DNA of 64,000 nt from NCBI RefSeq assembly GCF_963921235.1, contig NC_086097.1, positions 151,034,001-151,098,000 of the forward strand, in the 5' to 3' direction. The position numbers and the translations under genes are program-made. The notes beneath the pieces were generated by a model. It had not been told where the DNA came from. It saw only the letters and a program-made list of their open reading frames with translations, and ran no database searches. This document shows, piece after piece, positions 1 to 64,000 of this stretch. How positions within the stretch are numbered: the first letter of the stretch is position 1; the number at the start of each line of letters is the position of its first letter. The DNA comes from Mobula hypostoma. Its lineage: Eukaryota.

Positions 1-186
1 TTGACCTTGTTGGATCCATATTCTTCACAACTTTTCTTATACATGAACCCATTCAACAGTCTTTTAAAAGTTGTTATTATACCTGCCTCAACCACTTGTT
101 CTAGCAGCTCATCCCATATACAAAGCGAGCTATGTAAATAACTTATACCTCAAGTTCCTATTAAATCTTTCTTCTCTCTCTTTAAA
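1..186 (-). mobile_element. Old CR1-type LINE 3' fragment, continuing at ~2722-2845 after a nested younger CR1
   Basis: Reverse-complement CR1 ORF2 C-terminal/3'UTR motifs (tacctgcctcaaccact; ttcctattaaatcttt). The sequence resumes after 2721 (ctctcgttcttgg...aaaagactgagcattcacc). Confidence 0.65.
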
Positions 187-2721
187 CATAGAACATACAA
201 CATAGAACATAGAATAGTACAGCACAGTACAGGCCCTTCGGCCCACAATGTTGTGCTGATCCTCAAACCCTGCCTCCCATATAAGCCCCCACCTTAAATT
301 CCTCCATATACCTGTCTAGTAGTCTCTTAAACTTCACTAGTGTATCTGCCTCCACCACTGACTCAGGCAGTCCATTCCACGCACCAACCACTCTGAGTAA
401 AAAACCTTCCTCTAATATCCCCCTTGAACTTCCCACCCCTTACCTTAAAGCCATGTCCTCTTGTATTGAGCAGTGGTGCCCTGGGGAAGAGACGCTGACT
501 ATCCACTCTATCTATTCCTCTTATTATCTTGTACACCTCTATCACGTCTCCTCTCATCCTCCTTCTCTCCAAAGAGTAAAGCCCTAGCTCCCTTAATCTC
601 TGATCATAATGCATACTCTCTAAACCAGGCAGCATCCTGGTAAATCTTCTCTGTACCTTTTCCAATGCTTCCACATCCTTCCTATGGTGAGGCGACCAGA
701 ACTGGACCCAGTACTCCAAGTGAGGCCTTACCAGAGTTTTATAGAGCTGCATCATTACATCGCGACTCTTAAACTCTATCCCTCGACTTATGAAAGCTAA
801 CACCCCATAAGCTTTCTTAACTACCCTATCCACCTGTGGGGCAACTTTCAGGGATCTGTGGACATGTACCCCAAGATCCCTCTGCTCCTACATACTACCA
901 AGTATCCTGCCATTGACTTTGTACTCTGCCTTGAAATTTGTCCTTCCAAAGTGTACCACCTCACACTTCTCCGGGTTGAACTCCATCTGCCACTTCTCAG
1001 CCCACTTCTGCATCCTATCAATGTCTCTCTGCAATCTTTGACAATCCTCTACACCATCTACAACAGCACCAACCTTTGTGTCGTCTGCAAACTTGCCAAC
1101 CCACCCTTCTACCCCCACATCCAGGTTGTTAATAAAAATCACAAAAAGTAGAGGTCCCAGAACAGATCCTTGTGGGACACCACTAGTCACAATCCTCCAA
1201 TCTGAATGTACTCCCTCCACCACCACCCTCTGCCTTCTGCAGGCAAGCCAGTTCTGAATCCAGCTGACCAAACTTGCCTGGATCCCATGCCTTCTGACTT
1301 TCTGAATAAGTCTACCGTGTGGAACCTTGTCAAATGCCTTACTAAAATCCATATAGATCACATCCACTGCACTACCCTCATCTTTATGCCTGGTCACCTC
1401 CTCAAAGAACTCTATCAGGCTTGTTAGACATGATCTGCCCTTCACAAAGCGATGCTGACTGTCCCTGATCAGACCATGATTCTCGAAATGCCCATCAATC
1501 CTATCTCTAAGAATCTTTTCCAACAGCTTTCCCACCACTGACGTAAGGCTCACTGGTCTATAATTACCCGGACTATCCCTACTATGTTTTTTGAACAAGG
1601 GGACAACATTCGCCTCCCTCCAATCCTCTGGTACCATTCCTGTGGACAACGAGGATATAAAAATCCTAACCAGAGGCTCAGCAATCTCTTCCCTCACCTC
1701 GTAGAGCAGCCTGGGGAATATTCCATCAGGCTTCGGGGACTTATCCGTCCTAATGTATCTTAACAACTCCAACACCTCCTCTCCCTTAATATCAACATGC
1801 TCCAGAACATCAACCTCACTCATATTGTCCTCACCATCATCAAGTTCCCTCTCATTGGTGAATACCGAAGAGAAGTATTCATTGAGGACCTCGCTACTTC
1901 CACAGCCTCCAGGCACATCTTCCCACCTTTATCTCTAATTGGTCCTACCTTCACTCCTGTCATCCATTTTTTCTTCACATAATTGAAGAATGCCTTGGGG
2001 TTTTCCTTTACCCTACTCGCCAAGACCTTCTCATGCCCCCTTCTTGCTCTTCTCAGCTCCTTCTTAAGCTCCTTTCTTGCTTCCCTATATTCCTCAATAG
2101 ACTCATCTGATCCTTGCTTCCTAAACCTCATGTATGCTGCCTTCTTCCACCTAACTAGATTTTCCACCTCACTTGTCACTCATGGTTCCTGCACCCTATC
2201 ATTCTTTATCTTCCTCACCGACACAAATTTATCCCTAACATCTTGCAAGAGATCTCTAAACATCGACCACATGTCCATAGTACATTTCCCTGCAAAAACA
2301 TCATCCCAATTCACACCCGCAAGTTCTAGCCTTATGGCTTCATAAGTTGCCCTTCCCCAATTAAAAATTTTCCTGTCTTCTCTGATTCTATCGTTTTCCA
2401 TGATAATGCTAAAGGCCAGGGAGCAGTGGTCACTGTCCCCCAGATACTCACCCACTGAGAGATCTGTGACCTGACGTGGTTCATTACCTAGTACTAGATC
2501 TTGTATGGCATTCCCCCTGGTCGGCCTGTCCACACACTGTGACAGGAATCCGTCCTGGACACACTTAATAAATTCTGCCCCACCTAAACCCTTGGAACTA
2601 ATCAGGTGTCAATCAATATTAGGGAAGTTAAGGTCACCCATGATAACAGCCCTGTTATTTTTGCACTTTTCCAAAATCTGCCTCCTAATCTGCTCCTCGG
2701 TATCTCTGCTGCTACCAGGGG
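186..2721 (-). mobile_element. Relatively young 5'-truncated CR1 (HER1-like) LINE: end of APE endonuclease, RT domain and 3'UTR
   Basis: ORFs 2180-2533, 1820-2179, 888-1916 and 363-833 give PTRGNAIQDLVL/GDSDH, NYRPVSLTSVVGK, YMDFSKAFDKVPH, SGVPQGSVLGPLLF, KFADDTK and YKTLVRPHLEY with only a few stops/frameshifts. A (TTCTATG)n-like tail lies at 186-215. Confidence 0.95.
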
Positions 2722-2842
2722 GCTCTCGTTCTTGGTTCCTCAACCCTGGAAAAAGACTGAGCATTCACCTTATCTGTGCTCCTCATTATTTGACATACGT
2801 CTTCATCACTTCTCAATCTCCTGTAGTCCAAGGGATAATATC

Positions 2843-3866
2843 CTGCCCTGGAGGTCAGCTACCAGTCATGTTTTGCAGGGATCTGTTCTGGGCCACTGCT
2901 CTTTTGTAATTTTTATAAGTGACTTTGCTGAGGAAGTGGAAGGGTGAGTTAGTAAGTTGCAGATGGTACAAAAGTTGGTGATGGATGGAGAGCGCAGAAG
3001 GTTCTCACTGATTACAACGGGACATTGACAGAATGCTGAGCTGGGCTGAGAAGTGGCAGATGTAGTTCAATCCGGAAAAGTGTGAAATGATACACTTTGG
3101 AAGGTCAAACAAAGGCAGGGTAAAGGTTAATGGAAGGATTCTTAGCAGTGTAGAGGAACAGAGGGATTTTGGGGTCCAGGTTCCTCAATTATGCCAAGCA
3201 AGTTGATAGGGTTGTTGAAAAGGCATATGGTGTTTTGGCCTTCATTAGTTGGAGGATTGAGTTCCAGAGCCATGAGGTAATGTTGAAGCTCTATAAAACT
3301 CCAGTTAGACCACACTTGGATTATTGTATTCAGTTCTTGCCACCTCATTATAAGAAGGATGCAGAAGCTTTAGTGAGGAAGCAGAGAAGATTTATCTGGA
3401 TTCTGCCTGGATTAGAGAGCATGCCTTATAAGGAAATGTTGAGAGAGTTAGGGCATTTCTCTTTGGAGCGAAAGAAGGTGACAAGTGACTTGATAGAAGT
3501 GTATAAGATGACAAGAAGCATTGACAGAGTGGGAAGCCAGTGCCTTTTCCCAGGGTGGCAATGGCTAATAGGAGAGGGTATAGTTTTAAGGTGATTGAAG
3601 GAAACTATAGGAGGGATGTCAGAGCTGTGTTTTCTTAGACAGAGAGTGATGGGTGCATGGAACGCACTGCGAGAGTGGGGGTGGGGGTAAAGGCAGAAAC
3701 ATTGGAGACATTTAAGAGACTCTTAGCTAGGCACATAAATGAAAGAAAAATGGATGTCTATGCAGGAAGGACGGGTTAGGTTGGTCTTGGAGCAGGTTAA
3801 AAGGTCAGCAAACATTATGGGTCAAAAGGTCTGAATTGTGCTGTGCTATTCTAGGTTCTATGCTCT
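2843..3866 (+). mobile_element. CR1 LINE 3' fragment
   Basis: ORF 3169-3594 (YKTPVRPHLDYCIQF, LFSLE-like, DLIEVYK), with a CR1 3'UTR and ttctaggttctatg tail. Confidence 0.9.
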
Positions 3867-4049
3867 GTGCAATCTTTCATTATAATTGAGACTTAGAAGC
3901 TGAGGCACAATTTGGATATGGCACCAAATTGGGGGAATTGTTTAAAATGTGAAAGATATTAATAATAATTAGCATTTAATACCCCTCCATTAATTTGCTA
4001 GGTGGAGGAGATGAAGTTCATCATTGAGCAGAAGCAACTTAGACTACAA

Positions 4050-5292
4050 AGGAAGATTAGAGACCAGGTATTCTCCAGCAACTTTTAGAGCATTAAATCA
4101 GAAAGATTATGAAATCAAATGTTGGCCCCTCCAGACAGAGACAGTTGGATTTATGATGGAAACTAAGGAAAAGGCAGAGGAATTAAACAATTACCATGTA
4201 TCTGATTTCATGGAAGAAGATCCACAGAATCTGCTGAATATATTGGAGAATCAAGCATTTAGAAAGAAAGTGCAACTGGAAGGAACTACTATTCAAAAAG
4301 TAGTCCTAGAGAATCTAGTGAACTTGAAACGTAATAAATCTCAAGGCCCTGTGATTTATGTTCCAAAGTTGTGAAGGAGATGGCTTTAGAGATAAAGGGT
4401 GCCCTGGCTGGCATCTCCCAGGGTTATGCCAATTCTGAAATTGTTCAGATTGAGAGCAACAAAAGTGACCCCACCATATAAGAAATAAAGGAGAGAAAAC
4501 ATACAGAATTACCCTTGTCTAATTCTGGAACCTGCAACGAAAGACATAATAACAAAATAATTTGGAAAATATATGACTGAGCAGACACATCATGAATTTA
4601 TGAAATATAAATTGTATTTGACACATCTGGTAGAGTTCTTACAGGATGTGACTAATGGAATAAAAAAGGACCAGTGGATGTGATCTATTGAAATTTTTGG
4701 AAAGATTTAGATTAAGCCCACATTGGAGGTTCGTCAACAAGCATAGAGAACAAGGGACTGGCATGAATAGAGAATTATCAACCAGAAGGCAACAAATGAG
4801 AATAAATGGATCCTTCCCAGGTTGGCATACAGTAACAAGTGAACTGCGACAGGAATCAGTGTTCGGGCACAGATAATCACAATCAATGTCAATCATTTGG
4901 CCTAAGGAACAAAGCATCACGTTTGCTGGTAGTGAGTGATTGTGAAGGTTGACAGTCTAGATGTTGGGTGTATATTTCCTCTGGCTGAGGAGTTTTGGAG
5001 TTGGGACACCATTTAGGAATAAAGGTAAGTATTTCAGAATGAGATGAGGAAAAATATTTTTTAGTCAGTGTTTCCTGAACCCTTAAAATTCTCTGCGCTG
5101 GATGCCTGTAGAGTTTCAGCTGCTGAGCTCATTTGAAACAGATCGATAAATTTCTGGATATTAAGGGAATCAAGAGGTATGGTGATTCTGGTGGAAAATA
5201 TCCTAAGGCAGAAGATCAGCAGTGATTTTAATGAATGGTGGAGAAGAGTTGAAGGGCCTGTCGCTGCTTTTATTTCTTAAGTCCTTAAGTTC
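4050..5292 (+). mobile_element. Highly degenerate CR1 LINE
   Basis: Decayed RT motifs (KAEELNNY, KSQGP, WHTVTSELRQESVFG) and a CR1-type 3' end (gaatggtggag...gaagggcc...ttcttaagtccttaag). Confidence 0.75.
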
Positions 5293-5430
5293 TTTTTTTG
5301 AGCTGTGAGGCAGAAATCAGGAAATTGATGGAATATGGCACCACAACTTTAGAGGAGCTTGGCACTATCCAGAACAAAGCAGCCTGCTTCATGGTATCCA
5401 GTCTTCAACTGTAAACATTCAGTCCCTCCA

Positions 5431-7240
5431 TCATAGTACAGAAAAGTACAACACAGAACCAGGAGTCCAGCCCATCTAGCCTGTGCCAAAACATTTAAAC
5501 TGCCTACTCCCACAGCCATCTATATCCCTAACATCTATGTACCTATCCAAACTTATTTTAAACATTGAAATGGAGCTCACATGCACCATTTGCACTGGCA
5601 GCTCATTTCACACTCTCAAGATCCTCTGAGTGAAGAAATCTCCCCTCATGTTTCCCTTAAACATTTTACCTTTCTCTCTTAACCTCTAATTGTGGTCCCA
5701 CACAACCTTAGTGGAAAAGGCCTGCTCGCATCGAATCTATCTTTACCCCTCATAATTTTGTATACTTCTATCAAGTCTGTCCTCAATCTTTTATATTCCA
5801 AGGAATAAAGTCAATCTTTCCTTATAACTCAGGTTCTCCAGTCCCGGCAACATCCTTGTAAATTTTCTCTGTACTGTTTCAAACTTATATACATTTTTCC
5901 TGGAGTTAGGTGACCAAAACTGCACATAACACTCCAAATTAGGCTTCACCTGTGTCAACATAACATCCCATCTCCTGGACTCAGTACTTTGATCTATGAA
6001 GGCCAATGTACCAAAGCTTTCTTTACGACCCTATCTATCTGTGACGCCACTTTCAAGGAACTATGGACCTGTATTCCCAGATCCCTTTGTTCTACTGCAC
6101 TCCTCAGTGCCCCACCGTTCACTGTGTAAGACCTACCCTGGTTGGTCCTACTGTAGTGCAACATCTTGCACTTTAAATTCCATCTGCTATTTTTCAGCCT
6201 ATTTTTCCAACTGGTCCAGATCCTGCTGAAAGTTGATAGTCTTCCTCATACCTACTATACTTCCAGTCTTGGTGTCAAATGCAAATTTGCTGATCCAGTT
6301 AACAACCTTATTGTCTAGATAATTTATATAGATGACATACAACAATGGACCCAGCACCAATCCCCGTATAGCTCCACTAGTCACAGGCTTCTAGTCAGAG
6401 AGGCAGCCATCTACTACCACTCTCTGGCTTCTCCCACAAAGCCTATATCTAATCCAATTTACTGTCTCATCTTGAACGCTGAGTGAGTGAATCTTTTTGA
6501 CAAACCTCCATGTGGGATCTTGTCAAATGCCTTGCTAAAGACCATGCAGGTAATGACTTTCTGAGTTACTTGCTTGAAAAACTCTCTAAGATTGCTTAGA
6601 CATGACTTACCATGTACGTAGCCATGTTGACAATCCTTAGTCACTCCATGTCTAGCCAAATACTCATATATCCTATTCCTTTTTATACCTTCCAATAAGT
6701 TTCCCACTACGGATGTCAGGCTCACCAGCCTATAATTTCCTGTTTTTACTAGAACCTCTCTTAAACAGCGGAACAACATTGGTTATCCTCCAATTCTCAC
6801 CTGTCATTAAGGATGATTTAAATATCTCTGCTATTTTGGCAGTTTCTGCACTTTCCCCCCAACAGGGCCCAGGGGAACACATTGTCAGCCCTGAGGATTT
6901 ATCAACCCTAATTTGCTTCAAGACAACAAACACCTCCTCCTCTGTAATCCCTACAGGGTCCATGAAGTTGATGCTGTTTTGATTCACTTCTATAGACTCC
7001 GTGTCTATCTCCTGAACAAATACAGAGGCAAAAATAATCTTTTAAGATATGCCCCCATCTCTTTTGGCTCCATGCATGGACTACCATTCTTATCTTCCAG
7101 AAAACCAACTTTGTCCTTTGCAATCCTTTTGCTCTTAGCGTACCTGTAGAATCCCTTAGGATTCTCCTTAACCCTGTCTGCTAGGAAAATCTCATGCTTT
7201 TTTTTAGCCCTCCTGATTTCTTTCTTAAATGTTCTCTTAG
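5431..7240 (-). mobile_element. CR1 LINE fragment (RT to 3'UTR)
   Basis: Minus-strand ORFs 6459-6779 (NYRLVSLTSVVG, FSKAFDKIPH), 6199-6384 (GLVLGPLLY, KFAFDTK) and 5791-6006 (LECYVQFWSP). Confidence 0.9.
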
Positions 7241-7326
7241 TGTAATATAGCTACTTTGGTGCACTCTACAGGAGGTGTTGCAACAATTCACTGAAACCTC
7301 TAGCCTGAGAAAATAATTGCAGTGTG

Positions 7327-7605
7327 ATTGATTGATTGATTAATTAATTAGCTTGTTTGGTGATTGATTCATTGATTGAGATAGAGCCGTCCCACCCGGC
7401 AAACCCAGGATTCAATCTAATCATGGGACAATTTACAATGACCAATGAACCTACCAGCTGGTATGTCTTTGGACTGTGAGAGGAGAGTGGGGCACCTGGA
7501 GGAAATCCACGTGGTCAGAAGGAAAATGTACAGACTTTTTACCGGCAGCAGAGGCAATTGAACCCCAGTCGCCTGTACCGTAAAGCTTTGTGCTGACCAC
7601 TGTAC
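7327..7605 (-). mobile_element. V-SINE (HE1-like) tRNA-derived SINE
   Basis: Reverse complement shows a tRNA-like head with B box (ggggttcaatt), V-domain-like tccaggtgccccactctcctctcacagtccaaagacatacc, and a (caat)n tail. Confidence 0.75.
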
Positions 7606-7884
7606 AGAATACAGCAGCTATGGTGCAGTGGTGGTACAGGAAATGAATGTTTAGGGTGACGAATGTGTGCTTTGCTTTCAAAAGTGTTGAGTTTCTTGGG
7701 TGCTGTACTTTTTCAGACAAATAAGTTGGACACCTTGTGTCTCTGAAAGACACATCACTATATGCAAGCAATACAATCAACTTTATAAACTACCTTCACT
7801 GTTAAATTGTTAATATCTTCATTGTTAAAATCAGGAATGTTCTTTTTTTGCAGCATTATTTACTCAGAGCCAATTAAGTGCCCT

Positions 7885-8500
7885 TGGGGTAGCATAGTTA
7901 ACAGACCTCCAGCAACTCGAGTTCAACCTTGACCTTCATTCTATTGGTGTGGAGTCCGTGCTCCTGTGGGTTTTACCTGGGTGTCATAGTCATAGAGTCT
8001 TAGAACACTACAACACAGAAATCGGTCCTGCAGCCCTTGTAGTCTATGTCAAACTATTGTACAGCCTGATTGCATCAAACTGCACCCGAACCATAGCCCT
8101 CAATACCCCTCACATCCTTGTAGCTATCCAAATTTATCTCAAGTGTTGAAATTGACCTTGCATCCACCACTTCTGCTGGCAGTTCATACCAAACTCTCGC
8201 CATCCCCTGAGTGAAGAAGTACCCCCCCCCCCATGTTCCCCTTAAACGTTGCACTTCTCACCCTTAAATCCAGTTATCATCTCACCCATCTGAAGGACTT
8301 GTAGGTTAGTTATCACCTCACCCATCTGAAGGTTAGTTGGCCATTACAAGTTGTCCATCGTGCCCAGGTGAGTAGTAGAATCTGCAGAGGGAATTGAAGG
8401 AAATGGGGAGAGAGTATTTTACATGGAAAGTCTGTGGCAGAATGGGATTGCTTTGCGAGCCAAGGTAAACTCAATTAGCCAAAATAGCTCCAGCTTGTTG
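7885..8500 (+). mobile_element. Degenerate V-SINE interrupted by a minus-strand CR1 3' fragment (~7985-8270)
   Basis: Head ctccagcaactcgagttcaacc and V-domain start gtgggttttacctgggtg, then an inserted CR1 tail (catagtcatagagtc...). The SINE resumes at ggttagttggccattacaagttgtcc. Confidence 0.6.
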
Positions 8501-9929
8501 GGCTCCTATGGTAATTGGAGGACTCTCTCCATTCCTCCTCCTAATTAAAGGCAGCAAGATATAAAACTTTATTTCCACGTTCACAGATAGAAGTTTAAGA
8601 TTTGCATCCAGATTATCCTCATGGCTTTACTCTCGTGTTTACCACCTACCACTTAAACCAGCAACTCTCCACTTTCCTTAATGGCTGGCTTCTCGAGCAA
8701 TTCGTCACAATCTGAATGATGGTAGGTTGACACGTTAAAACCTCTGCTAAGTTTATTTTTAAAACTGTATCCAAAAGATAGGAAATGGATGTATGCCCGA
8801 GTCTGGATGACATACAACATGGAGGAGATTTTGTTCTCCAGTGCACTGTAAAGGGCTAATCTTTCTGCTTATCAAACATCTTCACCTCTGTTGCCTGACC
8901 TTAACTGTACGTCACTGGGACCTTGAGAATGCAATATTACTGTGGGAATGCAATGGGGTAGCCTTGAGAGCAAGCCATGGGAACATCAGAGTTAGGCAAA
9001 CACAGGGTGGAACTCTTGAAGAGTGGTGGCAAGTGATGTTTCCTTCTGCTTTGGTGTTTTGAGCTCATGCTGAGGCATTGGTTCACTTACTGCAGCATTT
9101 ATATCAGTAGAGTAGGTGCAGACATAGAGCGCTTGGGGGCTTGAGAGTAGTTTTTTGAGGCTTCATTAATGGGTTGGCCGTGAATGGCGCAGCAGGTCAG
9201 GCAGAGTGGGTGGTGTGTTGCGGTGAGAGAGGCCGATACGTACCTAGTGTTTTAATGCTTGCCATCTGTGCTAATTAACGAAGTTTTATAGTTCAAAGTA
9301 GATTTTCTGCCTTACCGAGCTGGATTAGCAAACTTTTTGGTGTAATCAAACATCTTGAGGATTATGAAATATTGCCTCACACTCTTGAGCTGGTAAACAG
9401 TGCAAACACAGATTGCAGTGATGGAGTAGATGTTATATTCACATTCGTATTTCTTAAAGCATCGATGGAAGCATTCAGCCTCTCAATTCAAAAAGGTTGC
9501 ACAGAGCAATCCCATTCCCCCATTATTTACTAGTGATCTATTTTCACATGCCTATCAACTTCTCCTTTCAGCAACCTATTTACTCCAGGGGAAACTGGCA
9601 ATTAACTTACCAGTCAGCGAGTCTTTGAGACATAGGAGGAAACAAAGCAACCAGGGGAATGAAGCAGTCTTCTCAAAAAATGTCCAAAGACCACACAGCA
9701 GCATTCAAAACCTGGATCAAGTTCAGACCAATGGAGTGCGTTAGTCCTTTATAGTGGACTGCTTGAACTTAAATATTACTTCTTCATGAGTTCTTTTGCA
9801 ATTTCATCCTTTCAGACAAGTGCAGAGCATGCCAACATTCTGCTGATTTGCACCAAGTACCCCTTAGCCCCTTCGTGTTGGCATGGCGAGATTTGGAGGA
9901 AAATCAGGAAACTATACAATGTTCCCACT

Positions 9930-10178
9930 TGTGGGGGTCAAGATTTTATAGAGTGATGAGTGCCTGGAATATGCTGCCAGGGCAAATGTGCTGAGGTGAT
10001 TAAAAGCCTCTTTAGACTGGCACTTGAATTTGCAGCGAATGGAGAGATATGGATATTGACCAGGCAGAAGGGATTAGTTTAGTTAGGCTTTTAATTACTA
10101 GATTCATTAATTCAGCAGCACATTGTGGGCCCAAAGGCCTGGTCCTGTGTTGTCTGTTCTCTTTTCTATGTTCTATGA
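9930..10178 (+). mobile_element. CR1 3' end fragment
   Basis: Contains agagtgatgagtgcctggaat...cagcacattgtgggcccaaaggcctg...ttctatgttctatg. Confidence 0.75.
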
Positions 10179-10750
10179 TATTTGACTTCTGCTTGAATCT
10201 ATCAACATAATAAATAATTTGTCTGAACTAATCACTAATTTTTCATCAAGCCTTTTTCATGCAGTAATGCCAATTTAAGCATGATGACAATGTGGAAATA
10301 TCCAATATGTTACCGCAGCAGTTTCAATGCCCCCTGGACACAGAGTCGCTCTGCATTATACATGATGATCCAGGAAGAATTCTTGGATAACATGATCCTG
10401 TCTGCCTGTGTCTGTTTCAGCTCTGCTATGGGATCTCTGAGGTTTTGGTATAATTATCAGTTATTATTAAATGACTGCACAGGCATTTGAAATAAAAGAA
10501 AAACAAATGATTGTACAAAACCATTTAATTAGCTTGACCTTTTATCTGCATTTTCAGGACCTCTCCCTTCTGCAACCACCCATCCTTGCACCAACATGAA
10601 GCTATGACTTCTCTCCAATTAAAAATAATACCCTTCTACATGCATTTCAGATTAAAAGCTTTGAAGCTCAAATAGTATTTCAATTGGCGTGAATACTAAT
10701 TGTGTCTTTAATTATAGTTAAATCTATTCTAGTAAATTTTATTAGAAAAG

Positions 10751-10778
10751 GATTCTGCAGATGTTGGAAATCTTGAGC

Positions 10779-10820
<42 letters not shown>

Positions 10821-11130
10821 GCTGGAGGAACTCAGCAGGCAAGGCAGAATCTACGGAAAAGAGGAACAAACAGTCCGTGCCCCTTCACCTCGAGGTAGGC
10901 CTACAATGAAGAAGTTTGATTCTCCTCAGTAAGACTCCCTCTCACTGCTAACCCTCAGTGGTCTCTCATGCTCTCTGCCTGCCAGCTTGTTCTCCTTCCC
11001 TCCTCCTCACCCCCCATCCTGTTCTGGCTTCGCCCCCTTCCTTTCTAGTGCTGATTAAGGGTCACATCCCAAACATTAACTGTTTATTCCTCTCCATAGA
11101 TGCTGAGTTCCTCCAGCATTTTGTGTGAGT
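10751..11130. mobile_element. Old Penelope-like element terminus in inverted arrangement, containing a (CA)19 microsatellite (10781-10818)
   Basis: Left arm gctggaggaactcagca is the inverse of right arm tgctgagttcctccagc. The right arm holds a decayed hammerhead-like motif (ctgattaagggtcacatcccaaac). Flanks attagaaa/attagaaa are a possible TSD. Confidence 0.75.
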
Positions 11131-12119
11131 GGATAATTAGAAAGGGAGGTACTGTAGTTGCTTAATGGCAGAGAGCAGCTGTAGGAGAAGGTTAGCTGAA
11201 GCAGCGAGTTTAATTTTTAATTAAAAAAGATCTTCATTGTATTTCTTTAATAAACAGGGCATTGGAGAACAGGGAGGCGTTTTACACAGTCCACCCATAA
11301 TATTTTTCATTAGTTTGGGAAGCGTAGGCTAGAGCTCTGTGTGAGTTAATACCCTGGAGGAATGAAGGTGCTTAGCACCAGAAACCAGTTAATTTGAGAA
11401 GGGAGACTGAAAGCAGTATACATAAATAAAGTGTTGCTCAGCTCACTTCAACCTGCGTTGCTGGGAGGAAATAATGAACCCATATTTTATGTTTCCCCCT
11501 TCATGAGAGATGGAAATTTCTCTCCCTTTTCACTACATAGATGCCGACCAAGACAGTTCTACATCACCTTCATCCAAACAGACATTCTGCATGTCGAGAC
11601 TAAATAGTGTTTAATATTCAAAAGGAGAACCTTACCTGTTGTCTTCAGGTAAGTAATCTCTACATCAGTGACAACAATCAGTATTCACAATCTTATCTCT
11701 ATATTTTTATCCTCTTCCCACTTCACTCTGCAGCCCCACAGCAATATCAGCTCAGATTTGATAACAGTACAAACCATGAATTTGAGTCTAGGATCCTGTG
11801 GTCTCAATAATTTTGAACTCACAGGAGAGTGTGTTTATCTGTGAAACCACTGGCTTTATTTTTGGCAGTAAATTTTATATTTAATGGCGAAGACCTGCAG
11901 TTATATAGATTTTCATGACCTCGGGATGTTCCTCAGTGCCAATGAAATACGTTTGGATATAGTTTTTATTGTAAAGAAGGCTACAGATTTGCAGCACAGA
12001 GGAGGTTATTTGATCCATAGAGTCTGTACTGGCTCACCATTAACAGCACAAACAGTCTCATTTTCCTGTTCTATCTATGTCACCTTTCAAACTTACTTCA
12101 ATGCACTATTTAATAGGAT

Positions 12120-13326
12120 ATAATGCCTGGATGAACAAGTGGTATGACTGTTGTGGCAGGGCTCAAATATACCAGACCAATGTAGATTTAAAAGCAAAAC
12201 TCACAGAAAATACAACAAAGTAGGACACATACAAAAAGCATGTTGGGCAGACAAAAATAAATGGACTGCACAGGTAAGACAAAAAGCTAAAAAGTCAAGT
12301 TGCAGTTTCAAAAACAGCACTAATCTTCATGCTGCTGATGGAAAATATGATAATCATGAAAGTGACACAGGACTGAGTAGCCTTGAGATTTGCAATGTGC
12401 AAACCGAAAATAGACAAGCAGAAGTGAATGGTAAATTAATTAAAAGGAAATTAGACACTGGTTCGGCTGTTCCAGTCATTCCATAAAATGAGTTTTAATA
12501 GAATTTCAAAGATGCTGAACTGAAGCCTGCAGATATCCAACTAAGAACTTCTACCAGAGAAAAGATAACTCCTGTGTGAATGATATTCATAACAGTGAAA
12601 CACAACAACCAACAAGTCACACTGGGCTTGTTTGTGGTAAAACCAGGAGGGCCAGTATTGTGAGGGCATGAATAATGAGACAACTACAGCTTGATCGGAG
12701 ATCCATCCATGCCACCTCCCCTGCAAAGGAGTCAACTGACAGCGAATTAAGAAAGGTACTGGGTGATGCCACAGCAGTGTTCAAGTATGACACTGGAAAA
12801 GTCAAACATATCAAGGATAAAATAGTGTCCAATGAAAATGCCACACCCATGTTTTGCAAATCCCATCCCATTCCTTATACCATCTGTGATTGATCGCCAG
12901 TGGACTAGATTGCATGGGGCTGAAGGAATTCTTTCGAAGGTTGAGTGGAGCCCATACACAGCACTAATGGTCCCAGTAGACAACAAGAATAGGTCTGCCA
13001 TCATCTGTGGTGATTTTAAGATCACCATCAAGTTGAGGTGATTCAATATTGAGTTGGAGTTTGTGGTTGAGCAGGGAGGAGTGTTATGTATTTAATATTT
13101 CAGTAATATTGCAAGTACATTGTTTGATTAAGCATTCTTTATTTAAATAATTCATTACAGGTTGAATGTAAAGGTACATGAAAGGCACATGAATGGTACA
13201 TGAACCGTCATATCATGTATACATGTGTGCCCTTGCTTAAGGTAAAAATGACGTTAGACTCACATTGCCAGCTCCCTTATTTTCCTTTTAATTAGATCTT
13301 TTGTTTTGGAATTACAGAATATACCA
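12120..13326 (+). mobile_element. Decayed, internally deleted Gypsy LTR retrotransposon (gag knuckle, protease, RT start, PPT, 3' LTR ~13082-13326)
   Basis: ORF 12151-12486 has a CCHC-like DQCRFK...KVGHIQKAC and protease KLDTGSAV. ORF 12832-13041 has VEWSPYTALMVPV...IICGDFK. Purine tract gagcagggaggag precedes tgttatg. Confidence 0.8.
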
Positions 13327-14889
13327 AGGTGGGTTTGACGTTGCTGTGTGAACAGACTAGACCCATATTCTCTTGAGATTAGAAGTACTGGGGAGATCTA
13401 CCAGCTTCATACAGTTCGATACATAGAGGATGTTTCCCCTGGCTAAGGAATCTAGTATCAACAGTCTAGTGTTTCAGAACAAGGGTAGAGCATTAAGTAC
13501 AAAATCAGGGAGAAATATTTTTGGTAGTAAAACTATGCACTTCTCTACACTGGAGTGTTATGGAGACTCAGATGTCAATATGTTTCTGGATATTAAGGGA
13601 ATCAAGGAATGCAGGGATAAGTACAGAAAATGTTACATTTTGTGGAGAATTCCTCCACTGGCCACATACCTGTAAAAGTAAAGTGGGTGATAATAAGTTA
13701 GGAGTCTGGTTGACTTCTGTTGCTATTGTTATTTTCAGAAACTTCCCTAGAAATAAATATTGGATGACTTATAAAGTGTGTTGCTGACGTAAAATTACTA
13801 TTTCACACTACCACAGGAAGTCAAGATCTAATATGTCAGGTGCAGAAGTGTTAAGTCTGCTGGACGTATTTGAACTTGAGCTACATTAACACCACTGCAT
13901 TTTCTATCAATTTTCCATCTCACTGTAATATTTCAAAATTCCCAAATTCAATCTTAGTTGCCTGTTTTTTCAGAATTTGGCAAAAGAAGTTTGTGAAGGA
14001 ACTCTCCCAGGCATCTAACAATTATATCAAACACCCTGAGCTTAGTAAACATGAACAAAACATGCATGAACCTCAAATGCTGAAAAAATCTCTGTACTGC
14101 AAAGTGCTGCAGGACATTCCTTCAATGTCCTTCTCTTTGAATGATGCTAGTAATTCCCACTGATTAAATTTGCATTAAGAGCATAGGCCCAAGAATCTCT
14201 TTTCACTGATTATTTTATGCTGTCCAATTCTTTAACAACCATTTAATTTCTCAGTGGTAAAGACAAAGCTAAGCATGCTGGAAAACAATACATTGAAAGT
14301 ACATTGCAAGTCTGTAAGATGATTAGAGAGAAAACTGAGTTCCAGTGTATCTATTCAGTTCTAATAAATTACCAGATTCTTTAAGGTGAATGAAAAGAAA
14401 AACTAGCTCTGGATCACCAATGTAAGACTTTGCATTTACATAGACCTTCATCATCTTACAGTCACAAAGGAAAATAACTAAAGACAGATTCTCAAAACCA
14501 CAAAACCTACTCAAAAATATTAGAAATGCAAATCTAGCTTACTGAAGAAAAATATGCTGACATTTGATTTGTCTTCCTAATTTTCATTAAAGCAGGTGAG
14601 ATTATTCTGTTCATATGAATCATGGTTGCACACAAACTAATAGACAGCTCATTTGGAAACCTGATTTCATGCCTGCATAATTAAAAGGAGGGACCCATCT
14701 ATGTCCCTGTTTGGGAACAAGTAGGAGAACAAATCATGTAGAAATTGGATTCTGTTCTTTGCTGAATGGAATCCAAAGTGTAAATACAGAATTTAAAGTC
14801 AAAATCACATTCGGCTCCTTTTAAAGTTAATTTATTGCAGGAATTAATACAAACAAACGCTGATCGTAAAACTTACTGGCTTTTATGCT

Positions 14890-15262
14890 AACAACAGGAA
14901 TTCTGCAGACGCTGGAAATTCAAGCAACACATATCAAAGTTGCTGGTGAACGCAGCAGGCCAGGCAGCATCTCTAGGAAGAGGTACAGTCGACGTTTCAG
15001 GCTGAGACCCTTCGTCAGGACTAACTGAAGGAAGAGTTAGTAAGAGATTTGAAAGTGAAAAGGGGAGGGGGAGATCCAAAATGATTGAAAGTGGGAGGGG
15101 GAGGGGGAGATTGGATCTCCCCCTCCCCCTCCCACTTTCAAATCTCTTACTAGCTCTTCCTTCAGTTAGTCCTGACGAAGGGTCTCAGCCTGAAACGTCG
15201 AATGTACCTCTTCCTAGAGATGCTGCCTGGCCTGCTGCGTTCACCAGCAACTTTGATGTGTT
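14890..15262. mobile_element. Palindromic Penelope-like insertion: 151-bp inverted arms (14929-15079 / 15111-15261) with a 13-bp TSD
   Basis: The arms are reverse complements with few mismatches. TSD tggcttttatgct lies at 14877-14889 and 15263-15275. It is the same young family as 60.5 kb. Confidence 0.92.
14986..15023 (-). ncRNA. Minimal hammerhead ribozyme motif (PLE type)
   Basis: The minus strand reads UAGUC-CUGACGA-AGG-GUCUCAG-CCU-GAAA-CG-UC-GACUG, with stems I and II pairing. The plus-strand copy at 15167-15204 has a stem I mismatch (GAAUG). Confidence 0.7.
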
Positions 15263-15394
15263 TGGCTTTTATGCTGATATTTAATCCACAGATTGAGCAT
15301 TATCTTCATAAAATTATGCACTCAGGAACAATAGCACATTCTCCTGCAGCAGCACACATTACATTATTCCAGTTATCCTTTCGGTGTATGAGAT

Positions 15395-15945
15395 CATCAC
15401 TGACATGTCCAGTATTTACTGCCCATCCTTAGGTGACTGAACTGAGGGGATTGTTAGTCCATTTCAAAAGATATTTATGAGTCAACCACAATGTTGAGTG
15501 TGGTGGGGTCACAGATTGCCAAAAATGAAAGTGCACACCTCTAGAAGTACATATGGGTAAGCAAGCAGTGCTTTCTTTTTCTGATTGTGTTTCCTTGTAA
15601 ATAATGTGTACAATCTTATTTTTTTTTTGCTTTTCTTGTAAATGCTTCTTACATGATGCGGTGTGTCAGTGAAGCTGCTGCAAGTAATTTTTTTTTATTG
15701 CACCTGTGCATACATGTACTTGTGCATATGACAAAAGAACTGAAATTTGACTTTAAGTATAATCCATTCCCTTCGCTGAAGAACATTAGCGAACCAAAAT
15801 ATACTTACAAAAGTCCTGTAGCTTCAAGATTATTACTTATACCAGCTAGTCCTTTCCAGGTTATCGAGTTAATCACATTTAAATTTCTAGGCTGTTGTTA
15901 TGGGATTCAAATTCATCTCTCTGGATCAAGACACTGATCTCTCTT
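15395..15945 (-). mobile_element. Old SINE-like repeat interrupted by a Rex1-tail fragment (~15560-15755)
   Basis: Motifs cagtatttactgcccatcc...gagtcaaccaca and gaacattagcgaacc...gggattcaaattc (reverse B-box-like) resemble a shark SINE recalled from memory. Confidence 0.4.
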
Positions 15946-16629
15946 ATTGGCAATCTTTAGCACTTTATATGATGGAAGAAATGCTGTATATGGTAAATTA
16001 AAGAAGCAAAAGGAAGATGAGAAATTTTGTGAAGCAATGAAGATAAGAACTGAAGAAATGATTTTGAGAAAGATATTGATAAGTGGTAGTAAGCTTAAGA
16101 TGTATCTGGGAAGATGGTTTGAGAGGAATTCTTCCATTAAGAATTGGGGAATTTCAATCAAATTTTGCCAGGTTGCAACATTAAAGTGTAAAATTTAAAA
16201 TTTCATCTGACCCATAAGACCATAAGACCCACTTTACATTAGATCAGAGTATTCCCTGTACTGGAATTTTGGATGAGGTTAATCAGAGGGATTAATTGAA
16301 AGGGAGTCAACAAATACTACACTAGTAAACTGGTAATGATATGGACATGGACAGATTTTATACTTCTATTGTGAAATATTTAACAAGATGTGATTCTGCT
16401 TGTGGGGGAGATGGACAGAAGAGAGTTTTTGTGAGGAAAATGGAATAGGTAGAGTAGTACAGATGTTATGCTGGACAGGTAACTAGCACATGTTGAAGAA
16501 TAATGTATATACACAAGGTTTCTTTTCTGAAATTTTGTAATAGTTTACTTTTTTTTCCAAATCTCATACCTACACATTTAGTTTGTCTTCTCTTGACTTT
16601 ACTGTATATAGCAGTATTCTTGAGGTCTG

Positions 16630-16735
16630 AGATAAGAACAGAAAATGCTGGAAAGGCTCAGCAATTCAGGCAGTGTTAGTGGATAGGGAAACCAATTATC
16701 ACTTCAGGTCAATGCCCTTTGTCAAGATGGGGAAG
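16630..16735 (-). mobile_element. Old Penelope-like terminal remnant
   Basis: aacagaaaatgctggaaaggctcagcaattcaggcag...ttcaggtcaatgccctt resembles the PLE termini elsewhere in the window. Confidence 0.5.
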
Positions 16736-16885
16736 TTTGCACAAAGATGCAGGGAGTGTTGAGGAGGAAAGGACAACATTGAGGGATTATCACTGAATGG
16801 GTAAAGCCAGTGTTGGCATGAGGATAAGTTATAAATTAAATTAGCTGGTTAAAGAGCTACAAAGAGCAGTTAGGAAATTAGAATC

Positions 16886-17878
16886 CAAGTCAAAGTTCAA
16901 AGTTCAAAGGAAATTTATTATCAAAGTACATATATGTCTCCATATACAATCCTGAGGTTTGTTTTCTTGTGGGCATACTCAGTAAATCCAATATCCATAA
17001 TAGATTCAGTGGAAGACCACACCCAACAAAGCAGACAAACAACGTGCAAAAGACAACAAACTGTGCAAATACAAACGGAAAAAATAAATAATAATAATAA
17101 ATATCGCGAACACGAGATGAAGAGTCCTTGAAAGCGAGTCCATAGGTTGCAAAAACATTTCAGTGATGGGCAAATAAAGTTGAATGAAGTTATCCCCTCT
17201 GGTTGAAAATCTTGATGTCTGAGAGGTAATAACTGTTCCAAAACGTGGAAATGTACATCCTGAGTCTCCTGTACCTTCTTCCTGATGGCAGTAGTGAGAA
17301 GAGAACATGATTTGGGTGGTGAGCTTCCCTGATTATGGGTGCAGCTTTCCTGCGACAACGCTCTGTGTGGATGAGCTTAATGGTGGGGAGGGCCTTATCC
17401 ATGATGGATTGGGCCTTATCCACTAATTTTTGTAGGATTTTTCATTCAACAGCAATGGTGATGCAGCCAGTCAATATACTCTCCACCACACATCTATAGA
17501 AGTTTGTCAAAGTTTTAGATGTCATGCTGAACCTTTGCAAGCTTGTAAGGAAATGGAGGCAATGCCATGCTTTTTTTCATAGAAGGAGAAGAGAAGAAAG
17601 CCCTTAACTCTGAGTGGAGTCATTGGGACGCTGTCATGACGGCGTTTTTTAAGCAGGCTTTCTTATTTTTATGAGGCCAAGTTGCTAGCTCGACGGTCAA
17701 CCCAGCATGGATGGAAAGTGTGCAAGGAAGCCGGCTAGATTTGAACCCTGGAGTCTTTGCTCCGAAGTCTGGCACTGATGTCACTACAGCTTTTTTTCAT
17801 AATTGCACTTAAATGCAAGGCCCAGGACCGGTCCTCTGAAATGGTAACACTGAGGAATTTAAAGTCGCTGACCCTCTG
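16886..17878 (-). mobile_element. Rex1/Babar-type LINE 3' fragment, interrupted by a SINE
   Basis: ORF 17190-17423 (AQSIMDKALP...RCRRKA..II...HHP.H.LFSLLPSGRRYR) and a (tttgaac)n tail at 16886-16908. A second Rex1 3' end follows at ~17895-18140. Confidence 0.85.
17582..17788 (-). mobile_element. tRNA-derived SINE with a pyrimidine (CTT-like) tail and 13-bp TSD
   Basis: TSD gctttttttcata at 17569-17581 and 17789-17801. The minus strand has head tgtagtgacatcag...gggttcaaatc and tail ctttcttctcttctccttct. Confidence 0.8.
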
Positions 17879-18285
17879 AATCAGCTAAAACTGTTGAATC
17901 AGGTTTAATATCACTAGCGTATGTCATGAGATCTATTGTTTTCTGGCAGTTGTGCACTGCAATACATAAAAATATAAAAAAATATAAATTGCAATAAGAA
18001 ATATTTATATATACAGTGAGTACATGGGTTCATTGTCCTTTCAGAAATCTGATGGCAGGGGGAAGAAGCTGTTCCTCAAACATTGAATGTGTGTCTTCAG
18101 GCTCCTGTATTCCTTCCTTGTTGGTAGCAATAATTAGACAACGTTGTGAACACTGATGGAGGATAGTAGATGGAATGAAGTCCAAGTGAATCGCTGTTTC
18201 ATGTGAAGTGACTGCTTGGGTCCATGGGTGGTGGGAACAGATGAGATGATAAAGGAATAAGTTTGCACAAGGTAGAGCCATAAGG

Positions 18286-18600
18286 AGGTTCACTGGTCCT
18301 CCAGATTTGGGGGTTCAGCTAACAACCCTGACTGCTAAAACAGAACTGTTACAGAAACAGCAATGAAGAATCTTTCTACCTCTGAGTATGACAGTATTCC
18401 TGAGTCTCCACCTAGAACTTCCCGCCGCTGCCTGTAAGGAGATTATTGTATGTTCTCCTCGTGACCACATAGGTTTCATCATGTAGGTGTTCCAGTTTCC
18501 TCCCACAGTCCAAAAATGTACTGGTTGATAGGTTAATTGGACATTGTAAATTGTCCCGTGATTAAACTCAGATTAAAAATCGGGAGATTACTGGGCAGTG
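18286..18600 (+). mobile_element. RTE-derivative fragment (18286-18415) joined to a V-SINE body (~18420-18600)
   Basis: 18286-18415 matches the reverse complement of part of 21349-21758. It is followed by V-domain gtatgttctcctcgtgaccac...tttcctcccacagtccaaa. Confidence 0.6.
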
Positions 18601-20720
18601 TGTAAGAGCCATAAAATGGGGAAATCAATGTTATGCCAGAGATATCCAACAATGTTGATGCCTTTGTCATCAACATTGACATAAGCATTCCTGGGGTCTG
18701 AATTTTAAGCCTTGCAAAGATTTTGTGGTGTTTCTTCCAAAAATTTAATAATATTTAATGGACAATGCTACTCCTTGAAAGTGCCATGTTTTAAATGAAT
18801 GATGCAGTAACTCAGCCATTTGAAAAAGAATTACTGTGGCTCAGTTAGTTACTGTATTTGTTACATTTTGTCAAAAGAAAGTAAAATATCAGCAATATTT
18901 AACAAAATAACCTACTTGTAAAGTTACAAGGGTTTGTCTCTGTCCAAATGAAATAATGAAGTTATCTAATTGCTCTCACTTAACTCAAACATGACACCTC
19001 AGTATTATTGATGCAAGTTATTTTGTAAATTGAAACTACTAATTAGCATTTGGATCTATTCCCACAATGGTGCTTATCTGTGTCTTGCCCAAGTCTCTGA
19101 CAAATCTGTCTGATAAATCCCTTGCAGAGATAACCAAGAGGGAAGATGAGGAAGATGAGGGTAGGGTGGTGAATGTTGTCTAAGGGGACTTAAGCAAGGA
19201 TTTTGACTGGATCCCTCATGGCATACACACCTAGGAGGTTAGATCACACGGGATCCGGGGAAGATAGCTGACTGGATTCATATTTAGCTTATTGCTAGTG
19301 TGATGGTATTGGGTTTGCTGACGGTGAAGTTCTGAACTCAAACAAAAATCTTCAGCCCTATCTGATATAGATAACTACTGGTCCTCTCATTAAGGGGAGG
19401 TTATACTGTAGCCACCTACTTATCAAAGAATAAATTACTTCCCTGTTTATCCTCCATGGCGAGTTTAGCTGCCAGTACTCACTATCTGAGTAGTAGTCCT
19501 TCCCTCCCTGTCAAGGAGGAGATGATTTCAGAGAGTGAAATAGTTTAAACACATCCATTAATTTTTAGTGGAACACATTTAAATTGAGTTAACATTCTTA
19601 AAACATATTTAAAACTCAGAGAGAATTTCTATCTTATAAAAGATATCTAAATTAAAAATGATTTCTAAAACACAAAGGATTTCCAAAAAACAGGTACAAT
19701 TCCTATAAGACATCCCAATGATTTGCAGACAAATGAATCTTCTGTCACAGAAATTGAAGGCAGAGGAATAGATTCTTGTCAAATTGATTTTTCTTGTTGT
19801 TTCTTGACCATTACTAACAAGCCAGACTGCTCTTTTACATGTACACTGTTCTTTGCTATTTGGTGTCTTCACATGCATGTAATAATTTTTCAGATACTTT
19901 TTCACACAGATCATCCAAAAGCTTCTGGGGACAGATATCACAAACAGCAAAATTTAATGCTGTGAAGCCTGACTCTCCGAGTACACAAATATCCCAACTA
20001 TTGATAGATCAGCTATTTGATGTTCTAAGTGATAGTATCCATCTGGTCTGCAATAGCTGTTTTGCTGCAATTACTGTCTTACACTGTATCTCTTGAGCAA
20101 TATGCTCTGTGCAGTGGGCCAGCAGCCTATGGACGGTTCTATTTGCTGGCAAAGCTTTCCTTTTAACTTCAGAGAGATTATTGCTTGCAATTTACATTAA
20201 GAACTGATGACTGGCTCCCGTTTATGTCAAGAAGCTGAACAAAGAACTTTGGATGAAAGTTTAACTCACTCTAAGCAACTCTTTAATCTCTAGAAGGATC
20301 AGCTGCTGTTAGAAATCTGAGCTTGGTAAAAAGGCCCCCAGCCTTGGACAGTGAAAATCCCTCACACGAGGAAGCTGACAGTACTGGTTGAGAGTTGTTT
20401 CTCGGACTGTGTCCAGTGGTGTGTCAATGCTGAGATTCTTGGTGTTTGTAATTTATATGAAAGATTTGGATGTGAATTTGCAAAGCATGATTAATAAGTT
20501 TGCAATTAATACTAAAATAGGTAGTATTGTGGATTGTATAGAAAACAATGAAAATAACAGGGGGATCAGCTAGAGATATGAGTTGTGGACTAGCAAATGT
20601 CTTTCAATCCAGATTAATGTGAGATATTGCACTTTGGGAGATCAAATCAGGGTGGGACTTGTACAGTGAATGGTAGGGCTCTGGGGAGTGTTATGGAATG
20701 AAGGGACCTAGGAGTGCAAA

Positions 20721-21170
20721 TTCCAAGTTCAAAATAAATTTATTATCAAAATATATATGTGTCACCATACACAACCCTGAGATTCATTTTCTTGCAGGCA
20801 TTCATAGGAATCCAAGAGACACAATAGAATCATTAAGAGTCTGCCCACAACAGGATGGAAAAACAATCAATGTGCATAAGAAAACAAACTGTGCAAATAC
20901 AAAATTAAAAAGAAAAAAATAATAATAATGATAATAAATGAGCAATAAATATGAAGGGCATGAGATGGAGAGTCCTTGAAAGTAAGTCCATAGATTGTTG
21001 GAACATTTCAGTGATGGGTCAAGTGAAGTTGAGTGAAGTTATCCCTTCTGGTTCAAGAACCTGATGGCTGAGGGGTTATATCAGTTCCTGAACCTGGTTG
21101 TGTGGGTGTTGAGGTTCCTGTACATTTTTCCTGATGACAGCAGTGAGAAGAGAGCGTGCCCTGGATGGTA
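20721..21170 (-). mobile_element. Rex1-type LINE 3' end
   Basis: Near-identical in organisation to 16890-17320 (caagttcaaa...tttattatcaaa...gagtccttgaaag...ttcctgatg). Confidence 0.75.
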
Positions 21171-21348
21171 GTGCATAGTTCATTGAAATAAGCTTCACAG
21201 GAAGAATGTGTTTGACATGTTAGTCTTCAACGATCAGGGTATTCAGTATAGGAGTTGGGAAGTTATGATGCAGTTGTACAAGTCATTGGTGAGGCTGCAT
21301 TTGACGTATTGTGTACAGTTTTGGTAACTCTGTTACAGGAAAGGTTCT

Positions 21349-21758
21349 ATACTACTGTTGGTTATGCTGCTGGTATTTAGGAGAGCAATGGAAGTCCTCC
21401 ATCTCTGGCGGTGTTCAGAGTTTCCTTTATCATGTCAGCAGCTTGGTTTTCACTACTGTCAGTCATGCAATTCCTGGGTGCAGGCTCAGGAATATCGTCG
21501 TACTCAGAAGTAGAAGGTTTCTTCAAAACTGTAACAGTTTTCTTTTACCATTCAGGGCTGTTGGCCCTGAGCTGAACCCACAAAAGCTGGAGGACTAGTG
21601 GACCACACTTAGTCTGGCCTCTACCCTTTGATCTGTTGGCGTGACCCTATCAAGAACTAACGCATGAAGCTGTGACTCCAGCCAACATAGCTCTCCAGGT
21701 CATTGAGGCTCACAAGCCTCCAAACCCTATGACAAGGTTGAGGTCCTCTCGGAGGATA
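21349..21758 (-). mobile_element. Bipartite non-autonomous RTE derivative (RTE/Bov-A-like 5'UTR joined to a 3' end)
   Basis: The minus strand starts ...ccttgtcatagggtttggaggcttgtgagcctcaatgacc...gagctatg...ccagactaagtgtggtccact, resembling the RTE/BovB 5'UTR. It has no ORF and a short-repeat tail. Confidence 0.6.
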
Positions 21759-22092
21759 GAAAAGAAATCATTAAACTAAAAAGAGTGCAGAAAAGATTCA
21801 GCAGAATGTTGCCTGGGCTTGGGAGCCAGAGTTATAAGGAGAGGTTGTGTAGCTAGGGCTTTATTCCTTCGAACGTAGGAGACCTAGGGATGAGTTGATA
21901 GAGGTTTTTAAAATCAAGAGTGATATAGACAGGATGAAAGCACATAGTCTTTTCTGATATAATGCATTTTCCCATGTTGGAAGTAGTAAAAGCAAGGGGG
22001 CATGGGTTTGCGATCAGAGGTGAGATATTTAAAAGGCAGAGCAGGGAAACTCCTTCACACAAAAGCTGATGTGTATTTGGAATGAACAGCCA

Positions 22093-23487
22093 GAATTATA
22101 CCAGTGGCTAAGAAGAATAATGTGAGCTGCCTTAATAACTATTGCCAGGTAACTCTCACATCTACAGTGATAAAATGCTTTGAGAGGTTGGCTATGACTC
22201 GACTGAACTCCTGCCTCAGCAAGGGCCTGGACCCATTGCAATTTGCCTATTGCCACATTAAGTCAATGGCAGACACAACCTCAATGGCTCTTCACACGGC
22301 TTTAGACCACCAGGACAACACAAACACCTACATCAGGATGCTGTTCATCAACTATAGCTCAGCATTTAATACCATCATTCCCACAATCCTGATTGAGAAG
22401 TTACAGAACCTGGGCCTCTGTAGTCTCTCGACTTCTTAACTGGAAGACCACAATCTGAGCGGATTGGTGATAACATATCCTCTTCGCTGACGATCAGCAC
22501 TGGTATACCTCAGGGGTGTGGCTTACCCTTGACTGTGTGGCTAGGCATAGCTCAAATACCATCTATAAATTTGCTGATGATACAACCATTGTTAGTAGAA
22601 TCTCAGATGGAGATGAGAGGGGGTCAGGAGCGGGATATGCCAACTAGTGGAGTGGTGTCGCAGCAACAACCTTGTACTCAACATCAGTAAAATGAAAGAG
22701 CTGATTGTGGACTTCGGGAAGGGTAAGACGAAGAACACATACCAATCCTCACAGAGGGATCAGAAGTGGAGAGAGTGAGCAGTTTCAAGTTCCTGGGTGT
22801 CAAGATCTCTGAGGATCTAACCTGGTCCCAACATATCAATGCAGTTATAAAGAAGTCAAGACAGTGGCTATACTTTATTAGGAGTTTGAAAAGATTTGAT
22901 ATGTCAACAAATATGCTTAAAAACTTGTACAGATGTACCGTGGAGAGCATTCTGACAGGCTGCATCACTGTCTGGTATGGAGGGGCTACTGCACAGGACC
23001 GAAAGAAGCTGCAGAGGGTTGTAAATTTAGTCAGTTCCATCTGAGGTACTAGCCTACAAAGTACTCAGGATATCATCAGGGAGCAGTGTCTCTGAAAGGC
23101 AGCGTCCATTATTAATGACCTCCAGCACCCATTTTACCATTTTTCACTGTTACCATCAGGTAAGAGATACAGAAGCCTGAAAGTACACACTCAGCAATTC
23201 AGGAACAGCTTCTTCCCCTCTGCCATCCAATTCCCAAATGGACATTGAACCCGTGAACACTACCTCATTTTTTAAATATACGTTTGTATATTATTTCTGT
23301 TTTTGCATGATTTTTAATTAATTCAGTATACATATACTGTCATTGATTTACTTATTTATTTATTATTATTATTATTATTTTACTTCTTTTCTCTTCTTCT
23401 ATATTATGTATTGCATCGAACTGTTGCTGCTAAGTTAACAAATTCCACGACACATGGCGGTATTAACAAACCCGATTCTGATTCTGA
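22093..23487 (+). mobile_element. Rex1/Babar-type LINE (RT to 3' tail)
   Basis: ORFs 22104-22439 (KCFERL, LDPLQFAY, RMLFINYSSAFNTI) and 22766-23044 (FKFLGVKISEDLTWSQH), KFADDTT, and a (gattct)n tail. Confidence 0.93.
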
Positions 23488-23659
23488 AATAGTGGTTGAG
23501 GCAGGTGCATTAGCAATGTTTAAAAGCCATCCAGATAAGTATATAGATTGTAGAGGTTTAGAGGGCTATAGGCCAAATGTAGGCAGATGGGGCTCGCTTG
23601 CTGTGCAGCACAATCAGCATATATAGATTGAGCCAAAGTGCCTCTGTCCTTCCTGTAGT

Positions 23660-25275
23660 GCGATCAATCAAGCTGAGTAACCTAAGGGGTTGTTTATTGG
23701 TGTGTGGCTGTAGAGGTCGACTCGGGATCTACATAGTCTGGTGCAGAGTGGACACGAGTAAGTGGCGGCTGTGGTTAGTGGTTGAGTTTTCGGTTGTTCA
23801 TTCTCTCCTTTTGCAGCTGCTGCTTGTTCTCAGTGGCAAAGCAGAGGTCACTCACATGTAGTGCAACTCCCTCTCAAACAGATCTCCTACAGGTGTGTCT
23901 GTTAAGAGGAATGCCCTTCCCAGTTTTTGGATGTAATGTTGAATTTCCTAAGGCTGATTTTGATGTTATTTTTGAAGCATTTCCTTTGCTCACCAAGGGC
24001 TTGCTGACTTTCCTTCAACTGGGAGTAAGGGATCTGTTTGGGGGGAGATGCGAGTGAGGCATTCATATGGCATGACCTAACCATCAGAGTTGGTGATGTT
24101 TTATCATGGTGGGGATACTGTTCATGTTGTCCTCCTCCAGGACACTGGTGTTAGTGTGTCTGTCCTTCCAGATGATCATCAAATTCTTTCATGAAGTTCT
24201 TTGGTGGTACTTGTCCCAGGGCTGTCAGGTGTCTGCTGTAGGTGGTCCATGACTCAGCTCTACACAGTAGTATAGGACGGACAACTACTCTATTGACCAA
24301 AAGTTTTGTTTGGACCTGTAAGTCAGTCTTCAAAGCCCTTTTCCTTAAACTTGCATAGACTCCACTGGCACTACTCAGGTGGTAGTTGATCCCTGACGTT
24401 GATTTCATTGTCTACTTTTAAGGAGAAAATGCTGACAAGGTAGAGGAAGTGATCTACATTTTCAAGGCCGATATCATCAAATCTTATGGAGGACTGGATA
24501 AATGGCTGGTTGGACAATGGCTTTTATGGGACCTGTATCTTCTTTACATTAAAAACAAGTCCCTGAATTCCATATGCTTTGGGAAAAGCTTTCAGAATAA
24601 ACTGGTCTTCTTCAAAGTGTGTTGCATTGGCATTGTGTTCTGCACACTGAAGCTCCATGATAGTGATGGTGTTGACCTTGCTCTTGGCCTTGAGCCTGTT
24701 GAGGTTGAAAAGCCTGCTGTCCATTCCATACATGATTGGAATTCCTTGTGGCAGGTCTTGACCAATGAGGTGAAGGATGATAGCAATAAAGATGGCAAAT
24801 AGGGTGGGTACAATGATGAAGCTCTGTTTGACCCCCGTCTTGGCAGTGAAGAGTTCTGACTCAGGCCCACTATCACTGAGTATTGTGGCCGATATCCCAT
24901 CATAGCCTCAGTTTTCATAAGTACTTGTCAGGACATCCAGAGAGCTTGGTGGCCTACTGTCTCAAATGCCTTTGTCAATCTATGAAAGCGAAGTTCAAGG
25001 ATTGCCTTTGTTCATGGCATTTTCCTATAAATGGTATGCTGTGAAGGTCATGCCCATAGTACCTCTGGGTGGGTGGAAACAACACTATGATTCCTCAGAT
25101 AATGGTAGAAATCTACTGACAAGGATATGTGTGAGCACTTTGCCTGTTGTTGACCAGGAGGGAGATCCCTCTGCAATTACCAAACTTGGCGTTGTCTCCC
25201 TACTTGAATATGGTCACTATTAGAGCATCCTTGCCTGAGCTCTGAGAACAGGAGTTCCTTTTCCCAGACATTCAT
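23660..25275 (-). mobile_element. Degenerate RTE-clade (BovB-like) LINE
   Basis: Minus-strand ORFs MDSRLFNLNRLKAKSKV, LLCRAESWTTYSRHL and PKQIPYSQLKES...QRKCFKNNIK are typical of RTE ORF2. Confidence 0.8.
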
Positions 25276-25584
25276 GAGCAAGGCGTGTGGAGCAGACTTG
25301 ATGGGCCAAATGGCCTAATTCTGCTCCTATATCCTATATCTATATCTTGCGTCTCACGGTATGTGGCGCAGTGGTGCTGGCCCACCTTCCTTGAAAATCT
25401 GTGCTGGGATCCCGTCAGGACCAATTGGTTTTCAGGCTCTTGATGGCATCATGGACAATGCTGTAAACATGGGGCCCATGCTGTAAGATTCTGTGACTCT
25501 GCATAGTACCTCTGATTTCCAGAGAACAGTCTGTGTGCGAGAGCACAGTTTCAAGATGACCGCAACAGTTCAACAAGAACAATT

Positions 25585-26336
25585 TTCCAGTGAGGTGGCA
25601 GTGCATTCAGTGTCAGCGGCTTCTGCAGGGTCAAAGAAGGTGCTACTGTCTATTTAAATGTATTTTTAATGATTACAAGGTCCTGCTATACACTAAGAAC
25701 TTAATGTACCGCAGGTCTGTCCCATCAGCGAGTTGCTCATTGGCAAAGAAAATGAAGGACTATGCATCATGCTACAGCTTGAGTCGAAGGAGGCGTACAG
25801 TTAATAGTGAGTGACTGTCTTAGTCACTTTTCTGGTGGTCACAAGAGCCTGTTGAACATTATTAATGTAGAATGCCACAAGTTTGATTCACTGACTTATT
25901 GGCGGATGGAGAGGGAGCTGTTTGGCCTCAGTTGTTGCAAGCATAGGCCTCAAGCCGTGGTGTCGCCTGTTTACAGCCACCAGGAGAGAAGTGTTTGAGC
26001 CGATGCATTCCACTGGGGGCAGTATTGGGGGCATCCAGGAGACAGTGCTGCCCCCTTCTCCCCCTCCTCCCCACAGTGTCTGCTCAGCAGAAGACAAGCT
26101 CTATCGTGGTCGACTGCAGATTTCTGCAGCATTGATGGACTTTTTTAATGCTTGGCTGTTTGTATCTCACCGATACCTTATGTGCTTGCGATTTTGTATG
26201 TGCCATGTGTGCTTTGTGCTCTGTATGACTGTCAGTACTGTGTTTTGTGTCTTGGCCCCCGAGTAGCGCCGTCTCGTTTGGTTGTATTCATGAGTAGTCA
26301 TGTATGGTTGAATGACAATTAAACTTGAATTGAATT
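25585..26336 (+). mobile_element. Non-coding element ending in a Rex1-type 3' tail (candidate non-autonomous retroposon)
   Basis: The 3' end gtatggttgaatgacaattaaacttgaattgaa matches the tail of the Rex1 at 33045-33130. The upstream part shows no RT similarity. Confidence 0.45.
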
Positions 26337-26745
26337 TATATGGTGCTTTTCGCAAACTCCGGAAGTCACAAAATGCTTAATGATTAATGAGGTAATTTTG
26401 TTAATGAAATGCAGTCACCATGGAAATGTAGTAAACATGGCAGCTAAACTGTGTGCTGCAAGGGCACAGCAAAGAGATAAATAAATAGGACCTCTGGTTT
26501 TACGAGGTATTGATTGAGGGAAAAACATTGAGGGATCAATATTGGGCCTCGATTTAACATTTCATTGAAAGGCAGCACCTCTGAAGGTGCAGGATCCTTT
26601 TAGTGACTGAAGTTTCACAATGGATTATGCGATAAATGCTGGCCTTCCCAGCAATGCCCACAGCCCCCCAAAAGAAATCAATGAACAGACATCTCTGGAG
26701 AGAAATTTGAAGCCACAATCATCTGACGCTTAAGTGCTGCTGCTG
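26335..26745 (-). mobile_element. Ancient Deu-domain SINE (SacSINE1/AmnSINE1-like)
   Basis: gggcctcgatttaacatttcattgaaaggcagcacctctgaaggtgcag...ggattatg...ctctggag...ttgaagccacaa...tctgac matches the reverse complement of the Deu-SINE core and tRNA head as recalled. A short foreign piece lies at ~26632-26680. Confidence 0.6.
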
Positions 26746-27529
26746 GGACGTTGTTGATTCTGAGTAGCATCAGTGACTTTTTGTTTGTTTGCTCTTCTCG
26801 TCTGACTGGGGTGAAGGAAAAAGGAAAGCAGCAATCCATCTGCAATCCCTGCCTCTGGTTTGCTCAGCAAACAAAGAGCAGGAATGAAGCTTAATACTTA
26901 CTGACTTCGCTAATGAGCTGTCAGGTGAGTCATTGCTTAAAATAGACTTGAAGTTGTGAAACACTTAACTGCCTGTGATGTAGTTTGGAAAATGTCGTGT
27001 GCATTATGACCTTGGATGTTGTTTGCAGACATAACATCGTCTCTATGCGACTGATCTGCCTGTACAAAGGCCATTTCACACAACTCCAACAGTACTATAC
27101 TTCTGTGCCAGAATTTAAGCAAATTAAAATAAAGTAGTCCAAATAGCACATTATTCCCTCATACTCTGCCAAACAGTTCTATCATAGAGTCATAGAGTCA
27201 TTCAGCAACAAGTAGGCCTCTTGGCCCAATTTGATCATGTTGACCAAGACTCTCCACTCCTAGTTTCACTGGCTTGCACTTGGCCAATATCCCTGTAAAC
27301 CTTTAAAATCCATGTACCTGTCCAAATGTATTTTAAATTTGTTTTTGTACCATCAGCCACTTCCTCTGCCCACTCATTCCATATGACCCTCCATGTGAAG
27401 AAGTGGCCCCTCAGCTCCCTGTTCAGTCTTTTCTCTCTCACCTTAAGCCTCTGCTCTCTACCATCCAGCAAATAATGTTAGCTCTCTCTGAATCCCAAGC
27501 AATCTAACCTTCCAGATTAGACTTTCATG

Positions 27530-29750
27530 CAGGGCCTTGTCAAACAGCACCCCTGAGGATTATAGAGAAGCCAGTAAAGAACTCATAAAGAGATTTAGGA
27601 AAGCCAGGAGGGGTTATGAAATGTCCTTGGCAAGTAGGATTAAAGAGAATTCCGAGGCATTCTCTGTAGACATCAAGAGCAAGAGGATGTGGGTGAGGTT
27701 CTTAATGAGTACTTTAAGACCATAAGACATAGGAGCAGAATTAGGCCATTCAGCCTATTGAATCTGCTCCACCATTCCATCATGGCTGATCCCAGATGCC
27801 ACTCAATCAACTTCCGTCTTAAATATACATATGGACTTGGCCTCCACCGCAGTCTGTGGCAGAGCATTCCACAGATTTACTACTCTCTGGCTAAAAAAAT
27901 TCCGCCTTAGCTCTGTTCTAAAGGGTCCCCCCTCACTTTTGAGGCTATGCTCTTTAGTTCTGGATACCCCCACCATAAGAAACGTCCTCTCCACATCCAT
28001 CTATGTAGTTCTTTCAACATTCGGTAGGTTTCAATAAGATAATCCCGCATTCTTCTAAATTCCAGTAAATACAGTACTTTACATCAGTATTTACTAAGGA
28101 GAAGGACATGGAGAATTGGGAGATCTGTGCTGAGTGCCTTGATATGTTAGGACATTTCAAGATAAAGGAGGAGGTAGTGTTGGGTCTCTTAAAGATGTTT
28201 AAGGTGGATAAGTACCCAGACCTGATGGGATATACCCCAAACTATTGGCAGAGAGAAGAGATTGTTGGGGCCTTGATTAATACCTTTCTGTCATCTCTAG
28301 CCACAGGCAAGTTCCCAAGGACATTAATATTGTTCCATTATTCAAGAAGTGAAGCAGGGATAACCTGGAAACTATAGACTGGTCAGTGGTAGGGAAGTCA
28401 CTGGAGAGAATTCTTAGGGATGGGATTTATGAGCATTTGGAAAGCCATGGCTTAATTAGCGAGAGCCAGCATGCTTTTTACAGGGCAAGTCACGTCTTTC
28501 TAACTGGACTGAGTCTTCTAGTGAGGTGATGTGGGTGTTTGATCAAGGTAGGGTTGTCTACATGAATTTTATTAAGGCTGTTGACAAGGTCTTTCATGGG
28601 AAGCTCATCCAGAGATTAAGATGCATGGGAGCCATGGTGAACTGGCCATTTGGATTCAAGACTGGCTTGGCCATAGAACACAGAGGTTAGTGGCCAAAAG
28701 GATGTATTCTAGGTGGAGGTGCATCATGAATGGTGTTCCACAAGGACCTGTACTGGGACCTCTGCTGTTTGTAATATATATAAATAACATGGATGAAAAT
28801 GTAGATGGTTAAAATGAGTAAGTTTGCAGATGATATGAGGATTGGTTAGTGATGTTGTGTATAGCGCAGAAGAATATAACAGAATATAGACCAGTTGCAG
28901 ATATTGGCGGAGAAATGGTAGATGGAGTTTAACCCAGCCAAATGTGAATTGCTGCACCTTGGTAGGTCAAATGAAAAGTGACAGTACACTGTGAAGGGCA
29001 AGATTTTTAACAGTGTTGACAAGCAGAAAGATCTTGGGGTCCAAATTCATAGCTCTCTAAAAGTGGCTACACAGTTTGATCCGCTGGTTAAGAAAGCATT
29101 TGGCACACTTGCCTGTAATAGCTGAGGAACTGAGTTCCCAAGTCAGGAAGTTACGCTGCAGCTTTATAAAACTCTAGTTCGGCTGCATCTGGAGTACTGC
29201 ATACAGTGCTGGTCACCCCCATTATAGGAAGAATGCTGAGGCTTTGGAGAAGGTGTAGAAGAGGTTTAACCAAGATGTTTCCAGGATTAGAGGACATGCG
29301 CTATAATGTACGGTTGGACAAATTTGGATTCTTTGCTCTGGAGCAGGAGAGACTGAGGGGAGATCTGATAGAGGTTTATAAGATTATAAGAGGCATTGGT
29401 AGAGTGAGACAGTCAATACCGTTTTCCAAGGTTTGAAATGTCTAATACCAGAGGGCATGAATTTAAGGTGAGAGGGGGTAACTTCAAAGGAGATGTGAGG
29501 GGCAAGTTTTTTACTCAGAGTGTGGTGGGTGCCTGGAATGTGCTGCCTGGGGTGGTGATTAGAGGCAGATACAAGAGAGACTTGTAAGAGACGTTTAGAT
29601 ATGCACAGAAATGAGAGAAAAATTAAAATACCCAGGAGCCTTGTGTAGGCAGATTAGTCTAGTTAGCCATTTGATTACTAATTAAATTGGACCACTACAA
29701 CATTGTGGGCCAAAGGGTCTTTTTCTGAGCAGTACTGTTCTATGGCCTAT
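27530..29750 (+). mobile_element. CR1 LINE (linker, RT, 3'UTR) with nested antisense CR1
   Basis: ORFs 27537-27725 (LASRIKEN), 28621-28812 (GVPQGPVLGPLLF) and 29206-29436 (RGDLIEVYK), with a CR1 3'UTR ending gttctatggcctatg. Confidence 0.9.
27716..28072 (-). mobile_element. CR1 3' end (TCTTATGG-tailed family) inserted antisense into CR1 with an 8-bp TSD
   Basis: Tail aagaccataagacatagg; TSD agtacttt at 27708-27715 and 28073-28080. Confidence 0.85.
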
Positions 29751-30277
29751 GGAGTTGTTATGTCGCTAACATGCTATGAGGAATTTTACATTGTTGCACA
29801 GGTATCAAAATTATATTCAAATCATTTCAACAAATTTTACACCTAATGTCAAATCAAAATGATCAGACATTCTTTCTAAATACTGATTCACACCATGCTG
29901 CTGGAAGTCCATCAAGTCTGCCACCATTCCATTAGTTTTTGATCCTCATGCAGGCATTAATATCTCAAGGCTTACTTTCTGCAGTACTCTCTCTGAGCTA
30001 GTCTCTCCCCTACCATCTGCACAATTAGATTACTTCTATCCAGTCTGTTAGGTTACTTCCTAGTGTGGTGTATCCCTGTTTGTAATCCAGTATCATTGTT
30101 GATAGGCAACATGCCACACACACATTGCATTAGTCTGCCTCCCAAAATTGCTTGGTTCCCAATACTGTTCCACTGTTTGCAGTCAGTATCTTAGCTCCTA
30201 TCCTTGGACATACTTTGCTCAGACACCTCCCCCCCAAACCTTAACTTTCTTCTCCTAAATCCACAAGCTCGATTAAG

Positions 30278-30430
30278 CGCAAACAACAGGAATTCTGCAG
30301 ATGCTGGAAATTCAAGCAACATACATCAAAGTTGCTGGTGAACGCAGCAGGCCAGGCAGCATCTGTAGGAAGAGGTGCAAGCGACGTTTCAGGCCGAGAC
30401 CTGACGAAGGTCCTACAGATGCTGCTTGGC
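30278..30430. mobile_element. Very short inverted Penelope-like insertion
   Basis: A full terminus on the minus strand (aacaacaggaattctgcagatgctgg...gacgtttcaggccgagac) flips to plus at cctgacgaagg (30400) and tcctacagatgctgc. Confidence 0.8.
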
Positions 30431-31262
30431 ATCTGTATCCCTTATCCGAAATCCTTGGGGCCAGTTGCATTTCGGAATTCAGAATTTTTCGGATTTCAGA
30501 CCCCCCCCCCCCCACCATACCAAAAAACATGTATGTTCAAGTCCCTTACTTAACCTGTCTTAGTGCGGTGGTCTTTAGGACCCAGCGGCGCACCAAACCT
30601 ACGCTCATCCTCCCGTATACTTTAAATCATCTCTAGATTACTTATTATACCTAATAAAATGTAAATGCTATGTAAATAATTGTTATACTGCATTGTTTAG
30701 GGAATAATGACAAGAAGAAATTTTATTTCCAACAGAAACATTCAATAAAACATAAAAATATGCAGCTTCAAACAAACTGAATCAAACACATGGTAAATGA
30801 CTTATTGGAATAAATATAGAACATCACTGTCACTATAAAACTTCAGTAACTTGTCTTTCTGTTTATTTAAATCATATACAGTGGTAGTTCTGACACTATT
30901 TTCTTCGGTAAGACGCCGCACAGACACACCACGATCAAGCTTCCGCAATAACTCCACTTTCTGTGTTATTGATAATGATAGATGCTTCCTTCTCTTTTTC
31001 TCATTGTTACCCATAGGGGTATCTGCAGCTCTTTTTGACATTTTCACTGTGAAATTAAACACACAATCAACAGTGAACACAAAATATCAGCGGACAGCAA
31101 ATGCACGTGTAACCAGTACGAGCGCTGAGCCACAACTGACGTCTGGCGGCCTCTGCTAGTGCTGCCACATCACACCTGAGTGACGGCAGCTGTTGGCAAA
31201 AAAAACTTCGGATTTCAGAGCTTTTTGGATTTCAAAATTTTGGATAAAGGAATGTGCACCTG
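30431..31262 (-). mobile_element. Non-autonomous Tigger/pogo DNA transposon: Tigger4/Zombi-like N-terminal HTH ORF plus a MER2-like segment
   Basis: ORF 31041-30802 (MSKRAADTPMGNNEKKRRKHLSLSITQKVELLRKLDRGVSVRRL...TTVYDL) is a CENP-B/psq-type HTH. The right TIR ends cacctg followed by TA (31263-31264); the left TIR is partial (tatcccttatccgaaat). Confidence 0.85.
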
Positions 31263-31289
31263 TACTAACAACAGCTGCATACAGCCAAA

Positions 31290-32280
31290 GTCTTTTCTGG
31301 GACCCTTACTCTTTGTGATTTTTATAAATGACCTGTATGAGGAAGTGGAGGGATGGGTTAGTAAGTTTGCTGATGACACAAAGGTGGAGGTGTTGTGGAT
31401 AGTGTGGAGAGCTGCCAGAGGTTACAGCGGGACATTGATAGGATGCAAAGCTGGGTTGAGAAGTGGCAGATAGAATTCAACCCAGATAAGTGTGAAGTGC
31501 TTCATTTTGGTAGATCTAATATGATGGCAGAATATAGTATTAATGGTAAGACTCTTGGCAGTGTGAAGGATCAGAGGGATCTTGGGGTCCGAGTCCACAG
31601 GACACTCAAAGCAGCTGCGCAGGTTGATTCTGTGGTTAAGAAGGCGTACAGTGTATTGGCCTTCATCGATCGTAGAATTGAATTTAGGAGCTGAGAGGTA
31701 ATGTTGCAACTATATAGGATCCTAGTCAGACCACACTTGGAGTACTGTGCTCAGTTCTGGTCGCCTCACTACAGGAAGGATGTGGAAGTCATAGAAAGGG
31801 TGCAGAGGAGATTTACAAGGATGTTGCCTGGATTGGGGAGCATGCCTTATGAAAACAGGTTGAGTGAACTCGGCCTTTTCTCCTTGGAGCGACAGAGCAT
31901 GAGAGGTGACCTGATAGAGGTGTTTAAGATGATGAGAGGCATTGATTGTGTGGTTAGTCAGAGGTTTTTTCCCAGGGCTGAAATGGTTGCCACAAGAGGA
32001 CACAGGTTTAAGGTGCTGGGGAGTAGGTACAGAGGAGATGTCAAGGGTAAGTTTTTTACTCAGAGAGTGGTGAGTGCATGGAATGGGCTGCCGGCAACGA
32101 TGGTGGAGGCGGATATGGTAGGATCTTTTAAGAGACTTTTAGATAGGTACATGGAGCTTAGTAAAATAGAGGGCTATAGGTAAGCCCAGTAATTTCTAAG
32201 GTAGGGACATGTTTGGCACAAGTTTGTGGGCCGAAGGGCCTATATCGTGCTGTAGGTTTTCTACAACTTCTATAACTTCT
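31290..32280 (+). mobile_element. Young CR1 LINE 3' portion
   Basis: ORFs 31395-31694 and 31701-32183 (KFADDTK, VRPHLEYCAQFWSP, FFTQRVV) and a CR1 3'UTR. Confidence 0.93.
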
Positions 32281-32373
32281 AAGTTTTACTGCTGAGGTTT
32301 GCCACGTTGGAACCAATTTTAGACTAAAATTAGGTTTTAAATTAAGATTAAAGCTCTGAGTTCACATTTAGTA

Positions 32374-32454
32374 CAGGGGTTCCCAACCTTTTTTTTTACC
32401 ATAGATCAATTCCACTGAGCAAGGAGTCTATGGGCACCTGGTTGGGAACGCCTG
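32374..32454. mobile_element. 81-bp hAT (Charlie-like) MITE
   Basis: TIRs caggggttcccaacc / ggttgggaacgcctg, with 8-bp flanks atttagta / atttatga. Confidence 0.75.
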
Positions 32455-33044
32455 ATTTATGATTTATAAAACCTAAATCTATAAGGGTGCATATAAAGGC
32501 AAAGAACAGAAACATTTGTTTCCTCCCAAAAGGTGTAGGCTATCCCTGGAGATATGGAAACTAAATAAAGGGTGCAGATATTTGGTTTATGATTATTGTC
32601 ACATGTACTGAGGTACAGTGAAAAGCTTGTTTGAAAACTGTTCATACAGATCAATTCATTACACAGTGCTTTGGAGGCAGTACCAGCTAAAGTGAATACA
32701 GAATAGCGTGTAACAGCTGCACAGAAAATGCAGTGCAGGTGGACAATCAGATGCAAGATCATAATGAGGTAGTTCATCTTACCACACAAGAGGTCTGAAA
32801 ACGATGGATCGAAGTTTCTCTTGAGCCTGATGGTACATGCTTTCAGGTTTCTGCATCATCGGCCCAGTGGGAGGGGGTAATAGACAATGTCTGGGGTGGA
32901 TCGGCTCTTTGATTATGCTGACTGCTTCACTGAGGCACCAAGAAATATAGACAGAGTCCATGGAGGGGAGGCTAATTTCCATGATGTGCTAAACTGTGTC
33001 CACAACTCGCTGTAGTTTCTTCTGCTCACGGGTTGCCATGACAA

Positions 33045-34940
33045 GCCATCAAGTCAAATCAAGTCAAGTCAATTTTATTGTCATTTCGACCATAACTGCT
33101 GGTACAGTACACAGTAAAAACAAGACAATGTTTTTCAGGATCATGGTGCTACATGAAACAATACAAAAACTACACTGAACTACGTAAAACAACGCAAACC
33201 TACACTAATCTACAGACCTACCAGGACTGCATAAAGTGCACAATACAGTGCAGGCATTACAATAAATAATAAACAAGACAATAGGCACAGTAGAGGGCAG
33301 TAGGTTGGTGTCAGTCCAGGCTCTGGGTATTGAGGAGTCTGATGGCTTGGGGGAAGAAACTGTTACATAGTCAGGTCGTGAGAGCCCGAATACTTTGGTG
33401 CCTTTTGCCAAATGGCAGGAGGGAGAAGAGTTTATATGAGGAGTGCATGGGGTCCTTCATAATGCTGTTTGCTTTACGGATGCAGCGTGTGGTGTAAATG
33501 TCTGTAATGGCGGGAAGAGAGACCCAGATGATCTTCTCAGCTGACCTCACTATCTGCTGCAGGGTCTTGCGATCGGAGATGGTGCAATTTTTGAACCAGG
33601 CAGTGATGCAGCTGCTCAGGATGCTCTCAGTACAACCTCTGTAGAATGTGGTGAGGATGGGGGTGGGAGATGGACTTTTCTCAGCCTTCGCAGAAAGTAG
33701 AGATGCTGCTGGGCTTTCTTTGCTATGGAGCTGGTGTTGAGGGACCAGGTGAGATTCTCTGCCAGGTGAACACCAAGAAATTTGGTGCTCTTAACGATCT
33801 CTACGGAGGAGTCGTCGATGTTGAGCGGAGAGTTGTCACTCCGTGTCCTCCTGAAGTCAACAACCATCTCTTTTGTTTTGTTCACAGAGACAGGTTGTTG
33901 GCTCTGCACCAATCTGTTAGTTGCTGCACCTCCTCTCTGTATGCTGACTCATTGTTCTTGCTGATGAGATCCACCACGGTTGTGTCATCGGCGAACTTGA
34001 TGATGTGCTTTGAGCTGTGTGTTGCAGCACAGTCGTGGGTCAGCAGAGTGAACAGCAGTGGACTGAGCACACAGCCCTGGGGGGCTCCCATGCTCAGTGT
34101 GATGGTGTTGGAGATGCTGCTTCCGATCTGGACTGACTGAGGTCTCCCAGTCAGGAATTCTAGGATCCAGTTGCAGAGTGAGGTGTTCAGGCCCAGTAGG
34201 CTCAGCTTTCCAATCAGTTTCTGAGGAATGATTGTGTTGAATGCTGAACTGAAGTCTATGAACAGCATTCGAACGTATGCGTCTTTTTTGTCTAGGCGGA
34301 GGGTGATGGCAATGGCGTCATCTGTTGAACGGTTGGGAAGGTACGGTCCAGTGAGGGGGACAGCAGGGTCTTGATGTGCCTCATGACGAGCCTCTTGAAA
34401 CACTTCATGATGATGGATGTGAGTGGGACGGGAGGGTAATCATTGAGGCAGGACACTGAAGACTTCTTCGGCACGGGGACGATGGCGGCGGCCTTGAAGC
34501 ACGTAAGAACGACAGCGCTGCTCAGGGAAATGTTGACGATGTCAGTGAGAATCTCTGCTAGCTGGTCTGCACATCCTCTAAGCACTTTGCCAGGAATATT
34601 GTCTGGTCCAGAAACCTTCCGTGGGTTGACCCTGCATAGGGTTCTCCTCACATCGGCCACGGTAAGACACAGCACCTGGTCATTTGGAGGAGGGGTGGTT
34701 TTCCTCACCGCCACATCATTTTCCGCCTCAAAACGAGCATAGAATTCCTGACGAAGGGTCTTGGCCTGAAACGTCGACTGCACCTCTTCCTATAGATGCT
34801 ACCTGGCCTGTTGCGTTCACCAGCAACTTTGATGTGTGTTGCTTGAATTTCCAGCATCTGCAGAATTCGTCGTGTTATAGAATTTATTCAACGCATCTGG
34901 GAGGGAGGCATCACCAGCACAGGCAGGTGGTGTTGTCATG
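33045..34940 (-). mobile_element. Rex1/Babar-type LINE (RT to tail), interrupted by a PLE terminus; preceded by another Rex1-type 3' end (~32580-33030)
   Basis: ORFs 34292-34783, 33882-34403 ([34 protein letters not shown]) and 33616-33912, with a (cttga)n tail. DASLPDALNKFYARFE is restored across the insertion. Confidence 0.93.
34747..34876 (+). mobile_element. 130-bp Penelope-like 3' terminus with an 8-bp TSD
   Basis: Begins cctgacgaagggtcttggcctgaaacgtcgactg and ends cagaattcgtcgtgtt. TSD atagaatt lies at 34739-34746 and 34877-34884. Confidence 0.88.
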
Positions 34941-35413
34941 CACCTGGATAGAATAAGCACCAGATAGGATTACAGCTCTATGTATCCATTTTCTGTACTT
35001 AGCCAGTCAAAGGTTCTCTTGTGTTAATCACTAAAAGTCTGTTTGCACTACTAATTACATCACCGTACACATTTATTTGGGCAGGTATTGTTTAAAATGT
35101 CTTCCTCTTCACACTTAGAAGCCAGAAACTATTGTTGCTGGTGTTACTGTAAAAAAACTGTGGAATTTCTCACATGCCTCTGAACTATAGCTACATCGAT
35201 AAAATTCAATATTACTTCTTGTTATAATTATAAATAGCAGAAAAATTAGTTCTGATGAGAGGTTATCAACCTGAATCGTTGACCCAGTTTCTCTCTTCAC
35301 AGATACTACCTGGCTTGCTGAATATTTCCATTAAATTTCAGATTTCCAATATCCTCCGCATTTTGCTTTAGTTTCTTCTATTAGTGTAAATTACCTTTCA
35401 GGTTTCCAAGATA

Positions 35414-35705
35414 TCGTAGCAATTAGTACAACACTATTGCGGCTCGGAGTGTTCAGGGTTCAGAGTTCAATTCCGGCACTGTAAGGAATCTTTGTATGTC
35501 CTCCCCATGGAATGTATGGGTTTTTTCCAGACCCTCCAGTTGCATCCCACAGTCCAAAGACCGACTGGATCGGTTAATTGGTCACTGTAAAATGTCCCAT
35601 GAGGTTAGGGTTAAACAGTTTTGTCAGGTGTTGCTGAGGCGACGTGGCTCGAAGGGCCGGAGAGGCCTACTCTGTGTTGTATCACTAAATAAATAAATAA
35701 AACAA
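35414..35705 (+). mobile_element. V-SINE (HE1-like)
   Basis: Head with gagttcaattcc, V-domain tcccacagtccaaagac, CR1-like 3' end gaagggccggagaggcctactctgtgttgtatc, and a (taaa)n tail. Confidence 0.8.
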
Positions 35706-36496
35706 AACACGTGTCTGAACTGTTTCACCTTAACGGGACACCTAGTAACAGGAATGTTGTGACAGAGAGAGACTATTTTCTCCTTTAAGGGAGTAATTGG
35801 GTAATTATCTGATACAGGTCTCTAGACAGAAGTCAGCAGGATTAGTTTTGAATGACTCAGGATAGATATCTATGTAAGAAGCAACAGTTTACAACAGGTC
35901 AAGTTTTCTGGCCTGTAGCTATTGAACACCGAGGCAATATTATTATTTAATGACATTTATCTTAATGTCTATCCCATTGGTATGCTGAATTTTAATATGT
36001 AACTTGCACAAATCCACGTGTTCATTCCTCTGCACAGTTTACTTTGTGAAGCCAGGGCTAATGTGATGAGTCTGAGGAATCCGTCATTCTCATGTGTAAA
36101 ATACCTGCCCACCCCACCTGGAACCTGCTCCCTGAACTTCCTCAGAGCAGCTCCCACCAATGAATACTTTGATAACAAATGAACCTTTCAATTCACTCCA
36201 TATATGTGCAAGTTTAGCACTTAGGTTTTTGGCAATGAGGACAGCAAACTGGTTTGAGGGAATTCTGGTCCCTTGTGTGAAACAGTTCTAATTCCCTCTT
36301 TATTCCTCTAGTGATTATCCATAGTTTATGTACCCTTGTTACCAATTCTCCAAGCAGTGGAAGTGATTGTTCCCTATTTACCAATCTGACACGGCTATTA
36401 AATTCTCTGTCAAACCTCTCGTTCCAACATGAAAGCCCAATTTATTTTTCACCTTTCCATCAAAGCAGTTAATCTCTTGTTCCTTGTACCATTTAG

Positions 36497-37145
36497 AAAG
36501 TGCAGAGGAGCAAAGGGATTTAGGTGTCCATGAACAGAAATCACTAAAAGCTACTGGACAGGTACAACAAAGTAATCAAAAAGACTAATGGAATGTTAGA
36601 CTTTATCTCAAGGGTGTCGGGATACAAAAGGGAGAAAGTTCAGCTTCAGTTACACAGAGCTTCGTTGCATCCCATCTGAAGAAAAGCATTCAGAATTGGG
36701 CATTGTCTCTCAGGCAAACACTTATTGGACTTGCAGCACAATCACACCAAAATGCTACTGAAGCTTAAACGTTGAATTATGACAATAATTTGGGTTGGGT
36801 TTCTTTGAATTTAGAAGATTGAATTAATATTTTGATGAGTTTAATTTGACAAAAACACACAAAAAATGAACATTGGGTTAGAAACTTAACATTAGAGACA
36901 CTTATGGGAAACAAGTTAGTAAACATTTTTTTTGCCCAAAGAAGGTTGAGAATGCATAGCTCTCTCTCCCAAAAGCATGGGTTAATTAAACATTTCCCAA
37001 TTTGGATAATCCAATCTTGGCTAGTTGAGAGTATTAAAGAACAGGGATCAAGTGGGGAAATAGAATTCGGCATGAATCTCTTATGACATTACTAAATAAT
37101 AGAACAGACTTAAAGAGCTGAAAGGCCCACTTCACTTCTGTGTTT
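36497..37145 (+). mobile_element. Degenerate CR1 3' fragment
   Basis: caaagggatttaggtgtcc...aagtaatcaaaaagactaatggaatgtt and a CR1-like 3' end. Confidence 0.6.
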
Positions 37146-37263
37146 CCGATTTTAAATTAATTAACCTTCAATTTTCCCATTCCTTGTTACTCCTTGCTTC
37201 TCCTGAAGGACTAATTCAATATGCAAATGTGCCTAACAAGGAGATTTACATTGGCTGTTTTTA

Positions 37264-37872
37264 ATGACAAACAAGAGAAAATCTGCTGACGCTGGCAATC
37301 CATGCATCACACACAAATTTCTGGAGGAACTCAGCAGGCTGGGCAGCATCTATGGGAAAGAATAAACAGTCCACGTTTCGGGCCGAGACCCTTCAGCAGG
37401 ACTGGAGAAATAAAGATGAGGAGTAGAGTTAAAAGGACACAAGGTGATGGGTGAAACTGGGGGTGGAGGGGCGAAGTAAAAAGCTGGGAAGTTGATTGGT
37501 GAAAGAGATACAGGACTGGAGAAGAGGGAATGAAATTGATTGGTGAAAGAGATACTGGGCTGGAGAAGGGATAGTCTAATAGGAGAGGACAGAAGGCCTT
37601 CCATAGCCTTCTGTCCCCTCCTGTTAGATTCCCCCTATCCAGCCCTATATCTCTTTCACCAATCAACTTCCCAGCTCTGAACTTCACCCCTCCCCCTCCT
37701 TGGGTTCACCTATCCCTCTCTGTTTCTCTCTCCCCTCCCCCACCATTTAACTCTACTCCTTATTCTTATTTCTCCTGATGAAGGGTCTCAGCCCAAAACG
37801 TCCACTGTACTCATATCCATTGACGCTGCCTGGCCTGCTGAGTTCCTCCAGCATTTTGTGTGTGTTGCTAGA
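37264..37872. mobile_element. Older inverted Penelope-like insertion
   Basis: Minus arm ~37264-37600 and plus arm ~37600-37872. Hammerhead-like motifs lie at ~37367-37404 (-) and ~37774-37808 (+). Flanks ctgttttta at 37255-37263 and 37873-37881. Confidence 0.85.
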
Positions 37873-38479
37873 CTGTTTTTATATGTCTGCACTCTCCAGC
37901 CAGGTATTCGGATCATCACAAGACTTTACTGTCGTTTTCTAGGCTTTATTTTCTAAATAAGCAATGAGCTGAGTGGGGAAAAATAAAATTTTAGCACAGG
38001 TCAAAGGGAACCCATGAAAAAAAATCACATCCCATCTATTTACCACTTATCTTTGCAATCTGTCCTCAGACAGATTCTTCACATTGGTTCAATATATTTG
38101 CTCTATTGTTTCCTTCTGAAAATTCTGAAAAACACTGAATTTCCTATACTTGCACTCTGTTATTTTCTTACATGAAGTTTGAGCCAGATCTCAACAAATG
38201 CATACTGCAAGACATTAATAAAATAAGTTATTGGCTAAGGATATAAAAAATATCACTTTAAATTTACTTAATATTATATGCAGCTTTAAAGAGAGAGCCT
38301 TGGTAGATACACTAATAAATTTCAATATACTGATATCAAGATACATTGCAATAATTTCATTTATTCATTCTCAAAATCTATCATCTATGCCTTAAAAACT
38401 TGTGCAAGGAAAGGAAGATTTCTAAGGGATGGAATTTGAAGGAGTCATATTTTAGGAGACACAGCAAATGCAAATTTCA

Positions 38480-38730
38480 GTAGGTTCAATTTAATGTCAG
38501 AGCAATGTATACAATATACATCTTGAAATTATTTTTTTTTACAAACGTCCACGAAAACATGGAGTGCCCCAAAAACTGAAGGACAGTTAAATATTAGAAC
38601 CCCAAAGCCCCCCAGCTCCCCCTCCGACGTATAAGCTACAGCAAAGTGACAATCCCCCCACCAGCAAAAAAACATCTGCACCCTCCATCGAGCACTCAAG
38701 CGTGCAGCAAAGCATCAATAAAATAAGATT
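38480..38730 (-). repeat. Interspersed retroposon 3' repeat with a second copy at ~61530-61868 (+)
   Basis: Shared reverse-complement motifs tttattgatgctttgctgca...gtgct, ggttctaa.atttaact and attgtatacatt.ctctgacatt. Confidence 0.6.
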
Positions 38731-38751
38731 TTGCATTCTGAAGCAAGAAAA

Positions 38752-40000
38752 GCCATAAGACGATAAGACATAGAGTAGGAGCAGAATTAGGCCACTCAGC
38801 CCATCACATCTGCTCTGCCATTCCATCTTATTATCTCTCTTGACCCTATTGTCCTGACTTCTCCCTGTAACCTTTGACACTCTGACTAATCAACAGTCTA
38901 TCAACCTCCACTTTAAATATACTCGATGACTTGTCCTCCAAGGGCATCTATGGCAATGAATTCCACAGATTCACCACCCTCAAACTCAAGCAATTCCTTT
39001 TCGTCTCTGTTCTAAATGGATATTGCTCCATTCTGAGGCTGTGCTTTCTGGGTCCTAGACTCACCCACCATAGGAAACATCCTCTCCACATCCACTCTAC
39101 TAAGTCTTTCAATAATCAATAGGTTTCAATGAGATACCTCCTTGTTCTTCTAGACTCCAGAGATTACAGGCCCAGAGCCATCAAATGCTCCTCATACTTT
39201 GACCCTTTCATCCCCAGAAACATTTTCACGGACCTCCTTTGGACTCTCTCCAATGCCAGCTCTTCTTTTCTTAAATAAAAGGTCCAAACTGCTCAGAATG
39301 TTCCAAGTGTGGTCTGACTAATGCCTTATAAATCCTCAGCATCACATTCCTGCTGTTCTAGTCCTCATGAAATCAATGCTAACATTGACACCCAAGTCCC
39401 TTTGCAGCTCTGATTTTTGAATTTTTTCTCCATTTAGAAAACAGTTTATGCCTTTATTCCTTCTACCAAGGTACATGACCATATACTTCCTTATACTATA
39501 TTCCATCTGCCACATTTTTGCCTGTTCTCCCAATCTGTGAAAATCCTTCTGCAGACTCTCTCCTTCCTTAACACTACCTGCCCCTCAATCTATCTTTGTA
39601 TTGTCCGCAAACTTGGTCACAAAGTCATCAATTCCATCATCCAATTAATCGACATTTAACATGAAAAGAAGCGGTCCCAATACTGACCCCTGTGGAATAC
39701 CACTTGTCACCAGCAGCCAACCAGAATAATCCCCCTTTATTCCCACACTTTGCCTCCTGCCAGTCAGCCAATCTTCTATCCATGCTAGTATCTTTTCTGT
39801 TATCCCATGGCTCTTATCTTGCTAAGCAGCCTCATGTGTGGCACCTTGTCAAAGTCCTTCTGAATATCCATGTAAACAACATCAACCATCTCTCCTTTTT
39901 GTATCCTGCCTGATATCTCCTTAAATAATTCCAACAGATTTGTTAGGCAAAATTTCCCCCTGAGGAAACTATGCTGACTTTGGCCTAATTTATCCCACCT
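38752..40000 (-). mobile_element. CR1 LINE 3' part (TCTTATGG-tailed family)
   Basis: ORFs 39800-40006 (QHSFLRGKFCLTNLL, YMDIQKDFDKVPH) and 39342-39533, with tail ccataagacgataagac. Confidence 0.88.
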
Positions 40001-40059
40001 TCCCACCTACATCCACAACACTTCTCATGCCCCTGATCTCCTCAGTAACTTTCAATTCC

Positions 40060-41145
40060 CTGGCCCTGACTGCCCCATCATGGATGTTCAGTCCCTATGC
40101 ACATATATCCCCCCATCAAGAAGGCCTCAAAGTTCTCCCTTTCTTTCTTGACAAAAGAACCAACTCATCCCCCTCCACCACCATTGTTCTCTATCTGGCA
40201 AATCTCGTCCTCACTCTGAGCAATTTTTCCTTTGGCTCCTCCCAGTTTCACCAAACTCGTGGGGTAGTCATGGGCACTCATATGGGCACCAGCTATGCCT
40301 GCCTCTTCAATGATTATGTAGAACAGTCCAAGTTTGAAGCCTTCCCTGGTTATACTCCCCAACTCTTCCTCTGCTACACTGACAACTGCATTGGCACTGC
40401 TTCATGCACCCATGCTGAGCTTTTCAATTTCATCAATTTTGTCTCTAACTTCCACCCTGTCTTTAAATTCATTTGGTCCATCTCTGACATCTCCCTCCCC
40501 TTTCTCTTCATCTCTGAAGACAAACTGTTTTATAATCCAACTTATTCCCATGGTTATCTCAACTATACCTCTTCCCACCAAATCTCCAGTAAAAATGCCA
40601 TTCCTCTTTCTCAGTTTCTTCACCTCCACTGCATGTGTTCCCAGGAGTGGCTTTCCATTCCAGGACATCAGAAATGTCTTCCTTTAAACAACAGTTTCCC
40701 ACCCTCCAGCATTAATGCTGCCTTCACCCCCATCTCCTCCATTACCCAGCATCTGTCCGTGCTCACCCCATCTTCCTGCCGTGATAGAGTTCCTCTTGTC
40801 CTCGCCTACTACTCCATCAGCCTCCACATCAACACATTATCCTCTGCAACTTCTGATGTCTCCAAAAGGATCTTTCCCTCCTTCCCATCACCACTTTCCA
40901 CAGGATTCGCTCCCTCTGCAATTCCCTTACCCGTTCATTGCTCCTGGCACTTATCCCTGCAAGTGGCCTAAGGGCTACATCTGCCCATACGCTTCCTCTC
41001 TCACCGATCCAGGGCTGCAGTCAGCCCTTCCAGGTGAGGCAACACTTTACCTGCGAATCTGCAGGGATCTTCAACTGTGTCCGGTGCTCCTGAAGCAGCC
41101 TCCTCTACATTGGTGAGATCCATCATAAATTGGGAGACAGCCTCA
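40060..41145 (+). pseudogene. Penelope-like element ORF remnant: RT domain and start of GIY-YIG endonuclease
   Basis: ORF 40027-40971 contains HQEGL..L.FFL, LVLTLSNFSF, QTRGVVMGTHMGTSYACLF, FLCYTDNCIG and AIPLSQFL. The downstream FTCES...LLYIGE is GIY-YIG-like. Confidence 0.88.
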
Positions 41146-41671
41146 CCTTGGCACAAGAGGAGGCCAAAGACCCGTTAAAAGGATTTACTCCTTAGTCATA
41201 ATGATCCGAGAGGTTCAGAAATAATCTGTATTTACCAATAAGTACCTTTATTGGCTCAACAGAAGAACATGTGATCTTACACCACTGAATACCTCTGTGC
41301 ACACTTACTAAGTTCTCCTGACTCTCCATGAACAGTCAAAGAACAGTAAAGGTATTACCAGCAAAAAGAGTCTATACTGCTCACATGTTCCTCCTAGTTC
41401 CGCTCCAATCTCCATAGGTCCACATCCACGATGGTTGGTATGCTCTTTTGCATTTGAAGCTCCTCGTGGGAACCTGCAAGAAGCAAAACGGAGAGAATTT
41501 TTTGAAGACCTTTTCCATTCACCTGGTGTTCAGAGCTGTTTTTGAGAAGGTGCAACTTCCTCCTAAGCAGAATGATGAGCCTAATTAGGTACACCCTGCC
41601 CAAACATCCTGGGGTGTTACATCCTGGGGAAGTAGCTAAAGTGACAGGAAACCCCAAGTTCCCCAGAATGC

Positions 41672-43159
41672 CTGATTTTCAACCTCACTGCTACGGGCGG
41701 AAGTTCCCACTTCCTTCTAAAAAGCAACAATTATACCAGTGCCTAAGAAGAATAATGTGAGCTGCCTTAATGACTATTCCCGGTAGCACTCACATCGACA
41801 GTGATGAAATGCTTTGAGAGGTTGGACTAGAATGAACTCCTGCCTCAGCAAGGACCTGGACCCATTGAAATTTGCCTATCACTACAATAGGTCAATGGCA
41901 GATGCAATCTCAATGGCTCTTCACATGACTTCAGACCACCTGGACAACACGAACACCTAAGTCAGGATGCTGTTCATCGACTAGAGCTCAGCATTTAATA
42001 CCATCATTCCCGCGATCCTGATTGAGAAGTTGCAGAACCTGGGCCTCTGTACCTCCCTCTGCAAATGGATCCTCAGCTTCCTAACCGGAAGACCACAATC
42101 TGTGGGGATTGGTGATAGCATTTCCTCCTCGCTGATGATCAACACTGGTGCACCTCAGGGGTGCGTGCTTAGCCCACTGCTCTACTCTCTATATATCCAT
42201 GACTGTGTGGCCAGGCATAGATCAAATACCATCTATAAATTTGCTGATGATACAACCATTGTTGGCAGAATCTCAGGTGGTGACGAGAGGGCGTGCAGGA
42301 GCGAGATATGCCAACTAGTGGAATGGTGCCACAGCAACAACCTGGCACTCAGCGTCAGTAAGACAAAAGAGCTGATTGTGGACTTCAGGAAGGGTAAGAC
42401 AAAGGAACACATACCAATCCTCATAGAGGGATCAGAAGTGGAGATGTGAGCAGTTTCAAGTTCCTGGGTGTCAAGATCTCTGAGGATCTAACCTGGTCCC
42501 AGCATATCAATGCAGTTATAAAGATGGCAAGACAGCAGCTATACCTCATTAGGAGTTTGAAGAGATTTGGTAGGTCAACAAATACACCCAAAAACTTCTA
42601 TAGATGTACTGTGCAGAGCATTCTGACATGCTGCATCACTGTCTGGTATGGGGGGGGAGGTGCTACTGCACAGGACCAAAAGAAGCTGCAGAGGGTTATA
42701 AATTTAGTCGGCTCCATCTTGGGTACTAGCCTACAAAGTACCCAGGACATCTTCAAGGAGCCGTGTCTCAGAAAGGCAGCATCCATTATTAAGAACATCT
42801 AGCACCCAGGGCATGCCCTTTTCTCACTGTTACCATCACGTAGGAAGTACAGAAACCTGAAGGCACGCACTCAGGGATTCAGGAACTGCTTCTTCCCCTC
42901 TGCCATCGGATTCCTAAATGGACATTGAACCCTTGGACATTACCTCGCTTTTTTAATGTATAGTATTTCTGTCTTTTTGCACATTTTTAAAATCTATTCA
43001 ATATGTGTATACTGCAATTGATTTAGTTATTTATTTATTATTTTGGTTATTTTATTTTGGTTTTTTTTTCCTGTATTATGTATTGCATTGTACTGCTGCT
43101 GCTAAGTTAACAAATTTCACGTTACATGCCAGTGATAATAAACCTGATTCCGATTCTGA
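41672..43159 (+). mobile_element. Rex1/Babar-type LINE (same family as 22093-23487)
   Basis: ORFs 42030-42449 ([21 protein letters not shown]) and 42446-42802, with tail cctgattccgattctga. Confidence 0.93.
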
Positions 43160-44777
43160 GTTTGTCACCCCCTGAATGAAACTACTCCATGCACAAAATG
43201 GAGTTCCTGGCATTGAAATGGGCTGTGGTGGATAAGTTAAGTGACAAGTTTGAGGTGTGGACTGACTTGTACCCTGAACTTGGCAAAGTTGGATGGCACT
43301 TGTCTTCAATGGTCGGTGGCGTTGTCTGCTCATGACTTCAGCCTGAAGTATTGGCCGGGGAGTTGGAGCATTGATGCAGATATGTTGTCCCAACGCTTAC
43401 ATGAGGTGCTGGAAATGAACGAAGAGTGGGAGAGTGTTCCTGACTCTACTGTTAAAGCAATGTGTCAGTATTCCGCTACAGGGAAATCAGAGGCAATTCC
43501 CGAGCAGGATAGAGCCATGGATCATTTGGGAGCTTCTGGTTGCACCATTCCACAAGCTTACTGCAACTTAACCTCTCTGAATACAAAGCAGTTACCTTCC
43601 TTGAGTCCTGGGGCAGTGGCAGCAGCTCAACGAGACAACCCCTGTATAGATGCCATTTAGTTATCTGTTGCAGAAGGGGCTATGGCCCATGTTGAAAAGA
43701 TGAAACACCCTACCATACCCTTACTGATGAGAGAATGGAACAAACTGGAGTTGAGGAACCAGGTTTTATACAGGGTCATTGTCTCCTCCAGACAGGCCTC
43801 GGTGTTCCCAATTGGTTTGCCTGAGAAGCATTGGAGGACTGTGTAGAAGTCACTTTATGATGATTCAGGTTATTTGGGGTTTAATAAGACCTATGGATTG
43901 GTCCAAAATCGATTCTATTGGCTTCGAATGAAGCCTAAGGTTGAAGAGTACTGTAAGTCGTGCATTCGATGTATTCAGAAGAAGGCACTGCCTATGAGAT
44001 TTGCTCCATTATCCCATTTACAGATTGCAGGGCCACTTGATTTAGTGCGTATGGATTTCCTCTCCATTGAACCTGATTCCAGCAACATCGCAAATATCTT
44101 GGTCATCATGGATCACTACACCAGCTCTGCTCTAGCCTTCCTCGCAAGGGATCAGAGGGCATCTACAGTCACCCAAGTGTTATGTGAAAAGTATTTTGTT
44201 GATTATGGCCTCCCAGGAAGAATACACAATAATCAGGGAAGGCATTTTGTGAGTCAGCTCATTAATGAGTTACTGAGCATGCTTGGAGTTGAGAAGTCGA
44301 GGACCATGTCCTATTACCATCAGGGTGATCCCCAGCCTGAAAGATTCAATCAGACATTGTTGGACATGCTTGGAACCCCTGGATATCAGCAAAAAGAGCA
44401 AATGGAGTCAGCATATTGGGCATTTGGTCCACAGCTACAACTGTACACAGAATGAAATTAGCAGATACTCACCATGTTGTTTGATGTTCAGGCACAAAGC
44501 AAGATTACCTGTAGGTTTCTGTTCTGGAGCAGACAAAATATCTCAAGTATGTGTTTCACATGAGGAAAGAACTGCAAAAGGCTTATGAGCTAGCAGATGT
44601 CTCTGCTACCAAGCAAGATCAAAGAAACTAGAGGAGATATGATCAAAAGATTAGGGTCTCTTAACTGATGCCTGGAGACAGAGTTTTAATAAGGAATTTA
44701 GGCTACTTTGGAAGCATAAGCTGACGGACCACTGGGTGTCTATGCCTTATGTTGTGGAGAACCAGCTGTCAAACATA

Positions 44778-46381
44778 CAGTGGCATGCAAAAGTTTGGGC
44801 ACCCCGGTCAAAATTTCTGTTACTGTGAATAGTTGAGTTGAAGAGGAACTGATCTCCAAAGGTCATAAAGTTAAGATGAAACTTTTTTTTCAACATTTTA
44901 AACAAGATTAGTGTATTATTTTTGTTCTGTGCAATTTTAGAGTGAAAACTAGGAAAGGAGCACCATGCAAAAGTTTGGGCACCCCAAAGGTTTAAGCTCT
45001 CAGGTAACTTTTACGAAAGTCTCAGACCTTAATTAGCTTGTTAGGGCTATGGCTTGTTTGCAGTCATCGTTAGGAAAGGCCAGGTGATGCAAATTTCAAA
45101 GCTTTATAAATACCCTGACTCCTCAAACCTTGTCCCAACAATCAGCAGCCATGGGATCCTCTAAGTAGCTGCCTAACACTCTGAAAATTAAAATAAATGA
45201 TGTCCACAAAACAGGAGAAGGCTATAAGATGATAGCAAAGTGATTTCAGGTAAACGTTTCCTCAGTTCGTAACTAATTAAGAAATGGCAGTTTATAGGAA
45301 CAGTGGAGGTCAAGTTGAGGTCTGGAAGACCAAAAAAACTTTCCGAGAGAACTGCTTGTAGGATTGCTAGAAAGGCAAATCAAAATCCCTGTTTGACTGC
45401 AAAAGACCTTCAGGAAGATTTAGCAGACTCTGGAGTGAAGGTGCACTGTTCTACTGTGCAGTGACACCTGCACAAATATGACCTTCATGGAAGAGTCATC
45501 AGAAGAAAACCTTTCCTGCGTCCTCACCACAAAATTTTGCTTCAGAAGTTTGCAAAGGAACATCTAAACAAGCCTGATGCATTTTGGAAACAAGTCCTGT
45601 GGACTGATGAAGTTAAAATAGAATTTTTTGGCCAAAATGAGCAAAGGTATGTTTGGAGAAAAAAGGGTGCAGAATTTTATGAAAAGAACAATTCTCCAAC
45701 TGTTAAGCACAGGGGTGGATCAATCATGCTTTGGGCTTGTGTTGCAGCCAGTCAGTCGGGGAACATTTCACTGGTACAGGGAAGAATGAATTCAATTAAA
45801 TACCAGCAATTTCTGGAAGCAAACATCACATCGTCTGTAAAAAAGCTGAAGGTGAAAAGAGGATGCCTTCTACAACAGGATAATGATCCTAAACACACCT
45901 CAAAATCCACAATGGACTAGCAAGCTGAAGGTTTTGCCATGGCCCCCACAGTCCCCAGACCTAAACATCATTGAAAATCTGTGGATAGACCTCAAAAGAG
46001 CAGTGCATGCAAGACGGCCCAAGAATCTTACAGAACTAGAAGCCTTTTGCAAGGAAGAATGGGCGAAAATCTCCCAAACAAGAATTGAAAGACTCTTAGC
46101 TGGCTACAGAAAGCATTTACAAGCCGTGATACTTACCAAAGGGGGTGTTACTAAGTACGAACCATGCAGGGTGCCCAAACTTTTGCTTCAGGCTCTTTTC
46201 CTTTTTTGTTATTTTGAAACTGTAAAAGATGGAAATAAAAAAGTAATCTTGCTTAAAATATTAAAGAAATGTGCCATGTTTAACTTTATGCGTTTTGGAA
46301 ATCAGGTCACCTTTTACTCGCTTAGCTATTCACAGTAACAGAAATTTTGACCAGAGGTGCCCAAACTTTTGTATGCCTCTG
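44778..46381 (+). mobile_element. Full-length (1604 bp) Tc1-family transposon, IR/DR type, with disrupted DD34E-type transposase (~45151-46160)
   Basis: TA on both sides (44776-44777, 46382-46383); termini cagtggcatgcaaaagtttgggcacc / ggtgcccaaacttttgtatgcctctg. Inner DRs lie at 44964-44985 and 46169-46186. Motifs VLWTDE, QQDNDPKHTS and SPDLNIIE are present. Confidence 0.95.
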
Positions 46382-47137
46382 TACCAGTTCTCTGGGTGAA
46401 GCCAGAAGATGGGAATGGCCTTGTCAAAATTCTCCATCGGAATCTCCTTTTACCCCTCGAGTAGGAGGCATGTGTTGACTCAAAACCTGAGCTGGAACCT
46501 ACAGCTGGTAGGAGAACTCTGCGCAGAGGGAGGAGAACAGAAAGGCAATCAGCAGAAAGACCTGAAAAGGGCCCAACTACTGAATGCCATATGGACTCAG
46601 AGGATGAGGAAATGGGTGTGTGGTATATGTTATCCTATGCAAACTCCCCAAGAATTGATGAAGAGATTTCTGAATCTCCCAACCTTGACTCAGATGTATC
46701 TGGGGGTGGGAGGGGGGACAAGCAGTGGACTGGAGGACACAATGCTAGACAATGAAGGGAAGCTGGGCCCCAATGTAATTGGGGATGAAGCCAATCCCAG
46801 TCTGGTGTCAAGGGGACCTGAGTTGCTGGAAAACATGAGTAATGGACAGAGGGAAGCTTCCCCAAGTAGACAGGAAAGATCCCATGGGGTGCCTGAGGAT
46901 GAAGAAGCTGAAGATGATATGAGGTCTCAGAGAGTCTGGAAACCTCCAGATAGGCTGGCATATACACACTGGAGAAACTGAGTGTTGCATCTATCCCCAT
47001 AGTGAGGAATGTTACTGCCATTTACAAGTGGATTGAGGGTCCTGAAATTACAAAATTTATTTGAATAAGGTGCTATTAATAATGGCTTAATACATTTCAA
47101 AGTCATTTGGAAATGACTAATTTTGGTGGGGGGAGAA

Positions 47138-47961
47138 TGCAGTCCCCTAGTTAAGATTTTTACTGCTAATGCTGTAGGGTATTTCATTTAGTAGCTTTCT
47201 GTAGAAGCTGTGTGTCCCGCTGGAAGCATGTTTGGGTATTGGTTAAAGGTAAGGGGCTATGATATTCTACTCAGGAATGTTGTATCAGCCAATCAGGATA
47301 GCGGAATTGGGAGAAGGTTCTCGAAAAAACTGGGTGGTGAGAGATTTGTGATAGACATTGGTGGGATTCATGGTCTTTTTGGCAGGAGAGAGGAGAATAT
47401 CGGGAGAGACGGCCATAGGATCCGATCTGACTGGAAGACCTGATTGCAAGGAGTACTTCACAAGTCAAAGGAATCCAAGATGGGAAGTTCTACTGGTGAT
47501 TGGCGATGAGAATTCGACACCATGAGTAACAGTCATACCCAGCTCTTGAACAATACAAGCTCCAACGATGTGCACATTTAGACTGGTTTAATTGTAACGG
47601 GCCCTTTTATCTTTTTTCCTTATCTTCTTCTTCTCAATAACTGATTGATAAAGCTGAAAATAATAAATACACTTTCTTTATAATTGTATATGATGTACAA
47701 TCTGTTATTTCTTGCTAACAGATAATTGTGTATGGCCAGTACTTTACATAGCATTCGCTCATATTGAGGTCCTATTAATGAAAACATTCCAACTTTCCTG
47801 TTTGGTTGGATCCAAATCAACCCGACCTTAGATGTATATTGTTTAAGAAAGGTGGTCTTCTCACCACTGAGTCCAGTGGCTCAGTGGCTGTTAGCAGAGC
47901 CAGCTAACAAGCCAAGTTTGCATAGGAGCCCAGTTGGGGTGGGGTGGGGGGGTTGGTTACA
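47138..47961 (+). repeat. 3' LTR of the Gypsy element
   Basis: PPT ggtggggggagaa (47125-47137) precedes TG...; the LTR ends ggttaca at the junction with CR1 sequence. Confidence 0.75.
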
Positions 47962-48895
47962 AAAGCTTCTCAATCCGCTAACTTCCCACTAATATTATAT
48001 GCCCTCTCCTTTGTTTTGGTGCTGTCTTTGACTTCCCTTGTCAACCACAGTTGCCTTATTCACCCTTTAGAATTCTTCTTCATCTTTGGAATGTATCTGT
48101 CCTATGCCTTCTGAATTGCTCGTCAGAAACTCCAGCCATTGCTGTTGCCATCCCTGATAGTGTCCCATTCCAATCAACTTTGGCCAATTCCTCTCCCACG
48201 CCTCTGTAATTCCATTTTCTCCACTGTAATACCAACGCATCTGATTTTATCTTCCCCTCTCAAACTACAGAGAGAATTCTATCATGTTATGATCACTGTC
48301 TCCCAAGGATTCCTTGACCTTAAGCTCCCAAATCATTACACAACATTCAATCCAGAATTGCCTTTCTCCTAGTGGGCTCGACCACAAGCTGCTCTAAAAA
48401 AAAAACATCTCCATAGGTATTTTACAAATTCCCTCTTTTGGGATCCAGTACCAACCTGATTTTCCCAATCTACCTGTATATTGAAATCCCCATGACTCTT
48501 ATAACATGGATCTTATTGTATGCCTTTTCTAGTTCTTGCTGAAATGTATATCCCATTTCCTGGATACTGTTTGGGGGCCTGTATATAACTCCCATCAATG
48601 CCCTTTTACCCTTGCAGTATCTTAACTCTACCCACAAGTAGTCAGGATCTTCCGATCATATTTCATCTCTTTTTAAGGATTTGATTTCTTTTTTTATCAT
48701 CAGAGCCATCCCACCCACCCTGCCTAACTGCCTGTCCTTTCAGTACAATGTATGTCCTTGGATGTTAAGCTCCCAAATATGATCTTCTTTCAGCCACGAC
48801 TCAATGATGCCCACAACATTATACCTTTAAATCTCCAACCTCGCGGCAAGATAATCTACCTTATTCCATATACCTCGTGCTTTCAAGTATAACAT
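47962..48895 (-). mobile_element. CR1 LINE ORF2 endonuclease/linker fragment
   Basis: Minus-strand motifs of the APE region (gvIYRPP-like, MGDFN, LGxSDHNM-like) are recognisable in reverse complement. Confidence 0.8.
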
Positions 48896-49579
48896 CTAGT
48901 ATAATGTACTGGAAGAACTTAGAGGGTCAAGCAACATCTGTGGAGGCAAAAGGATCATCAACATTATGGGTCAAGGTGCTGCATTCTCCACTTTCCTTGT
49001 ACTATCTCAACTAAAATTGACAGTGTTGGGCTCAAATGTTTCTTCAAGTTTTTTTACAATGTCCCCGCATAAGCCCTGGTTTGTGATACATCAAAAATTC
49101 ACATTTGAAACATCGCTGACTTTTCTACTAATTTATCAACATGCTTCTTAGTTCTGATCCCTTCCATGGAACTGAATGATGTTGTTTGCCTTAAAGAAGA
49201 TCTCCACAAAGCCAAAGTGTGGCTGAATCTGCTTGGGTATTTCACCATGTACTTCAATCACCAATTTCCTGCTTTACTCAGGAGAAGTCCTCTTGCTCAG
49301 ACAGTCTACTTTTTACTACACAGTCTCATGTCACCCTCACAAGCAGCAGCATTCCAAACCCACCACCAATGCAGTGTCTATCAAGAGCTGCTGAGAAAAA
49401 ATCTCTCTCAGTTTAGGCAGAGCTTAAAACAGATATTCCTTTAAAAAGACAGTCATTTTCAAAGAAATCAGTAGTGTCAGATACAACAATGCATCCAGGT
49501 TGTACCATATGGCACATGTAATACTTGAAGTTGTATTCACACTCCTGCAGTTTCTCATGCAATGTCCTAAACTATGCAG

Positions 49580-49822
49580 ATGAACGCAAGAAATTCTGCT
49601 GATGCTGGAAGTCTTGAGCAACGCACAAAAGAAATGTTAGAGGAACTCAGCAAGCCAGGCAGATCAATGAAGGGGAATAAAGAGCTGCTTCCCTCTTCTG
49701 CGCCCTCCATTTCCTTCCAGTCCTAGGAAGGGTCTCAGTCTGAAACTTTGACCATGTATTCCACTCCATAGATGCCATCTGGCTTGCTGAGATCCCCCAG
49801 CATTTTTCATGTGTTCCTGCAT
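49580..49822. mobile_element. Old short inverted Penelope-like insertion
   Basis: A minus-strand terminus (caagaaattctgctgatgctgg...ggaactcagcaagccag) is followed by a plus-strand terminus with a decayed ribozyme motif. Flanks tatgcag at 49573-49579 and 49823-49829. Confidence 0.78.
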
Positions 49823-50023
49823 TATGCAGCCCACTCTGCTGTGGCATTATCAAATACCTTCCAGATCGCAATGATTTTCAGTCTGTTGTCAGCGCCTGTT
49901 GCAGCCACAATGCTCCCCACTCCTATAATTTTTTTTTAGATTTGGCTGTACATTTCTGCCCATTTATGCAATTGATTGGGACTCTGGTGACTTTGACATG
50001 AACTCGTGACAGCCCTCTCCTTG

Positions 50024-50260
50024 GGGTGGCAGTGTAGAGTAGCGGTTGGGCGAGTGCCAGCAGCCTGGATTCAGTTCCGCCACTGTTTGTAAGGTGTTTG
50101 TGCGCTCTCCCCGCGACCCTGTGGGTTTTCTCTGGGTGCCTCACTTTCCTTCCACATTCCGAAGATGTACTGGTCCCATGGGTGTAACTGGGCAGCACAA
50201 CCTTGTTGGGCCAGAAGGTCCTGTTAATGTGTTGTTTCTCTGAACTAAAATAAATCAAAA
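50024..50260 (+). mobile_element. V-SINE (HE1-like)
   Basis: Head gtagcggttg...ggattcagttcc, V-domain ctctccccgcgacc...gtgggttttctctgggtg, CR1-like end gggccagaagg, and an A-rich tail. Confidence 0.78.
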
Positions 50261-50833
50261 CTCCAAGTCAAGTAATAAAGAATCTAACATTCAACAAAGT
50301 AGTCAGCGCTGACGTTTTTGGGAATGACGGCTTAACACAGCAAGGGATTTTTAGAGTTGTTGTTCTGGAAGGTTTTTAGCTTTTAACAACCATACGAAGT
50401 GTTCTAGAGCTGGGTAAAATTTGAGATGCAGGAAAAGAATTGCATGCATATGGTTCTGAACGTTGACCTCACCCTCACCCTATTCACACATTGACACTCC
50501 ATAGTGAGAAAGTGTAGACAAATTGCTATGTGCCCAAGAGTGCTTTTAAGAGTGGTAAGCTAGCGTTCTAGGATGCAGGGAAACTTTAAGCAGTGACAAC
50601 GACATAGAATACTGGATTTTGGCTGAGATATTTCGCCAACGAACAGTGTAGTTAGTGCTGGCTACATGCAGTAAGGTTGTAAATGAGCAGGGATATCAAA
50701 CCTGACATGCTGTCATGCAATCTGATTCCCGGGCTAATCACATGATACAAAGTGCAAACCTGCTCTTGGGGGTTCATCAGTTTAGCTTCCTCTAACTCTG
50801 CTGCAGTTCACAGAAAAATAGACAAATTCAATG

Positions 50834-51725
50834 ACAGACAAGAGAATACCTGCTGATGTTGGAAATCCGAAGGAAGGAGAGGGAAAAGGGGATGGGGAAT
50901 GGTGCCATCACTAGAAATCTGAGAAATTGATGTTCATGCTATCAGGTTGGAGGCTACCCAGACAGAATATAAGGCTATTCCTCCAACTGAATGTGGCTTC
51001 TTTGCAACAGTAGAGGAGGCCATGGATAGAAAGAGAATGGGAAGTGGAACTAGAATGGGTGGCGACTGGGAGATTCCACTTTTTCTGGCAGATGCAATGT
51101 AGGCCTCTTGTATATCGATGAGACCCAACATAGATTGGGAGACTGCTTCATTGAGCATCTATGCTCCATATGCCAGAAAAAGTGGGATCTCCCAGTGGCC
51201 ACCCATTTTAAATCCACTTCCTCTTCCCGTTCCGACATGTCTATCCATGGTCCCCTCTACTGTCATGATGATGACACACTCAAGTTGGAGGAACAATGCC
51301 TTATATTTCGTCTGGGTAGCCTGCAACCTGATGTCATGAACTTCCTCAAACTTCTGGCAATGCCTCCCCCCTCACCATGCCCTATCCTCATTTCCCTCTC
51401 TCACCTTATCCTTGCCTGCCCATCACCTCCCTCTCGTGGTTTTCCCCTCTTTTCTTTCTCCAATGGCTGTCTGTTCTCTCCTATTAGATTCCTCCTATCC
51501 AGCCCTGTATCTCTTTCACCAATCAACTTCCCAGCTCTTTAATTTATCCCTCCCCTTCCAAGTTTCACCTATCACCCTGTGTTTCTCCCTCCCCTGCCCC
51601 ACACTTCAACCCTACTCCTCATCTTTTTTCTCCAGTCCTGCCAAAGGTTCTTGTCCTGAAATACTGACTGTTCTCTTTTCACAGATTCTGCCTGGCCTGC
51701 TGAGTTCCTCCAGCATTTTGTGTGT
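50834..51725. mobile_element. Inverted Penelope-like insertion including the GIY-YIG C-terminal coding part, with a perfect 13-bp TSD
   Basis: TSD gacaaattcaatg at 50821-50833 and 51726-51738. ORF 51108-51542 has YIDETQHRLGDCFIEHL...PVATHF...EEQCLIFRLGSLQP. The left ~260 bp is antisense. Confidence 0.9.
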
Positions 51726-52899
51726 GACAAATTCAATGTGTTTATACATTAAATTACTTAAATTAAGAGCATATATTTAAAATGTTAACTTATTCTCTAT
51801 ATTTTAGGCTGAAACTGCAATTTCACTGGCGATGTGAAACTGCACAGTCATGAAGTTCTATCTTCAGAGTTATTATGGCAAAGGTGAGTTCAACCAAAAA
51901 CACAAGCGATCCACTTGTTTCATACCTTTAGCTTTTGTTTGAAGATTGAACAGCTAATTAATCATAATCAAAAGAGAACAGATTCTCATATAGTGAACCG
52001 CAGCATCACCTTGGATACCCCATGGAATCTTAATGGGAAGATAAACAGACGTTAGAATCTGAGCTGCTTTCACAGTTCAGTATCTGCAGCTGCACTGGGT
52101 TGATTTGGAACCCTGACGTGGCTGATGTCCTGCATAATAGCAGGCTATTATTGGCACAAAACAATAAAGAAAGCACGATCATATGAGAGGGTAATCCATT
52201 AACAAATTGGTCATAAGTGAAGCTCCAGACACACCAATATGCTTGCTGTTACATGATACAAGACTTCACACGGTTGAGGACAATTCATTGACTTTCAGAG
52301 GTCATTAACTAATGATCTTGGTTGGCCTGAGGTAGATTAGCACCTTTAAAGTATTCTGCATTTTTGAATACTTGGGATAGTCAATTAACCTATTTAACTC
52401 TTTTTATAGCTGTAGTTGTTTGAAAGTTAGCACAAATTTCAGTTTTTGACAGCATTTCTGATGTAAGCGTATTATTCCAACATAATCTACTCCATAATTA
52501 CTTTGCATGGACTTAATTTTTCTGTTTTCCTTTCCCACTCCTCTTCTGAAAACACTGATGCACAGATTAATGTTCTTCCAATATTCCACACTTGAGTGGC
52601 ACTGTCTGGTGCCTTGCTTCAGCGACCATCATTCTCACACATGCACTTCTGTTTGGTGAGTTTGTGTGAAAATTAACCTTGCTGCTTTTCTTAATTAACC
52701 CTGACAACAGCTGTAGGGATTTGCTATTACTTCATATGAAGTCAATTCCAGTTGAAACTTAGCACCATGCAAAGTGGTCGCTAGCGTGCTACAATTAGTC
52801 TGTGTTCTCATAGGTTGTGGCTTTGAATAGCCAAGATGAACGGTAGTCTTGGACATTAACAATTTGCCCCTCCATACTTTGGAAATAACATCCAATATC

Positions 52900-53340
52900 T
52901 GCCGTTGTGGGAGACTCGAGATTAAGGATGCCGACAGGCAATTATGTGGTTGTAATTGAGACTCCAGGGTGGTGTATTGCCTCCTGGGTGCGAGGGTCAA
53001 GGATGGTGCTCAGTCAGTACAGGAAGGTGAGCAGCCAGAGGTCATAGTCTATTTTAGAACAATTTTTGGGTTTAGCACACTTACATTTAGCAAATGACTG
53101 TATGATGCCTGTTGTACCTTGTTTCGTCGAATAAAGAAGCTGCTTTATATCTACCTGTACTTTTCTCCAGTGGCTTAATTCATGTAACAGCAGTTTTTAT
53201 AGGTATCGAAGATATAGGCAGAAGCAGAGGTAATGTTCTGCAAAGTGATTTTAGGGAGCTAGGTAGAAATTATAATGCTGCAATTCCACGGTTGTAATCT
53301 CAGGATTACTACCTCTGTCACATGCTAATGAGGTAAGAAA
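52900..53340 (+). pseudogene. CR1 ORF1 SGNH esterase-like fragment
   Basis: Translates to VVGDS, VVYCLLGARVKD, EQPEVIV, DIGR, DFRELGR and VVISGLLP, with an insertion at ~53055-53195. Confidence 0.7.
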
Positions 53341-53369
53341 TAGACACTTCAATTGGACATGCAGTTCAA

Positions 53370-54415
53370 TATAGAACACAGACATCCACAGCACATTACA
53401 GGCCCTCCGGCCCACAACTGCCTAGAATTTCCCTAGCACATAGCCCTCTATTTTTCAAAGCTCCATATACCTATCTAAGAGGCTCTTAAAACCCTATAGT
53501 ACCTGTTTCCACCACAGTCGCCAGCAGCCCATTCCACGCACCCACCACTCTCTGAGTGAAAAACTTACCCCTGACGTCTCCTCTGTATCTACTTCCAAGC
53601 CCCTTAAAACTATGCTTCCTTGTGTTAGCCATTTCAGCCATTTCAGAGGAGAAAGCCTCTGACTATCCACACGATCAATGCTTCTCATCATCTGATACAC
53701 CTCTATAAGGTCACCTCTCACCCTCTGTCACTCCAAGGAGAAAAACCCAAGGTCACCCAACCTATTCCTATAAGGCCACATTCTCCAATCCAGGCAACAT
53801 TCTTTTAAATCTCCTCTGCACTCTCTCTATAGTATCCACATCCTCTCTGTAGTGAGGTGACCAGAACTGAACACAGTACTCCAAATGGGGTCTGACCAAG
53901 GTCTTATATAACTGTAACATTATCTCACGGCTCTTGAACTCAATCCCAAGGCTGGTAAATGCCAACACACCATATGCCTTCTTAGCAACACTGTCATCCT
54001 CTGCAGCAGTTTTGAGTGTCCTATGGACATGGACCCCAAAATCTCTCTGATCCTCCACTCTGCCAGAAGTCTTACCACTAATATTATATTCTGCCTTCGA
54101 ATTTTACCTTCCAAAATGAACCACTTCACCCTTTTCTGGATTGGACTCGATCTGCCACTTCTCAGCCCAGTTTTGCATCCTATCAATGTCCCGCTGTAAC
54201 CTCTGACACCCCTCCAGACTATTCACAATACCCCCAACTTTTGTGCCATCAGCAAACTTACTAACCTACCCTTTTACTTATTCATCCAGGTCAATTATAA
54301 AAACCACAAAGAGGAAGGGTTCCAGAACAGATCCCTGCAGACACCACTGGTTACCGGCCTCCATGCAGAATACGAACCATCTACAACCACCCTTTTCCTT
54401 CTGTGGGCAAGCCAA
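53370..54415 (-). mobile_element. CR1 LINE 3' part
   Basis: ORFs 53768-54058 (YKTLVRPHLEYCVQFWSP) and 53494-53721. Confidence 0.9.
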
Positions 54416-54416
54416 T

Positions 54417-54985
54417 GGAGTTAAATTGACTTTATATCTTACATCCTTCACATATGTGACAAGTAAAAATCTTTACGTTACATCTCCAAATGAATGTGCA
54501 ATGTGCAAATTATAGCTATTTGTAACAAATAGTATGTGCAGTAAGATATACAACAGGGCAGTCAATATAGCTTAGAAATACAACCGTATCAGCAAGAATT
54601 AATCAGTCTGATGGTCTCGTGGAAGAAGCTGTCTCGGAGCTTGTTGGTCCTGACTTTTATCTGCAGTACCGTTTCCTGGATGGTAGCAGCTGGAACAGTT
54701 TGTGGTCGGGCCCTTTTTACGCACCTGTCTCTGTAAATGTCCTGAATCGTGGGAAATTCACATCTACAGATGCACTGAGCTGTCCACACCACTCTCTGCA
54801 GAGTCCTGCAATTGAGGGAAGTACAGTTACCATACTAGGTAGTGATGCAGCCAGTCAGGATGCTCTCAATTGTATCCCTGTTGAAAGTCCTTCAGATGTG
54901 GGGACTCATGCCAAACTTTTTCACCCCACAGCCAGTATGTGCAGACCACGTGAGATCCTCAGTGATGTGTATGCCGAGGAACTTG
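54417..54985 (-). mobile_element. Rex1-type LINE 3' fragment
   Basis: ORF 54589-54792 (TAQCI...PTIQDIY..RC.KRA, TNKLRDSFFHETIRL). Confidence 0.75.
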
Positions 54986-54999
54986 CCGAAGACCCCACT

Positions 55000-56090
55000 G
55001 ATCAGAATTCAGGATCATGGTGCGGTAAGGGTCAAGGACAAGGAAGTAAGGTAAGGAAGCCTTGGATAACCCGAAGGGTCCAGTAATTATTCAGGAAGAA
55101 AAAAGAAGCATGCAGGTATGTAGGGTTCAGGAAGATAAGATAAGATTAGCCTGGACCCTTGTGGAATATGAAGTTAGCAGAGCAGTGCTCAAGCAGGCTA
55201 TTAGAAAGGCCAAAAGGAGCTATTAAATGTCCTTGATAAGGAGGATCAAGGAGAATCCCAAGGTATTGTATACATCTTAAAATAACTAAGGAGAGGTTGG
55301 TCTGTTCAGAGATAAAAGAATTTGTGCTTGAACCAGTGAAATTGGCTGGGGTACTAAATGAGTACTTTGTAAGACCTGGAGACCATAAGACTTAACAGCA
55401 GAATTAGGTAATTCAGCCTATAGAGTCTGCTGTGTCAATCAACCATGACTGATCTTTCATCCCTTTCAACCCGGTTCTCCTACCTTCTCCCCATATCCTT
55501 TAATGCTGTGACTAATGAACAACATATCAACCTCCACTTTAAATATACCCTATGACTTGGCTTCCATAGCCATCTGTGGCAATGAATTCCACAGATTCAC
55601 CACCCTCTGGCTAAAGAAATTCCTCCTCATCTTTATTCTAAAGAGACACCTTTCCATCTGAGGCTGCGCCTTCTGGTCCTAGACTCCCTCACTATAGGAA
55701 ATATCCTTTCCACATCTACTCCATTTAGGCCTTTCAGTGTTTGATAGGTTTCAATGAGATCCCCCCTTATTCTTCTAAGCTATAATGAGTATGGGCCCAG
55801 ACCATCAAACACTCTTCACATGTTAACCATTTCATTCTGAATCATTTCCATGATCCTCCTCTGGACTGGATCCAGTGCCAGCGCATCCTTTCCTAGAGAA
55901 TGGGCCTAAAACCGCTCACAATACTCCAAGTGTGGTGTGACCAATGCTTTCTAAAGCCTCAGCTGTGTTGGTACTTACTGAGGAGAAGGAGTTCCAGTAT
56001 AGTGAAAATACGCTGGGGCATTTTGAGTTTAAGGAGGGGGTAGTGCTGGGTCTTCTTAAAAACATTAAAGTTTCCAGAGCTGATGGCATA
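55000..56090 (+). mobile_element. CR1 linker fragment with nested antisense CR1 3' end (55371-55963)
   Basis: Host motifs KPWIT, RIKENPK and VLNEYF|...FTEEK. The insert begins aagacctggagaccataagac and ends aaagcctcagc, with a 3-bp tgt duplication. Confidence 0.8.
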
Positions 56091-56281
56091 ACGAAGAGGA
56101 ATTGTGTTTTACCTAGAGTCATAGAGGGATGCAACGGGAGAGCAGCCCCTTTTGCCCACTGACTGAACACAGATCATCAGCCACCAATTTACATTAGTCC
56201 TACATTAGTCCCACTGTCAATTCTTTGCACATTCTTATTAGATAACAACACCCCCCCCCCCCCCCACCCGGCAGATTCACC

Positions 56282-57740
56282 TGTCACAACCATGGACACA
56301 GAGTCTGAGTGCTCTTGCAGGCAGGCAGCTGAAAGAAGATGACAATCATGCATGTGAGAACATTCCAGCAGATTAGGGTTCCTTTGTAGTTGTATTTAAC
56401 TCTCTTCCTTTCGCTTCAGTCTTGTCATGTCCTGAACGAAGTACAGCAACGCTCCGTTTACTTTCGTCCTTGTTCCGGTAAAGAAGATCAGTGATTAGGT
56501 AGAGTCTGTTAAGGGAGCAGTGTTAATTTAGTTCCATATTACTGCTTTTGAGCTGCAGTAATAGCGTTAGTTAGAGAGTGGCCTTGTTGGCCTAGCGTTT
56601 ATTATTTTCCTTTGTTCTATACACAACCCTTGGATCAATTGGTACCCAAGGGTTCTAAGAGTGGGGACAGGCAGAAAGAATACCAAGGCTAATGTTCCCC
56701 CCCCACCAGTTTGACATCTCTGAGGACAGTACCAACCCAAAGCCCATTCTTCACTGCACTTGCATATCTGTTCTGGTGACTTGGAATAGAAACTGAGGTG
56801 AAGATGACACAGTGATCCAGATGATCCAGCCTGGGGTGAGGGACCTCCCAACAGGCTGCTTGTCCCTGCCACTGTGCACCCCAGAATGTTGGAATAGGGT
56901 TACCCTTCCCATCTGGTTGGCTACCCGGGGCTTCAACAGACCTTAGAATTCATAAAGAAATGATTTTGGTGGCCATCTATGTCCCAAGATGCTCACGACT
57001 TTGTCTCTGCCTGTCCCACTTGTGCCCAGAACAAGGTGTCACATCAGCACTCTGCTGGTCTGTTCTTCCCACTGTCTGTCCTCACTACCCTTGGAGTCCC
57101 TGCTGCTGAATAGTTGGTCCAACACTGCAAGTGCATTTGGAGATGGGCCAGGGCTTTTCTGCTGCGAACCCAGAATCAATATGCCCGGTTGGCTAATTGG
57201 CTCTGTTGACAGTTAAGGCCTCTCAAGCCAGCAAAAAATGTCTGGCTGGTGTCTACATTGAAAGTTGAGAGTCGCAAGATGGTCGCTCACAATGTGGGAC
57301 CATCTATAGTAAAGAAGGCTGTCAACTGAGCCTCTGTAGGCTGAACCTACAGAAGATCCACGAAGATTCACATGTCCCACGTCTCCCAGAAGTCGGTGAC
57401 TCCCCTCCCCCGTTGCTCCAATCACTCCCCCATATCCTGCTTGATGGATGGGTCACTGGTCTATTTTGTGCAGCACAGCCTGGCATCTCACTGGGACCAA
57501 GGCAGTGTCCAGTACTTTGTTGATGAGGAAGGGCATGGTCCTGAGGATTGTTATTTGGTTCCAGCTAAACACATCGCGGACAAGTCTCTCATTTGGGACT
57601 CCAGTGGGCACAGGCCTCAGGCGCATCGGGAACTGTGCTGTAGGGAGGAGGGCCCTGTCACAACTGTGATACAGCTGTGCAGTCTAGGCACACACACAGG
57701 TAGCAGCTGAAAGAAGATGGCAACCACACACATGAGACTG
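56282..57740 (+). mobile_element. Internally deleted chromoviral (sushi-like) Gypsy element with both LTR starts
   Basis: LTR starts tgtcacaac...cagctgaaagaagatg lie at 56282 and 57656, with PPT agggaggagggccc. Integrase zinc-finger GYPG..QTL.FI...FWWPSM..D..DFVSACPTCAQNK; chromodomain QYFVDEEGHGPED..LVP.KHI.D..LI (~57462-57593). Confidence 0.8.
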
Positions 57741-58357
57741 TAGGAAATGGAGGAGATGTGGGGTAAGGGCAGATCTGTGGGAAATGGAGGAGATGTGGGT
57801 GAGGGCAGCACCAGTGGTGATGGAAGGACTTTAATGCAATGGATTTTTGAAGGGGCAGGTACAAGTAATATTCTCCTCCTTTACTTAAGTAATGTCTTTG
57901 ATAATTTATTCTATGATTTTCCACCCCATCTGTCATGAAACTTGAGGCTTGAGATGCAACCAGCCTCCTGTTACTTGATCTCAGTAGAGCATCTGTTAAG
58001 TGTGATGTTGGGAGTGACTGTAGCAAGTCACCTTCCTGGAAGAGAGGTGACTTTACATGCAAGTTAAATACAATATAGCGACAATCAAATCATATTTCCC
58101 TGAATGAAAAGTAATCAAAAGCATTACTAGGATTTGACACAGCATCAGTGAAGGATTGATGACCTGTGGCCATTCTATGTGGTTTGCAGATGAGCTTGCA
58201 AATGATCATTTTCCCATGCTGTTTCTGCTCTTGTCCTTTTTGATCATTAAGGTTGTGAGTCAGAAGGTGCTATCAAAATTAGTTTAGTGAGTTGCTGAAA
58301 CACTGCAGGCACAGTTCATCAACAATTCATAGAATAGATTTTGATCCTTGTGTTATA

Positions 58358-58921
58358 CACTCCATGGCCATTTTATTAAGTACACCTGTACATCAGCTCG
58401 TAAATGCAAAATCTAATTAGCCAATCATGTGGCAGCAACTCAATGGTTAAAAGCATGAAGACGTGGTCAAGAGCTTCATTTGTTCTTTGGACACCAGAAT
58501 GGGGAAGAAATGTGATCCAAGTGACTTTCACCATGGAATATATGTTGGTGCCAGATGGGGTGGTTGGGGTACCTTAGAAACTACTGATCTCCTGGGATTT
58601 TCGCACACAACTGTCTATAGAGTTTGCAGAGAATGGTGCAAAACAAAAAACATCAGTCAGTGAGCAGCAGTTTCGTGGGCGAAAATGCTGTGTTAATGAG
58701 AGAGGTCAAAGGTGAATAGCCAGACTGATTCAAGCTGACAGGAAGGTGACAGCAATTCTAATAACCACATGTTACAACAGTGGTGTATAGAAGAGCATCT
58801 CCGAATGCACAATATGTTGAGCTTTGAAGTGGATGGGCTACAGCAGCAGAAGACCACAAATATACACTCACTGACCACTTTATTAAGTACAGGAGGTACC
58901 TAATAAAAGGGCCACAGAGTG
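58358..58921 (+). mobile_element. Non-autonomous Tc1 derivative with N-terminal transposase remnant, terminating in a 57-bp TIR-only MITE (58865-58921)
   Basis: TA-cactccatggccattttattaagtac ... gtacctaataaaagggccacagagtg-TA. ORF MGKKCDPSDFHHGIYVGAR...LLGFSHTTVYRVCREW is HTH-like. Confidence 0.8.
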
Positions 58922-60585
58922 TACGTGCCCATCGAACAATGTTCTGAATGGATAGCATTGTGCTTTTTGATGCAGTAAAGTTTTCATTGATCTAGGTACT
59001 AGTATGATGTTGATCACCTTTCACCTCTGCAAATCAATGAATAACATTAACCGAGTATCCATTTCCTTGGCACCTCAGATAACTCCTTAAATGGTAGGTA
59101 GACTTCCCATATGCTAATGAAGGGCCTGTCTGAGGACACTCAGCAATGATGGTCAGCGTTGAGAAAGGCATGCATTAGGAATGTCCGGTTTAGGTTTTGG
59201 TAGGGTTGGAATGACCAAATATTTTCTTGTGCTGGTTTTTCCCTGTAAAATTTTTACATATATTTTGAGACATAGTTATCAATGGAAATTAAAATAGGGA
59301 GAAGCGTGTTACAGAAAATATCACGAAAAATCAGAATTACTCCTTATAATACTCAGAGTGCAGCATTTTATCAGCACCAGATATGTCATTGTTCCACTTA
59401 AATTGTAACCCATAATTCTACATATATGGTACTTCTCTGACCTTTCTATGTAAAATCAAAACTGGAAAGTTCTTCTATTAATTTTCTAGAAATATAACCA
59501 GAATTTCCACTCAATTGCTTTTGTAATTTCAGTGGTAAAGCGGGGAACTTGTGCCTGTAGGCTTGTGTATGCTAATCTCGGTCCTTCATTCATGAATTAA
59601 ATTCGGATGATATATTTTCTTACAATCTTCAGCCTTTCCAATCCCAAACATGTACATAAACATGGTTCATTTATAAAGCATGCTTGAAGTGTGTACATAC
59701 TTGAACTGCAGTGAAGAATGAACATAAAGATAGTCAAGGGAACAGATATTAGGCAGAGTGACAGAAGTTCAGTGAAAGAGGTGAGTTTTAAGGAGTGTCT
59801 GCACACAGGAGAGAGAGAAGTAGAATAAGTTCAGGAGAAGAATTCTGCTCTTGGGTTAAGTGTGTTGAAAGGACATCTTGTCTCTTTGATTCCCCTCAAA
59901 TTCTCTTGAGTTTTTCAGACCATGTGTGGTTTGCCTTTGCTCCTCATCAAATATTACTGTCAGAGTCTGACAATAGTTAAAATCTATTGTTTGTTACTGG
60001 TGAGACCAATGAACAGTAGTTAATACCTTCTAATCACTGCAGATTTTCACTTCTTTCTTGGATATTGGCACACCCTTCCTAACTTCACAATTCCCCAACC
60101 ACTCTAATTGTTAAAAATAAAGATAAAACTAGACTGCGGTTTCTGGAGGAGCAGTTCTATTGTAAAGACTTTAAAAATACCCAGATCTATAAAGCATGAT
60201 TTCATACCAAGGCAAATTAATTTCTCTTTTTCAACAGAACCAAATGAAATTCCAATGTCACGTAGATTTCAAAAAATGAGCCTTAGAGGAAATCTTCCAA
60301 AAGAGAGGTTAGGATGAGTAACATTTCAAAGAAGCTACAGAAAAAGGAAACAAATATACAGTCAATGACAAATGCTGTGAAAGATATTTCAGATGTAAAA
60401 ATCAGTGCAAAGGCAATAAAGTTCAGCATTGTTAAATTAGAAAAGTTGACATTTCTCCTCTTTTTCTCATTTATCCATGTCAATGAATTTATTACAATAG
60501 TGAGAAGATTTTCTGGAAATTCTGCAACACACATCAAAGTTGCTGGTGAACGCAGCAGGCCAGGCAGCATCTCTAGGAAGAGGTA

Positions 60586-60623
60586 CAGTCGACGTTTCAG
60601 GCCGAGACCCTTCGTCAGGACTA
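60586..60623 (-). ncRNA. Minimal hammerhead ribozyme motif (mirror copy)
   Basis: Exact reverse complement of 61116-61153. Confidence 0.72.
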
Positions 60624-61115
60624 ACTGAAGGAAGAGTTAGTAAGAGATTTGAAAGTGGGAGGGGGGAGGGGGATATCCAAAATGATTGGAGAAGACAGGA
60701 GGGGGAGGGATGGAGCCAAGAGCTGGACAGGTGATTGGCAAAGGGGATATGAGAGGATCATGGGACAGGAGGTCTGGGGAGAAAGACAAGAGGGGGCGGA
60801 ACCCAGAGGATGGGCAAGGGGTTTAGTCAGAGGGACAGAGGGAGAAAAAGGAGAGTGAGAGAAAGAATGTGTGTATAAAAATAATCTCCTTTTTCTCCCT
60901 CTGTCCCTCTGACTAAACCCCTTGCCCATCCTCTGGGTTCCGCCCCCTCTTGTCTTTCTCCCCAGACCTCCTGTCCCATGATCCTCTCATATCCCCTTTG
61001 CCAATCACCTGTCCAGCTCTTGGCTCCATCCCTCCCCCTCCTGTCTTCTCCAATCATTTTGGATATCCCCCTCCCCCCTCCCACTTTCAAATCTCTTACT
61101 CACTCTTCCTTCAGT

Positions 61116-61153
61116 TAGTCCTGACGAAGGGTCTCGGCCTGAAACGTCGACTG
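61116..61153 (+). ncRNA. Minimal type I hammerhead ribozyme motif (PLE type), predicted cleavage after C61148
   Basis: UAGUC(stem I)-CUGACGA-AGG[GUCUCGG]CCU(stem II)-GAAA-CG-UC^-GACUG(stem I'). All core nucleotides are present, with palindromic ACGU in place of stem III. Confidence 0.72.
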
Positions 61154-62044
61154 TACCTCTTCCTAGAGATGCTGCCTGGCCTGCTGCGTTCACCAGCAAC
61201 TTTGATGTGTGTTGCTTGAACTTCCAGCATCTGCAGAATTCCTGTTGTCTGGAATTTCTGCAAATTATTTTGCAAAGTTCTATTGGAAAATACATTGATT
61301 TGCATGTAATACTTACCCATTCTGTAAAAGAATCTCTTCGTATAAATTTAAATTAGTCACTGGCTTGAAAGAAGGGCAGGGAAGTGGGCAGACTCCAGGG
61401 ATTATGTGTTGATATAATAACCTTGAACCCATAAGTATTTAGATAGCTACTAAATGGCTATCTTAATCTTTAAAGTTGTGATAATTTCACAATTTGAAAT
61501 GGGGACACTTCTTTTTACCTCATTAGGGAGAGAGAGAGAGTTTGTGGTATGTCAAATGACTGGGTGAACGAGTAGTCTTTGGGGTACTGCAAGTCTGTGT
61601 CTTTATTGATGCTTTGCTGCATGCTTAAGTGCTTGGTTGGGGGTGCCGATGAATTTTTGCAGGTGGGGGAAAGGGGGTTCATTGTTTTGCTGCTGCTTAT
61701 GCGTGAGTGGGGGGGAGCTGAGCGGGGCTTTGTGGTTCTAACATTTAACTCTCATTCATCCTTCAGGGCACTCCTCTGTTTTTCTGGCTGTTTCTGAAGA
61801 AAAAGAATTTCAGAATGCATATTGTATACATTTCTCTGACATTCAATGTACCTATTGAACCTACTGAATTTTCAGAAGTTTCAATGCAGACACTTGTTGG
61901 ATGCCAGCAGTAACACCGTGGGATAAGTCTTGCATCTGTTTAAATGCTTATTCATGCCATTTCCCTTGGTAGTTGTGTTACCTGAAAGCTGAAAAGCAGG
62001 ACCTCCAAGATAGTAATCTATGGATTGCTATCTGTTCCACGTGC

Positions 62045-64000
62045 CATAAGGCCATAAGATATAGGAGCAGAAATTGGCCATTTGGCCCATCGAGTCTCCT
62101 CTGCCATATCATCAAGGCTAATCCAATTTTCCTCTCAGCCCCAAACTCCTGCCTTCTTCTTGAATTCATGCCCTGACCAATCAAGAATCTATCAACCTCA
62201 ATGTTAAATATACATGGAGATTTAGCCTCCAGTGCTGTCTGTAGCAACAAATTCCGAAGATTCACTACTTTCTGCCTACAGGAATTCTTCCGCAACTTCA
62301 TTCCAAAAGGACGCCTCTATATTCTAAGACTGTGTCCTCTGGTAGGAAACATCCTCTCCACATCCAGTCTATCAAGGCCCTTCACCATTCGATTGGTTTC
62401 AATGAGGTCACGCCTAATTTTTCTGAATTCTAGTGAATGGAAGCCCACAGCTATCAAACATTCTTCATGTGACAAGCCATTCAATCCTGGAATCATTTTT
62501 GTGAACCTCGTTTGAACCCCCTCCAGCTTCATCACATCAATTCTAAGAAAAAGAGCCCGAAACTGCTCACAATGCTCCAAGTGAGGCCTCACCAGTGCTT
62601 TATAAAGCCTTCTCCCATGAATCTCAGCCAGTGGTATGGAGAGGACCCCACATGCTCCCTCTGCCCAACTTCAGCAACACTAACACACATTCTGGTGGGC
62701 TGCAAGACCAGCCTTACTCAAAGCCGATACACCTGGTGACACAACCAGGTGCTACGGTGTCTTGCAGCGGTGCTGGAAAGTCGGTGGATGAACGTCAACA
62801 CTCTCCCTCCCCCTTCATCCCGCTGGCCATTAACAGCATTTGTCCGAGAAGGTGAGGGTCAAGCCAGACTCGATACATTGAGACCAGACACTGGGCGGCT
62901 AGGCAGGGCACGTGATTGGAAGATGGCGGCAGACTTAGGCCAGAGGCTCTGCTTCCCAACTGAAATTGCGGAAACCAACCTCAGACCAGACCTTGTGCTA
63001 TGGTGGGCCTCACTCTATCTCGTTTACATCATTGAGCTTACAGTGCCCTGGGAGGATGCAGTGGAGGAGGCCTACGAGCGCAAGAAGCTGAGGTACACTG
63101 AGCTTTCAGCCGATGTGCAACAACATGGCTGGAGAGCAAGGGTCCAACCCGTCGAATTAGGCTGCAGAGGATTTGTAGCCACATCAACATCAAGGCTACT
63201 CCGGGAGTTGGGAGTGTGAGGTAAGACACACCGACAAGCAGTCAAAGATCTCTCCAGAGCTGCTGAAAAGGGTAGTCAGTGGCTCTGGATGAAGAGAAAC
63301 GATTCCATCTGGGCCCCAAGTGAGTGAAAGGCATCTAGGGGGTGAGCCCGGGACGCCGGGATTCACTGCTGAACCCTCTGGAGGTGTCGTGGGCCTATCA
63401 GCGAAACACTGAGGAAAGAGGGCGCTCACTTGATAACCCAGAAGATGCCACCACACAGTTGGCCACCCCACAGAGTCTAGGCAGCATTGTTTCAGGAGTG
63501 CAAAGAAGGGATATTAACATCTCGTCCTATATAACATACCTCAACATTACTTCCTTGCTTTTATATTCTAATCATCTTGAAATGAATTTGCCTTCCTCAT
63601 CACAGACTCAAACTGCAAATTAACCTTTAGGGAATTCAGCACAAGTCCCTTTGCATCTCAGTTTTTTGTTTTTTTCCCTTTATTTAGAAAATAGGTAATC
63701 CTTTCATTTCTTCTACCGAAGTGCATGACCATACACTTCCCAACTGTATTGCATCTACCATTTCTTTGCCCCTTCTTCTAATCTGTCTGTCCTTCTGTAG
63801 CCTCTCTACTTCCTCAAAACTACCTGACCCTCCACCTATCTTCATATCATCTTCAAACTTTTGCAACAAAGCCATTAATTCCATCATCTAAATCATTAAC
63901 AAATGACATTAAAAGAGTCAATCCCAACACAAAACCCCTGTGGAACTCTACTGGTCACCAGCAGCCACCCAGAAAAGGCTTCCTTTATTCCCACTATTTG
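62045..64000 (-). mobile_element. CR1 LINE (TCTTATGG-tailed family) interrupted by a HERO-type element; runs off the window
   Basis: ORFs 62317-62592 (RPHLEHCEQF) and 63684-63887 (KFEDDMKIGG), with tail ccataaggccataagatatagg. Confidence 0.88.
62611..63530 (+). mobile_element. 5'-truncated HERO-type (RLE-clade) non-LTR retrotransposon: CCHC finger, restriction-like endonuclease, 3'UTR
   Basis: CSLC..ATLTHILVGC, RYTW(R)HNQVL, LRPDLVLW, IIELTVPWE, YERKKLRY and PVELGCRGF. The two in-frame TGA stops sit at expected Arg positions. Confidence 0.88.

Follow-up and report, generated by a model that had tools for sequence, protein, structure and literature searches.

The 38-nt motif at 61116-61153 (+) of the window, the 64,000-nt stretch of the Mobula hypostoma genome that we analysed (G000:C1:151034001-151098000), is by its sequence a minimal hammerhead of type I, carried in the pseudo-LTR of a Penelope-like element (PLE) that bears an endonuclease. 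The copies in the window are likely 5′-truncated insertion leftovers that do nothing for or to the host. As a whole, the observations are best explained, and with good confidence, by a PLE minimal hammerhead left behind in truncated copies, which would arise by two-site priming on uncut or rejoined RNA and would lie buried in inverted pairs. The motif and its PLE home have been known since 2014, and we describe here a very abundant further family.

The first-pass annotation, made from the sequence of the window, had reported a 38-mer with a full core and pairing stems at 61116-61153 (+), and this is present as read, together with an identical hammerhead on the antisense arm of the same insertion (60586-60623, -). 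The type I order of core elements C3-A9, G12-A15.1, U16.1 and H17 is complete in the flagged copy. Helix I pairs 61116-61120 with 61149-61153, the catalytic core occupies 61121-61127 and 61141-61144, and the predicted cut, correctly placed by the annotation, falls at 61148/61149 (60591/60590 in the antisense copy). An unpaired A (61128) is bulged between positions 9 and 10.1 and is invariant in the family alignment. Helix III consists only of the palindrome ACGU at 61144-61147 (15.2-16.2), and the monomer has no stable helix III. Helix I has 4-5 bp and helix II can pair, with 80% and 94% of cells paired.

Stem II had been drawn as AGG/CCU around seven nucleotides, which was not borne out (-5.6 versus -7.0 kcal/mol for the alternative). 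By homology with older families, helix II (61129-61132/61137-61140) follows the bulged A with G-U, G-C, G-C and U-G pairs and closes a 4-nt loop. Energy evaluation with both helices formed gave -7.0 kcal/mol for the flagged motif and -10.5 for an older copy. The first helix II pair is G10.1-C11.1 in the older families and G10.1-U11.1 in the flagged subfamily, where the U at 11.1 (window 61140) is a change at a CpG in the dominant subfamily. Such a G-U pair presumably lowers activity; our literature search found no paper on its effect. Immediately 5′ of helix I, at 61097-61118, we noticed a branch-point-like motif followed by a pyrimidine tract and AG, and the tract and AG are kept across all families despite sequence change. 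PMC4209133 describes a comparable intron end in the element of Drosophila virilis.

Counting with a descriptor of the core plus helices, we found that the window holds three complete copies, whereas 100 shuffled windows scored with a slightly looser descriptor averaged 0.06 and never exceeded 1. The bare loose core pattern was weakly enriched (13 versus 7.3 expected). An Rfam scan of the window gave 83 matches at E<=5 with no hammerhead family among them, and its miRNA matches were just the long hairpins. The third complete copy (14986-15023, -), already called intact, is confirmed; it differs in a single loop II base and is predicted to be buried in a hairpin. It belongs to a second tail-out inverted pair (14890-15262), whose 158-nt arms differ by 8 mismatches and whose left arm has the long tail, flanked by a 13-bp duplication at 14877-14889 and 15263-15275. 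Two copies had been listed as near-intact. Both exist, but the one at 15167-15204 (+) carries one mismatch in helix I, and the one at 34748-34780 (+) has largely lost the 5′ strand of that helix; the latter sits in a short solo copy (34746-34876, +) that starts ~30 nt before the cut site.

The copies listed as decayed (37367, 37770, 35248, 49717, 51633 and 11045) are all true homologues, with nhmmer E values of 3e-7 or better. Most are decayed older-family hammerheads: 37367-37404 (-) with a damaged core (A6, C17) and a G10.1-C11.1 pair, its partner arm 37770-37807 (+) in the same old inverted pair (37304-37868), 49717-49754 (+), 11045-11082 (+), and 51633-51670 (+) downstream of a GIY-YIG relic. 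The heavily decayed copy at 35248-35283 (+; E 3e-7) is of a still older class. Absent from the annotation were copies at ~30378-30415 (-), 16693-16730 (-) and 10789-10906 (-), along with two weak matches near 48.9 and 49.6 kb; 30281-30415 (-) is a copy that breaks off within helix II, where a short stub in inverted orientation adjoins it. Coding relics are present as well, namely a Penelope-like RT plus endonuclease region of an older family (39999-41141, +; 56% at the amino acid level to the young RT) and an inverted pair of GIY-YIG endonuclease relics (50914-51341). As had been proposed, the window thus holds minimal, dimer-type hammerheads in the termini of Penelope-like elements; they occur on either strand and belong to several age classes.

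Repeats that also occur in other sampled loci make up about half of the window. A Tc1/mariner-like DNA transposon with nested inverted repeats lies at 44776-46383 (transposase fragments 45465-46338), and it apparently interrupts an LTR retroelement integrase fragment (Integrase_H2C2, rve) seen at 43847-44455 and 46400-46981. Non-LTR retrotransposon fragments occupy 363-1928, 31695-32183, 33882-34789, 41985-42449 and 62740-63219, with RVT_1 matches at 888-1928 and 33882-34439. Elsewhere, L139:5875-6850 is an array of 44-bp tandem repeats, to which pieces at 3858-3974 and 5176-5248 of the locus are related.

Sister copies of the element carry an ORF with an RT, a DKG motif, a C-x4-C-x2-C linker and a GIY-YIG domain, and the ORF ends ~330 nt upstream of the cut site. 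Profile matches were RVT_1 at E 5.7e-6 and 0.003 (below the curated cut-off) and GIY-YIG at E 1e-4. The linker between RT and endonuclease, CKRNKCYTC, fits the CX2-5CxxC pattern that defines the Neptune clade and that Nematis has as well (PMC8557442); by this motif only, the evidence points to a Neptune-type family. When 20 loci were picked for the front part of the ORF, four (L287, L289, L290 and L300) had a direct pseudo-LTR ahead of it, with the hammerhead core intact in three. L287, L289 and L290 are partial tandems that run unbroken from ORF end through 3′-UTR, hammerhead and tail into the ORF start. In L300 (G000:C12:171606159-171609427), 859 codons are open to the locus edge with a pseudo-LTR in front, and from this reading frame the family may have been active recently.

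The family shares with the endonuclease-positive PLEs of PMC8557442 and PMC3846280 an RT with C-terminal GIY-YIG, partial tandems, head-to-head inverted 5′-truncated copies, target-site duplications and a one-sided tail of 30-40 bp. The minimal hammerheads in PLE pseudo-LTRs published in 2014 by Cervera and De la Pena (PMC4209133) agree with ours in type I order, full core, 5-bp helix I, the extra base between 9 and 10.1, the palindromic 15.2-16.2 without loop III and pseudo-LTR location; there too, most copies are single and truncated, and opposite-strand pairs lie 100-700 bp apart. The present motif differs from the account in that paper in its 4-bp helix II and in showing no covariation signal between families. 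Its dominant subfamily has G10.1-U11.1, whereas the pair is a highly conserved G-C there, although G10.1-C11.1 is given as a trend, outside the descriptor. Non-LTR retrozymes, described in a 2026 preprint (bioRxiv 10.64898/2026.07.22.740005), likewise have a type I hammerhead related to Penelope pseudo-LTRs, but they form head-to-tail tandem units with a ribozyme in each, unlike the solo or inverted copies here. We found no tandem of that type (two or more successive units, each with a hammerhead) in the window, and a direct neighbouring piece of any kind in 6 of the 106 sampled copies.

Searching the 3.48-Gb genome with exact patterns, we counted 57,109 cores with U11.1 and 19,468 with C11.1, while reversed-pattern controls gave 0 matches. 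The core and inner helices are intact in 57,914 genomic copies, one per 60 kb, and the 3′ downstream anchor occurs 106,540 times. The claim that the genome is seeded with the motif therefore holds, at tens of thousands of copies. The highest count for a vertebrate in PMC4209133 (~9,000, Xenopus tropicalis) is exceeded at least sixfold, a comparison across different search methods. About three quarters of intact cores have U11.1 (72 of 89 sampled copies have U at this position), which argues that amplification proceeded without need of the G-C pair.

We checked conservation in a main sample of 106 copies, drawn from the first 17 Mb of one contig and picked by the downstream anchor rather than by the ribozyme. 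After dropping the anchor and 13 subfamily-diagnostic sites and counting non-CpG changes only, private changes were equally frequent in core (10/814), stems (17/1275) and flanks (50/4287; p=0.86). The excess conservation of core and stems over flanking PLE sequence that had been looked for is thus lacking after insertion, which is half of what the annotation had named as refuting its proposal. A/T core sites tended towards conservation (2/583 versus 26/2522, p=0.14), and G/C core sites were mutated more (8/231 versus 24/1765, p=0.025). No subfamily-diagnostic site lies in the core, and one of them is position 11.1. Between families, by majority letters of 4-5 copies, the motif differs at 2/33 and 3/33 positions versus 24/62 and 18/64 in the downstream flank, a contrast that is inflated because the second family was fetched with a core-fixing pattern. 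The equal decay of core and flank, together with this contrast, argues that the element lineage keeps the motif and that inserted copies lose it at the background rate. It had also been suggested that pairing is kept while the sequence differs across age classes; what sets the classes apart are C/U changes on one side of a pair, which turn it into a wobble and do not amount to covariation. In 16 sequences covariation did not rise above shuffles (363/500), a test of low power in which the stems hardly vary.

In the 106 copies the 3′ ends are bimodal, 58 short (~+65 from the cut site) and 48 long (~+100). There were 37 inverted junctions; seven without a second 3′ end were set aside, and the other 30 combined one long with one short end in every case (30/30). 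The 5′ ends were scored in a set of 145 within -61 to +30 that includes added copies selected for truncation, and 34/145 lie in helix I's first strand, between -33 and -31. The same position accounted for 21/53 solo copies, and for 10/58 in the unselected sample alone. A pile-up at the cut site was rejected, since 5/145 ends lie there and 7.9 were expected. A distance-dependent drop-off of the RT was rejected as well, because arms with long and short tails peak at the same place. A splicing origin of the boundary found no support either: a join of ORF stop to helix I was not found in the loci searched, an exon join fails to explain the boundary, and no shared upstream exon was present at 25 solo junctions between -37 and -29 (the 31 inverted junctions of that search were classed by script and partly inspected). 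Duplications of 12-17 bp flank many of the short solo copies, directly at the ends or close to them, and short copies carry the diagnostic letters of all subfamilies.

Our literature search, which reached few subscription journals, found no report of a 5′ pile-up at a hammerhead or of a one-long-one-short count. In passages of PMC8557442 and PMC3846280 on endonuclease-positive PLEs we likewise saw no 5′ pile-up, and the one-long-one-short rule is counted in the present data; the family or its 5′ boundary may already be visible in published supplements, namely the alignments of PMC4209133 and the genomic ends of PMC11167929. Two further observations concern individual breaks. The inverted insertions L004 and L019, on different contigs, share the 5′ break of the antisense arm (reference position 749) and not the other break, so that position 749 is a possible break hot spot. 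L128 and L195 (G000:C1 near 170.4 kb and 2960.8 kb) hold tail fragments from +8 behind the same unrelated upstream sequence and are, as read, a duplicated locus or a chimeric repeat.

We propose that the element's protein would bind element RNA and cut the target with a stagger, leaving ~12-17 bp duplications. Reverse transcription would begin at two fixed sites, ~65 and ~100 nt downstream of the ribozyme cut site, on template RNA that would be uncut at the ribozyme, or cut and rejoined. Both target strands would be extended, one from each start site, and the cDNAs would likely be joined by short homology, so that a tail-out inverted pair results whose ends are one long and one short. If the ribozyme cleaves at all, it would do so as a dimer or with help of the element's protein, as a step in the cycle of the element itself. 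A precedent is Poseidon_Ac of the green anole (Frangieh et al. 2024, PMC11167929), in which two internal RT starts define the tail 3′ of the hammerhead, the tail runs into the ORF start, both strands are extended, and uncut RNA is the main template. The present family resembles it in the two starts, the tail and the uncut template. It differs in clade, as judged by the linker motif, and is known from sequence alone; its likely start codon lies ~140 nt past the cut site, versus inside helix II in Poseidon_Ac. PMC3846280 accounts for head-to-head pairs through self-priming on an antisense template, whereas our data fit two primings on sense RNA.

Many cDNAs end 31-35 nt upstream of the cut site, a point that most likely marks the RNA start at the front edge of helix I. 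We lean, if only modestly, towards run-off at such a start as the cause of the 5′ boundary; other causes are possible too. The main one is a stall or template boundary, in which a protein or a front-edge hairpin stops a telomerase-like RT part of the time. The 53/106 sampled copies that extend beyond -50 would suit such a part-time stop, although these read-through copies are explained as well if a full transcript was primed at its downstream tail. Folding predicts an alternative hairpin with its loop over -34 to -29, and 27/145 ends form a shoulder between -28 and -20; yet the main peak is past the 3′ arm of that hairpin, and helix I would already be opened once the RT arrives from the 3′ side. 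Moreover, the peaks at -35 and -32/-31 are at, or within two bases of, A residues in initiator-like contexts. A stall is possible and less probable than run-off.

We also weighed whether the ribozyme cuts and religates the element RNA into a circle that is then copied, which is compatible with two-site priming on rejoined RNA and would attribute the absent cut-site peak to religation rather than to a lack of cleavage. Such a circle was proposed in PMC4209133, the lineage does conserve the motif, and partial tandems cross the unit junction unbroken, but read-through of tandem copies explains those tandems equally well. A circle has no 5′ end and leaves the sharp boundary at helix I unexplained, and the catalytic mutants of the anole element inserted unchanged in vitro (PMC11167929). 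We regard the circle as unlikely.

The flagged insertion itself is a palindrome (60512-61263) that bears on how such pairs are made. Its arms are a 5′-truncated pseudo-LTR with the long 3′ end (60882-61248, +; tail to ~+100 from the cut site) and an inverted, likewise 5′-truncated one with the short 3′ end (60524-60884, -; ~+65), with an unpaired spacer at 60855-60884. The ~35-nt tail at 61215-61248 (+) is on one arm only and leads into the ORF start in near-full-length copies. The left target-site duplication (60512-60527) matches the right one (61248-61263) at 15/16 positions, though its limits are uncertain, as it overlaps the arm by its final 4 nt and is similar to the tail. The two arms are the most alike among 18 pairs of at least 200 nt. 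Homogenisation between arms in tight palindromes was not seen in general, divergence being 2.9%, 3.2%, 4.3% and 3.4% by spacer class.

Performing a genome search with the inversion junction (60866-60897), we found one other locus (G000:C1:151277081), 182 kb away, even at 3 mismatches. This sister palindrome, L003 (G000:C1:151276.7-151277.4 kb), has unrelated flanks and its own duplications, and there the opposite arm bears the long tail. Two letters that are seldom found elsewhere (0 and 3 of 25 other copies) are common to all four arms. Both window arms are 3-4 changes from one L003 arm and 11-12 from the other, and they share changes absent from L003, which need a lost intermediate, another allele or arm-to-arm conversion. 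Segmental duplication was rejected because the flanks of the twin palindromes do not align. Copying of a palindromic transcript, with two primings and cDNAs annealing past the old junction, would keep the junction and swap the tails, giving exactly the pattern observed and thus fitting the twin loci. Ectopic gene conversion would give the same pattern, and an assembly artefact may also lie behind it. Joined with the rest, the reading would be that RNA starts at helix I, that a protein dimer primes both strands on uncut RNA, one from each fixed start site, and that the two palindromes are parent and daughter; we offer this combination tentatively, as one that may well not hold in full.

The first-pass annotation had further suggested that the copies could cut host intronic or lncRNA transcripts. 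This is not supported, because the complete window copies are predicted to be buried and have no tandem partner, inserted copies decay like their flanks, and published minimal motifs are inactive as monomers; no covariation signal is seen either. Each of the three complete copies in the window is part of a tail-out inverted pair, and the arms of these pairs match over 331 nt with 1 mismatch (60524-61248 pair) and over 158 nt with 8 (14890-15262 pair). A transcript of such a pair from either strand makes the antisense arm first, and a host transcript across it would then form a predicted long duplex burying the ribozyme. Accounting for neither proteins nor kinetics, folding models predict that the complete window copies are fully paired to the antisense arm on either strand. 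The predicted ribozyme helix probability was 0 in both palindromes and 0.001 in a lone 366-nt arm. No same-strand complete partner of the complete window copies exists within 45 kb. Minimal hammerheads assayed in PMC4209133 showed no monomer cleavage and low dimer cleavage; the anole ribozyme cleaved only with the element's protein, and no RNA reads ended at its cut site (PMC11167929).

Intact hammerheads could still be active in host introns or lncRNAs if abundant repeat RNAs formed dimers in trans or the element's protein assisted. The 57,914 structurally intact copies speak for this, as do the folding of both helices in a short RNA starting at helix I (predicted probability 0.3-0.7) and the under-representation of tandem retrozymes in Xenopus introns reported in the 2026 preprint. 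Complete copies make up 47/106 of the sample, and 17 of them have an antisense partner over the motif, 5 a partner elsewhere, 3 a direct neighbour and 22 none; these 22 solo copies are not buried and may cut occasionally. Against it stand the predicted burial, the missing tandem partner, core decay equal to flank decay, a helix III that is merely a 4-nt palindrome, the U at 11.1 in most sampled copies and the published assays. No host exon was found in the window among 136 of 204 candidate frames, a weak test that misses short exons; two sub-threshold Pfam matches were not convincing. Cutting of host RNA by these copies is unlikely, and general activity in host transcripts we consider very improbable. 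The frame at L005:5-310, ~400 nt from an inverted pair, resembles what we take to be an exon of a Na/K-ATPase beta subunit, and therefore such pairs likely lie in introns too. The sequencing runs listed were all contigs, none of them recorded as RNA; those over 52000-60500 were chiefly repeat-like stretches and have no bearing on expression.

Least credible is that the short or palindromic units were amplified as a non-autonomous element in its own right (SINE, MITE or retrozyme): the sharp common 5′ end, the clean duplications and the one junction found twice would suit it, but short copies bear the diagnostic letters of every subfamily, from all of which they derive (so that a separate SINE master was rejected), junctions vary between pairs, the flagged junction has only two copies, and direct neighbouring pieces are as rare as stated above.

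The ~58,000 structurally intact copies are far above published vertebrate counts, and this abundance makes the genome a good place to test host-RNA cutting by minimal hammerheads. Such cutting, if true, would matter a lot; nothing here is in its support. The insertion statistics bear on how PLEs integrate and on what purpose the ribozyme serves: they suggest that the template is uncut, that each inverted insertion takes two primings and that helix I forms a boundary. If this reading of integration is true, the genome would be a fossil record of Penelope integration.
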